Below, piece by piece: positions 1 through 32,000 of a stretch of 32,000 nucleotides of DNA. Both the position numbers and the translations under genes were made by a program. The number at the start of each line of letters is the position of its first letter. Position 1 is the stretch's first letter. The notes beneath the pieces were generated by a model. It was not told the origin of the DNA. It was given only the letters and a program-made list of their open reading frames with translations, and searched no databases. The stretch is from an uncultured Pelagibacteraceae bacterium (GTDB taxonomy: Bacteria; Pseudomonadota; Alphaproteobacteria; Pelagibacterales; Pelagibacteraceae), in assembly GCA_902607625.1 (NCBI GenBank), contig CACLKR010000008.1:12426-44425 (forward strand), in the 5' to 3' direction.

Positions 1-323
1 AAGCTTTGGAAGCACCAATCAGGCAAATAGTTGCCAACGCTGGTGTTGACGGATCAGTTGTCGTTGGAAAACTTTTAGAAGGTAAAAAACCAAGTCAAGG
101 ATATGACGCCCAAAATGAAAGTTACTGCGATATGTTTGTGAAGGGAATTATTGACCCAACTAAAGTTGTTAGAACAGCTTTACAAGATGCTGCATCAATT
201 GCAGGTTTGTTAATTACAACAGAAGCAATGGTAGCTGACAAGCCAGAAGAAAAAGATTCGGCGCCTGCTATGCCTCCTGGAGGAATGGGTGGTATGGGTG
301 GTATGGGTGGAATGGGAATGTAA
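1..323 (+). CDS. groEL: Chaperonin GroEL (Cpn60), C-terminal fragment; the 5' end lies upstream of the window
   Basis: The frame is open from base 3; the track's leading M at 6 is an internal TTG. The sequence ..[41 protein letters not shown].. and the [14 protein letters not shown] tail are diagnostic of GroEL. TAA at 321-323. Confidence 0.95.
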
Positions 324-354
324 TCCCCAATTCTCTCAAACAAAAATTCAAAAA

Positions 355-379
355 GCGCAGTCTTTACTGCGCTTTTTTT
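355..379 (+). terminator. Rho-independent terminator of groEL
   Basis: GCGCAGT-CTTT-ACTGCGC hairpin (355-372) followed directly by T7 (373-379), about 30 nt after the groEL stop. Confidence 0.75.
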
Positions 380-399
380 ATGTCTGCTCTAAAAACATT

Positions 400-440
400 A
401 GTGATGAAGGAGTGATGAAGGAGTGATGAAGGATTTCAAG
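400..440. repeat. Left flanking repeat of the R-M cassette: AGTGATGAAGG x3 in tandem, then ATTTCAAG
   Basis: Perfect 11-mers at 400-410, 411-421 and 422-432. A related block recurs at 3044-3072. Confidence 0.9.
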
Positions 441-505
441 CGTTATACTCGTATTTGTAAGTGCATCGATTCCTAAATATAGTGTAATTATTTCTAAAAT
501 AATAA

Positions 506-1255
506 ATGTTAAATTTTAAAAAAAAAAAATATAGTATAATTAATCTGGATGCTATTACTCTATTAAAAAAAATTCCTGATAATTCTATAGATATTATCGT
601 AACAGATCCTGCTTACTCAGGAATGAATAATCATTTAAAACTTGGCAAAGGTCGAATAATTGGAAAATATAAAGATAAAGGTGAAAAAGGTAAATGGTTT
701 AAAGAATTTGTAGACACAGAAGAAAATTATTCAATTTTTTTGAGTGAATGTTTTAGAGTTTTAAAAGAAAAATCACACATTTTTATAATGTTTGATTCTT
801 ACTCTCTACTTTCTCTAGGTTCATTGGTTAGAAAATATTTTCCTGTAAAAAATATTATAGTCTGGGATAAAGCAATTATTGGAATGGGACATTACTTCAG
901 AAGACAGTCAGAATTTATTTTATTTTCATCTAAAGGAAAAAAACCAATTTCTAATAGATCTACCAATGATGTATGGTCAATTAAAAGAATAGTTAGATCT
1001 AAATATCCCACCCAAAAACCTGTCGAGTTATTTTATAAAATGATATTTGTAAGCAAACTCAAAAATCAAAGAAATTTGACGGTTTGTGATCCTTTCTTAG
1101 GTTCTGGTAGTGCCGCCATTGCTGCTCTTAAACTTAATTGTAATTTCATTGGTGGAGATATTTCAAAAAAAGCAATTGCAATCTCTAAAAAAAGAATTGA
1201 TACGTTTTTAAAAAAAAAAGTTGATATACTTGAGAAAAAAAAGATAAAAAAATGA
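506..1255 (+). CDS. Type II DNA methyltransferase, beta-class (N6-adenine or N4-cytosine)
   Basis: The catalytic-motif-IV-like IIVTDPAYSG is near the N-terminus and the SAM-binding motif I, CDPFLGSGSAAIAA, is near the C-terminus. This IV-before-I order defines the beta class. The size (249 aa) is typical. The stop overlaps the next ORF's start (ATGA at 1252-1255). Confidence 0.85.
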   Translation: MLNFKKKKYSIINLDAITLLKKIPDNSIDIIVTDPAYSGMNNHLKLGKGRIIGKYKDKGEKGKWFKEFVDTEENYSIFLSECFRVLKEKSHIFIMFDSYSLLSLGSLVRKYFPVKNIIVWDKAIIGMGHYFRRQSEFILFSSKGKKPISNRSTNDVWSIKRIVRSKYPTQKPVELFYKMIFVSKLKNQRNLTVCDPFLGSGSAAIAALKLNCNFIGGDISKKAIAISKKRIDTFLKKKVDILEKKKIKK

Positions 1256-2988
1256 AATCACCTTGGAGTTTTCCTACATCTCCTAGATCGCCTTATAAAG
1301 TCATTGAAAGATTAAAACTAATCACGTCTCTTGATGGTAGAGATTATGACAAGAATTTACAAATAGAAATTGGAAAAAGAATTAGAGAGGAGGATGGAAA
1401 TCTAAAAGTAGGATTAAGTTCAAATTCATCAACTTTAGATTTTGTAGGTCGGGATTATATAACTCGCGCACCAAAAAAACTTGGAGTAGTTTATGTACCT
1501 GGTTCAGGAAAAGGAAAGTTTATTATTACAGAACAAGGAAAAAATTTAATTAATTCAAAAAATATGGAATTTGTAATTCAAAGACAAATTGCGAAAATTC
1601 AATATCCTTCGCCTATAAGCGCCAGAGGAACTGATAATATTAAGATAATACCTTTAACAACAATTATAAAAATTTTAAAAAAAGTTAGAGATCTCTCTAG
1701 ATCTGAAGTTATGATGTTTGTAATTACCATAGAAAAATTTACACAAATTAATACAGCAATTAAAGAAATCTTAAATTTTAGAGAAAAACTTAAAAAAATA
1801 AAAGGTAATCTCAAAAGAAAAAAATTTAGACGAGAAACTGGTCTTAAAAAACTTGAATGGTTTTATCAAAATGAAAATCCAAATATTAGAGAAAAAAAAG
1901 GAAAAAAAGTTGATAAGAAAGAATTTTTAAAAACAAAGTTAAACAACCATAAAGATTATGCTGACTCAATATTCAGATATTTTATTGCTACAGGTTTATT
2001 TAAGTTGAATAAAAATTCCAGGTTAGAAATTTCAAAGATTAATGAAAAAGATGCAGATTACTTATTAGAAACTATAGGTTTGGAACCAAAGACATTCGAA
2101 CCTGATGAAGAAAAATATGTAAAAAATTATATGGGAAAAGAAAATTCTATTTCTCTTTTTACAGATAAATTAAGTAATTTAATTAAGAAATTTAACTATC
2201 TCAAGAGGTTGTCATCTAAATTGAAATTAAAGATTAATACAAAAAATATTGAAAATAAATTTAATGAAGAAAAATCATTGGACATTAAGAAGGATATAAT
2301 TGTAGAGTTACAAAAAAGATTTATCTCGCTAAAAATGGAAAAATTTATTAAAAAACTTTCAGAAAGAAATCAAACTGATTTTGATGAAATCTTAAATCAT
2401 TTTGAAGAAATAAGTGATAGAAATTCTGATATTTTAGATAAACCCTTACAATATGAATATAATTTTTTCCGTGCATTTTCATTTATTGGAGATGCTGAAA
2501 AAATAATACCTAGTTTAAATTTTGATGAAGACACCAACCCCTTAAATACAACATCTAATAAACCTGATTTAATAATTGAATATAAAAATTTTATTCTAGT
2601 AGTAGAGGTGACTTTGAGTTCAGGTCAAAGGCAATACGAATCAGAAGGAGCACCTGTCTTTCGACACGTTGGAAAATGTCAAAATGAACATAACAAACCT
2701 GTTTTTGGTTTATTTGTTTCAGAAAAAATGGATGTAAATATGCCAATTGAATTTTTAAGTAGAGCAATGGTCAAAACAAAAATATACAATGGAAGAGTAA
2801 GAATTTTACCCATGGAAAGATCAGATTTTAATCTTTTATTTGAAAAAATTTATAAAAAAAAATTAAAAAGTAATTATTTATTTGATTTGTTTAATAGTTT
2901 TCTTGGAGATAGTGCTTTACTTAAATATCAAGATTTGGGTGAGGAAAATTGGATTAATGATTTTAAAAAAGATTTGTCACTACAATAA
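1252..2988 (+). CDS. Putative restriction endonuclease partner (from memory, possibly AlwI/PleI/MlyI-like family)
   Basis: It is translationally coupled to the methyltransferase. The C-terminal region has KPDLIIEY..VVEVTLSSGQRQYE, a PD..ExK-like core (P438-D439, E452) that lacks the canonical Lys. The N-terminal WSFPTSPRSPYKVIERL resembles the start of AlwI-family enzymes as I recall them. No search was possible. Confidence 0.55.
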   Translation: MKSPWSFPTSPRSPYKVIERLKLITSLDGRDYDKNLQIEIGKRIREEDGNLKVGLSSNSSTLDFVGRDYITRAPKKLGVVYVPGSGKGKFIITEQGKNLINSKNMEFVIQRQIAKIQYPSPISARGTDNIKIIPLTTIIKILKKVRDLSRSEVMMFVITIEKFTQINTAIKEILNFREKLKKIKGNLKRKKFRRETGLKKLEWFYQNENPNIREKKGKKVDKKEFLKTKLNNHKDYADSIFRYFIATGLFKLNKNSRLEISKINEKDADYLLETIGLEPKTFEPDEEKYVKNYMGKENSISLFTDKLSNLIKKFNYLKRLSSKLKLKINTKNIENKFNEEKSLDIKKDIIVELQKRFISLKMEKFIKKLSERNQTDFDEILNHFEEISDRNSDILDKPLQYEYNFFRAFSFIGDAEKIIPSLNFDEDTNPLNTTSNKPDLIIEYKNFILVVEVTLSSGQRQYESEGAPVFRHVGKCQNEHNKPVFGLFVSEKMDVNMPIEFLSRAMVKTKIYNGRVRILPMERSDFNLLFEKIYKKKLKSNYLFDLFNSFLGDSALLKYQDLGEENWINDFKKDLSLQ

Positions 2989-3043
2989 ATGCCACCTTCC
3001 AAAAAATTGTTGTCTTTTGAATTGCTTTGTAATTGCTTGATAT

Positions 3044-3072
3044 AGTGATGAAGAGTGATGAAGGATTTTCAG
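3044..3072. repeat. Right flanking repeat of the R-M cassette: AGTGATGAAG-AGTGATGAAGG-ATTTTCAG
   Basis: Direct-repeat match to 411-440, differing by one missing G and one extra T. Confidence 0.9.
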
Positions 3073-3125
3073 ATATGTTAGATAAAACAATACTTATTGA
3101 TTACCAGTATGAGAATGTAACCCGC

Positions 3126-3803
3126 TTAAATTAATGAATTTAAAAAAGGTCGCAAAGTTGCGGCCTTTTTTTTTGAAATCAATAAACAAGCTTGAGAATT
3201 TAAAATACATCCGTCCTTAAGGACTCTAAGATTATTGTCTTTTAAAGTTTTTCCTGTCGAGGTTATATCCGTAATAATTTCAGAGGATCCAATGAATGGA
3301 TAGGTTTCTGTTGCACCAAGACTTGGTACAAGTTTGTATTGGGTAATTCCTTTTGAAACTAGAAAATTATTAGTTAAATTTGGATATTTCGTTGCAACTC
3401 GTAACCTGGTGTTCTTTTTGTCTCTAAAATCAAAAGAAACTTCCTCTAAATCTGCTACTGTTTGAACATCTATCCAGTCATTAGGAATAGCGACCACAAC
3501 ATCCGCCACACCAAAATCCAGCTTTTTTTTAATTTCAATTTTTTTTTGAAGATTCATCGACGATTCTTGTAATAGATCTAGACCAGATATGCCTACGTCA
3601 ATAGTTTCGTCACCGAGTCTTTGTATTATCTCTTTGGCGTGTAAATAAATAATTTTTGAATTAGGTAAATTATCTATTTGAGCAAAATAATTTCTTTCAC
3701 CTCCATTAGAAGTTGGTTTTAAATTATTTTTTTCAAAAAAACTTATTGAGTCTTCTTTTAATCTTCCTTTGCTTGGCAAACCTATGGTTATTAAATTTTT
3801 CAT
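3126..3803 (-). CDS. hisG: ATP phosphoribosyltransferase, short (HisZ-dependent) form
   Basis: MKNLITIGLPSKGRLKEDSISFF.. is the N-terminal signature of HisG. At 225 aa it lacks the long-form C-terminal regulatory domain. It lies directly downstream of hisZ. Confidence 0.9.
   Translation of the reverse strand: MKNLITIGLPSKGRLKEDSISFFEKNNLKPTSNGGERNYFAQIDNLPNSKIIYLHAKEIIQRLGDETIDVGISGLDLLQESSMNLQKKIEIKKKLDFGVADVVVAIPNDWIDVQTVADLEEVSFDFRDKKNTRLRVATKYPNLTNNFLVSKGITQYKLVPSLGATETYPFIGSSEIITDITSTGKTLKDNNLRVLKDGCILNSQACLLISKKKAATLRPFLNSLI
3142..3174 (+). terminator. Terminator-like hairpin for rightward transcription, embedded antisense in the last codons of hisG
   Basis: A6-GGTCGC-AAAGTT-GCGGCC-T9. 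The stem has a U.G wobble on the + strand transcript but an A.C mismatch on the minus strand transcript. The T9 run is on the + strand. Confidence 0.6.
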
Positions 3804-3805
3804 CT

Positions 3806-4852
3806 TTATAAATTGTTTAAATTAATTGCGGCCCCAACTGCTGAAATATTTTTTTTAGATCCAAGACTTTTCAGCAAACCATCATATCTTCCACCTCTTG
3901 CTATCTCTTTTTTTGATGAGTTATATATCTCAAAAACTATTCCGGTATAATATTCAATATCCCTACCAAAGTTAGTTGAAAAAATAGTTTTAGAATTTAT
4001 TTTTGATAAATTTTTTATAGTTGATAAATCTTTAAAAACGCTGTTGCTTAATTTATTTTTTTTAACAAATCTTTTTAGAGTTTTCTCTAATTTATCAATT
4101 GAACAATTAATTTTTAAAAACTCTCTAATAATTTTCACAATTTTTTTATTTTCTACAAATGATCTTGGGTCTTTTATTTTTCTATCAAATCTAGCCAAAA
4201 TTTCAGAAACTTTACGGCTTGCAATTTCTTTGTTTTGATCAAGATTTTGCATCTCGGTAAATCTTTTTTTATCTAATTCAACTGCCACCGGGTCTACATC
4301 GGAGTTAGTTTCAAGTCTTTTAAGCAAATCTTCAAAATATTGAGGTCTCCAAAAATGTCTTTTCAGTCTCATCTTCCATCTTTCTGGAATTTTTAAAGAC
4401 TCTATCAACTTTTGAAATAAACTTACATCAGCTACTTTAATCGATGTATTTTTTATTTTTATTTTTTTAATTGAATTAGTAATTGTTTTTAAAACTTTTA
4501 AATCATCAGTAGATTTGTTTTTCGAACCTAAAATTTCTATCCCTAGCTGATCATTAATAACCTTGTCTTTTAGGCTATTTGACCTTCTATAGGCTTGTCC
4601 TGAGTAAAAAATTTTTGAATTTACTTTAGAATTACCTTTTAAATATTGTATACAAGAAGCAACCGTCAAATCTGGTCTTAGACACATACTTTTTCCAGTA
4701 TCATCCTCAAAAGTAAACATTAGCTTTCTAAAATTCTCGCCTGATCTTTGAATAATATAATCTGAGTCTAAAAGAACATCTGGTTCTGATAAAACAAAAC
4801 CATCTTTCTTAAAAATTTTTATTATATTTTCAGAGTAATTTTTTGATTTCAT
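3806..4852 (-). CDS. hisZ: ATP phosphoribosyltransferase regulatory subunit (HisRS paralogue)
   Basis: It has a class-II HisRS-like core (..CLRPDLT.., ..ARGGRYDGLL..) but, at 348 aa, no anticodon-binding domain. It sits between hisS and the short-form hisG. Confidence 0.85.
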   Translation of the reverse strand: MKSKNYSENIIKIFKKDGFVLSEPDVLLDSDYIIQRSGENFRKLMFTFEDDTGKSMCLRPDLTVASCIQYLKGNSKVNSKIFYSGQAYRRSNSLKDKVINDQLGIEILGSKNKSTDDLKVLKTITNSIKKIKIKNTSIKVADVSLFQKLIESLKIPERWKMRLKRHFWRPQYFEDLLKRLETNSDVDPVAVELDKKRFTEMQNLDQNKEIASRKVSEILARFDRKIKDPRSFVENKKIVKIIREFLKINCSIDKLEKTLKRFVKKNKLSNSVFKDLSTIKNLSKINSKTIFSTNFGRDIEYYTGIVFEIYNSSKKEIARGGRYDGLLKSLGSKKNISAVGAAINLNNL

Positions 4853-6164
4853 TTGCTAGATCCTCAATTTTAACCGAGCTTTCATTACCAGTTTCAAGAT
4901 TTTTTAATGTTGCTTTTCCAGATTTTATTTCGTCATCGCCATACAAAATAACAGCTGGAGATCCAATCTTATTTGCATACTCCATTTGTTTCTTTAATTT
5001 ACCTTCTCCTGGATAAATCTCAGAACTGATATTTGATATTCTAAGTTTATTTAATATCCCAACATATTCTTTGTTTTTGCTTTTATCAAAAACACATATG
5101 ACTATTGGTCGTACAGTCTTTATTTTAAAATCTTTTTTTTGCATCAAAGCAAACACGAGTCTATCAAGACCAATTGATATGCCAGTTGCAGGACAATCAA
5201 AATTTCCAAAATTGCTTACAAGGTTATCGTATCTTCCCCCTCCGCCTATTGATCCAAATTGAATGGCTTGTCCTTTTAAATTTTTTACCTCAAAATTTAA
5301 ATTTACCTCAAAAATAGGGCCTGTGTAATATTCCAAACCTCGTATAACAGAAGGATCGAATTTGAAATTTTTAAAATTATAATCTTGAAATATTTCAACA
5401 ATTTCTAAAACGTCTTCGCTGTCAGGCGTTTTGCTCTTTAAAGTATTTTCAATTATTTTAACCTGACCACTTTTAAGGTTTGCCCCTTTTGTGTAATCTC
5501 CAGATTTATCTTTTCTGCCTTCTCCAAGAAGTTTCTTTGCCTCTCCCCATCCAAGTCTATCAATTTTATCAAGGGCGCGTAGTGTGGTTGATATTTGGTC
5601 TTTTGATTTAATTTTTAATTTTTCAAATAATTTATCAGTGAATTTTCTAGAAGAAATCTTCACAGTGTAATCTGCCTTATCTAATCCACACCTTTCTAAT
5701 ATCTCAGATATTAATACACAAAGTTCTGCATCGGCTTGTAAATTGTTAGTACCAACATAATCTGCATCAAATTGTAAAAATTCTCTATACCTGCCAGGTC
5801 CAGGTTTTTCATTTCTCCAGACCGTTCCTAATTGATAGCGTTTAAAAGGTCTAGGAAGCTCAAGGTAGTTTTTTGCAACGTATCTTGCCAAGGGAGCTGT
5901 AAGGTCATATCGCAGTGACAACCATTTTTTTTCATCTCTAAAAGAAAATACTCCTTCATCTGGCCTTTCTTTGTCAGGTAAAAATTTTCCAATACTATCC
6001 GTATACTCGAAGCTTGGTGTTTCGAGATATTGAAAACCGTATTTAATCATAACTTCTTTAATATTAGAAATTATGAAATCTCGGGTTAATAATTCTTGTT
6101 CTTGTCTATCTATAAAACCTAAAGGTAATTCCTTAGAGGGTTTTAACTTCTTTTCTTTTACCAT
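4830..6164 (-). CDS. hisS: Histidine--tRNA ligase
   Basis: Class II motifs RYREFLQFDAD and GGGGRYDNLV are present, plus a C-terminal anticodon-binding domain. 444 aa. Confidence 0.93.
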   Translation of the reverse strand: MVKEKKLKPSKELPLGFIDRQEQELLTRDFIISNIKEVMIKYGFQYLETPSFEYTDSIGKFLPDKERPDEGVFSFRDEKKWLSLRYDLTAPLARYVAKNYLELPRPFKRYQLGTVWRNEKPGPGRYREFLQFDADYVGTNNLQADAELCVLISEILERCGLDKADYTVKISSRKFTDKLFEKLKIKSKDQISTTLRALDKIDRLGWGEAKKLLGEGRKDKSGDYTKGANLKSGQVKIIENTLKSKTPDSEDVLEIVEIFQDYNFKNFKFDPSVIRGLEYYTGPIFEVNLNFEVKNLKGQAIQFGSIGGGGRYDNLVSNFGNFDCPATGISIGLDRLVFALMQKKDFKIKTVRPIVICVFDKSKNKEYVGILNKLRISNISSEIYPGEGKLKKQMEYANKIGSPAVILYGDDEIKSGKATLKNLETGNESSVKIEDLANEIKKLL

Positions 6165-6168
6165 TTTT

Positions 6169-6245
6169 TGGTACAGCAGGGTGGATTCGAACCACCGACC
6201 CCTAGTTCCACAAACTAGTGCTCTAACCTACTGAGCTACTGCTGC
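6169..6245 (-). tRNA. tRNA-His (anticodon GUG), CCA encoded, no encoded G-1, discriminator A73
   Basis: The reverse complement is GCAGCAG-TA-GCTC-AGTAGGTTA-GAGC-A-CTAGT-TTGTGGA-ACTAG-GGGTC-GGTGG-TTCGAAT-CCACC-CTGCTGT-A-CCA. This folds as a full cloverleaf (77 nt). Confidence 0.93.
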
Positions 6246-6377
6246 ATAACTCCTTTTTATATTAATTGTTTATAAATTTGTATTTTAAATATGTAATGAT
6301 TTAGCTAAGCAATAGCCTAGCATGTGCAAAATGGTGTTTTGCCTTTGGAAAGTTTATGATTTTTAAATTTTCAATCA

Positions 6378-6415
6378 TTGCTGCAAAGTAACATAAAATT
6401 TTCACTTTGCAACAA
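6378..6415 (-). terminator. 3'-UTR hairpin downstream of the first csp gene; possible terminator without a U-tract
   Basis: On the minus strand, UUGUUGCAAAGU-14 nt loop-ACUUUGCAGCAA forms a 12 bp stem with one G.U. It starts 14 nt after the stop codon. No clear U-run follows. Confidence 0.35.
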
Positions 6416-6429
6416 CAGATTGTATATAA

Positions 6430-6633
6430 TTAAGCTTTTTGTAGATTTACTGCGGAAGGCCCTTTTTCTCCGTTCTCAACTTCAAATGTTAATTCATCAC
6501 CTTCATTCAATTCTATGTTTGCCTCTCTAGCTGCAGAAGAATGAACAAAAACATCTTTTTCCTTATCTTCGCGCTCAATAAAACCATAACCCTTTGTTGG
6601 GTTAAACCATTTTACTTTTCCTTTTATGCTCAT
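6430..6633 (-). CDS. cspA: Cold-shock protein (CspA family)
   Basis: [15 protein letters not shown] (RNP1) and VFVHSS (RNP2) motifs. 67 aa. Confidence 0.93.
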
Positions 6634-6634
6634 A

Positions 6635-6666
6635 TTGTTTACCTTTCTTTTTGTTTACCTTTCTTT
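6635..6666. repeat. Perfect 16-nt tandem duplication (TTGTTTACCTTTCTTT x2) abutting the csp start codon
   Basis: Units are at 6635-6650 and 6651-6666. On the coding strand this reads AAAGAAAGGTAAACAA x2, which duplicates the SD-like GAAAGG. Confidence 0.9.
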
Positions 6667-6778
6667 GTTAATTTAAATTCATTATTAGCTAATCTAACAA
6701 CAAATTTTTTTTGGGACTGTTCAAATAAAATATCTAATAAGTTCTGCCCCAAATTTTATGAAATTTATTGAAATACGA

Positions 6779-6985
6779 TTAAGCTTTTTGCAGGTTTACT
6801 GCGGAAGGTCCTTTTTCGCCATTCTCAACTTCAAATGTTAGTTCGTCACCTTCGTTAAGATACTTAAGACCAGCATCTCTAACCGCGGTATGATGAACGA
6901 AAACATCTTTTTCTTTATCTTCTCTTTCAATGAAACCATATCCTTTTTTCCCATTGAACCACTTTACTTTACCTTTAAGACTCAT
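6779..6985 (-). CDS. cspA: Cold-shock protein (CspA family), tandem paralogue
   Basis: [15 protein letters not shown] and VFVHHT motifs. 68 aa. It is highly similar to 6430-6633 at the DNA level, clearest over the 3' ends. Confidence 0.93.
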
Positions 6986-7041
6986 TTACTCGTTCCTTAG
7001 TTATTAATAATGTATTGTAGAAAATCTACAATAATTCCTCT

Positions 7042-7068
7042 TTAATATATTTAGAACACATATGTCAA
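7042..7068 (-). promoter_or_regulatory. Candidate sigma70-type promoter of the upstream csp gene
   Basis: On the minus strand there is a perfect TTGACA (7068-7063), a 15-nt spacer, then TATTAA (7047-7042). The spacing is suboptimal. Confidence 0.3.
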
Positions 7069-7221
7069 GTTGAAATATAGCTTTTTTAATTTTTTAAAAG
7101 AATACAAAGGTACAAAGCCCAATAGAATTAGTTCAATAAGCATACGATAAAATAAAATAAAAATTGGCACCATTATGATTGTCTTTGAGTATGTCAAGAA
7201 AAGCTTTAAAGCTCAAAAACG

Positions 7222-7297
7222 TGGTGGCCAGGGACGGAATCGAACCGCCGACACAAGCCTTTTCAGGGCTCTGCTCTACCAACTGAGCTACCTGGCC
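7222..7297 (-). tRNA. tRNA-Phe (anticodon GAA), CCA encoded
   Basis: The reverse complement is GGCCAGG-TA-GCTC-AGTTGGTA-GAGC-A-GAGCC-CTGAAAA-GGCTT-GTGTC-GGCGG-TTCGATT-CCGTC-CCTGGCC-A-CCA (76 nt). Confidence 0.93.
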
Positions 7298-7300
7298 TTA

Positions 7301-7516
7301 TTAAAACCTATAAATTATTCTACCCTTTGTTAGATCGTAAGGAGTTACTTGTACCAAAACATTATCTCCGGTCAATATTCTTATTCTATTTTTTTTTAAT
7401 TTTCCAGCAGTGTGTGCTAAAACTTCATGACTATTTTCAAGTTTTACTCTAAACATAGCATTAGGTAATAGTTCTTTTACTTCGCCTTTAATCTCTAAAA
7501 AATCTTGTTTTGGCAA
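7301..7516 (-). CDS. infA: Translation initiation factor IF-1
   Basis: The 71 aa S1-like protein ..[55 protein letters not shown] is near-canonical IF-1. Confidence 0.95.
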
Positions 7517-7596
7517 TTTTAATCCCTTTCGTCTTTTTTATAAAAAAATATATCATAATTCAATATTCAAATTTGGTAAATAAAATTTTTTTTTTG

Positions 7597-8856
7597 TTAT
7601 TTTAATCTTTTAATTTTAGCTCCACAATTAGATAGTTTATTCTCTATTTCCTCATAACCTCTATCTAAGTGATATATTCTATTTAAAATAGTTTTTCCCT
7701 TTGCAACAAGACCGGCTAGCACTAGACAAACTGAAGCTCTTAAATCAGTAGCCATTATCTCGGCTCCATAAAGTTTACTTCCACCATAAATCTTTGCTTT
7801 ATTACCTAAGATTTGAATATGAGCGCCCATTCTTCTTAATTCAGAAACATGCATAAAGCGATTTTCGAAAATATTTTCTTTTATTGTTGAAATTCCTTCA
7901 GCCCTTGTCATTAGAACCATCAATTGAGCTTGTAAGTCAGTTGGAAAACCTGGATATGGTTTAGTTATAACATTAATACTTTTCATTTTTTTTGGACTCG
8001 TAACAATTATATAATTTTTTTTCTTTATTATTTTTACTTTCATTTTGTTTAATAAATTAATTTCAGTGGACATAATTTTTGGGTTAATATTGGTAATCTT
8101 TGTGTCACCATTTGTTAATGCAGCCGCAATGATATAAGTTCCTGCTTCTATTCTGTCAAAAATAACTCTGTGCGTTGTTGATTTTAATTTTTTAACTCCA
8201 AAAACATCTATACTTCTTTTGCCAACTTTATTAATTTTACATCCTAATTTTTTTAAAAAATTAATTAGATCCTGCACCTCTGGTTCTGATGCGCAATTTC
8301 TTAGTTTGGTTTTACCCTTCGAAAAACATGACGCAATTAATATATTTTCTGTAGCACCAACGGATATTTTTGGAAACTTAATCAAACAACCTTTCAAACC
8401 TTTTTTTGCTGAAGCTACAATATATCCATTCTTAACTTTGATTCTTGCCCCCATTTTTTTTAGTGCTTTTAAATGTAAATCTATTGGCCTCTGTCCTATA
8501 GAGCATCCGCCTGGTAGAGACACCTTGGCTTTTCTATATTTTGCTAATAGAGGACCCAAAACCAAAACGCCTGCTCGCATTGTTTTAAGAAGATTGTAAG
8601 GAGCAAATGTCTTTAATGCATTATTGTTAATAATCTCGATTATTTTTTTTCTTTTGTTTAGTTTAACAGATGATCCAATAGCGCTTAGAAGAGTGGTCAT
8701 TGTTTCGACATCATGCACAATTGGTACGTTTTTTATTATGACTTTTTTGTTGGTTAATATTGTTGCAGCAAGTATTGGAAGAGTGGCATTTTTGGATCCC
8801 GAAATTGTTATTGTTCCAGATATTTTTCTTCCACCTTTAATTTCCAATTTCTGCAT
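7597..8856 (-). CDS. murA: UDP-N-acetylglucosamine 1-carboxyvinyltransferase
   Basis: ISGSKNATLPILAA is present. The active-site Cys is in LPGGCSIGQRPIDLH. 419 aa. Confidence 0.93.
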   Translation of the reverse strand: MQKLEIKGGRKISGTITISGSKNATLPILAATILTNKKVIIKNVPIVHDVETMTTLLSAIGSSVKLNKRKKIIEIINNNALKTFAPYNLLKTMRAGVLVLGPLLAKYRKAKVSLPGGCSIGQRPIDLHLKALKKMGARIKVKNGYIVASAKKGLKGCLIKFPKISVGATENILIASCFSKGKTKLRNCASEPEVQDLINFLKKLGCKINKVGKRSIDVFGVKKLKSTTHRVIFDRIEAGTYIIAAALTNGDTKITNINPKIMSTEINLLNKMKVKIIKKKNYIIVTSPKKMKSINVITKPYPGFPTDLQAQLMVLMTRAEGISTIKENIFENRFMHVSELRRMGAHIQILGNKAKIYGGSKLYGAEIMATDLRASVCLVLAGLVAKGKTILNRIYHLDRGYEEIENKLSNCGAKIKRLK

Positions 8857-8867
8857 TAATTTTAAAA

Positions 8868-9422
8868 TTATACTTTTGGTAAAGTGACGCCGATTTGTTT
8901 CATATATTTTCCATTTCTTTTTTCATAGGTTATAGTTGGTTCTTCGTTACCTTTTAAGAAAATAAACTGAGCAGCACCTTCGTTCGCATAAATTTTCGCA
9001 GGAAGTGGTGTAGTGTTAGAAAATTCAAGAGTAACATGACCTTCCCAACCTGGTTCAAGTGGAGTAACATTGACAATTATTCCACATCTTGCATAAGTTG
9101 ATTTACCTAAGCATATAACCAAAATATCTTTTGGTATTTTAAAATATTCTACTGTACTTGCTAATGCGAAAGAATTTGGTGGTATTATACATTCGTCAAC
9201 CTTTCTTGATACAAAACTATTATTTTTAAAATTTTTTGGATCAACTACCGCCGAGTCGACATCTGTAAAAATTTTGAACTCATTTGAAACTCTAGCATCA
9301 TAACCAAAAGATGATAATCCGTAAGAAATTATCTTGCCTTTTTTTTGTTTAGAAATAAATGGACGAATCATTTTTTTTTCTAGAGCCATTTTTTTAATCC
9401 ATCGATCTGATAAAATGCTCAT
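8868..9422 (-). CDS. dcd: dCTP deaminase
   Basis: [12 protein letters not shown].. N-terminus, ..SSFGYDARV.. and ..[12 protein letters not shown].. motifs. 184 aa. Confidence 0.9.
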
Positions 9423-9546
9423 TTGATATTGAATATTTTTTTATTGATTTTGTTTAGAAAAATTTTTCTTTTCTTAAGATTACTTCTTAATGACTTTTCG
9501 ACTCTTTTCTTTCTCAGTTCTCTTTTTGAATTTATTCGCATCCATT

Positions 9547-9750
9547 TTATTTCTGACTTGGATTTGTTAAATCATCTAAAGTTATTGTTTTTTTAATATC
9601 ATGCCTTTTAATTTCTTCTTTTGTTACAGGCGCAGAATCTGAAGACAACAACCTCTTTGCCTTGCGCTGAGCTAGTCTTGCTTTCCGTTTTGCTTCCTTC
9701 AGCATAGCCCTCTCACCTCTTTTTGATTTGTAATCGTAATGTATGCCCAT
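9547..9750 (-). CDS. Small basic hypothetical protein; the true start may be the internal ATG at Met16
   Basis: The 67 aa ORF is visibly more GC-rich than its surroundings. AGAGGTGA lies 7 nt upstream of the internal ATG (MLKEAKRKARLAQRKAKR..). No family is recognised. Confidence 0.5.
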   Translation of the reverse strand: MGIHYDYKSKRGERAMLKEAKRKARLAQRKAKRLLSSDSAPVTKEEIKRHDIKKTITLDDLTNPSQK

Positions 9751-9805
9751 AAATTTTCCATCTATTGATAATAGTTTTTACTTTGTTGTTTACTGTATTG
9801 TCAAG

Positions 9806-10054
9806 TTACTTAAATAATATGGCAATTTTTTGCTTACCGAAAAACTTTATATTTGATAATTCTAATTTTACGGGAGCCATGTATAACTCATTTGGTAAAG
9901 TACTTCCATAATAATGCAAAAGTCGTGTATTTTTATTCAATCTACATTCACTTTGAAACAAGAGAGGATTAAAAAAACGCTCATCATTAACAATTGCTTT
10001 CTGACTTGATCTCATGTTAGTGGGACCGCTGACTACAATTATTGCAGTCAACAT
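9806..10054 (-). CDS. Hypothetical 82 aa ORF, possibly a gene remnant
   Basis: Open frame only. Its last ~20 codons are part of a repeat family also found at 15567-15596 and 16481-16513. No family is recognised. Confidence 0.3.
   Translation of the reverse strand: MLTAIIVVSGPTNMRSSQKAIVNDERFFNPLLFQSECRLNKNTRLLHYYGSTLPNELYMAPVKLELSNIKFFGKQKIAILFK
9827..9872. repeat. Island repeat family, copy A
   Basis: TTTTTGCTTACCGAAAAACTTTATATTTGATAATTCTAATTTTACG. The left part matches copy B with 2 mismatches in 30. The right part matches copy C with 2 mismatches in 33. Confidence 0.85.
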
Positions 10055-10121
10055 ATATACAGATCGTGAGTCAAATTAACTCAAGAATTAATTTGATTTG
10101 TGCGCTAAAAAAAATGTTTAA

Positions 10122-11234
10122 TTACTTCTTTAACAAAATATTTTTAATATCTCTTTTTGTTATTTCTATTGGATTATTAGATAATCTTTGATCATTAACT
10201 CCTGATAATATTTTTGGAAGATTGTCTTTTATGTTAATTCCTAATTTGGAAAAATTATTTTCTAAGCCTGCTCTCAATTTAATTCTATTTATAAAAAGAT
10301 TAAGCTCATTAATATTTAATGTATTAGAAACATTAAATATTTTTTTGTATCTTTTTACTAAATCAAATTTACAATTTGAATGTTGGATATTTTCAAAATT
10401 AAATTTTAAAAAATCATTTAATGTTAAAGATACTGCATGTCCATGACTGATTCCATAGTGAGCTGTAAAAGGATAGGACAATGCGTGAGGAGCTGTAGTT
10501 TTAGATATTGATATTGCTTTACCAGAATAATTAGCAGCCACACACATATTGTATGAATTTGTTATAGTTGGATTTTTTAAATGTTCTAAAAAATATTTAA
10601 GTGAAATTCTTAGAGATTTTAAAGCAAATTCTACACTTTCTTTCGTAGATTTTTTTGAAATAACAGATTCAATAGCTTGTGATATTGCGTCAAAACCCGA
10701 TGAGGCTTTTAAAGTTTTTCCTACTTTTAAAACAAATTCAGGAATTATTATAAAATAATTTGGTTTTAATAGTTCACTTTCAACCGAAAATTTAATTTTA
10801 CCCATATATATAACTGCATTTGAAGTCACTTCAGCTCCTGTACCAGCAGTAGTTGGTATTGCTAAAAGTTTCGTAAATTTTTTAATTTTGCCGTAATCAG
10901 AATTTATAATTTGCTTTGTTAAATTTTTTTCTGGATTAAGAATATTAGCCATTTTAGCATAATCAATTACAGATCCGCCTCCCACTGCTATTATCAAGTC
11001 TGGTTTTATACGCCTGGTATATAAAATTATTTTTTTAAGTTCTTTGATTTCTGGATATTTATTTTTTTTTAATAACAAATAAGTTTCTTTGTCTTTTAAA
11101 ATTTTTTTTATGAGTTTTTCTGCTCCAGAAGCAAAATATGATTTTTTTCCAGAAATAATCAAAATCTTTTTAAAGAGTTTCTGATTTAATAATTTCTTTA
11201 AAGTAGAAAATGTATTATTCGAAAAATTGACCAT
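10122..11234 (-). CDS. Iron-containing (group III) alcohol dehydrogenase; putative phosphonoacetaldehyde reductase yielding 2-hydroxyethylphosphonate
   Basis: VGGGSVIDYAKMA and HALSYPFTAHYGISHGHAV are Fe-ADH motifs. It lies immediately downstream of ppd in the same operon. Confidence 0.75.
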   Translation of the reverse strand: MVNFSNNTFSTLKKLLNQKLFKKILIISGKKSYFASGAEKLIKKILKDKETYLLLKKNKYPEIKELKKIILYTRRIKPDLIIAVGGGSVIDYAKMANILNPEKNLTKQIINSDYGKIKKFTKLLAIPTTAGTGAEVTSNAVIYMGKIKFSVESELLKPNYFIIIPEFVLKVGKTLKASSGFDAISQAIESVISKKSTKESVEFALKSLRISLKYFLEHLKNPTITNSYNMCVAANYSGKAISISKTTAPHALSYPFTAHYGISHGHAVSLTLNDFLKFNFENIQHSNCKFDLVKRYKKIFNVSNTLNINELNLFINRIKLRAGLENNFSKLGINIKDNLPKILSGVNDQRLSNNPIEITKRDIKNILLKK

Positions 11235-11238
11235 TTAA

Positions 11239-12354
11239 TTAGGCTTTAATCATAAAATTTTTCACAATTTTTTTCAAACTACCTGATTTTGGTCTCATTA
11301 AATTAGACATTGATTTGTTTTTTATTTTTATTTCTAAAAAACTTGGCCCACTTGATCTAATAAAATCTTTCATTTTTTTATTTAATTCCTTTTTATTTTT
11401 AATAATAAAGAATTTTTTGTAATTCAAGCTTTTAGTCAAATTTTTAAAATTAATAGTATCAGCATTGGTTAATTGACCTCCAACAGATTCATGAGAATTA
11501 TTATTTAATAAAATGTGTTTAAAATTTTTTTTTGCATATAATCCTGCTGAATTAAGTGAACCAAGATGCATCAATATAGAACCATCTCCGTCTAAACAAA
11601 TTGTTTGATTTTTTGTAAAAAGAGAAGTCCCTAAAGCGACCATTGTTGTGTGGCCCATTCCACCAACCATATAAAAATCATTTCCTTTCTTATAATTTTT
11701 AATTAACCTAATTTGCATTAGTTCCCTTGAAGTAAAACCAACTGTTGAAATAATATTTGTTTTATTTTTTATATTTTGTAGTAAATTTTTAATCACTTCT
11801 TCTCTTTTCAAATTTCTCCTATCTGTTTTTTTCCTTTCTATAGTTTGTTGATTTAAAAGGATATTTTTTTCTATTAGACAAGCGACTGGTTTTTTGTTCC
11901 TTTTTGATATTTCAATAATCCTATTTAATTTTTTTAAATCATTTTTATTTCTCAACAAACAATATTTGATGTCCATTAACTTAAGTAATTCTCTTGTTAT
12001 CTCTCCCTTAACTTTGTGCTGTGGCTCATCTTTAACGTTTGGAGAACCGCGCCAACCTATTAATAATAGCATCGGTATGGAATAAACTTTGCTATGAGCT
12101 ACAGCTATCAATGGATTAATAGCATTTCCTAATCCGGAATTTTGAAGATATACGCACGCAATTCTTTTTGTTGACAAGTAATAACCTATGCCAATTGAAA
12201 TTGCAGATCCTTCGTTTGCTGCAATAATATGTTTGTTTTTTTTTAATTTACCAAAATAATTAGATAAATTCTTTAAAACACTATCAGGAACACCAGTAAA
12301 GAAAGAAACTTTATTTTTTTTTAAGGTATCAAATATTTTTTTTGCTAAAATCAC
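11239..12354 (-). CDS. ppd: Phosphonopyruvate decarboxylase (ThDP-dependent)
   Basis: The N-terminal GVPDSVLKNL.. pyrimidine-binding region and the ThDP motif GGMGH..LDGDGSILMHLGSL..NNNSHES are present. 371 aa. It is adjacent to pepM. Confidence 0.85.
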   Translation of the reverse strand: MILAKKIFDTLKKNKVSFFTGVPDSVLKNLSNYFGKLKKNKHIIAANEGSAISIGIGYYLSTKRIACVYLQNSGLGNAINPLIAVAHSKVYSIPMLLLIGWRGSPNVKDEPQHKVKGEITRELLKLMDIKYCLLRNKNDLKKLNRIIEISKRNKKPVACLIEKNILLNQQTIERKKTDRRNLKREEVIKNLLQNIKNKTNIISTVGFTSRELMQIRLIKNYKKGNDFYMVGGMGHTTMVALGTSLFTKNQTICLDGDGSILMHLGSLNSAGLYAKKNFKHILLNNNSHESVGGQLTNADTINFKNLTKSLNYKKFFIIKNKKELNKKMKDFIRSSGPSFLEIKIKNKSMSNLMRPKSGSLKKIVKNFMIKA

Positions 12355-12356
12355 AA

Positions 12357-13661
12357 CTAAATAAGATTTATTACTTCATTAATTGAACTTATTTTTTTTT
12401 CGGCCTCAAAAGACCTTTGGTTTTTTAAAATCATTTTGGCCACATTCAATATAGCTGGGTGAATCGCTCTTAAAAAATGATTTGCGTAAATAACAACTTT
12501 AAATCCATTATTAATTAACTCATGTTCGTAAGTTCTTGAATATGTAGAAGGAACAGCTATTAAAGGTTTAAAAAACTTACTCTTTGAAAAATTTTTGGAA
12601 AAGGAAAAAATTTGATTAGGATATTTTTCTTTGCTATGAATTAGTATTGCATTGGCTCCAGCTTGTGAATAAGCCTCGGCTCTACGCATTGCATCTTTCA
12701 AATCTTTTCCAAGTATAAAGCTCTCGATCCTAGCAATAATAAATAGATCGTCTGAAATTTTTGCCTCTTTTGCTTTTTTTAATTTTTTACAAAAGTTTTC
12801 TATACTATCTTGTTTGACACCTACTTGGTTTTTAAAAAGTGAATTTCTCTTTAAACCAACTTTATCCTCAATAACCACTGCAGAAATACCAACTCTTTCT
12901 AAGGTTCTAATTAAGTAAGAAATATGTTCAATTTTTCCTCCATTGTCAGCATCAAATATTATTGGTTTCGTAGTCACGTCTAAGATTTCATTTAAGCCTA
13001 AAATTCTTGTAGAATAGTCCACAGCTTGGTTGTCTGGTTTACCTCTTATTGCAGAATCTGTTAAGCTCGAAGACCACATTCCATCGAATTCTAAAAAATT
13101 TTTATTTTTTATTAATTTTAAATTTTCAGCAATTAGTCCAGTAAAAGCATTGTGTGATTCGATAATTCTTACAATTTTTTTTGCATCAATTAATCTTTTT
13201 AATTTTGATTTCCTGGTTTCTGGTGAAGTGCCCAACTCAATAATTTTATTTTTGATTTTGGAAGATGATATATTTTTAGTATACTTAGGTTCGACTAGTT
13301 TGCCTGACCATTTTTTTAAAGTTTTGATCACTTGTTCTCTTATTTTTTTTTGAATACCAAATTTCCAGTCATCTCCGTGTACTACGTAATGAGGTTTTAT
13401 AGACAATAAGTTCTTTGTATAATCCAATGAATCTTGCGGCAAAACTTTTTTTACCAATTTAATATTCTTTAAAACTATTTCACGTTGTTTGTAGTTGAGA
13501 TGAGGTAGTTTTTTATATGAAGATATAGCTGAATCGGTTAACAAGCCAACAGTAACTTCGCCAAGTTTACTTGCTATTTTTAAAATATTTATATGACCTT
13601 CATGTAAAATATCTGCGGCAAAACCTACGTAAACTTTTTTTATATTTTTATTTTTTTTCAT
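12357..13661 (-). CDS. pepM: Bifunctional cytidylyltransferase-like domain / phosphoenolpyruvate mutase
   Basis: The N-terminal ~140 aa carry VGFAADILHEGHINIL (HxGH) and ..KNISSSKI.. (RTxGISTT-like). The C-terminal ~290 aa carry ..WSSSLTDSAIRGKPD.., ..FDADNGG.. and VIEDKVGLKRNSL, which matches the PEP-mutase signature EDKxxxxxNS. Confidence 0.9.
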   Translation of the reverse strand: MKKNKNIKKVYVGFAADILHEGHINILKIASKLGEVTVGLLTDSAISSYKKLPHLNYKQREIVLKNIKLVKKVLPQDSLDYTKNLLSIKPHYVVHGDDWKFGIQKKIREQVIKTLKKWSGKLVEPKYTKNISSSKIKNKIIELGTSPETRKSKLKRLIDAKKIVRIIESHNAFTGLIAENLKLIKNKNFLEFDGMWSSSLTDSAIRGKPDNQAVDYSTRILGLNEILDVTTKPIIFDADNGGKIEHISYLIRTLERVGISAVVIEDKVGLKRNSLFKNQVGVKQDSIENFCKKLKKAKEAKISDDLFIIARIESFILGKDLKDAMRRAEAYSQAGANAILIHSKEKYPNQIFSFSKNFSKSKFFKPLIAVPSTYSRTYEHELINNGFKVVIYANHFLRAIHPAILNVAKMILKNQRSFEAEKKISSINEVINLI

Positions 13662-13675
13662 TTAATATGAGTACT

Positions 13676-14206
13676 TTAAACAATTTTTGATATTTTTTTT
13701 ACTAAATTATTTGCCAAATCCTGGGTAGTTTTTTTGAAGTTATTATTTATTACTATGTCTGGTTGTTTTGGAAGTTCTGGTTTAATTGTAATACCCACAA
13801 TATCTTCTGAGCTTTTTTTATGGTAAATTTTTTTCTTTTTTAATTTTATAATCTTTTTAAGATCAGCTTTAATATAAATCTCTATATAATTATCTACGTT
13901 ATCTCTGCACCATTTTCGTGCAGAATGCATCATACCTACAACGGCAAATATAAGATTAATTTTTTTGTCGGTAATAGATTTTGCAAATTTGCACATTTTC
14001 TTGGAAGACAACACTCTTTCACTATAAGTATACTTATCAATTTTAAATATCTTTCTTAGATTGTCTCCACTCACTAACAATGTGGGGCCATAAAGTCTTG
14101 CTATATCTTTTTTGATTTTTTTACCTATTGTGGTTTTACCTGATCCTGAAAGACCAGAAATTCTAAACAAAATTCCCTTGTTTTGATTTTTTTTTAGTTT
14201 TTTCAT
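13676..14206 (-). CDS. cysC: Adenylylsulfate (APS) kinase-like P-loop kinase
   Basis: GLSGSGKTT Walker A motif and ..VSGDNLR.. (LDGDNxR-like). 176 aa. It lies 14 nt upstream of pepM. Confidence 0.75.
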   Translation of the reverse strand: MKKLKKNQNKGILFRISGLSGSGKTTIGKKIKKDIARLYGPTLLVSGDNLRKIFKIDKYTYSERVLSSKKMCKFAKSITDKKINLIFAVVGMMHSARKWCRDNVDNYIEIYIKADLKKIIKLKKKKIYHKKSSEDIVGITIKPELPKQPDIVINNNFKKTTQDLANNLVKKISKIV

Positions 14207-14285
14207 TCCAATATATAGCCTGTACTAAATTTTTTACACCATCATCATGTGTAGTGTTCTATATTAATGTAAATCATGCTTTACT

Positions 14286-14324
14286 GTTCAATTATTGAAC
14301 GATATAAATGTTCAACACTTGAAC
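14286..14324. promoter_or_regulatory. Two copies of the palindrome GTTCAA-N3-TTGAAC; candidate operator in the divergent promoter region
   Basis: GTTCAATTATTGAAC is at 14286-14300 and GTTCAACACTTGAAC at 14310-14324, with centres 24 bp apart. They lie in the 256-bp spacer between the cysC-pepM operon and the sulfotransferase gene. Confidence 0.45.
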
Positions 14325-14462
14325 ATAGTTATGAGTGATAATCAAGACTATTTTGCTACTTTAAAAAAAACCCAAATAAAATTAATTATATATATCTGTT
14401 ATCTTAAAAATCATATCTTAAAAATTATTATAAACCGGGGTATATAGAAAATAGGTTTCTTT

Positions 14463-15560
14463 ATGAAAATATTACTTTTAGTTGCTTGTAGTAGAAGTGG
14501 TGCAGATTTTTTTCAAAGTTTACTTGATGGCCACTCTCAAATACTTCAATTTCCAGGAAAATTACTAACTGATAATAATTTTAATGAAATGTTAAATTTA
14601 AAAGATCTCAATAAAATTCCAGAAAAATTTATCAACTTATATCCTTATTTTTTTAATTCTAAATTAAATAAAATTGAAAATCATCATCGTCTGGGAAAAA
14701 AAAGGAATAAATCTTTTAAAGTTAATAAAGAAAAATTCATAAAAAATTTTATTAAATTATCTAATAATAAAAGAAATTTAACTAAGCTAAACATACTAAA
14801 AAATCTTCATATAGCTTACGACCTTACAAAAGACAAAAAAAAACAAAAAGCAAAAATTATTCTTATTCATACTCATCTAATAAGTTATACAAAAAAATTT
14901 ATAAAATTTATGAATATAAAAAATATTTCAATTATACTCACCATGAGAAATCCATTATCTGCAATTAACTCTCCAGTTAAAAACTGGCTAAATTATCAAA
15001 ATGGCAAACATTTTTTTCCAATAAATTTAGATTTCCACCTAGACCAAACCTTTAATGGTATAATCAAGTTAGTACGCCTGAGGGAAAAAATTTTTGTAGT
15101 TCAGCTTGAGAAATTACATCGAGAACATAAAAAAGTAATGCTCGATTTTTGCAGAATTTTTAAAATAAAGTATGAAAAATGTCTAAAAAAATCTACCTTT
15201 ATTAATCTTCAATGGTGGGGTGATGCAATTAGTGGAAGGAGAGTTTCTGGTATTAATAAAAATTTTAATGTAAATATAGATCAAAAATTGTTTTTTTTAA
15301 GAGATGTCAAATTTTTTGAATGTCTAGCAAAAGATATAATAAAATTTTACAAATATAATTTTACAGCTGAAAATAAAAAAAAAACTTACTTTAACTTTTT
15401 ACCAATGAAATGCGAATTCCTTATATGGAAAAATACTTTTAAACAGAAAAGAATCAAGCATATATTTAGTATTCCATTTTTTTTCGTAAAAAGAATTTTT
15501 TTATTCAATAAATTTTCTATAAAAAATAAATATTTTCCTTATTCCATAGGATCAAAATAA
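14463..15560 (+). CDS. Sulfotransferase family protein
   Basis: The N-terminal VACSRSGADFFQSLL is 5'-PSB loop, RSGTT-like. ..TMRNPLSAINS.. is 3'-PB, RxPxxxxxS-like. 365 aa. It is divergent from the APS kinase. Confidence 0.6.
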   Translation: MKILLLVACSRSGADFFQSLLDGHSQILQFPGKLLTDNNFNEMLNLKDLNKIPEKFINLYPYFFNSKLNKIENHHRLGKKRNKSFKVNKEKFIKNFIKLSNNKRNLTKLNILKNLHIAYDLTKDKKKQKAKIILIHTHLISYTKKFIKFMNIKNISIILTMRNPLSAINSPVKNWLNYQNGKHFFPINLDFHLDQTFNGIIKLVRLREKIFVVQLEKLHREHKKVMLDFCRIFKIKYEKCLKKSTFINLQWWGDAISGRRVSGINKNFNVNIDQKLFFLRDVKFFECLAKDIIKFYKYNFTAENKKKTYFNFLPMKCEFLIWKNTFKQKRIKHIFSIPFFFVKRIFLFNKFSIKNKYFPYSIGSK

Positions 15561-15566
15561 TCATTA

Positions 15567-15596
15567 TTTTTACTTACCGAAAAATTTTATATTTGA
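15567..15596. repeat. Island repeat family, copy B (left half only)
   Basis: TTTTTACTTACCGAAAAATTTTATATTTGA. On the minus strand it would encode ..SNIKFFGK*, the same peptide as in copy A. Confidence 0.8.
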
Positions 15597-15661
15597 ATCA
15601 AAAGATATGAAAGATATGATTTATTCTAAATTTAACAATATAATTTGTTTAAACCCCTAAT

Positions 15662-16402
15662 TTAAATTTCTCCGCTAAGAGATTTGTTAGTTTTATTTTT
15701 ACTATTCTTTTTATCATAAAAATATTTTTCATACATTGATCCATATTTTAGGGGAGTATATGTGTAGTAAAGTGTTTTTCTATCAAAATTCGATTTATTT
15801 TTTTTTGAGCGGTGTGGACAGGTATTGCTAAATATAACAACATCACCAACGTCTAAATCTATTACCTTAAATTCTAATTTTTTTTCAACTTCAGGAAGTA
15901 AATCAGGTGTGCCGTTTTTTTTTGTCTTTGACAAAAGTTTATTAAAAGATTCTTTTTGAGCGTTAGAGATTTCAATTGTTCCATTCTCTGTATTGCAAGG
16001 GTCTAGAGCAATTAAAACATTAACAAAAAAATCACCGTATTCATACCAACCCTTCTTATCTTCATTATTTTCATTTTTGAATATATAAATTCCATCATAA
16101 TGAGCATAAAAACCCTCACCCTCAGGTGGTTTAGCATTAAATTTATCTTTAAAAATAGTAAACTCAAAATTGAAAAATTCCTTTAAAAGATTTAATATTT
16201 TTTTATTAGCAGCTTTTAAACCTTCGCCTTTGTCGTATAGTCTTTCTATTCTTTTTAAATTATCTTTTCTGTCATAGTAAATATCTACATTTTTTTTAAC
16301 AGAATTTATTTCATTAATTATTTTATTAATTAAAATTTTGTCAACGGCATTTTCCATTTTAAAAAAACCAAAATTTTCGTATTCTTTTTTTAAGTTTTCC
16401 AT
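15662..16402 (-). CDS. Phytanoyl-CoA dioxygenase (PhyH) family Fe(II)/2-oxoglutarate oxygenase
   Basis: ..FNAKPPEGEGFYAHYDG.. (HxD), ..ALDPCNTENGTIEIS.. and ..GDVVIFSNTCPHRSKKNKSNFDRKTLYYTY.. (distal His and Arg) follow the PhyH family pattern. Confidence 0.75.
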   Translation of the reverse strand: MENLKKEYENFGFFKMENAVDKILINKIINEINSVKKNVDIYYDRKDNLKRIERLYDKGEGLKAANKKILNLLKEFFNFEFTIFKDKFNAKPPEGEGFYAHYDGIYIFKNENNEDKKGWYEYGDFFVNVLIALDPCNTENGTIEISNAQKESFNKLLSKTKKNGTPDLLPEVEKKLEFKVIDLDVGDVVIFSNTCPHRSKKNKSNFDRKTLYYTYTPLKYGSMYEKYFYDKKNSKNKTNKSLSGEI

Positions 16403-16480
16403 AAATTTAATTAGATTTTAGTAATATAGTTTTTATGTCCTTTCAACAACTGTAAAAACACGCACTCCCTTGGCTGCGCA

Positions 16481-16513
16481 AAAAACTTTATATTTGATAT
16501 CTCTAATTTTACG
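16481..16513. repeat. Island repeat family, copy C (right half)
   Basis: AAAAACTTTATATTTGATATCTCTAATTTTACG. It lies in the 116-bp spacer between the aminotransferase and the PhyH gene. Confidence 0.85.
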
Positions 16514-16518
16514 TAAAC

Positions 16519-17580
16519 TTATATAGTCAAACTGAGAGAATTTTTTAGTTCACTCACAACCTTATCTGAAACAGACTCCTCCAAATTAAACCAGATAGGC
16601 AAACACAAATGTTTTAATGGAATTTCTTTACTCGCTCCAAGAGCATATTCATAAACTTTTGAGGTGGTAGTTTTAACTTTGGGCAATAATTCTGAAATAT
16701 TTTTTCTAGGAGAAATAATAGTAAATTTATAATAATTTCCACTAATTAAATCATTTTTTTGAGATATATATTTAATATCAAGGCTTTTACAAATTTCTAA
16801 ATATTTTTTAGCTATTTCAAATTTATTTTTTATTATTTCTGCATATTCTTTTATGACAGAATAAATCATTAAGGCCTGTAATTCGGCAAGTCTTATATTG
16901 CAACCAATGTTCATTTTTCGTTTGAAACGATCATAGGCGATAAAATCTCTCATTAAATCTCCGATATTGTTGTCATTCGTTACCACCACACCACCTTCGC
17001 CCGCAAAAATTGCTTTGGTTGAATAATAAGAATATACTCCAGCATTTCCAAAAGTCCCTGAAAATTTTTTATTTAGTGTCGAGCCAAAACTGTGTGCGCT
17101 ATCCTCGATCAAAATAATATTTTTCTCCTTGCAAAATTTTACGATTTTTTCAATATCTGGATTAATTATTCCTCCAATATCACTTAGGATGATGACCAAT
17201 TTCTCTGTTTCTTTATTATAACTATTAACAGCTTTCTTTAAATCTTCAAAACTCGGCATCAACGTCTCAAGCCTACAATCAATAACATTTGTAAGATTAT
17301 AACCTGCCGTTTTTGTCATTGTTTTTACTCCATACATAGTATTCGATTGAATCATGACATCAGTTCTTCCATAATATTCTTTATAAATTAGCAAAAGAGC
17401 AACTATGCCGCTGCCATTTGAATTAACACCAATTGCATTTTTTACATTAGTAATAATTTTTATTTTTTTTGAAAGTTCTTCGTTCCAAGGTCCTTCAGCA
17501 AGTTTACCTGTCTTAAAGATTTCATCTTGATTGTTTTTAAAAAATTCAATCGAGTTTTTTGGAAGTTTAATTGTGCTCAT
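16519..17580 (-). CDS. DegT/DnrJ/EryC1/StrS-family PLP-dependent aminotransferase
   Basis: ..IEDSAHSFGS.. and ..YSYYSTKAIFAGEGGVVVTND.. (PLP lysine context). 353 aa. Confidence 0.8.
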   Translation of the reverse strand: MSTIKLPKNSIEFFKNNQDEIFKTGKLAEGPWNEELSKKIKIITNVKNAIGVNSNGSGIVALLLIYKEYYGRTDVMIQSNTMYGVKTMTKTAGYNLTNVIDCRLETLMPSFEDLKKAVNSYNKETEKLVIILSDIGGIINPDIEKIVKFCKEKNIILIEDSAHSFGSTLNKKFSGTFGNAGVYSYYSTKAIFAGEGGVVVTNDNNIGDLMRDFIAYDRFKRKMNIGCNIRLAELQALMIYSVIKEYAEIIKNKFEIAKKYLEICKSLDIKYISQKNDLISGNYYKFTIISPRKNISELLPKVKTTTSKVYEYALGASKEIPLKHLCLPIWFNLEESVSDKVVSELKNSLSLTI

Positions 17581-17591
17581 TTTATTATAAT

Positions 17592-18836
17592 TTAATTTTG
17601 TAACTCACCCCAAATTGTCTTTTCAATCAGATCTGAAAATTTACCATCTTCTGAAAATGTACGAAAAACTTTTCTTGGGTTTTTCTTGTATACTATCCTA
17701 TAAAATTCGGGAGCCAAACTAAAAGCCAAAGAAAATTTCCCGGGAATAACTGACCAAACATTTTTATATTTAGAAACTGAATTGATATGAAATAAATAAT
17801 TCCTGTTCTCATTATTTAAGGATACTTCATTTTTTATACCCACATATTTTTTCACTACTTTAATTTCAGGATTTTGTTTTTTATGCTCACCAATCATAAA
17901 ATCAAAATATTTTTCTACTTCATCTTCTTGATTTAAACTTATGCCACCTATTAATCCATATGATTTACTTTTTGTTATAATATTTATGCATTTTTTTTTA
18001 AAACAGTCTAACTCTACGAAAGAATCTGAGTTTGGTTTTATATTTCTAACTACAGCGATTGGAGCAAAACTTTTTTTAATCTTAAAATCACTAAATTTTT
18101 CTATGCCTGCCCCTAAGCAAACCGCCATATTTTTAGCTTGAAATGTACCATTATTACAATTGGCTACTACATTCTCGTTTAAGTTTCTAATTTCAATAAG
18201 TTCATTATTTGTAAAAATCTCTAAACCATTATTTGCAGCAGTAGTTACCATATCACTTAGTAAATATCTTGAGTTGGTAGTAAAATCTGTTGTTTTGATT
18301 TTTAAAAATTTTTTATTACTTAAAATTATATTAATTAAATTTTTAATAATAGGAATATTGTATTTTGCAGTTAAGCTTTCCAAAATTCCAGCCCGACGAC
18401 GTAACCAATCGTGTCGACGAATTCTGTCAATTAAAGTAATTGATCTCGATACAGCATAAATCCATGGAATTATAAATTTTCTATTTTTTAACCTATATTT
18501 AAAATTCATATAATTCTCATTAAACCAACCTTTTTCGGTTTCTATAATTTTTAAACCATTTTCCGATGGCTTTAAATTCATTTTAGGAAAAGAAGAATAG
18601 AATTCTAAAAGATCATCCAATGAGCCTAAAACATATTTAAGTGTTTCCATTTTATCTTTTAGCAAAGTATATAAAGATCCTGTGTGAAACCACTCATGAA
18701 ATTCTCTTGTAGTTTCTGATGCTAACTTATTATTTTTTTCAATTAAGGCTACCGAATGCCCTTCTCTTGTTAAAATTTCACATAAAGATATACCAGCTAT
18801 ACCTCCACCGACAATAATCCAATCATAGGTTTTCAT
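17592..18836 (-). CDS. FAD-dependent oxidoreductase
   Basis: The N-terminal YDWIIVGGGIAGISLCEILTREGHSVALIEK is a Rossmann GxGxxG dinucleotide fold. 414 aa. Confidence 0.75.
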   Translation of the reverse strand: MKTYDWIIVGGGIAGISLCEILTREGHSVALIEKNNKLASETTREFHEWFHTGSLYTLLKDKMETLKYVLGSLDDLLEFYSSFPKMNLKPSENGLKIIETEKGWFNENYMNFKYRLKNRKFIIPWIYAVSRSITLIDRIRRHDWLRRRAGILESLTAKYNIPIIKNLINIILSNKKFLKIKTTDFTTNSRYLLSDMVTTAANNGLEIFTNNELIEIRNLNENVVANCNNGTFQAKNMAVCLGAGIEKFSDFKIKKSFAPIAVVRNIKPNSDSFVELDCFKKKCINIITKSKSYGLIGGISLNQEDEVEKYFDFMIGEHKKQNPEIKVVKKYVGIKNEVSLNNENRNYLFHINSVSKYKNVWSVIPGKFSLAFSLAPEFYRIVYKKNPRKVFRTFSEDGKFSDLIEKTIWGELQN

Positions 18837-19810
18837 TAATAAAAAAATTTATCTTTTAGTTTTTGTACTTCAGAATTTACAGAAAAGTTTAATTTTCCTG
18901 AGATAGCTTGTAATAGCTTAATGTGGCCAAAAATTAGCATTAGGCTAACAAATTCCTTTTCTCTAGACATAATTATTTTTTTTCCAGATTCTGTCAAATA
19001 GTTTGGAATAAATATCATGTCCATTTCTGCGGGAGATCGAGTCAAATGTCCTCCTATTTCTATCCATTCACAGGTCATATAATTTATTTTGTATAAGTGA
19101 TTTACTAATTCGCTCCAGTTGGGAATATTTTCATACATTGGAACAATCTGAACTTCTATTTTCATTAACAAAGGAAGATATTCTCCTAAACCTTTTAAAA
19201 TTTCAAGTTCCGATCCTTGCGTATCAATCTTTAAAAAATCCAAATGTTTTATATTCAGTTTATTTAAACTTTCTTTAACCGTTGTACACTCAATATCAAT
19301 TTCTTCTGAAACATCAAATAATGAAAAATTCTTTTTTTTATAATTGTATAAATCAAAGCCATCTTTGTTAGGTTTGTATACTGATGAACTGCCTGAGCGT
19401 TTACCTAAAACGTATAATTTTTTTTTACAATTTGTACTCCAAAGTCCCTTAGAAATAACTTTATAATTTTGTTTCCCTAATTTTTCTGCTTCACTCACAA
19501 TAGGTTCAACCATTATAGGTGCAAAAAATTTGTTATATTTTTCAGAAAATATACTAGCATTAAAGAAACCGCCCTGAGCCCCAACATCAAGTGCTACTAA
19601 TTTATTTTCTCCTAAAAATTTTGAAATAAAATTCCTATGATCGTCAATTTTGTGAGATTCAGATCGGAGCTTATTTAATTGATTTATTATCCTTGAATGA
19701 AATCTTGTTGCTATAAGAATTCTTGAGATAAATGGAATACATAAATAAATTATTTTAGATAATAATCTATAAAAAAACCTTATAATTTTTGATAATACAA
19801 GTTTAACCAT
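18836..19810 (-). CDS. FkbM-family SAM-dependent methyltransferase
   Basis: ..ALDVGAQGGF.. (motif I) and ..FLKIDTQGSELEILKG.. (FkbM signature). 324 aa. Confidence 0.75.
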   Translation of the reverse strand: MVKLVLSKIIRFFYRLLSKIIYLCIPFISRILIATRFHSRIINQLNKLRSESHKIDDHRNFISKFLGENKLVALDVGAQGGFFNASIFSEKYNKFFAPIMVEPIVSEAEKLGKQNYKVISKGLWSTNCKKKLYVLGKRSGSSSVYKPNKDGFDLYNYKKKNFSLFDVSEEIDIECTTVKESLNKLNIKHLDFLKIDTQGSELEILKGLGEYLPLLMKIEVQIVPMYENIPNWSELVNHLYKINYMTCEWIEIGGHLTRSPAEMDMIFIPNYLTESGKKIIMSREKEFVSLMLIFGHIKLLQAISGKLNFSVNSEVQKLKDKFFY

Positions 19811-19849
19811 TTCTGATCGAAACTATTTCATCAAAATTAATTGATCAAC

Positions 19850-20545
19850 TTATTTTTTAGTAAATGTCGTTAAGCCCAATTTTTTACCATTAATTCTTGA
19901 AGAGGAGCAATGAATATAACTTCTGTCCACAATAAGTGTTTCTCCGACTTTCCAATTATATATAAACTCCACTTCGAGTCCTTTTAGATTATTAATATCT
20001 ATATGTGTTAAATATTTTTTGTGAAATTCTTTATCAAATTCTTTGCTACCTAGGTGTGCGCATGATCTGTCATTTTGACCTTGCTTTGGTTTATAATTTA
20101 ATTCATCTTTATCAATAGTGAATGTTGTCGATTTTCCATACCATTTTTTTTTAAAAAAAATTGTATCACCTGGACCTATTAAAGGTGTAACTACCTGCTT
20201 ATAAATTATTGTTTCTTCATCAAATCCTGAGTCCACGTGCATTGGAAGAGGTGAAAAGCTTTCATGAAAGAGTCCATAATAATCTTCTCCCTTATCTGAT
20301 TTTAAAGAGTCCATTTTATAATCTCCTAATGCTTCTTTTAATCTATTAAAATATATTTTATCTAATTCTTTATTAAAATTTTGTTGCCAAGGTTTTTTTC
20401 TAACATTTTGTTTTTTGTTAAATGTAATTTCTGGTAAAATATTATAAAGTTCTTGAATCATTTTAATCTCTTTTTCAGAAAAAATATTAATTTTTTTTGG
20501 TGCATTTTCTAAACTTTTAATTTTATCTAAATGTACATGTCTCAT
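19850..20545 (-). CDS. Hypothetical protein, possibly a non-haem Fe(II) oxygenase (HxD..H)
   Basis: PMHVDSG (HxD) and, about 110 aa later, RSYIHCSSSR (distal His, Arg) suggest a double-stranded beta-helix oxygenase. No family is recognised. Confidence 0.35.
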   Translation of the reverse strand: MRHVHLDKIKSLENAPKKINIFSEKEIKMIQELYNILPEITFNKKQNVRKKPWQQNFNKELDKIYFNRLKEALGDYKMDSLKSDKGEDYYGLFHESFSPLPMHVDSGFDEETIIYKQVVTPLIGPGDTIFFKKKWYGKSTTFTIDKDELNYKPKQGQNDRSCAHLGSKEFDKEFHKKYLTHIDINNLKGLEVEFIYNWKVGETLIVDRSYIHCSSSRINGKKLGLTTFTKK

Positions 20546-20548
20546 ATT

Positions 20549-21274
20549 CTATTGTTTAAAAAAAAATTTTTTAATAAAAAAACCTGAAAGCAAAAGAACA
20601 AAAAAACCAATTATAGGAAGATAAATTTCTGGCGATTGAATAACTGGTAAAACACTGAGCTCAGCATTTTGATCAATTATCTTTTCAATACCACTGCCAA
20701 GGGCTACTACTACAAACGTTGTAGGAAGTGTTCCCACAAGAGTGGCAATAATATAATTTTTAGATGACATGTTAAAAAGAACAGGCAAAATGTTCTGTAT
20801 AGGAAAAGGAGTTCCTCCTCCTCCAATAAACCTAAAGGTCATAAAATATATTAACTCATTTTTATTAAAAAAATCTATAAATTTAGAAAATCTTGTTTTA
20901 AATTTTGATTCGATCAAATCGCTAAAAAATGTTTGTGCTAAACGATATAACAGAAATCCACCAATTGTATTCCCAAAAATTAGTATTAATGTTCCCAACC
21001 ATTTACCAAAAATAAAGCCAATTATTAAAGTAGGTAAAAACATAGGAGTTAATAACACATTCAAAAAAATAGTAATGATAAAAAAAATAATTGTCAGAAA
21101 GAAAATATTATTATCTTTGTATGTTAGGATTACTTCTCTATTTTCTTTAATTAAATCATAGCTAGTTAAATCTTTTAGATCAAAAGTTGACCAAAAAAAA
21201 TAAATAGCTACCCCAAGAATAGTTACATATGCGATCCCTAGGTAAATTTTAAAATTAGATGATTTCAAGTTCAT
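20549..21274 (-). CDS. TVP38/TMEM64 (DedA/SNARE-associated) family membrane protein
   Basis: Multiple hydrophobic spans and a ..GFIFGKWLGTLILIFGNTIGGFLLYRLAQ.. VTT-domain-like motif. 241 aa. Confidence 0.6.
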   Translation of the reverse strand: MNLKSSNFKIYLGIAYVTILGVAIYFFWSTFDLKDLTSYDLIKENREVILTYKDNNIFFLTIIFFIITIFLNVLLTPMFLPTLIIGFIFGKWLGTLILIFGNTIGGFLLYRLAQTFFSDLIESKFKTRFSKFIDFFNKNELIYFMTFRFIGGGGTPFPIQNILPVLFNMSSKNYIIATLVGTLPTTFVVVALGSGIEKIIDQNAELSVLPVIQSPEIYLPIIGFFVLLLSGFFIKKFFFKQ

Positions 21275-21353
21275 AGTTTAATTTTTAACTGTACTTATAT
21301 GTTCTTATTACCTATAAATAGCAAAAAATTTTAACAAGAAGCAAACAAATTTT

Positions 21354-21488
21354 ATGAAAAGAACATATCAACCAAGCCGAATTGTGCGAAAAAGAAGACA
21401 TGGATTTAGATCCAGAATGAAAAAAAAAGGCGGCCGGAAAACACTTGCAAGAAGAAGAGCTAAAGGTAGAAAAAAATTATCTACTTAA
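21354..21488 (+). CDS. rpmH: 50S ribosomal protein L34 (below the 60 aa cut-off of the ORF track)
   Basis: Hand translation gives [44 protein letters not shown]. It is immediately upstream of rnpA. Confidence 0.93.
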
Positions 21489-21502
21489 TTTATGTTCTAA
21501 AA

Positions 21503-21874
21503 ATGATCAAATTCAAAAGCCTAAACCGTAGCAAAGATTTTCTAAAAATTTTAAAAAAAAAAAGAATAAATACAAAATATTTTACTATTTATTTCGATAA
21601 AAATTCTAGAAATTTTAAAAAAGATTTTAATAAATATTTAAACATAAGTTTTGTAATGAAAAAAAATATTGGAAACGCTGTAACGCGAAATAAGGTAAAA
21701 CGAAAATTAAAGTATGCGGTTCAAAAAATTTCAAAAGAAAAGCGGTTAATTGACCTAAACTACACTTATGTAATTTTTGGAAAAAATAATGTATACAAAG
21801 ATAAATTTATAAATGTTCTTGGAGAAGTAAATGAAACTTTTAAAAAAATAAAGCTAATAACAAACTGCTCATGA
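21503..21874 (+). CDS. rnpA: Ribonuclease P protein component
   Basis: Small basic protein with ..[14 protein letters not shown].. (RNR motif). It occupies the conserved rpmH-rnpA-yidD-yidC position. Confidence 0.85.
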
Positions 21875-22122
21875 AATTAATAAATAATTCGTTAATCCTA
21901 ATAATAAAATTTTATAAATATTTTATTTCACCTTACTTCCCATCAAATTGCAGATATCTTCCTACTTGTTCTGAATACTTTATAGACTCATTAAAATTTA
22001 ATGGAATTTTTAAGGGTTCTTTTTTAGGAATAAAAAGAATTTTAAGATGTCATCCAATCAAAATTTTAGGCGGAAATAGTGGATATGATCCTGTGCCTAA
22101 TTTAAAAAAAGGAAAAAAATAA
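21871..22122 (+). CDS. yidD: Membrane protein insertion efficiency factor YidD
   Basis: ..[22 protein letters not shown].. signature. 83 aa. ATGA overlap with rnpA. Confidence 0.9.
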
Positions 22123-23808
22123 ATGGATTTTAAAAATGTATTATTGGCCATTGTACTTTCCACAATAGTTTTGGTTGGTTGGGGAACTTTTTTTGAGGCT
22201 CCCATCGTGGAACAACAAACCGCTGAAAATGAAATAATGAAAGATGAAGATCTTTCTTCTCCTTCTATTGATGAAGGTGAAAAAGAAATCAAAAATGAAA
22301 TTACGAGAAATGATGTAATTAATAAAACAAATCGAGTCAAAATAGAAAATGAGAATATTAAAGGATCTATATCGCTCCAAGGTGCTATTATAGATGATAT
22401 TACATTTAAAAATTATAAAGAAACCCTTAACGGTGAAAATAATGTAACTTTTTTAAATCCAAAAAATTCTTCCGAAGAATATTTTATTGAGACAGGTTGG
22501 GCGTCAGGTGGAAATGAAAAGGTAAAATTACCCTTGGGTGATACAATTTGGAAGGTTAAAGGAAATAGTACGCTGACCCCGAACAATCCAGTAACAATTG
22601 AATGGGACAATGGTGATGGTTTAATTTTTACGAAAAAAATTGATTTAGATGAAAAATTTTTATTTAAAATTACACAAGGTATAAAAAATAATTCTAATAA
22701 ATCCTTTCAATTCTATCCTTACGCACAAATTACTCGAGGTGGTAAACCCGAAGGAATGCAAATATACATTTTGCACGAAGGTTTTCTTGGAGTCTTTGGA
22801 GACGAATTGAAAGAAGAAGATTATGACGATATTGAAAAAGAAAAATTTACTATTAATAGCTCAAAAGGTTGGCTAGGTATTACCGATAAATATTGGCTAA
22901 CTGCAATAGTTCCAGAAAAAGGGAAAGAATTTAAAGCTGAATTTGTAGCAAACAAAGAAAAGTACAGAGCTAATTATATAATAAAAGAAGCTAAAATACT
23001 TAATCCCGGAAACTCTACTACAAATGAAATAAATGCTTTTGTTGCAGCAAAAGAGGTTGCAGTTATTGATGGTTACGCTGAGCAATTGGGTATAGAAAAA
23101 TTTGACTTAGCAATAGATTGGGGTTGGTTTTATTTCTTTACTAAGCCATTATTTTTTATTATTGATTATTTTTTTAAACTCACTGGAAATTTTGGTTTTG
23201 CAATTGTCATCATTACTGCATTGGTCAGGTTAATATTCTTTCCGCTGGCCAATTATTCTTTCAAATCAATGGCAAAAATGAAAATACTTCAGCCTGAAAT
23301 GCTTAGATTAAAAGAATTACATAAAGGTGATAAAGTTAAATTGCAACAAGAAATGATGGCTTTATACAAAAGAGAAAAAGTTAATCCTATTTCTGGTTGC
23401 TTACCGGTGCTAATTCAAATTCCATTTTTCTTTGCAATTTATAAAATGTTGTATGTTACCCTTGAAATGAGACATCAACCTTTCTTTGGTTGGATAAAAG
23501 ATTTATCTGAAAGGGACCCAACATCTATTTTTAATTTATTTGGATTAATTCCCTGGGATCCACCAACTTTTTTAATGATAGGAGCCTGGCCAATATTGAT
23601 GGGTTTAAGCATGTGGGTACAGCAAAAATTAAATCCTACTCCGCCTGATCCTATACAAGCAAAAATTTTTATGTTTTTCCCTCTTTTTTTAACAATAATA
23701 TTGGCTCCATTTCCATCAGGATTGGTTGTGTATTGGACTGTAAACAACATATTAACTATTGCGCAGCAATGGGTAATTATGAGAGGAACGAAAGTAAAAA
23801 CGGTCTAG
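22123..23808 (+). CDS. yidC: Membrane protein insertase YidC
   Basis: It has an N-terminal TM segment, a periplasmic domain and a C-terminal 60 kDa-IMP core (..PLANYSFKSMAKMKILQPEM.., ..NPISGCLPVLIQIPFFFA.., ..GLVVYWTVNN..). Confidence 0.93.
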   Translation: MDFKNVLLAIVLSTIVLVGWGTFFEAPIVEQQTAENEIMKDEDLSSPSIDEGEKEIKNEITRNDVINKTNRVKIENENIKGSISLQGAIIDDITFKNYKETLNGENNVTFLNPKNSSEEYFIETGWASGGNEKVKLPLGDTIWKVKGNSTLTPNNPVTIEWDNGDGLIFTKKIDLDEKFLFKITQGIKNNSNKSFQFYPYAQITRGGKPEGMQIYILHEGFLGVFGDELKEEDYDDIEKEKFTINSSKGWLGITDKYWLTAIVPEKGKEFKAEFVANKEKYRANYIIKEAKILNPGNSTTNEINAFVAAKEVAVIDGYAEQLGIEKFDLAIDWGWFYFFTKPLFFIIDYFFKLTGNFGFAIVIITALVRLIFFPLANYSFKSMAKMKILQPEMLRLKELHKGDKVKLQQEMMALYKREKVNPISGCLPVLIQIPFFFAIYKMLYVTLEMRHQPFFGWIKDLSERDPTSIFNLFGLIPWDPPTFLMIGAWPILMGLSMWVQQKLNPTPPDPIQAKIFMFFPLFLTIILAPFPSGLVVYWTVNNILTIAQQWVIMRGTKVKTV

Positions 23809-23815
23809 ATAATTA

Positions 23816-24688
23816 ATGCCCATAACTGAAAATTTAGATAATAATATAAAAGAGTTTTGGCCAAAAAATGGACCTCCAACTCAAGAAATTGAGCAATATG
23901 TAAAAAAATATTCAAAAGAAAAAATAGTTATTAAATGTGGAGGCCGAGTCCTTTTAGATCCAGATCTATTTAACAATTTTATTAGCAATGTCATAATATT
24001 AAAAAAACTAGGACTCTCACCTATTATAGTTCATGGTGGAGGACCAAGAATAAAGAAGAAATTAGATGAACTAAATATAGAAACCAAATTTATTATGGGA
24101 TTAAGAGTAACTGATGAAAAAGTTATAAGAATTGTTGAAGACGTCATGATAAAATTTAATAAAGAAATTGTTGATTCCTTAGAAAAAAAATCGTGTAAAG
24201 CAAAATCTATAACTATAAAAGAAAATAATGCAATTTATGTTGAGCAAAAAAATAAGGAATTGGGTTATGTCGGTAAAATAACAAGAGTTGATAACAAACT
24301 AATTAAAAATTTAATAAAAGAAAATTTCATACCAGTCGTCGCCCCGATGGGTTTAGATGAAAAAAACCAAACTTATAATATCAATGCTGATACTGCGGCA
24401 GGCGCTCTAGCAATAAGTTTGAAATCAAGAAGATTAATGCTGATGACAGATGTTGAGGGAGTTTATGATAAAAGCAAAAAATTAATTTCAGAAATTAAAC
24501 CAACCGAAGCAGAAAAATTAATATACACCGAAATTATTAGTAACGGCATGATACCCAAAATTAGAACGTGTATTAATGCCGTTAATAATGGGGTCAGAGG
24601 TGTTGTGGTTATTGATGGTAGAAAACCCCATTCTATTCTTTTTGAGCTATTTTCAGACAAAGGTTCTGGAACTCTTATAAGAAAATGA
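23816..24688 (+). CDS. argB: Acetylglutamate kinase
   Basis: ..IVIKCGG.., ..IIVHGGGP.. and ..NINADTAAGALA.. motifs. 290 aa. Confidence 0.92.
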   Translation: MPITENLDNNIKEFWPKNGPPTQEIEQYVKKYSKEKIVIKCGGRVLLDPDLFNNFISNVIILKKLGLSPIIVHGGGPRIKKKLDELNIETKFIMGLRVTDEKVIRIVEDVMIKFNKEIVDSLEKKSCKAKSITIKENNAIYVEQKNKELGYVGKITRVDNKLIKNLIKENFIPVVAPMGLDEKNQTYNINADTAAGALAISLKSRRLMLMTDVEGVYDKSKKLISEIKPTEAEKLIYTEIISNGMIPKIRTCINAVNNGVRGVVVIDGRKPHSILFELFSDKGSGTLIRK

Positions 24689-25356
24689 AAACATTTCAAT
24701 CGATTAAATATTGGATATTTGACTTAGATAACACCTTGTATTCTGGTAAAACTAAAGTTTTTGAACAAGTTGAAAAAAAAATGTCGAAATACGTATCTGA
24801 TAAACTTAACATAAATATAGATGAGGCTAAAGAAATTCAAAAAAATTATTTTCATGAATACAATACAACTTTAAATGGGATGATAAAAAATCACAAAATC
24901 GATGCAAATGAATTTTTAGAATTTGTCCACGACATAGATATAGATTTCCTTAAAAAGGACTTAGAACTTAGCGAAGAGTTGAAAAAACTGGATGGAAAAA
25001 AAATTATATTTACTAATGGACCTAGAAAACATGCAATAAACGTAACTAAAAGAATTGGAATTTATCAGCATTTCGATGACATTTTTGACATTATTGATTC
25101 TAACCTTGTGCCAAAACCTGCAATGGAGCCATATAAAAAATTAGTAGAAAAACATAAAATTGACCCAAACTTATGTGTATTTATTGAAGATATTGCAAGA
25201 AATCTAAAACCGGCATATGAAATGGGTATGAAAACTGTCTGGATTGAAAATGACGTACCTTGGGCAAAAAAATTTTCAGATGCTAATTTTATAAATTATA
25301 AAACAAATAACTTATCTGAATTTTTAAAAAAAATTAATTTACTGAAAGCTGCATAA
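24685..25356 (+). CDS. HAD-superfamily hydrolase (pyrimidine 5'-nucleotidase-like)
   Basis: [10 protein letters not shown] is HAD motif I and ..[10 protein letters not shown].. is motif II. 223 aa. Confidence 0.75.
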
Positions 25357-26183
25357 TGAATACTAAATCTTTTGAAAATATAATTAATGAGGCTTGGAAT
25401 AATAAAGGCCAGGTTAATTCTAAATCTAGTAGAAAATTACTAAACGCTATTAGTAAAACTATAGACCTATTAGATTCAGGCGAAATACGAGTTGCTGAAA
25501 AGAAAAACAATGAATGGATCGTTAATCAATGGATTAAAAAAGCAATTTTGTTGAGCTTTAGAATTAACAAAATGAAAACTTCCAAGGGTCCATATGGAAC
25601 TTGGTTTGATAAAATAGAAGGTAAAACTAAAAAATGGAATGAAAAAAAATTCGCCCAAGCAGGATTTAGATCAGTGCCTAACGGCGTTGTAAGAAAAGGT
25701 GCATTCATTGCAAAAAATGTTGTTCTAATGCCCTCCTTTGTAAATATTGGAGCTTATGTTGATGAAGGAAGCATGATTGATACTTGGGCATCTGTCGGAT
25801 CTTGTGCACAAGTTGGAAAAAACTGCCACATATCGGGTGGAGCTGGGATTGGAGGAGTGTTGGAACCTATGCAAGCAAATCCAACTATAGTTGAAGATAA
25901 TTGCTTTATTGGAGCGCGAGCGGAAATAGCTGAAGGTGTCATCGTTGAAAAAGGTTCAGTTTTATCTATGGGAGTTTACATTGGCGCATCAACAAGAATT
26001 ATTGATCGAGCTACCGGCGAAATAATTTATGGAAAAGTTCCTGCTTATTCAGTTATAGTTCCTGGATCTATGCCTAGTAAAAATAACCCTGAAGGTCCAT
26101 CCTTATATTGCGTGATTATCGTAAAAAAAGTGGACGAAAAAACTAGAAGCAAAACATCAATCAACGATTTGCTGAGAGATTAA
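25356..26183 (+). CDS. dapD: 2,3,4,5-tetrahydropyridine-2,6-dicarboxylate N-succinyltransferase
   Basis: 275 aa with left-handed beta-helix hexapeptide repeats (..[41 protein letters not shown]..). It is upstream of dapE. Confidence 0.9.
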
Positions 26184-26190
26184 TAAACTA

Positions 26191-27330
26191 ATGCCTATTA
26201 ATGAATTAAAGTTAGCAAGGGAATTGATTCGTCGTCCAAGTGTCACACCAAAAGATGCTGGTGCAATAAATGTTCTAGCAAAATACTTAAGATCACTTGG
26301 TTTTAAATGCCAAATGATGAATTTTAAAAATATTAAAAACTTATATGCAAAACTTGGAAAATCTTCTCCCAATTTTTGTTTCGCTGGGCACACCGATGTT
26401 GTGCCTGTGGGAAACTTTAAATCTTGGTCAGTAAACCCTTTCTTAGGCGTAATAAAAAACAATAAATTAATAGGGCGTGGTGCAAGTGATATGAAGGGAT
26501 CAATTGCTTGTTTTGTAGCCGCTTTGAGTCAGTTCAAAAAAATGAAGCCAAAATTTAAAGGATCAATTAGCCTGTTAATTACTGGTGACGAAGAAGCTAT
26601 TGCAATCAATGGAACAAAAAAGGTCGTTGAAAAATTAAAAAAAAGAAAAGAAAAAATAAATTTTTGTTTAGTAGGCGAACCAACAAATTTAACAAAACTT
26701 GGTCAGTTGATGAAAATTGGTAGAAGAGGAAGTATGACTGGATATCTAACAGTTTATGGAACCCAAGGCCATGTCGCCTATCCGCATCAAGCAAATAACC
26801 CTGCCCCCGTTATAACAAAAATACTCAATCAAATTAATAATATTAAACTTGATAGAGGAACAAAAAACTTTCAACCTTCAAATCTTGAGGTAGTTAAGAT
26901 TAATATCGAAAATACAGCTGATAATGTAATTCCTGCGGAGGCTACAGCTACTTTTAATATCAGATTCAATAATAAGCATTCATCAGATTCTTTAAAAAGA
27001 AAACTGAATAAAGTTTTTAGTAATATATGTAAGAGAAGCAGGTGTTCCTTTAAAATTTCTTATATGGAATCGGGAGAGGCATTTTTAACTACACCCAATA
27101 AAACCACTTATATGATCCAAAAAATCATTAAAAAAATAACTAAAGTGAAACCAAAGTTATCAACTGCTGGCGGAACATCTGATGCAAGATTTATCAGAAA
27201 GATATCTCCATGTGTAGAATTTGGATTAGTTGGAAAAACCGCACATAAGATCGATGAAATGGTTTCGGTTGCTGATATGAGAAAACTTAAAAAAATATAC
27301 TTAAATATTTTGTTACACTACTTTAAGTGA
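26191..27330 (+). CDS. dapE: Succinyl-diaminopimelate desuccinylase (M20 peptidase)
   Basis: ..FAGHTDVVP.., ..GRGASDMKG.. and ..GDEE.. metal ligand motifs. 379 aa. Confidence 0.9.
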   Translation: MPINELKLARELIRRPSVTPKDAGAINVLAKYLRSLGFKCQMMNFKNIKNLYAKLGKSSPNFCFAGHTDVVPVGNFKSWSVNPFLGVIKNNKLIGRGASDMKGSIACFVAALSQFKKMKPKFKGSISLLITGDEEAIAINGTKKVVEKLKKRKEKINFCLVGEPTNLTKLGQLMKIGRRGSMTGYLTVYGTQGHVAYPHQANNPAPVITKILNQINNIKLDRGTKNFQPSNLEVVKINIENTADNVIPAEATATFNIRFNNKHSSDSLKRKLNKVFSNICKRSRCSFKISYMESGEAFLTTPNKTTYMIQKIIKKITKVKPKLSTAGGTSDARFIRKISPCVEFGLVGKTAHKIDEMVSVADMRKLKKIYLNILLHYFK

Positions 27331-28250
27331 AAACCTGTATTTTAACTACCGATACCTATTTAAACCATCATACTGGCGAAGGACATCCTGAAAGAGCTGA
27401 CCGCGTAACCGTTGTTATTGATCATTTAAAAAAAGTAAAATCCAAAAATTTAATTTGGAAAAAGCCAGCAAAGTTTGATCTAAAATATTTGGAATTTGCT
27501 CATGATAAAAATTACTTGAATAATGTAAAAGACTCTTTTCCTAAACAGGGTTTAAATTTCTTAGATAGTGATACCATTGTCTCGCCCGGCAGCAAAGAAG
27601 CAACTCGAGATGCCGTTGGCTCAATTTTGACCGCTATTGATGGAGTAATGAATAGTGATTTCAATAATGCTTTTTGTGCGGTTAGACCTCCAGGTCATCA
27701 CGCTGAGAAGCAAAAAGCTATGGGATTCTGTGTTTATAATAATATCGCAGTTGGAGCTTATTATTTACTAGAAAAGTATAAATTAAAGAAAGTCGCAATT
27801 ATTGATTTTGACGTTCATCATGGCAATGGAACGCAAGATATTTTTTACGATAATGAAAAAGTTTTGTATATTTCTTCACACCAATATCCCTATTATCCTG
27901 GATCAGGAGCTGCAAATGAAAAAGGTAATAAAGATAATGTGTTGAATGTACCCTTGGATGCAGGTACACAATCTCATGAATTCTTAAATGCTTATGAAAG
28001 TATTTTTAATAAACTTAAAGCATTTAAGCCTGAATTTATTTTATTATCAGCGGGATTTGATGCCCATAAAGATGATCCTCTTGCTCAGATAAATCTAGAA
28101 TCTAAAGATTACTATACTTTGACAAAAAGAATATTGTCTCTAGCCAAAAAACTTTGTGATGGAAAAGTAGTATCTATTTTAGAAGGTGGATATGATTTAA
28201 ACGCCCTAAAAGAAAGCATCGATTACCACGTAAAATCTCTATTAGAATAA
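27327..28250 (+). CDS. Histone deacetylase-family amidohydrolase (AcuC/acetylpolyamine-type)
   Basis: ..RPPGHHA.., ..DFDVHHGNGTQ.. and ..GFDAH..DPL.. motifs. The GTG start overlaps the dapE stop (GTGA). Confidence 0.85.
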   Translation: MKTCILTTDTYLNHHTGEGHPERADRVTVVIDHLKKVKSKNLIWKKPAKFDLKYLEFAHDKNYLNNVKDSFPKQGLNFLDSDTIVSPGSKEATRDAVGSILTAIDGVMNSDFNNAFCAVRPPGHHAEKQKAMGFCVYNNIAVGAYYLLEKYKLKKVAIIDFDVHHGNGTQDIFYDNEKVLYISSHQYPYYPGSGAANEKGNKDNVLNVPLDAGTQSHEFLNAYESIFNKLKAFKPEFILLSAGFDAHKDDPLAQINLESKDYYTLTKRILSLAKKLCDGKVVSILEGGYDLNALKESIDYHVKSLLE

Positions 28251-28988
28251 TTAATATTTTATCTTTGCTAGATAAAGACCGCAAGCAGGTGCCGGCGGAG
28301 CACATTTAAGACGACTCTTTGATTTAAATGATTTCTTAAAATCTTCAAGTTTCCATTTGCCATCACCTAAATATTTAATACAGCCGACCATTGATCTAAC
28401 TTGTTGTTGTAAAAAGGATCTAGAAATAAATTTTAAAGTTATTTTTTCTTGATTTTTTTTTATTGAGATCTTTTCCATAGTCTTAATTGGTGATTTTGCT
28501 CCACAAGACGACGATCTAAAGGTTGAAAAATCATGAGTCCCTAATAACAATTTTGCTCCTTTTTTCATGACTTTAATGTCTAGTTTTTTACGAATATGCC
28601 ATGCTTTATTTTTTTGGAGTGTTAAGGGTGATTGTCTATTAATGATTGTATATTGATAAGTTCTTTTTTTGGCATCAAATCTTGCATGAAATTTTTTACT
28701 AGTTTTATTTATTTTTAAAACAGTGACTGGTTTATTGCCAATATGTTGGTTAATACCTGGTAAAAAGTTTTTTTTTTTAATTTTTTTTTTTAAATCAAAA
28801 TGAGCGACTTGTGCTAACGCATGAACTCCTGAATCTGTTCTACCGGCACCTGTTACAACTACTTTTTCCTTGGCAAAATTAAATATTGCTTTTTGTAATA
28901 CTTCTTGAACGGATGGACCGTTTTTTTGAAATTGCCAACCTACAAATAGCGTTCCATCATATTCTATTTTTATTTTATATCTTTGCAT
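28251..28988 (-). CDS. truA: tRNA pseudouridine(38-40) synthase
   Basis: ..GAGRTDSGVHA.. catalytic Asp motif. 245 aa. Confidence 0.92.
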   Translation of the reverse strand: MQRYKIKIEYDGTLFVGWQFQKNGPSVQEVLQKAIFNFAKEKVVVTGAGRTDSGVHALAQVAHFDLKKKIKKKNFLPGINQHIGNKPVTVLKINKTSKKFHARFDAKKRTYQYTIINRQSPLTLQKNKAWHIRKKLDIKVMKKGAKLLLGTHDFSTFRSSSCGAKSPIKTMEKISIKKNQEKITLKFISRSFLQQQVRSMVGCIKYLGDGKWKLEDFKKSFKSKSRLKCAPPAPACGLYLAKIKY

Positions 28989-29908
28989 TATGTTAAAATT
29001 GAACCTTTGCTAATTTTTTTCCCCAACAAAAAATCTTGTGTAAGTTGTTTATTTTTTCCTTCACGTTGTATTTCCAGAATTTGAATAGAATTGGATTTGC
29101 ACGCTACAGTTAAATTTTCTTCAATAACTGTACCCGATCTGCCGTTAGCTAATAATTTTTTAGCTTTCCAAACCTTCATTCTCTCTTTCTCAAATTCAAA
29201 CCACGCCCCAGGATTGGGATTTAAACCATGAATTTGAGCAATAACTTGATCTGCGTTTAGGTTCCAGTTTATTTTAGTTTCTTTTTTGTTTATTTTTTTT
29301 GCGTAAGTTGCCTCAGAGTGTATTTGTTCCACAAATTTTGCATTACCACTTTCTATCTTTTTCAAGCTTTCAATTAATAAATTGGCTCCAATTTCTGATA
29401 GTTTTTTTTCTGTTTCTCCATAAGTCTTACTAGTATCTAATTCTAGTTCGCGCGAAGCTATTACAGGCCCGCAATCTAATTTTTCTTCTATCCTCATTAT
29501 GCTTACTCCTGTTTTTTTATCTCCATTCATAATAGCTCGCTGAATGGGTGCTGCCCCTCTCCATTTTGGCAACAATGATGCGTGAATATTTATAAATCCA
29601 TGTTTCGTTATTTTTAGAATATTTTTTGGAATTAATTTGCCGTAAGCAACAACTACAGCTATATCAGCAGATAAATTTTTAATAAAATTATACTCTTCAT
29701 TATTATTTAAATCTTCGGGATTTCTAACAGGTAAATTATTTTTTTCGCAAAACTTTTGTACAGGAGAAACATTTATTTTTTGTCCCCTTTTTGATTTTTT
29801 AGGTGACTGTGTGTAAATGCCTAAAATTTCAAATTTATTATTAATTAAGGCTTCAAGGGTCGGTATTGAGAACTCGGGAGTTCCCATAAATACTATTTTG
29901 AGTGACAT
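28988..29908 (-). CDS. fmt: Methionyl-tRNA formyltransferase
   Basis: ..INIHASLLPKWRGAAPIQ.. motif. 306 aa. It is downstream of def. Confidence 0.93.
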   Translation of the reverse strand: MSLKIVFMGTPEFSIPTLEALINNKFEILGIYTQSPKKSKRGQKINVSPVQKFCEKNNLPVRNPEDLNNNEEYNFIKNLSADIAVVVAYGKLIPKNILKITKHGFINIHASLLPKWRGAAPIQRAIMNGDKKTGVSIMRIEEKLDCGPVIASRELELDTSKTYGETEKKLSEIGANLLIESLKKIESGNAKFVEQIHSEATYAKKINKKETKINWNLNADQVIAQIHGLNPNPGAWFEFEKERMKVWKAKKLLANGRSGTVIEENLTVACKSNSIQILEIQREGKNKQLTQDFLLGKKISKGSILT

Positions 29909-29924
29909 GAATTTATTTTTGAAT

Positions 29925-30482
29925 TTAAATTACAATTCTATCAAGTTGTTCTTTTTGCTTTGTAAGTTTTTTAACAATCATTGATTTTTTTAATTTTGAT
30001 AAATAATCAATAAACAAAATTCCTTCTAAATGATCCATCTCGTGTTGGATACATGTTGCAAGCATACCTTCAGCCACAAGTTCTTTAGGTTGCCCATAAT
30101 AATCTAAATATTTTATATGACACTTATCTGGTCTCTCAATTTCAGCAAATTGACCAGGTACTGACAAACAACCTTCTTCGTATGTTGAATTATTTGTAGA
30201 TTTTGTAATTATTTCTGGATTCACAAAGTACATTGGATTTTTTCTTGTCACTTGTTTCTCATCATTTGTACTTTCCGATTTATCTCGCAACCCAATATCA
30301 AGAATTATAACCCTTTTGGGTACGCCGACTTGTATAGCGGCCAATCCAATTCCTGGCGCCGCATACATTGTCTCCAACATATCATCCATCAGTTTTTGCA
30401 AATCTTCATCCACTTGATTCACTTTTAAAGATTTTTCCCTCAAAATTTTGTCTGGTTCAGTTAAAATTTGCTTCAATGCCAT
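29925..30482 (-). CDS. def: Peptide deformylase
   Basis: GIGLAAIQVG, EGCLSVPG and QHEMDHLEG motifs. It carries an insertion (..RDKSESTNDEKQVTRKN..) relative to minimal deformylases. Confidence 0.93.
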   Translation of the reverse strand: MALKQILTEPDKILREKSLKVNQVDEDLQKLMDDMLETMYAAPGIGLAAIQVGVPKRVIILDIGLRDKSESTNDEKQVTRKNPMYFVNPEIITKSTNNSTYEEGCLSVPGQFAEIERPDKCHIKYLDYYGQPKELVAEGMLATCIQHEMDHLEGILFIDYLSKLKKSMIVKKLTKQKEQLDRIVI

Positions 30483-30545
30483 TTAAATATGAATAAATTA
30501 TAAGACTATTATAGTCAAGTAATTGAAATTTTTTTATAAAAGTAG

Positions 30546-31991
30546 CTAGGTCCTAATGGGCAAAGCTTCGCTCAAAATATTATTTCTTATTTTCTTTAAA
30601 TTAAGTTCATTCAATATTTTATTTAAAAAATATATTGTTTCTGGATCTAAATCGCTAATATTGTCCTCTCCAATTATTTCCACAATTTTTAGCATAACTA
30701 AACCAATTTGATTTTGGTTTGCCAAATCATACAAGTTTTTTGGAACTGTTAATTGGGAAGATAGCGCAGAATAATCTAAATCTTCAGGCAAAGAGATCCC
30801 ATCAGCTTCTAGGGACTCCAAAACAACAATATCTTTTATGGAAATAAAATATTTCTTGTTTTTTTTTATTTTTTTATAAACTGATTTGAAATCCTTTTCA
30901 GTTTTACTTATTTTTTCATTATTTTCTAAGAAATGTTTTATAACTTTAGATCTATGCAATATCTCATTATCAAATTTTATATCGTTTGTTAAATTTTTGT
31001 TTAAATTTTGATTCACTAACTCAACATAATCTTCTGGAATTTCTTCGGGATCAATAGACTTTAAAATACTTGATAATTCTTCGGCATATACTTTGAAAAT
31101 TTTGTCTTTGATAAATAAATCTTTGAGTAAAAATGCTAAATTTAGTTTCCTTTTAATATCATTACTTAACATCATGCTTTGATAAATTAGAGCCCTAGCT
31201 TTATAATTTGGTAAATTTTTATAAATTTCTTGTGCGTTAATTAATTGTTGAAAATTAAAATTCATTTTAAGATAAATTTTGAATATTTCATCGCTTTCAA
31301 AAGAATTTTGTGCTGCAGCTTGCTCGTACGTTAATATTACATCTTCATTTTCAAAATTATTAATTTGTATCAAATTAGCAGAAGAAAGATATTTCCATAT
31401 ATATTGGTCCGTTTTATCATTGGGTTCATATTTAAAATTATTACTAGTAACATGTGATAAATAAAAATTTAAAAGATTATTATCTAAAATTTTTTGAGTT
31501 GTGTCATTTTTAATTCCTAATAAAAAATTAATTTTATCTTCAAAAAATTGATCTTTAAAACCTCTCTCTATTAAAAGATCAAAGATTAATTGTGCTTCTT
31601 CTTTTTGGTCATTATTTATTAAACAATAAATTGTAAATTTTTCTAAGTAATCATTTTGAACTTTTGAATCTATAAAATTCGTTTTATCACAGGCAGACTT
31701 AATGTCTGCAGAAGAAAGATATTCATTAATTAAGAATTTTATAGCTTTTGAATTTTGCCCCACTACTATATTTTTGCTTAAAAAAGTTTCTAAATTTTTA
31801 ATTCTTTTTTTTTTTATTAACCAGTCAATTTTTATCCTTAAAAATTCCTCAGAATCTAAATTTTTTTTTGGAGAATATGCGTTTGTAAATAATACTTGAA
31901 AAAGTAAATCTTCAGAAAGTCTTGCAAGTTTTAATTTATCTATTCTTTTTAAAACTTTTTTTATATCTTCTCCATCAGTACCTGACCACAT
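30546..31991 (-). CDS. Hypothetical protein; may extend beyond the window edge
   Basis: Long open frame of 481 aa. The three in-frame codons between 31992 and 32000 contain no stop, so the true start may be upstream. No family motif is recognised. Confidence 0.6.
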   Translation of the reverse strand: MWSGTDGEDIKKVLKRIDKLKLARLSEDLLFQVLFTNAYSPKKNLDSEEFLRIKIDWLIKKKRIKNLETFLSKNIVVGQNSKAIKFLINEYLSSADIKSACDKTNFIDSKVQNDYLEKFTIYCLINNDQKEEAQLIFDLLIERGFKDQFFEDKINFLLGIKNDTTQKILDNNLLNFYLSHVTSNNFKYEPNDKTDQYIWKYLSSANLIQINNFENEDVILTYEQAAAQNSFESDEIFKIYLKMNFNFQQLINAQEIYKNLPNYKARALIYQSMMLSNDIKRKLNLAFLLKDLFIKDKIFKVYAEELSSILKSIDPEEIPEDYVELVNQNLNKNLTNDIKFDNEILHRSKVIKHFLENNEKISKTEKDFKSVYKKIKKNKKYFISIKDIVVLESLEADGISLPEDLDYSALSSQLTVPKNLYDLANQNQIGLVMLKIVEIIGEDNISDLDPETIYFLNKILNELNLKKIRNNILSEALPIRT

Positions 31992-32000
31992 ATTTAAATT

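What the first reader, a model, noticed from the sequence alone, without database searches (positions are those of the whole stretch)
400..3072. The restriction-modification pair is a discrete cassette bracketed by AGTGATGAAGG direct repeats between groEL and hisG
Left of the cassette: AGTGATGAAGG x3 in perfect tandem (400-432), followed by ATTTCAAG (433-440). Right of it: AGTGATGAAG-AGTGATGAAGG-ATTTTCAG (3044-3072).

Sequence outside these blocks is unrelated. The only content between them is the methyltransferase and its 4-nt-overlapping partner ORF.

groEL has its own terminator (355-379) before the left repeat, and both flanking genes are core housekeeping genes.

This is the footprint expected of a small defence islet that entered, or can leave, by recombination across a short repeat. 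There is no integrase, transposase or tRNA attachment site, so the mechanism is unexplained.
Basis: seen in the sequence. Interest (0 to 1): 0.65.

Follow-up and report, generated by a model that had tools for sequence, protein, structure and literature searches.

The report
Integrase-less defence cassette at SAR11 groEL
The restriction-modification gene pair is a 2.8-kb mobile cassette sitting at a recombination hotspot at the end of the chaperonin gene groEL in the ocean bacterium SAR11, and its flanking 11-base repeats most likely are docking sites for an integrase enzyme that related elements encode but this cassette lacks.

Summary
In detail: AGTGATGAAGG occurs x3 at 400-432 and x2 at 3044-3064, and nowhere else in the window. 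The cargo is an N6/N4 methyltransferase plus an AlwI/N.BspD6I-family endonuclease, in a Pelagibacteraceae (SAR11) genome.

The interpretation needs revising. In 36 of 53 related genomes the groEL and hisG stop codons lie 4-6 nt apart, with no motif and no terminator. So the repeats arrive with the insert.

The true boundaries are two copies of ATGrGAATGTAA, the last codons of groEL, at 312-323 and 3109-3120. Four independent metagenome contigs carry the same cassette at 99.8% identity over 313-3120, between different neighbours. Identity starts and stops at that core.

About 70 SAR11 contigs show the same end modules around other cargo, often in tandem. A divergent 402-aa tyrosine integrase, whose model best matches lambda Int, sits directly beside the right module in related elements. 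Different integrase clades go with different repeat sequences in the same 3-left/2-right layout.

Best reading: a non-autonomous integrative cassette with intact attL and attR. The repeats are inferred arm-type integrase sites, and the cassette would be mobilised in trans. It is a new member of a known kind. I found no published description of this groEL site.

The parts
1..323 (+). 3' end of groEL, the left flank. Its last codons are the chromosomal target (attB).
   Evidence: PF00118, E=7e-14. 83-95% identical to the groEL C-termini of 53 SAR11 loci.
312..323 (+). Left core copy ATGGGAATGTAA. The invariant part is GAATGTAA at 316-323. It comprises the last groEL codons plus the stop codon. 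Inferred crossover region of attL.
   Evidence: Identity with L209-L212 begins at 313, although the upstream DNA there is not groEL. The same core lies at every cassette junction.
324..399 (+). Leader of the left end module (T1 type), with an intrinsic terminator: stem-loop 350-377 followed by a T-run. The element brings this terminator. It replaces the natural groEL terminator.
   Evidence: Terminator scan. RNA fold -15.8 kcal/mol, z=-4.0. Absent from the 36 empty sites. Conserved in L036, L051, L003, L113 and many others.
400..432 (+). Three perfect tandem AGTGATGAAGG units, 11-nt period. Inferred arm-type integrase-binding sites of attL.
   Evidence: The same array sits at a fixed offset (about core+88) in dozens of contigs. 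The array type matches the right-end array of the same cassette in 9 of 9 cases and differs between integrase clades.
439..2967 (+). Cargo segment, the R-M gene pair. It is homologous (82-83% nt) to R-M pairs that sit in other cassettes at the tmRNA gene without these modules.
   Evidence: blastn, flanks and Rfam tmRNA hits.
506..1255 (+). N6/N4 DNA methyltransferase, 249 aa.
   Evidence: PF01555 E=3e-26, full-length profile match.
1252..2988 (+). AlwI / N.BspD6I-family type IIS restriction (or nicking) endonuclease, 578 aa.
   Evidence: PF09491 E=9e-48. PDB 2ewf N.BspD6I E=2e-37 over residues 3-538.
3013..3043 (+). Start of the right end module. It holds a tandem pair of 11-nt units, GAATTGCTTTG and TAATTGCTTGA. 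This is a possible accessory-protein (excisionase-type) site. Its function is not tested.
   Evidence: The module 3013-3120 is 98% identical in L093, L159 and L165, and 81-94% in many other contigs with unrelated cargo. A corresponding tandem pair occurs in B- and D-type modules.
3044..3064 (+). Two tandem units, AGTGATGAAG and AGTGATGAAGG. Inferred arm-type integrase-binding sites of attR.
   Evidence: Fixed offset of 65 nt upstream of the core in all modules. Lies directly after the integrase stop codon in L084 and L202-L205.
3065..3108 (+). Conserved spacer block between the arm sites and the core: ATTTTCAGATATGTTAGATAAAACAATACTTATTGATTACCAGT.
   Evidence: Aligned across 8 loci. It occurs in two sequence variants of constant length.
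3109..3120 (+). Right core copy ATGAGAATGTAA, a duplicated groEL end. This is the attR core. Identity with other copies of the cassette ends at 3120.
   Evidence: (family D20), and (59 modules: the core is invariant and the flanks diverge immediately after it).
3121..3125 (.). Ancestral 5-nt groEL-hisG spacer, CCCGC.
   Evidence: Identical to the whole spacer of the empty sites L012 and L013.
3126..3803 (-). hisG, the right flank. Its 3' coding end contains, on the + strand, the stem-loop plus U-run (3148-3174) that would terminate groEL in empty sites.
   Evidence: PF01634. RNA fold -17 kcal/mol, z=-4.4. Conserved next to the 4-6-nt spacer in empty sites.

Best explanation
Window 324-3120 is a 2.8-kb non-autonomous integrative cassette. 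It is inserted by site-specific recombination into the last codons of groEL in a SAR11 genome.

It belongs to a family of elements whose autonomous members encode a divergent lambda-like tyrosine integrase. The attachment site has an 8-nt crossover core, GAATGTAA, identical to the groEL end. Integration therefore regenerates groEL and leaves a second core copy next to hisG.

On each side of the core lie tandem 11-nt repeats: three in the left arm (400-432) and two in the right arm (3044-3064). These are most likely arm-type binding sites for the N-terminal domain of the integrase.

The cassette has kept complete attL and attR but has no integrase. It would therefore be excised as a circle and re-inserted at any GAATGTAA core only when a co-resident element with the same repeat type supplies the integrase. 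The available cores are the groEL end or a resident cassette junction. Successive insertions build tandem cassette arrays.

The element also carries a terminator for groEL, because the insertion separates groEL from its natural terminator inside hisG.

Shown:
- empty sites;
- core-to-core boundaries;
- the same cassette in two contexts;
- the integrase adjacent to the module;
- repeat type differing between three integrase clades and matching within each cassette.

Inferred:
- physical binding of the integrase to the repeats;
- mobilisation in trans;
- the circular intermediate.
For: Empty sites.
- 36 of 53 SAR11 loci have groEL and hisG stops 4-6 nt apart, with no motif and no terminator.
- 17 carry inserts of 0.6-5.3 kb with unrelated cargo.

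Boundaries.
- The right junction ATGAGAATGTAA+CCCGC reproduces the groEL end plus the ancestral spacer.
- L209-L212, four independent contigs, carry the cassette at 99.8% identity over exactly 313-3120.
- There it lies between a different upstream cassette, which ends GTGTGAATGTAA, and a different downstream one.
- There is no flanking homology on either side.
- In 59 right modules the core is invariant, and the sequence diverges immediately after it into at least 15 continuations.

Fixed geometry.
- Right flank, 2-copy array, spacer, core, terminator and 2-4-copy array recur in about 70 SAR11-like contigs.
- The motif occurs only inside this island in 657 kb of loci.

Integrase.
- A 402-406-aa protein sits directly upstream of the right module.
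- The gap after its stop codon is 0-6 nt in L084 and L202-L205, 12 nt in L182-L184, and about 45 nt in L206-L208.
- In L181, a Pelagibacter genome, the arrangement is groEL, core, terminator, 3 repeats, then 9 kb including a resolvase and int, then 2 repeats and a core.
- The conserved motifs fit a tyrosine recombinase: RPG...R, K, xxRH and VYLGH.
- Pfam hits are weak.
- The AF2 model has pLDDT 82.
- All 52 significant PDB matches are tyrosine recombinases, and the best is full-length lambda Int 1z1b.
- The model has an N-terminal three-strand-plus-helix domain.

Co-variation.
- The L084 and P0004 integrases go with AGTGATGAAGG.
- P0059, P0069 and P0099 go with AGTAATGAAC.
- P0111 goes with TTGATGAACAA/AGATGAACAA.
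- The layout is the same in all.
- Left and right array types match in 9 of 9 fully bounded cassettes, while junctions between cassettes can be hybrid (L120, L122).
- The N-domain is the most diverged part between A- and B-type integrases: 45-51% identity against 60-72% elsewhere.
Against: - No integrase lies in the cassette or in the 32-kb window. Whether this genome has one elsewhere is unknown.
- No circular or attP-only molecule of this cassette was found.
- The integrase-to-repeat assignment rests on only three clades.
- Other element genes (the 216-aa protein, the resolvase) co-vary with lineage too, so the repeats could bind one of them instead.
- N-domain divergence does not separate A from D types.
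- The L154/P0034 integrase clade has no adjacent module of its own.
- Many cassettes have a left module without arrays (the T2 type), so arrays at both ends are not universal.
- A hybrid array in L166 and L132 shows that recombination across the arrays also happens.
- The metagenome contexts could in principle be assembly chimeras. Four assemblies from different samples agree, and single-cell genomes also show multi-cassette arrays.
Confidence: 0.72

Rival explanations
1. The AGTGATGAAGG blocks are themselves the crossover sites. The islet enters or leaves by recombination between the two short repeat arrays, leaving a single array in the spacer.
For: The arrays are direct repeats bracketing the cargo. 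One hybrid was seen in L166 and L132: right-module flank, then array, then the sequence that normally follows a left array. Recombination or slippage between arrays would give this product. Cargo homology with the tmRNA-site R-M copies starts 7 nt after the array.
Against: No empty site carries a single array. All 36 empties have 4-6 nt and no motif. The identical cassette in L209-L212 keeps both arrays inside the conserved unit, and identity breaks at the GAATGTAA core, 77-84 nt outside the arrays. In 59 modules the divergence point is the core, not the array.
Confidence: 0.06
2. This is a replacement-type flexible island maintained only by homologous recombination in the flanking core genes and in the conserved intergenic modules. 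The modules would be ordinary regulatory DNA (terminator, operator repeats for a transcription factor), and the integrase would be incidental.
For: SAR11 recombines at high rates, and flexible islands exchanged through flanking homology are documented (PMC4033161; Wilhelm 2007, PMC2217521, for HVR2). The modules of 108-127 nt could support homologous exchange and cassette shuffling. Many cassettes lack left arrays.
Against: In the two contexts of the same cassette, the DNA outside the core shares no homology on either side: groEL against a C-type module, and hisG against a T2 module. Homologous recombination cannot have made those joints. The duplicated groEL end at every right junction is a site-specific signature. 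Cargo lies in either orientation, so the arrays are not cargo operators. The integrase abuts the module in three clades.
Confidence: 0.1
3. Site-specific cassette as in the best explanation, but the 11-nt arrays bind another element-encoded protein rather than the integrase N-domain. Candidates are an excisionase/directionality factor, a replication initiator (iterons of a plasmid-like or satellite stage), or the small serine recombinase.
For: Autonomous elements always also carry a resolvase, a conserved 216-220-aa protein and small ORFs next to int. L181 has a weak RepB-RCR_reg hit and a 700-nt non-coding stretch after the left array. These genes co-vary with lineage just as int does. N-domain identity does not cleanly track array type.
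Against: Arrays sit on both sides of the core at fixed distances, in a 3+2 arrangement. They are retained in cassettes that have no replication gene. The integrase model has an N-terminal beta-sheet-plus-helix domain, and its best structural match is full-length lambda Int. A separate tandem pair, GAATTGCTTTG/TAATTGCTTGA, is available for an accessory factor. Resolvase sites are inverted half-sites, not 11-nt direct repeats (general knowledge).
Confidence: 0.1
4. An integron-like system: the cassettes recombine through folded single-stranded attC-type sites.
For: Tandem arrays of mostly one- or two-gene cassettes, each with a conserved recombination module.
Against: The junction module, as single-stranded DNA, folds only into the terminator hairpin. 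There is no attC-like hairpin pairing its ends. The repeats are direct. Cargo orientation is mixed. The integrase best matches lambda Int, XerA and Tn1549 Int, with integron IntI ranked only about 34th. The target is a gene end with a duplicated core.
Confidence: 0.02

Closest known systems
Phage lambda-type integrative elements (heterobivalent tyrosine integrases with core-type and arm-type sites; attP = P arm, core, P' arm)
   Same: - The recombinase has a tyrosine-recombinase fold with an extra N-terminal domain.
- A short identity core is duplicated at both ends.
- Direct-repeat sites lie tens of nt from the core on both sides.
- There are three adjacent sites in one arm and two in the other. 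Lambda likewise has P'1-P'3 and P1, P2 (textbook knowledge).
- Integration regenerates the 3' end of the target gene.
   Different: - The target is the stop-codon region of a protein gene (groEL), not an intergenic site or a tRNA.
- The two sites in the 2-site arm are contiguous.
- int lies next to the 2-site arm.
- Elements are only 0.6-9 kb and have no phage structural genes.
- The integrase family is absent from IMG/VR viral contigs.
- Binding of the integrase to the repeats has not been shown.
Non-autonomous derivatives of integrative elements: CIMEs (cis-mobilizable elements, Streptococcus ICESt1/ICESt3 family) and integrase-less mobilizable islands; review of IMEs, PMC5704250
   Same: Cargo is flanked by functional-looking attL and attR but has no recombinase. 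Mobility is presumed to depend on a related resident element. Accretion occurs in tandem at one att site.
   Different: - Here the cassettes are very small, often a single gene.
- They are very numerous and occur with several repeat specificities at the same core.
- No conjugation or mobilisation genes are seen.
- The host is a streamlined free-living oligotroph.
Tycheposons of Prochlorococcus, and cassette islands at tRNA/tmRNA genes in SAR11 (PMC11796062; mentioned in PMC11876622 and PMC10872708)
   Same: Tyrosine-recombinase elements in an abundant streamlined marine bacterium build islands by repeated insertion at one gene end, leaving partial target repeats between cassettes. A parallel family at the SAR11 tmRNA gene carries a homologous R-M pair.
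   Different: - The target is groEL rather than a tRNA or tmRNA.
- The integrase family is different (not compared directly here).
- Conspicuous tandem arm-repeat arrays are present.
- Most units lack the recombinase.
VEIMEs, virion-encapsidated integrative mobile elements of Pelagibacter (PMC9618062)
   Same: Small tyrosine-integrase elements found integrated in Pelagibacter genomes. Some modules encode HNH endonucleases and rolling-circle-type replication functions, as L181 does (HNH/HIT, weak RepB-RCR_reg).
   Different: No VEIME sequences were available to compare. No packaging or capsid-related genes were seen. Whether the autonomous groEL elements are VEIMEs is untested.
Integron gene cassettes
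   Same: Arrays of small promoter-poor cassettes, with a trans-acting tyrosine recombinase.
   Different: - No attC hairpin.
- Direct repeats instead of inverted ones.
- Mixed cargo orientation.
- The integrase is lambda-like, not IntI-like.
- Insertion is into a gene end with core duplication.

Membership tests
Type II restriction-modification system (AlwI / N.BspD6I family) | An endonuclease of the AlwI family adjacent to a DNA methyltransferase | tested here: met
   PF09491 E=9e-48 and PDB 2ewf E=2e-37. PF01555 E=3e-26. The genes overlap by 4 nt.
Type II restriction-modification system (AlwI / N.BspD6I family) | Sequence-specific cleavage, and protective methylation of the same site | not testable with these tools
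   The recognition sequence and the activities are unknown. Only one small methyltransferase is present.
Integrative element using a tyrosine recombinase (lambda-type att) | A short identity segment duplicated at both ends, equal to the target sequence in empty sites | tested here: met
   GAATGTAA lies at 316-323 and 3113-3120. The empty sites read ...GGAATGTAA + 4-6 nt + hisG stop.
Integrative element using a tyrosine recombinase (lambda-type att) | The same element occurs in different flanking contexts, with breakpoints at the core | tested here: met
   L209-L212 are 99.8% identical over 313-3120, with unrelated DNA on both sides.
Integrative element using a tyrosine recombinase (lambda-type att) | An element-encoded tyrosine recombinase with catalytic R-K-H/Y-R-H/W-Y residues | tested here: not met
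   There is no recombinase in the window cassette or in the 32-kb window. The feature is met only in related autonomous elements (L084, L181-L185, L202-L208), through motifs, weak Pfam hits and fold. The cassette is therefore filed as a non-autonomous derivative.
Integrative element using a tyrosine recombinase (lambda-type att) | Arm-type sites bound by the integrase N-terminal domain | tested here: inconclusive
   Indirect support only: fixed 3+2 geometry, matching types within cassettes, a different repeat for each of three integrase clades, and an N-terminal domain in the model. No binding data exist, and N-domain identity only partly tracks repeat type.
Integrative element using a tyrosine recombinase (lambda-type att) | An excised circular form carrying attP | tested here: inconclusive
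   Contiguous right module, core and left module exist (for example L113 60-290). These are equally explained by junctions between tandem cassettes. No circle of the R-M cassette was found.
CIME-like non-autonomous cassette (attL/attR without recombinase, mobilised in trans) | Intact att sites of an identified autonomous element family, with no recombinase between them | tested here: met
   The left module 310-436 and the right module 3013-3120 are 82-98% identical to those flanking or adjoining integrase-bearing elements. The cargo is only the R-M pair.
CIME-like non-autonomous cassette (attL/attR without recombinase, mobilised in trans) | Excision or integration when the cognate integrase is supplied in trans | not testable with these tools
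   This needs an experiment or read-level data.
Integron cassette | An attC site: an imperfect palindrome folding into a hairpin on one strand | tested here: not met
   Folding the junction module as single-stranded DNA gives only the terminator hairpin. The repeats are direct.
Prophage or phage satellite | Phage structural or packaging genes, or presence in viral contig collections | tested here: not met
   There are no true matches to the modules or arrays in IMG/VR. The integrase family has only remote (21-26% identity) matches there. Satellite status (VEIME) could not be tested.

The most novel reading that the evidence does not exclude
SAR11 has long been described as nearly free of mobile elements. 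Under this reading it runs a lambda-type cassette-accretion system at the stop codon of groEL, with a parallel one at the tmRNA gene. Several integrase specificities, distinguished by their arm repeats (AGTGATGAAGG, AGTAATGAAC, TCAATGAAG, GATGAACAA), share one 8-nt core. They mobilise in trans a large pool of integrase-less one- or two-gene cassettes carrying defence systems, surface proteins and transporters. This would be functionally analogous to an integron but mechanistically lambda-like. It would be a major route of accessory-gene flux in the most abundant marine bacterium.
Probability: 0.4. Interest if true: 0.75.

Novelty: new member of a known kind. Interest (0 to 1): 0.55.

Why it matters
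SAR11 flexible islands are usually attributed to homologous recombination. A recent survey stated that no canonical mobile elements were found in them (PMC11796062).

This locus gives a concrete, sequence-defined mechanism for part of that flux:
- a precise 8-nt target in an essential gene;
- recognisable end modules;
- a dedicated integrase family of more than 460 proteins in public data;
- many recombinase-less cassettes that appear to ride on it.

The modules are easy to search for. They can be used to catalogue cassette cargo across ocean metagenomes, including defence systems such as this R-M pair, and to measure turnover.

The variation of repeat type between integrase clades offers a natural series for studying how arm-site specificity evolves.

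The result also shows how a streamlined genome copes with insertion between abutting convergent genes: the element brings its own terminator.

Tried and rejected
- Rfam scan of the window: only two tRNAs, and nothing at the repeats. The tRNAs are 3 kb away and unrelated.
- Viral-contig scans for the right-module end and for both array forms. There was one hit (L060), in a higher-GC coding region, which is chance. Otherwise none.
- A regex screen of 333 island ORFs for tyrosine and serine recombinase signatures found nothing, because the integrase is too divergent. It was then found by clustering and inspection.
- A profile search of the integrase against PDB sequences was weak (XerC-like 4a8e, E=0.025). 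The fold comparison was needed.
It was repeated with P0001.
- An IMEX/XerCD idea was considered. The block ATATGTTAGAT resembles the XerD arm of dif at 9 of 11 positions (from memory). I dropped it because a dedicated integrase abuts the module and no XerC arm is evident.
- I first counted the L154/P0034 integrase clade as 'A type'. I rejected this because its nearest module belongs to a separate DUF2779 cassette, and no array lies next to it.
- Many metagenome hits with GC above 0.35 are unrelated repeats. Some are GTGATGAAGGG runs next to a conserved ...CCCGATAAACACAGGGGA... segment in gut and other samples.
- Supplementary files of the VEIME paper were not available.


Full report
**1. Observation**

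Reading the window confirms the repeats exactly as described:
- AGTGATGAAGG x3 in perfect tandem at 400-432, followed by ATTTCAAG;
- AGTGATGAAG then AGTGATGAAGG at 3044-3064, followed by ATTTTCAG.

With one mismatch allowed, the motif occurs 6 times in 32 kb. Five of these are the copies above. Shuffles give 0.27 expected, and none of 100 reach 6.

Between the blocks lie two genes that overlap by 4 nt:
- a 249-aa N6/N4 DNA methyltransferase (PF01555, E=3e-26);
- a 578-aa AlwI-family endonuclease (PF09491, E=9e-48; N.BspD6I structure 2ewf, E=2e-37).

The flanks are the C-terminus of groEL and, on the minus strand, hisG. hisG is 91-96% identical to single-cell genomes of Pelagibacteraceae, so the organism is SAR11.

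**2. Empty sites and the true boundaries**

I fetched 59 SAR11 loci through hisG. In 53 of them the groEL end is also present.

In 36 of these, the groEL stop and the hisG stop are separated by only 4-6 nt, for example CCCGC or TCCCAA. They have no AGTGATGAAGG, no ATTTCAG block and no terminator. The other 17 carry 0.6-5.3 kb of unrelated cargo at the same place:
- lipoproteins and MORN-repeat proteins;
- glycosyltransferases;
- a znu/zur operon;
- other R-M systems.

The motif is therefore not part of the target. It arrives with the insert.

The window's right junction reads ...CCAGT ATGAGAATGTAA CCCGC TTA(hisG stop). This is a copy of the groEL end (ATGGGAATGTAA at 312-323), followed by exactly the ancestral 5-nt spacer. 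The insert relative to empty sites is thus 324-3120.

In empty sites, the only terminator-like structure after groEL is a stem-loop plus U-run inside the 3' coding end of hisG. Its position in the window is 3148-3174, and its fold z-score is -4.4.

**3. A recurrent modular architecture**

In 657 kb of SAR11 loci the motif occurs only inside this island, and always on the groEL strand.

A metagenome scan for two adjacent units returned about 70 SAR11-like contigs (GC below 0.34), plus unrelated high-GC hits. In these contigs, and in the genomes, the parts keep fixed distances:

| Part | Position |
|---|---|
| Flank containing a tandem pair of GAATTGCTTTG-like units | x |
| Two-copy array | x+29 |
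| Conserved spacer | x+60 |
| Core ATGAGAATGTAA | x+94 |
| Terminator | x+137 |
| Two- to four-copy array | x+181 |

Islands are tandem series of cassettes separated by such junction modules (L003, L009, L014, L051, L112, L166, L181).

In the window, blastn delimits three segments:
- The left module is 310-436.
- The right module is 3013-3120. It is 98% identical to L093, L159 and L165, which have other cargo.
- The cargo segment is 439-2967.

**4. Decisive test of the boundaries**

The identical endonuclease occurs on four further contigs from different samples and assemblers (L209-L212). They match the window at 99.8% over exactly 313-3120 (2,808 nt).
- The DNA to the left is the right module of a different cassette. 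It has TCAATGAA-type repeats and ends GTGTGAATGTAA.
- The DNA to the right is a different left module, followed by a DUF2779 gene.

No homology exists outside the core on either side. Homologous recombination therefore cannot have made these joints, and the arrays lie well inside the conserved unit.

Across 59 right modules the core is invariant. The sequence diverges immediately after it into at least 15 different continuations, including hisG. The invariant segment shared by all core versions is GAATGTAA. The versions seen are ATGGGAATGTAA, ATGAGAATGTAA, ATGCGAATGTAA and GTGTGAATGTAA.

**5. The recombinase**

The cassette and the window encode no recombinase. Clustering of island ORFs, however, exposed a 402-406-aa protein in L084, L112 and L154.

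Evidence that it is a tyrosine recombinase:
- It has only weak Pfam hits: PF00589 at E=0.003 and PF13102 at E=0.006.
- It shows the pattern GFRPG...R, TKT, IRHTYAT and VYLGH.
- Its AlphaFold model has pLDDT 82.
- All 52 of its significant PDB matches are tyrosine recombinases.
- The best is full-length lambda integrase, 1z1b, followed by XerA, Tn1549 Int, XerH and Cre.
- The model has an N-terminal three-strand-plus-helix domain.

The family has 467 members in public data, several in Pelagibacter genomes. It is essentially absent from IMG/VR.

Its position is telling. The gene ends 0-6 nt before the right module in L084 and L202-L205, 12 nt before it in L182-L184, and about 45 nt before it in L206-L208.

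In the Pelagibacter genome locus L181 the order is:
1. groES-groEL;
2. core;
3. terminator;
4. three tandem repeats;
5. about 9 kb containing small ORFs, an HNH/HIT protein, a resolvase, a 220-aa protein, int and one cargo gene;
6. two tandem repeats;
7. core.

**6. Are the repeats integrase sites?**

Evidence for:
- The repeat sequence changes with the integrase clade while the geometry stays the same.
  - AGTGATGAAGG goes with the L084 and P0004 clade.
  - AGTAATGAAC goes with P0059, P0069 and P0099.
  - TTGATGAACAA/AGATGAACAA goes with P0111.
- In all nine cassettes bounded by two cores with arrays at both ends, the left and right types agree. Six are A-A, two are B-B and one is C-C.
- Junction modules between neighbouring cassettes can be hybrids, as in L120 and L122. 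The arrays therefore belong to the element, not to the site.
- Between A- and B-type integrases the N-terminal domain is the most diverged part: 45-51% identity against 60-72% elsewhere.
- Lambda attP also has three adjacent arm sites in one arm and two in the other (textbook knowledge).

Evidence that keeps this an inference:
- The sample is three clades.
- Other element genes co-vary with lineage as well.
- A- and D-type integrases are not separated by N-domain identity.

There are no binding data, so the assignment to the integrase is inferred.

**7. Other readings**

Integron-like attC recombination is unlikely, for two reasons:
- As single-stranded DNA, the junction module folds only into the terminator hairpin.
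- Cargo lies in both orientations.

Recombination across the arrays does occur occasionally. A hybrid in L166 and L132 joins a right-module flank, an array and the sequence that normally follows a left array. It is not what delimits this cassette.

Many cassettes have a left module (T2 type) without arrays. They may be immobile remnants.

**8. The cargo is itself modular**

R-M pairs that are 82-83% identical at the nucleotide level occur in other SAR11 contigs without these modules.

In L186 and L192-L196 they lie in cassettes beside the tmRNA gene. Rfam RF01849 matches L186 8732-9031, and a 3' fragment matches the end of L193. These cassettes are flanked by a different tandem repeat (ACTTCATTGAG; 2+1 copies left, 3 right) and by GGGGCGTTCTGTT repeats.

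Homology to the window starts 7 nt after the array. The same defence genes have thus been placed in cassettes of two different site-specific systems.

**9. Comparison with what is known**

Mechanistically this works like a lambda-type integrative element and its recombinase-less derivatives (CIME-like cassettes; PMC5704250). At island level it resembles tycheposon-type accretion and the tRNA/tmRNA-linked cassettes reported for SAR11 (PMC11796062).

Integrase-associated elements and phage satellites (VEIMEs) are already known in Pelagibacter (PMC9618062, PMC11876622). The autonomous groEL elements may belong among them. I could not test this.

I found no description of a groEL-end attachment site or of these repeat arrays.
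- Wilhelm 2007 reported no attC sites in SAR11 hypervariable regions.
- PMC11796062 reported no canonical mobile elements in SAR11 islands.

**10. Verdict**

It is a discrete mobile defence cassette with variable cargo at the site. It is wrong about the boundaries and the role of the repeats, and about the mechanism being unexplained.
- Best explanation: a non-autonomous integrative cassette with intact attL and attR of a groEL-targeting tyrosine-integrase family, with the 11-nt arrays as arm-type sites.
  - Overall confidence is 0.72.
  - Confidence is higher, about 0.85, for site-specific recombination at the core.
  - It is lower, about 0.65, for integrase binding to the arrays.
- Novelty: a new member of a known kind.
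- Interest: moderate. The mechanism is textbook, but the host, the target, the abundance of integrase-less cassettes and the several repeat specificities make it a useful and apparently undescribed handle on gene flux in SAR11.

Noticed in passing
window 3148-3174 (inside hisG, 3126-3803 minus strand): A strong stem-loop plus U-run (GGTCGCAAAGTTGCGGCC + T9; -17 kcal/mol, z=-4.4) lies on the + strand inside the last codons of hisG. In empty sites groEL stops 4-6 nt before the hisG stop. This structure is therefore the likely groEL terminator, embedded in the convergent gene's coding sequence. It is an economy typical of a streamlined genome.
   Followed up: partly
L186 5240-9031; L192-L196 (e.g. 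L193 200-340 and 3040-3180): A second cassette family lies at the tmRNA gene and carries an R-M pair 82-83% identical to the window's. It is flanked by ACTTCATTGAG tandem repeats (2+1 left, 3 right) and by GGGGCGTTCTGTT direct repeats. Homology to the window begins 7 nt after the array. No recombinase was looked for there.
   Followed up: partly
L004 and L006, groEL-hisG spacer (about 1,970 nt): A 620-aa GTPase gene (TypA/BipA-like N-terminus, MNNSIRNITIIAHVDHGKTT) is inserted at the same site. Its 3' end runs in frame into a ~50-nt remnant of the groEL Gly-Met tail, next to the ancestral spacer. The duplication is much longer than the 12-nt core, which suggests a different kind of event.
   Followed up: no
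L166 about 1820-1900 and L132 about 2536-2610 (oriented as): A hybrid joint: right-module flank, then a two-copy AGTGATGAAG array, then the sequence that normally follows a left array. The spacer, core and terminator are missing. It looks like a deletion by recombination or slippage between a right and a left array, fusing two cassettes.
   Followed up: partly
L181 8134-11209; L184 1250-5114; L198 5802-9221; L202 316-4374: Integrase-bearing elements share a conserved gene set: a small serine recombinase (PF00239) on the opposite strand, a 206-220-aa protein with no Pfam match, one or two small ORFs or an AAA protein, then the integrase. L181 also has an HNH/HIT protein, a weak RepB-RCR_reg hit and about 700 nt of non-coding DNA after the left array. 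It may have a plasmid- or satellite-like stage (compare VEIMEs, PMC9618062).
   Followed up: no
L009, L020, L091, L109, L139, L155 (left modules after the core): Many cassettes have a different left module: TACGwTTCC..GAACACTCTAAA..AGAACCC, then a stem-loop and T-run. It has no tandem repeat array, yet it is paired with an A-type right module. Either these are decayed, immobile units, or the left-arm sites are not always needed.
   Followed up: no
L112 4126-5346, L154 3863-5083, L198-L201 8001-9221: One integrase clade (66% identical to the L084 type) is not followed by a right module of its own. In L112 it runs straight into a T2-type terminator. The nearest array belongs to a separate DUF2779 cassette. 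Its attachment sites were not identified.
   Followed up: partly
L061, L063, L067, L075, L092, L096, L106, L151, L156, L160, L163, L170, L174 (GC 0.37-0.50; gut and other metagenomes): The metagenome scan also picked up an unrelated repeat family: runs of GATGAAGGGT units followed about 20 nt later by a conserved ...CCTCTGAAACCCCGATAAACACAGGGGATT... segment and more GATGAAGGGTGAAGGG. It is not SAR11, and its nature is unknown.
   Followed up: no
L193 2903-2991: A sub-threshold Rfam match to the SAR11_0636 sRNA family (36.5 bits; gathering score 67; E=0.001) lies just downstream of the endonuclease gene in the tmRNA-site cassette. The corresponding stretch is not present in the window.
   Followed up: no
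window 6169-6245 and 7222-7297: tRNA-His and tRNA-Phe genes lie 3-4 kb from the cassette, on the minus strand. No island or partial tRNA repeat is associated with them in this window.
   Followed up: no

Follow-up and report, generated by a model that had tools for sequence, protein, structure and literature searches.

Between dcd (8868-9422) and rpmH (21354-21488) of an uncultured Pelagibacteraceae bacterium, the gene order is interrupted by a set of genes that includes a phosphonate-biosynthesis core. The question that this locus raises is whether the interruption encodes one pathway or an assembly of separately acquired parts. The stretch of DNA analysed, called here the window, spans 32,000 nucleotides. 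An initial annotation had treated the whole ~12-kb interval as a single accessory island of 11-13 genes with a coherent theme. Both flanks were confirmed and all the listed ORFs exist where they had been placed. Most gene names were also borne out by domain matches: iron alcohol dehydrogenase (Fe-ADH), phosphonopyruvate decarboxylase (Ppd), cytidylyltransferase-PEP mutase (CT-PepM), APS_kinase-like, PhyH, DegT, DAO-type FAD, FkbM and VTT/DedA. The exception was the sulfotransferase, for which the evidence is a fold model.

The locus is probably best read as a 9.0-kb mosaic insertion at a recombination hot spot, carrying a portable operon for 2-hydroxyethylphosphonate (HEP) and CMP-HEP with a cell-surface destination. 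Comparison with one empty-site genome, the related SAR11 single-cell genome L037, which has the same flanks, places the insertion at ~9833-18834, homology to L037 stopping at 9832.

The portable phosphonate operon

The core of the insertion is a 4.2-kb block (10030-14259) bearing a four-gene operon on the minus strand. It was found near-identical in the Tara contig L010 (96.1% nucleotide identity over 4231 bp) and in L011 (95%), in both of which the two block flanks are unlike those of the window. The operon starts with an APS-kinase-like P-loop kinase (13676-14206; PF01583, 62.7 bits), followed by CT-PepM (12357-13661), Ppd (11239-12354) and Fe-ADH (10122-11234).

The proposed entry into phosphonate biosynthesis through PEP mutase and Ppd proved genuine. 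Ppd scores 386.7 bits against the TIGR03297 equivalog (cutoff 312.5), and CT-PepM, which has the EDKVGLKRNS motif at residue 265, scores 348.7 bits against TIGR02320 (cutoff 319.55). The latter protein is a bifunctional Fom1-like fusion of a cytidylyltransferase (CT, residues ~10-142; PF01467) and a PEP mutase (residues ~150-434; PF13714), its N-terminal domain sharing 54% identity with the Fom1 CyTase (PDB 5x3d, E 5.6e-47). The fused cytidylyltransferase implies a CMP-activated phosphonate, as had been suggested initially. Fe-ADH (Pfam Fe-ADH and ADH_Fe_C) is a predicted phosphonoacetaldehyde reductase in the PhpC/FomC role; its best NCBIfam match, Phn_Fe-ADH (TIGR03405, 137 bits), lies far below cutoff, and in relatives the gene is always third after PepM-Ppd.

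The enzyme assignments of this part, Module 1, rest on homology, and the chemistry is predicted from them. The PEP mutase would convert PEP to phosphonopyruvate, Ppd would decarboxylate the latter to phosphonoacetaldehyde, and Fe-ADH would reduce this to HEP, which the CT domain would turn into CMP-HEP. HEP is the product of PhpC-type Fe-ADH (PMC8942020); the product of Fom1 is CMP-HEP, and PepM is commonly found fused to PF01467 (PMC6697681). The first reading had found no match to any textbook pathway, but the trio follows the logic of early fosfomycin biosynthesis in Streptomyces (Fom1 CyTase-PepM, Fom2 Ppd, FomC Fe-ADH), with the same domain fusion and the same predicted intermediates, HEP and CMP-HEP. 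The window differs in having an APS-kinase-like gene added to the operon and in lacking Fom3 (a B12 radical-SAM methylase), FomD and Fom4/HppE; fosfomycin is therefore not the product.

The most likely fate of the activated phosphonate is to be esterified to a glycan or glycoprotein of the cell surface. This destination is proposed because of published work and of the glycan-gene neighbourhoods of relatives, which include NeuB/NeuC/NeuA, GT2, a TagF-like Glyphos_transf and an ABC exporter. A surface role had been anticipated initially and is consistent with Acker et al. 2022 (PMC8931226). The window itself has no glycosyltransferase, LicD-type gene or exporter, in agreement with the first annotation, and no TagF-like transferase.

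Kinase and sulfotransferase-fold partners

Divergent from the operon lies the plus-strand gene for ST365 (14463-15560), a protein with a predicted sulfotransferase fold. Its AlphaFold (AF2) model has a pLDDT of 92.6 and the best 28 Foldseek PDB matches are all PAPS sulfotransferases; there is no significant Pfam match (E 0.032). Across 40 homologues R11, G13, R162 and P164 are invariant, and S170 nearly so. The APS-kinase-like gene partners the CT-PepM core in five of six contexts (L010/L011, L033-35, L036 and L041 have the two linked), PhyH in four and sulfotransferase-fold genes in three. The kinase-like and sulfotransferase-fold proteins may act on a 3'-phosphorylated nucleotide donor, which would be either a PAPS-like 3'-phospho-CMP-phosphonate or PAPS itself, with sulfation of the same glycan.

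The strongest competing explanation, with a substantial though less than even chance, is that a true APS kinase and an ordinary PAPS-dependent ST365 sulfate a surface glycan, sulfation and phosphonylation being independent and merely co-located. The Pfam APS_kinase match is indeed above threshold, the solved structures nearest to the kinase are those of functional APS kinases from archaea, ST365 has the expected fold and conserved Arg/Ser positions, and in L022 its homologue adjoins an APS-kinase-like gene with no PepM nearby. However, the kinase gene stands first in the PepM operon, 14 nt from the next gene or even overlapping it, and the operons of L010, L041 and L036 start with it although no sulfotransferase was detected nearby. 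The protein also scores under the NCBIfam cutoffs (apsK, 65.4 against 138.7; PRK05541, 114.5 against 127) and departs, by clade-wide substitutions, from the LDGD, SP and DPKGLY blocks that an alignment shows to be common to three solved APS kinases, so that the sulfation announced by the initial annotation is not established. Further points against ordinary sulfation are that the window has no ATP sulfurylase and that SAR11 is reported to be without assimilatory sulfate activation.

A partial parallel for a 3'-phosphorylated donor comes from the O-methyl phosphoramidate pathway of Campylobacter jejuni (Cj1415-Cj1418), in which Cj1415 is APS-kinase-like. The Cj1421/1422 transferases are not known to have the sulfotransferase fold. 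In that pathway a cytidylyltransferase and an APS-kinase-like enzyme yield a CDP-type donor, phosphorylated at the 3' position, with which the capsule is decorated (PMC11800397); its product is P-N, unlike the P-C of the window, and Cj1415 is likened to the window's kinase by description, not by sequence.

Mobility of the block

In L010 the block comes directly after genes for an integrase, PolA, a DnaD-like protein and a pelagiphage-like small terminase (TerS), the last related to TerS of pelagiphages HTVC023P/027P. The tyrosine integrase, DNA polymerase and pelagiphage-related TerS fit module 6 of the Pelagibacter VEIMEs (Eppley et al. 2022, PMC9618062), a likeness by gene content only. This neighbourhood, together with a distant CT-PepM-Ppd-FeADH trio on a 96-kb IMG/VR contig, could suggest that the island is what is left of a phage or phage satellite that had integrated, with the phosphonate operon as its auxiliary genes. 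Such an origin is rather unlikely, however: the window is free of phage genes, integrase and terminase included, neither a tRNA nor att repeats were found at the ends of the block, and there is no close copy in IMG/VR or sequenced phages.

The 46-nt repeats and the probable passenger genes

The anatomy of the remaining insertion points to a 46-nt site, with a core of 17 nt, at which modules are gained and lost. A full-length copy (c1, 9827-9872) stands at the left edge of the insertion, where L037 and L045 have degenerate versions. Another copy is split into a left arm plus core (c2, 15567-15596) and a core plus right arm (c3, 16481-16513), the 17-nt core being duplicated on either side of an inserted 884-bp segment (15597-16480). 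This segment carries the minus-strand gene for a PhyH-family Fe(II)/2-oxoglutarate oxygenase (15662-16402; PF05721). In L044, an environmental variant otherwise 97-98% identical, the segment is precisely absent at the repeat core, homology breaking at 15596 and DegT adjoining ST365. The same variant has 17728-18754 deleted, which removes most of the FAD oxidoreductase. As the window has no recombinase, the repeat-based mechanism is read from the anatomy alone.

PhyH has an H101-x-D103...H198 triad and is a predicted phosphonate C-hydroxylase, its best NCBIfam match being the methylphosphonate hydroxylase PhnY* (58 bits, far below cutoff); a homologue with 71-72% identity directly follows Fe-ADH in L033/L034. 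The probable role of the enzyme is hydroxylation of the phosphonate or of the CMP conjugate. Next to it on the minus strand are a DegT/DnrJ/EryC1-family PLP aminotransferase of the nucleotide-sugar type (16519-17580; PF01041, 142.9 bits), which among solved structures comes nearest to PseC, QdtB and other sugar aminotransferases of that kind, and a DAO-type FAD-dependent oxidoreductase (17592-18836). The latter, the right-most island gene, overlaps the FkbM stop with its start, and known families match its N-terminal FAD-binding motif only. For DegT and the FAD oxidoreductase, a role as passengers that tailor sugars is likelier than one in the phosphonate pathway.

As a counterpoint, dehydrophos offers an analogy by which both could use the phosphonate as substrate. 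In dehydrophos biosynthesis (DhpA-DhpD), the steps after HEP involve a 2OG oxygenase, a kinase, an oxidoreductase and an aminotransferase. By the same hydroxylate-oxidise-transaminate scheme, PhyH, the FAD oxidoreductase and DegT might convert HEP to an amino-hydroxy phosphonate, the whole 9 kb forming a small-molecule pathway. The four enzyme classes are all present and PhyH is weakly PhnY*-like, but the scheme is quite improbable. The enzyme families differ from those of dehydrophos, DegT is nearest to nucleotide-sugar aminotransferases, and neither it nor the FAD oxidoreductase was found with other CT-PepM operons. The window's modules are, moreover, individually dispensable, as seen in L044, and it has no exporter or peptide-forming genes.

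Boundaries of the insertion

On the rpmH side, the minus-strand genes for FkbM methyltransferase (18836-19810), an uncharacterised 231-aa protein (19850-20545) and the DedA/VTT membrane protein (20549-21274) are conserved backbone, occurring in the same order beside rnpA/rpmH in L037 and kept in L045-L050. On the dcd side, two small conserved minus-strand ORFs (9419-9750; 40 aa at 9419-9541 and 67 aa at 9547-9750) also lie outside the island. L037 has a nearly identical copy of the 67-aa ORF at 11809-12012, and counterparts of 65 aa and 40 aa precede dcd in L045-48. The stretch 9873-10029 is island-specific, being absent from L010 and L037, and has no credible gene; a mechanical 82-aa ORF (9806-10054) gave no family match. 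No GC anomaly was seen across the island.

These boundaries reduce the ~12 kb claimed initially to 9.0 kb, and the DedA-to-PhyH 'operon 2' is not a unit because it spans the backbone/insertion boundary. The site, between the FkbM gene and the two small ORFs upstream of dcd, is a hot spot for recombination, at which the metagenome contigs L045-49 carry other cargo (GT17, SxtJ-like, carbamoyltransferase). Synteny across the dcd-rpmH junction thus upheld the accessory, strain-variable status first proposed, with an empty site, other cargo and the variant L044. One coherent ~12-kb pathway, in which the genes from DedA to PhyH would be one operon that tailors a novel phosphonate, is very improbable: those genes share a strand with short gaps and L042 has FkbM-type methyltransferases and DegT near CT-PepM, yet DedA, the 231-aa protein and FkbM keep their place in island-free L037 and accompany different cargo in L045-50, the 231-aa family (1754 matches) occurs in unrelated contexts, and L044 lacks PhyH and, in a separate gap, most of the FAD oxidoreductase. 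With the four-gene block shared with L010, the island is a strain-variable accessory mosaic of separately gained and lost modules, not one coherent pathway.

Relation to known surface phosphonates

The logic of the Pnt pathway and of PntC/LicC-LicD (Rice et al. 2019, PMC6697681) is alike in that a PepM-fused transferase nucleotidyl-activates the phosphonate before surface transfer. The nucleotidyltransferase of the window is, however, of the PF01467 and not the PF12804 type, its predicted substrate is HEP rather than AEP, and there is no LicD-type transferase.

The pepM clusters of SAR11 and Prochlorococcus described by Acker et al. 2022 (PMC8931226) and Lockwood et al. 2022 (PMC9381506) share with the window the organism group, flexible-genome status and pepM-ppd-phpC core, and with its relatives the glycan-gene neighbourhoods and the proposed surface phosphonoglycan role. 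According to the former study, 18% of SAR11 cells have pepM, which lies in the flexible genome and near glycan genes. Searches of the two main texts gave nothing on the present insertion site, on mobile or phage elements, or on a sulfotransferase or cytidylyltransferase as partner. The phosphonate (pepM) island trait of SAR11 is thus already known; what appears new relative to these main texts is how the present island copy is built and moved, and the partner genes that recur with it.

The FkbM–dcd Junction and Its Variable Cargo

The extent of the accessory insertion can be read from a Pelagibacterales single-cell contig of 127 kb with an empty site (L037), in which the gene order is yidC-yidD-rnpA, DedA, a 231-aa protein, FkbM, a 67-aa ORF, dcd and murA. 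In nucleotide alignments, positions 7604–9832 of the window correspond to 13949–11727 of L037 and positions 18835–20546 to 11647–10000, and therefore about 80 bp of L037 stand in place of window 9833–18834. Compared with L037, the insertion measures 9.0 kb and comprises eight genes, which form a mosaic. The initial annotation had outlined an accessory island of about 12 kb between dcd and rpmH. Its ORF map was reproduced, most of its gene names being upheld by Pfam and NCBIfam, and the feature itself is real; its extent and interpretation were partly wrong. The genes for the VTT/DedA protein (20549–21274, minus strand, PF09335), the 231-aa protein (unk231, 19850–20545) and FkbM (18836–19810, minus strand, PF05050) are backbone in L037 and lie outside the insertion, as do the 40-aa and 67-aa ORFs at 9419–9750. 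The flanking genes are murA, dcd, rpmH, rnpA, yidD and yidC.

The accessory status of the locus is borne out by the empty site and by five contigs with alternative cargo. Four of them (L045–L048) carry genes for GT17, an SxtJ-like protein, DUF5989 and a carbamoyltransferase between FkbM and dcd, with the fifth (L049) stopping inside such cargo. Because these contigs combine the same backbone with other cargo, the FkbM–dcd junction is a hot spot that exists in three states or more. The GC content of the island (0.23–0.30) is similar to that of its flanks, the window encodes no integrase, and the closest tRNAs are 2.5 kb away, outside the junction.

The backbone protein unk231 has 1754 homologues in marine metagenomes and no Pfam domain; many His, Asp and Trp residues are invariant in the family, and the predicted structure reached a pLDDT of only 37.6. 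A paralogue, 78% identical, is found between an ABC-2 transporter and a GT17 plus 2OG oxygenase pair (L038–L040). Near the hot spot, the cumulative GC skew has its minimum at about 21000–21500, where gene orientation flips between DedA (minus) and rpmH (plus). The hot spot may thus have a replication origin some 2.5 kb away or nearer; gene strand bias alone could also produce the skew pattern. Elsewhere in the window, a type II restriction–modification pair (506–2988), formed by an N6/N4 DNA methylase of 249 aa and an AlwI-family endonuclease of 578 aa, is located between the 3' end of groEL and hisG. Positions 327–3108 have no counterpart in L037 and therefore constitute a second accessory insertion. 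A 481-aa ORF beside def (30546–31991) has no Pfam match.

The Phosphonate Core and Its Predicted Product

Three minus-strand genes form the biosynthetic core, with the cytidylyltransferase–PEP mutase fusion (CT-PepM) at 12357–13661, the phosphonopyruvate decarboxylase (Ppd) at 11239–12354 and the Fe-dependent alcohol dehydrogenase (Fe-ADH, with the Pfam Fe-ADH and ADH_Fe_C domains) at 10122–11234. The PEP mutase domain scores 160.5 bits with PF13714 and passes the equivalog cutoff of TIGR02320 (348.7 bits, cutoff 319.55). Its EDKVGLKRNS sequence, at residue 265 of the fusion, fits the EDKxxxxxNS catalytic motif that distinguishes PepM from isocitrate-lyase paralogues (PMC6697681). The motif and the above-cutoff score rule out an isocitrate-lyase paralogue, a possibility that, according to the initial annotation, would have undercut the pathway call, and the PepM can be considered genuine. 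Ppd, which provides the thermodynamic pull for PepM, is encoded by the adjoining gene of the same operon and also exceeds its cutoff (TIGR03297, 386.7 bits, cutoff 312.5).

The N-terminal domain of the fusion matches PF01467 at residues 17–138 and shares 54% identity with the solved cytidylyltransferase domain of Fom1 (PDB 5x3d, E 5.6e-47). Fom1 converts 2-hydroxyethylphosphonate (HEP) to CMP-HEP, and PF01467-PepM fusions account for 23.6% of PEP mutases (PMC6697681); HEP itself arises from phosphonoacetaldehyde through reduction by PhpC-type Fe-ADHs (PMC8942020). On the basis of the Fom1-like domain and of this literature, the operon is predicted to lead from PEP to phosphonopyruvate, phosphonoacetaldehyde, HEP and finally CMP-HEP. 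Unlike the fosfomycin cluster, which includes Fom3, FomD and HppE, the window yielded none of the three (B12 radical-SAM methylase, FomD and epoxidase, respectively), as the ORFs scanned in it include neither a radical-SAM gene nor one for a cupin epoxidase. Methylphosphonate, hydroxymethylphosphonate and fosfomycin, the end products of MpnS, HEPD and HppE, were rejected for want of a cupin-type candidate. As no candidate for Fom3, FomD, HppE, MpnS or HEPD appeared, the head group is likely HEP or a hydroxylated form of it.

A candidate hydroxylase is the PhyH protein (15662–16402, minus strand, PF05721), which has the PhyH fold and, in H101, D103 and H198, an iron triad of the HxD...H type. 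It failed the equivalog test for PhnY*/FzmG-type enzymes (NF052437, 58.3 bits, cutoff 500) and has no PDB match at the sequence level. Two further minus-strand genes of the insertion encode a DegT protein (16519–17580, PF01041) similar to nucleotide-sugar aminotransferases and an FAD protein (17592–18836) that matches known families at its FAD-binding motif only. Both are treated here as glycan-tailoring passengers.

Neighbourhoods of Related Fusions

The company kept by related fusions was compared at loci whose CT-PepM is 75–82% identical to that of the window. At three of them (L033–L035) a single operon encodes the APS-kinase-like protein, CT-PepM, Ppd, Fe-ADH and PhyH, the L035 contig stopping inside Fe-ADH. 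In L033 and L034 the PhyH homologue, 71–72% identical to that of the window, directly follows Fe-ADH. These loci also have a divergent HTH gene, a sulfotransferase gene and an ABC exporter, with NeuB, GT2 and NeuA-like genes added in L033 and L034. Another locus (L036) has a TagF-like Glyphos_transf gene, CT-PepM, Ppd and Fe-ADH, toward which the PhyH and kinase genes converge, and in L041 the four-gene operon sits within a nonulosonic-acid cluster. In L042, CT-PepM is ringed by PhyH, HTH, sulfotransferase, DegT and FkbM genes, and PhyH genes adjoin phosphonate genes in L036 and L042 also. The glycan genes around these operons support a surface-glycan destination for the phosphonate, in line with Acker et al. 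and with the cell-surface role put forward in the initial annotation.

Other arrangements were also seen. In L042 (10001–12764), the fusion, 77% identical, has no adjoining Ppd or Fe-ADH and is followed instead by a 488-aa protein without known domain. Distant single-cell genome loci have only the CT-PepM, Ppd and Fe-ADH trio in common, and in three single-cell genome loci (L003–L005, 10001–10390) an additional, stand-alone cytidylyltransferase paralogue lies directly upstream of CT-PepM, with no APS-kinase-like gene. A glycan cluster without PepM (L022, 2438–5736) encodes in a row a pyruvate-kinase-barrel protein, a homologue of the window's sulfotransferase-fold protein, an APS-kinase-like protein of the same divergent clade as the PepM-linked kinases, and a nucleotidyltransferase.

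The APS-Kinase-Like Protein and Its Sulfotransferase-Fold Partner

The first gene of the operon (13676–14206, minus strand, PF01583) encodes a kinase of 176 aa that passes the Pfam threshold (62.7 versus 21.1) and falls below the NCBIfam cutoffs for apsK (65.4 versus 138.7) and PRK05541 (114.5 versus 127). When the LDGD, S-P and DPKGLY motifs common to three aligned, solved APS kinases are taken as reference, all six kinases linked to PepM or to a sulfotransferase differ at the three positions: LDGD is changed to xSGD, DPKGLY to a KKKxIY-type sequence, and S-P to G-M in five of the six and to S-L in that of L022. The kinase gene comes first in the PepM operon, also at loci in whose vicinity no sulfotransferase was detected, and no ATP sulfurylase is encoded in the 32-kb window.

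The divergent plus-strand gene (14463–15560) encodes a 365-aa protein, ST365, without significant Pfam match; its Sulfotransfer_3 score is 14.9 bits against a gathering threshold of 27, and seven of nine relatives also match weakly. An AlphaFold (AF2) model built on 40 homologues has a pLDDT of 92.6, and its top 28 Foldseek matches in the PDB are all PAPS sulfotransferases (probability up to 1.0, TM-scores 0.3–0.56). The name sulfotransferase given in the initial annotation is therefore supported as regards the fold, with PAPS as a candidate donor. Two elements of ST365, R11-S-G and R162...S170, show complete or almost complete conservation among the 40 homologues and may correspond to the PSB (5'-phosphosulfate) and PB (3'-phosphate) motifs of TPST.

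Ordinary sulfation is at least as likely as a phosphonate-specific role for this pair, because L022 places an ST365 homologue beside such a divergent kinase without PepM. The other reading, which is rather doubtful and draws on analogy, holds that the kinase is not an APS kinase and would phosphorylate CMP-HEP, or hydroxylated CMP-HEP, at the 3'-OH, giving a PAPS-like 3'-phospho-CMP-phosphonate. The sulfotransferase-fold proteins would then be HEP transferases using this product, esterifying HEP onto marine glycans and freeing 3',5'-cytidine bisphosphate. The parallel is found in Campylobacter jejuni, where Cj1415 is presumably the APS-kinase-like member of the Cj1415–1418 set, and the proposed 3'-phosphorylation would resemble the Cj1415 step. 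That set produces CDP-phosphoramidate 3'-phosphate (PMC11800397). If true, a 3'-phospho-CMP-phosphonate donor would account for the absence of a LicD-type enzyme, and the sulfotransferase-fold proteins beside these operons would be the long-sought phosphonyl transferases. Literature searches returned no report in which phosphonate transfer is tied to APS-kinase-like genes or to sulfotransferase genes.

A 46-nt Insertion Site

A 46-nt site marks the left edge of the island (9827–9872, full copy) and recurs as two halves around PhyH, one consisting of left arm and core (15567–15596) and the other of core and right arm (16481–16513). The half-sites share a 17-nt core, AAAAAYTTTATATTTGA. In a Tara contig 97–98% identical to the window (L044), the site is unbroken between ST365 and DegT, the exact gap being the PhyH segment, window 15597–16480. 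Half-sites around PhyH together with an intact site in L044 are an attL/attR-like or target-duplication signature. The same contig lacks window 17728–18754, most of the FAD oxidoreductase, which is thus dispensable there.

At the corresponding position, L037 and L045 have degenerate versions of the site, which was not found at other pepM loci. As a terminator hairpin the repeat was rejected on its fold z-scores (-0.6 to +2.0), and as an integron attC it was rejected because no RYYYAAC/GTTRRRY cores were seen in its sequence and there is no IntI.

A Portable Block beside a Satellite-Like Element

The four genes from the kinase to Fe-ADH (window 10030–14259) recur in two further Tara contigs, over 4231 bp at 96% identity in L010 and at 95% in L011, with different flanks on both sides. 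In L010 the block is preceded by genes for a tyrosine integrase of 516 aa, a DNA polymerase of family A, a DnaD-like protein and a small terminase, with unknown genes after the integrase; this junction is backed by the independent contig L011. The nearest sequenced relatives of the small terminase are from Pelagibacter phages HTVC023P and HTVC027P. Pelagibacter-associated phage satellites of the VEIME module 6 type carry small terminases and DNA polymerases (Eppley et al., PMC9618062), and the L010 neighbour has the integrase, replication genes and small terminase in common with a VEIME-like satellite. The block may be cargo of this element or a neighbour of it; L010, which stops 250 bp past the block, showed neither att repeats nor a tRNA. 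Its polymerase has no relatives in IMG/VR and only distant matches in sequenced phages, and its integrase has no match among the latter. Neither the island nor L010 gave a match in Rfam and tRNA scans, and promoter and terminator scans gave no more sites than shuffled sequence.

Within L010, the small terminase is followed by an intergenic stretch that is unusually GC-rich and structured (8175–8300, fold z-score -2.9), and the end of a strong hairpin (8432–8462, z-score -4.1) coincides with the first position of identity to the window; neither has an Rfam match. A frameshift splits the APS-kinase-like gene beside the satellite-like module (8515–9026); it could reflect pseudogenisation or an assembly error, and the L011 copy is intact. 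On a contig classed as viral (L012, IMGVR_UViG_3300025133_000048, 96 kb), the trio of CT-PepM (52% identical), Ppd and Fe-ADH has PIN-PhoH, a PD-(D/E)XK nuclease and glycosyltransferases as neighbours and may represent a virus-encoded HEP pathway.

Implications for SAR11 Phosphonate Production

The breakdown of methylphosphonate fuels aerobic methane production. HEP and methylphosphonate esters on polysaccharides account for much of the dissolved organic phosphorus in the sea, and SAR11 has been inferred in the literature to be a major phosphonate producer. It has already been published that pepM occurs in 18% of SAR11 cells, within the flexible genome and with horizontal transfer (PMC8931226), as has the pepM-ppd-phpC synteny in Pelagibacterales. 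Literature searches found no description of the FkbM–dcd hot spot and 46-nt site, of the portable block with its satellite-like neighbour, or of the recurrent partnership of kinase, PhyH and sulfotransferase-fold protein, and no report tying pepM to pelagiphages.

The locus contains a compact, well-bounded unit of four to six genes, and its kinase and sulfotransferase-fold protein are a candidate pair of enzymes for activation and transfer, the steps still missing from the pathway. The portable 4.2-kb block, the 46-nt insertion site and the satellite-like element nearby provide direct sequence evidence for movement of the trait among SAR11 genomes, which is relevant to proposals that the trait has a negative-frequency-dependent, anti-phage or anti-grazer role.
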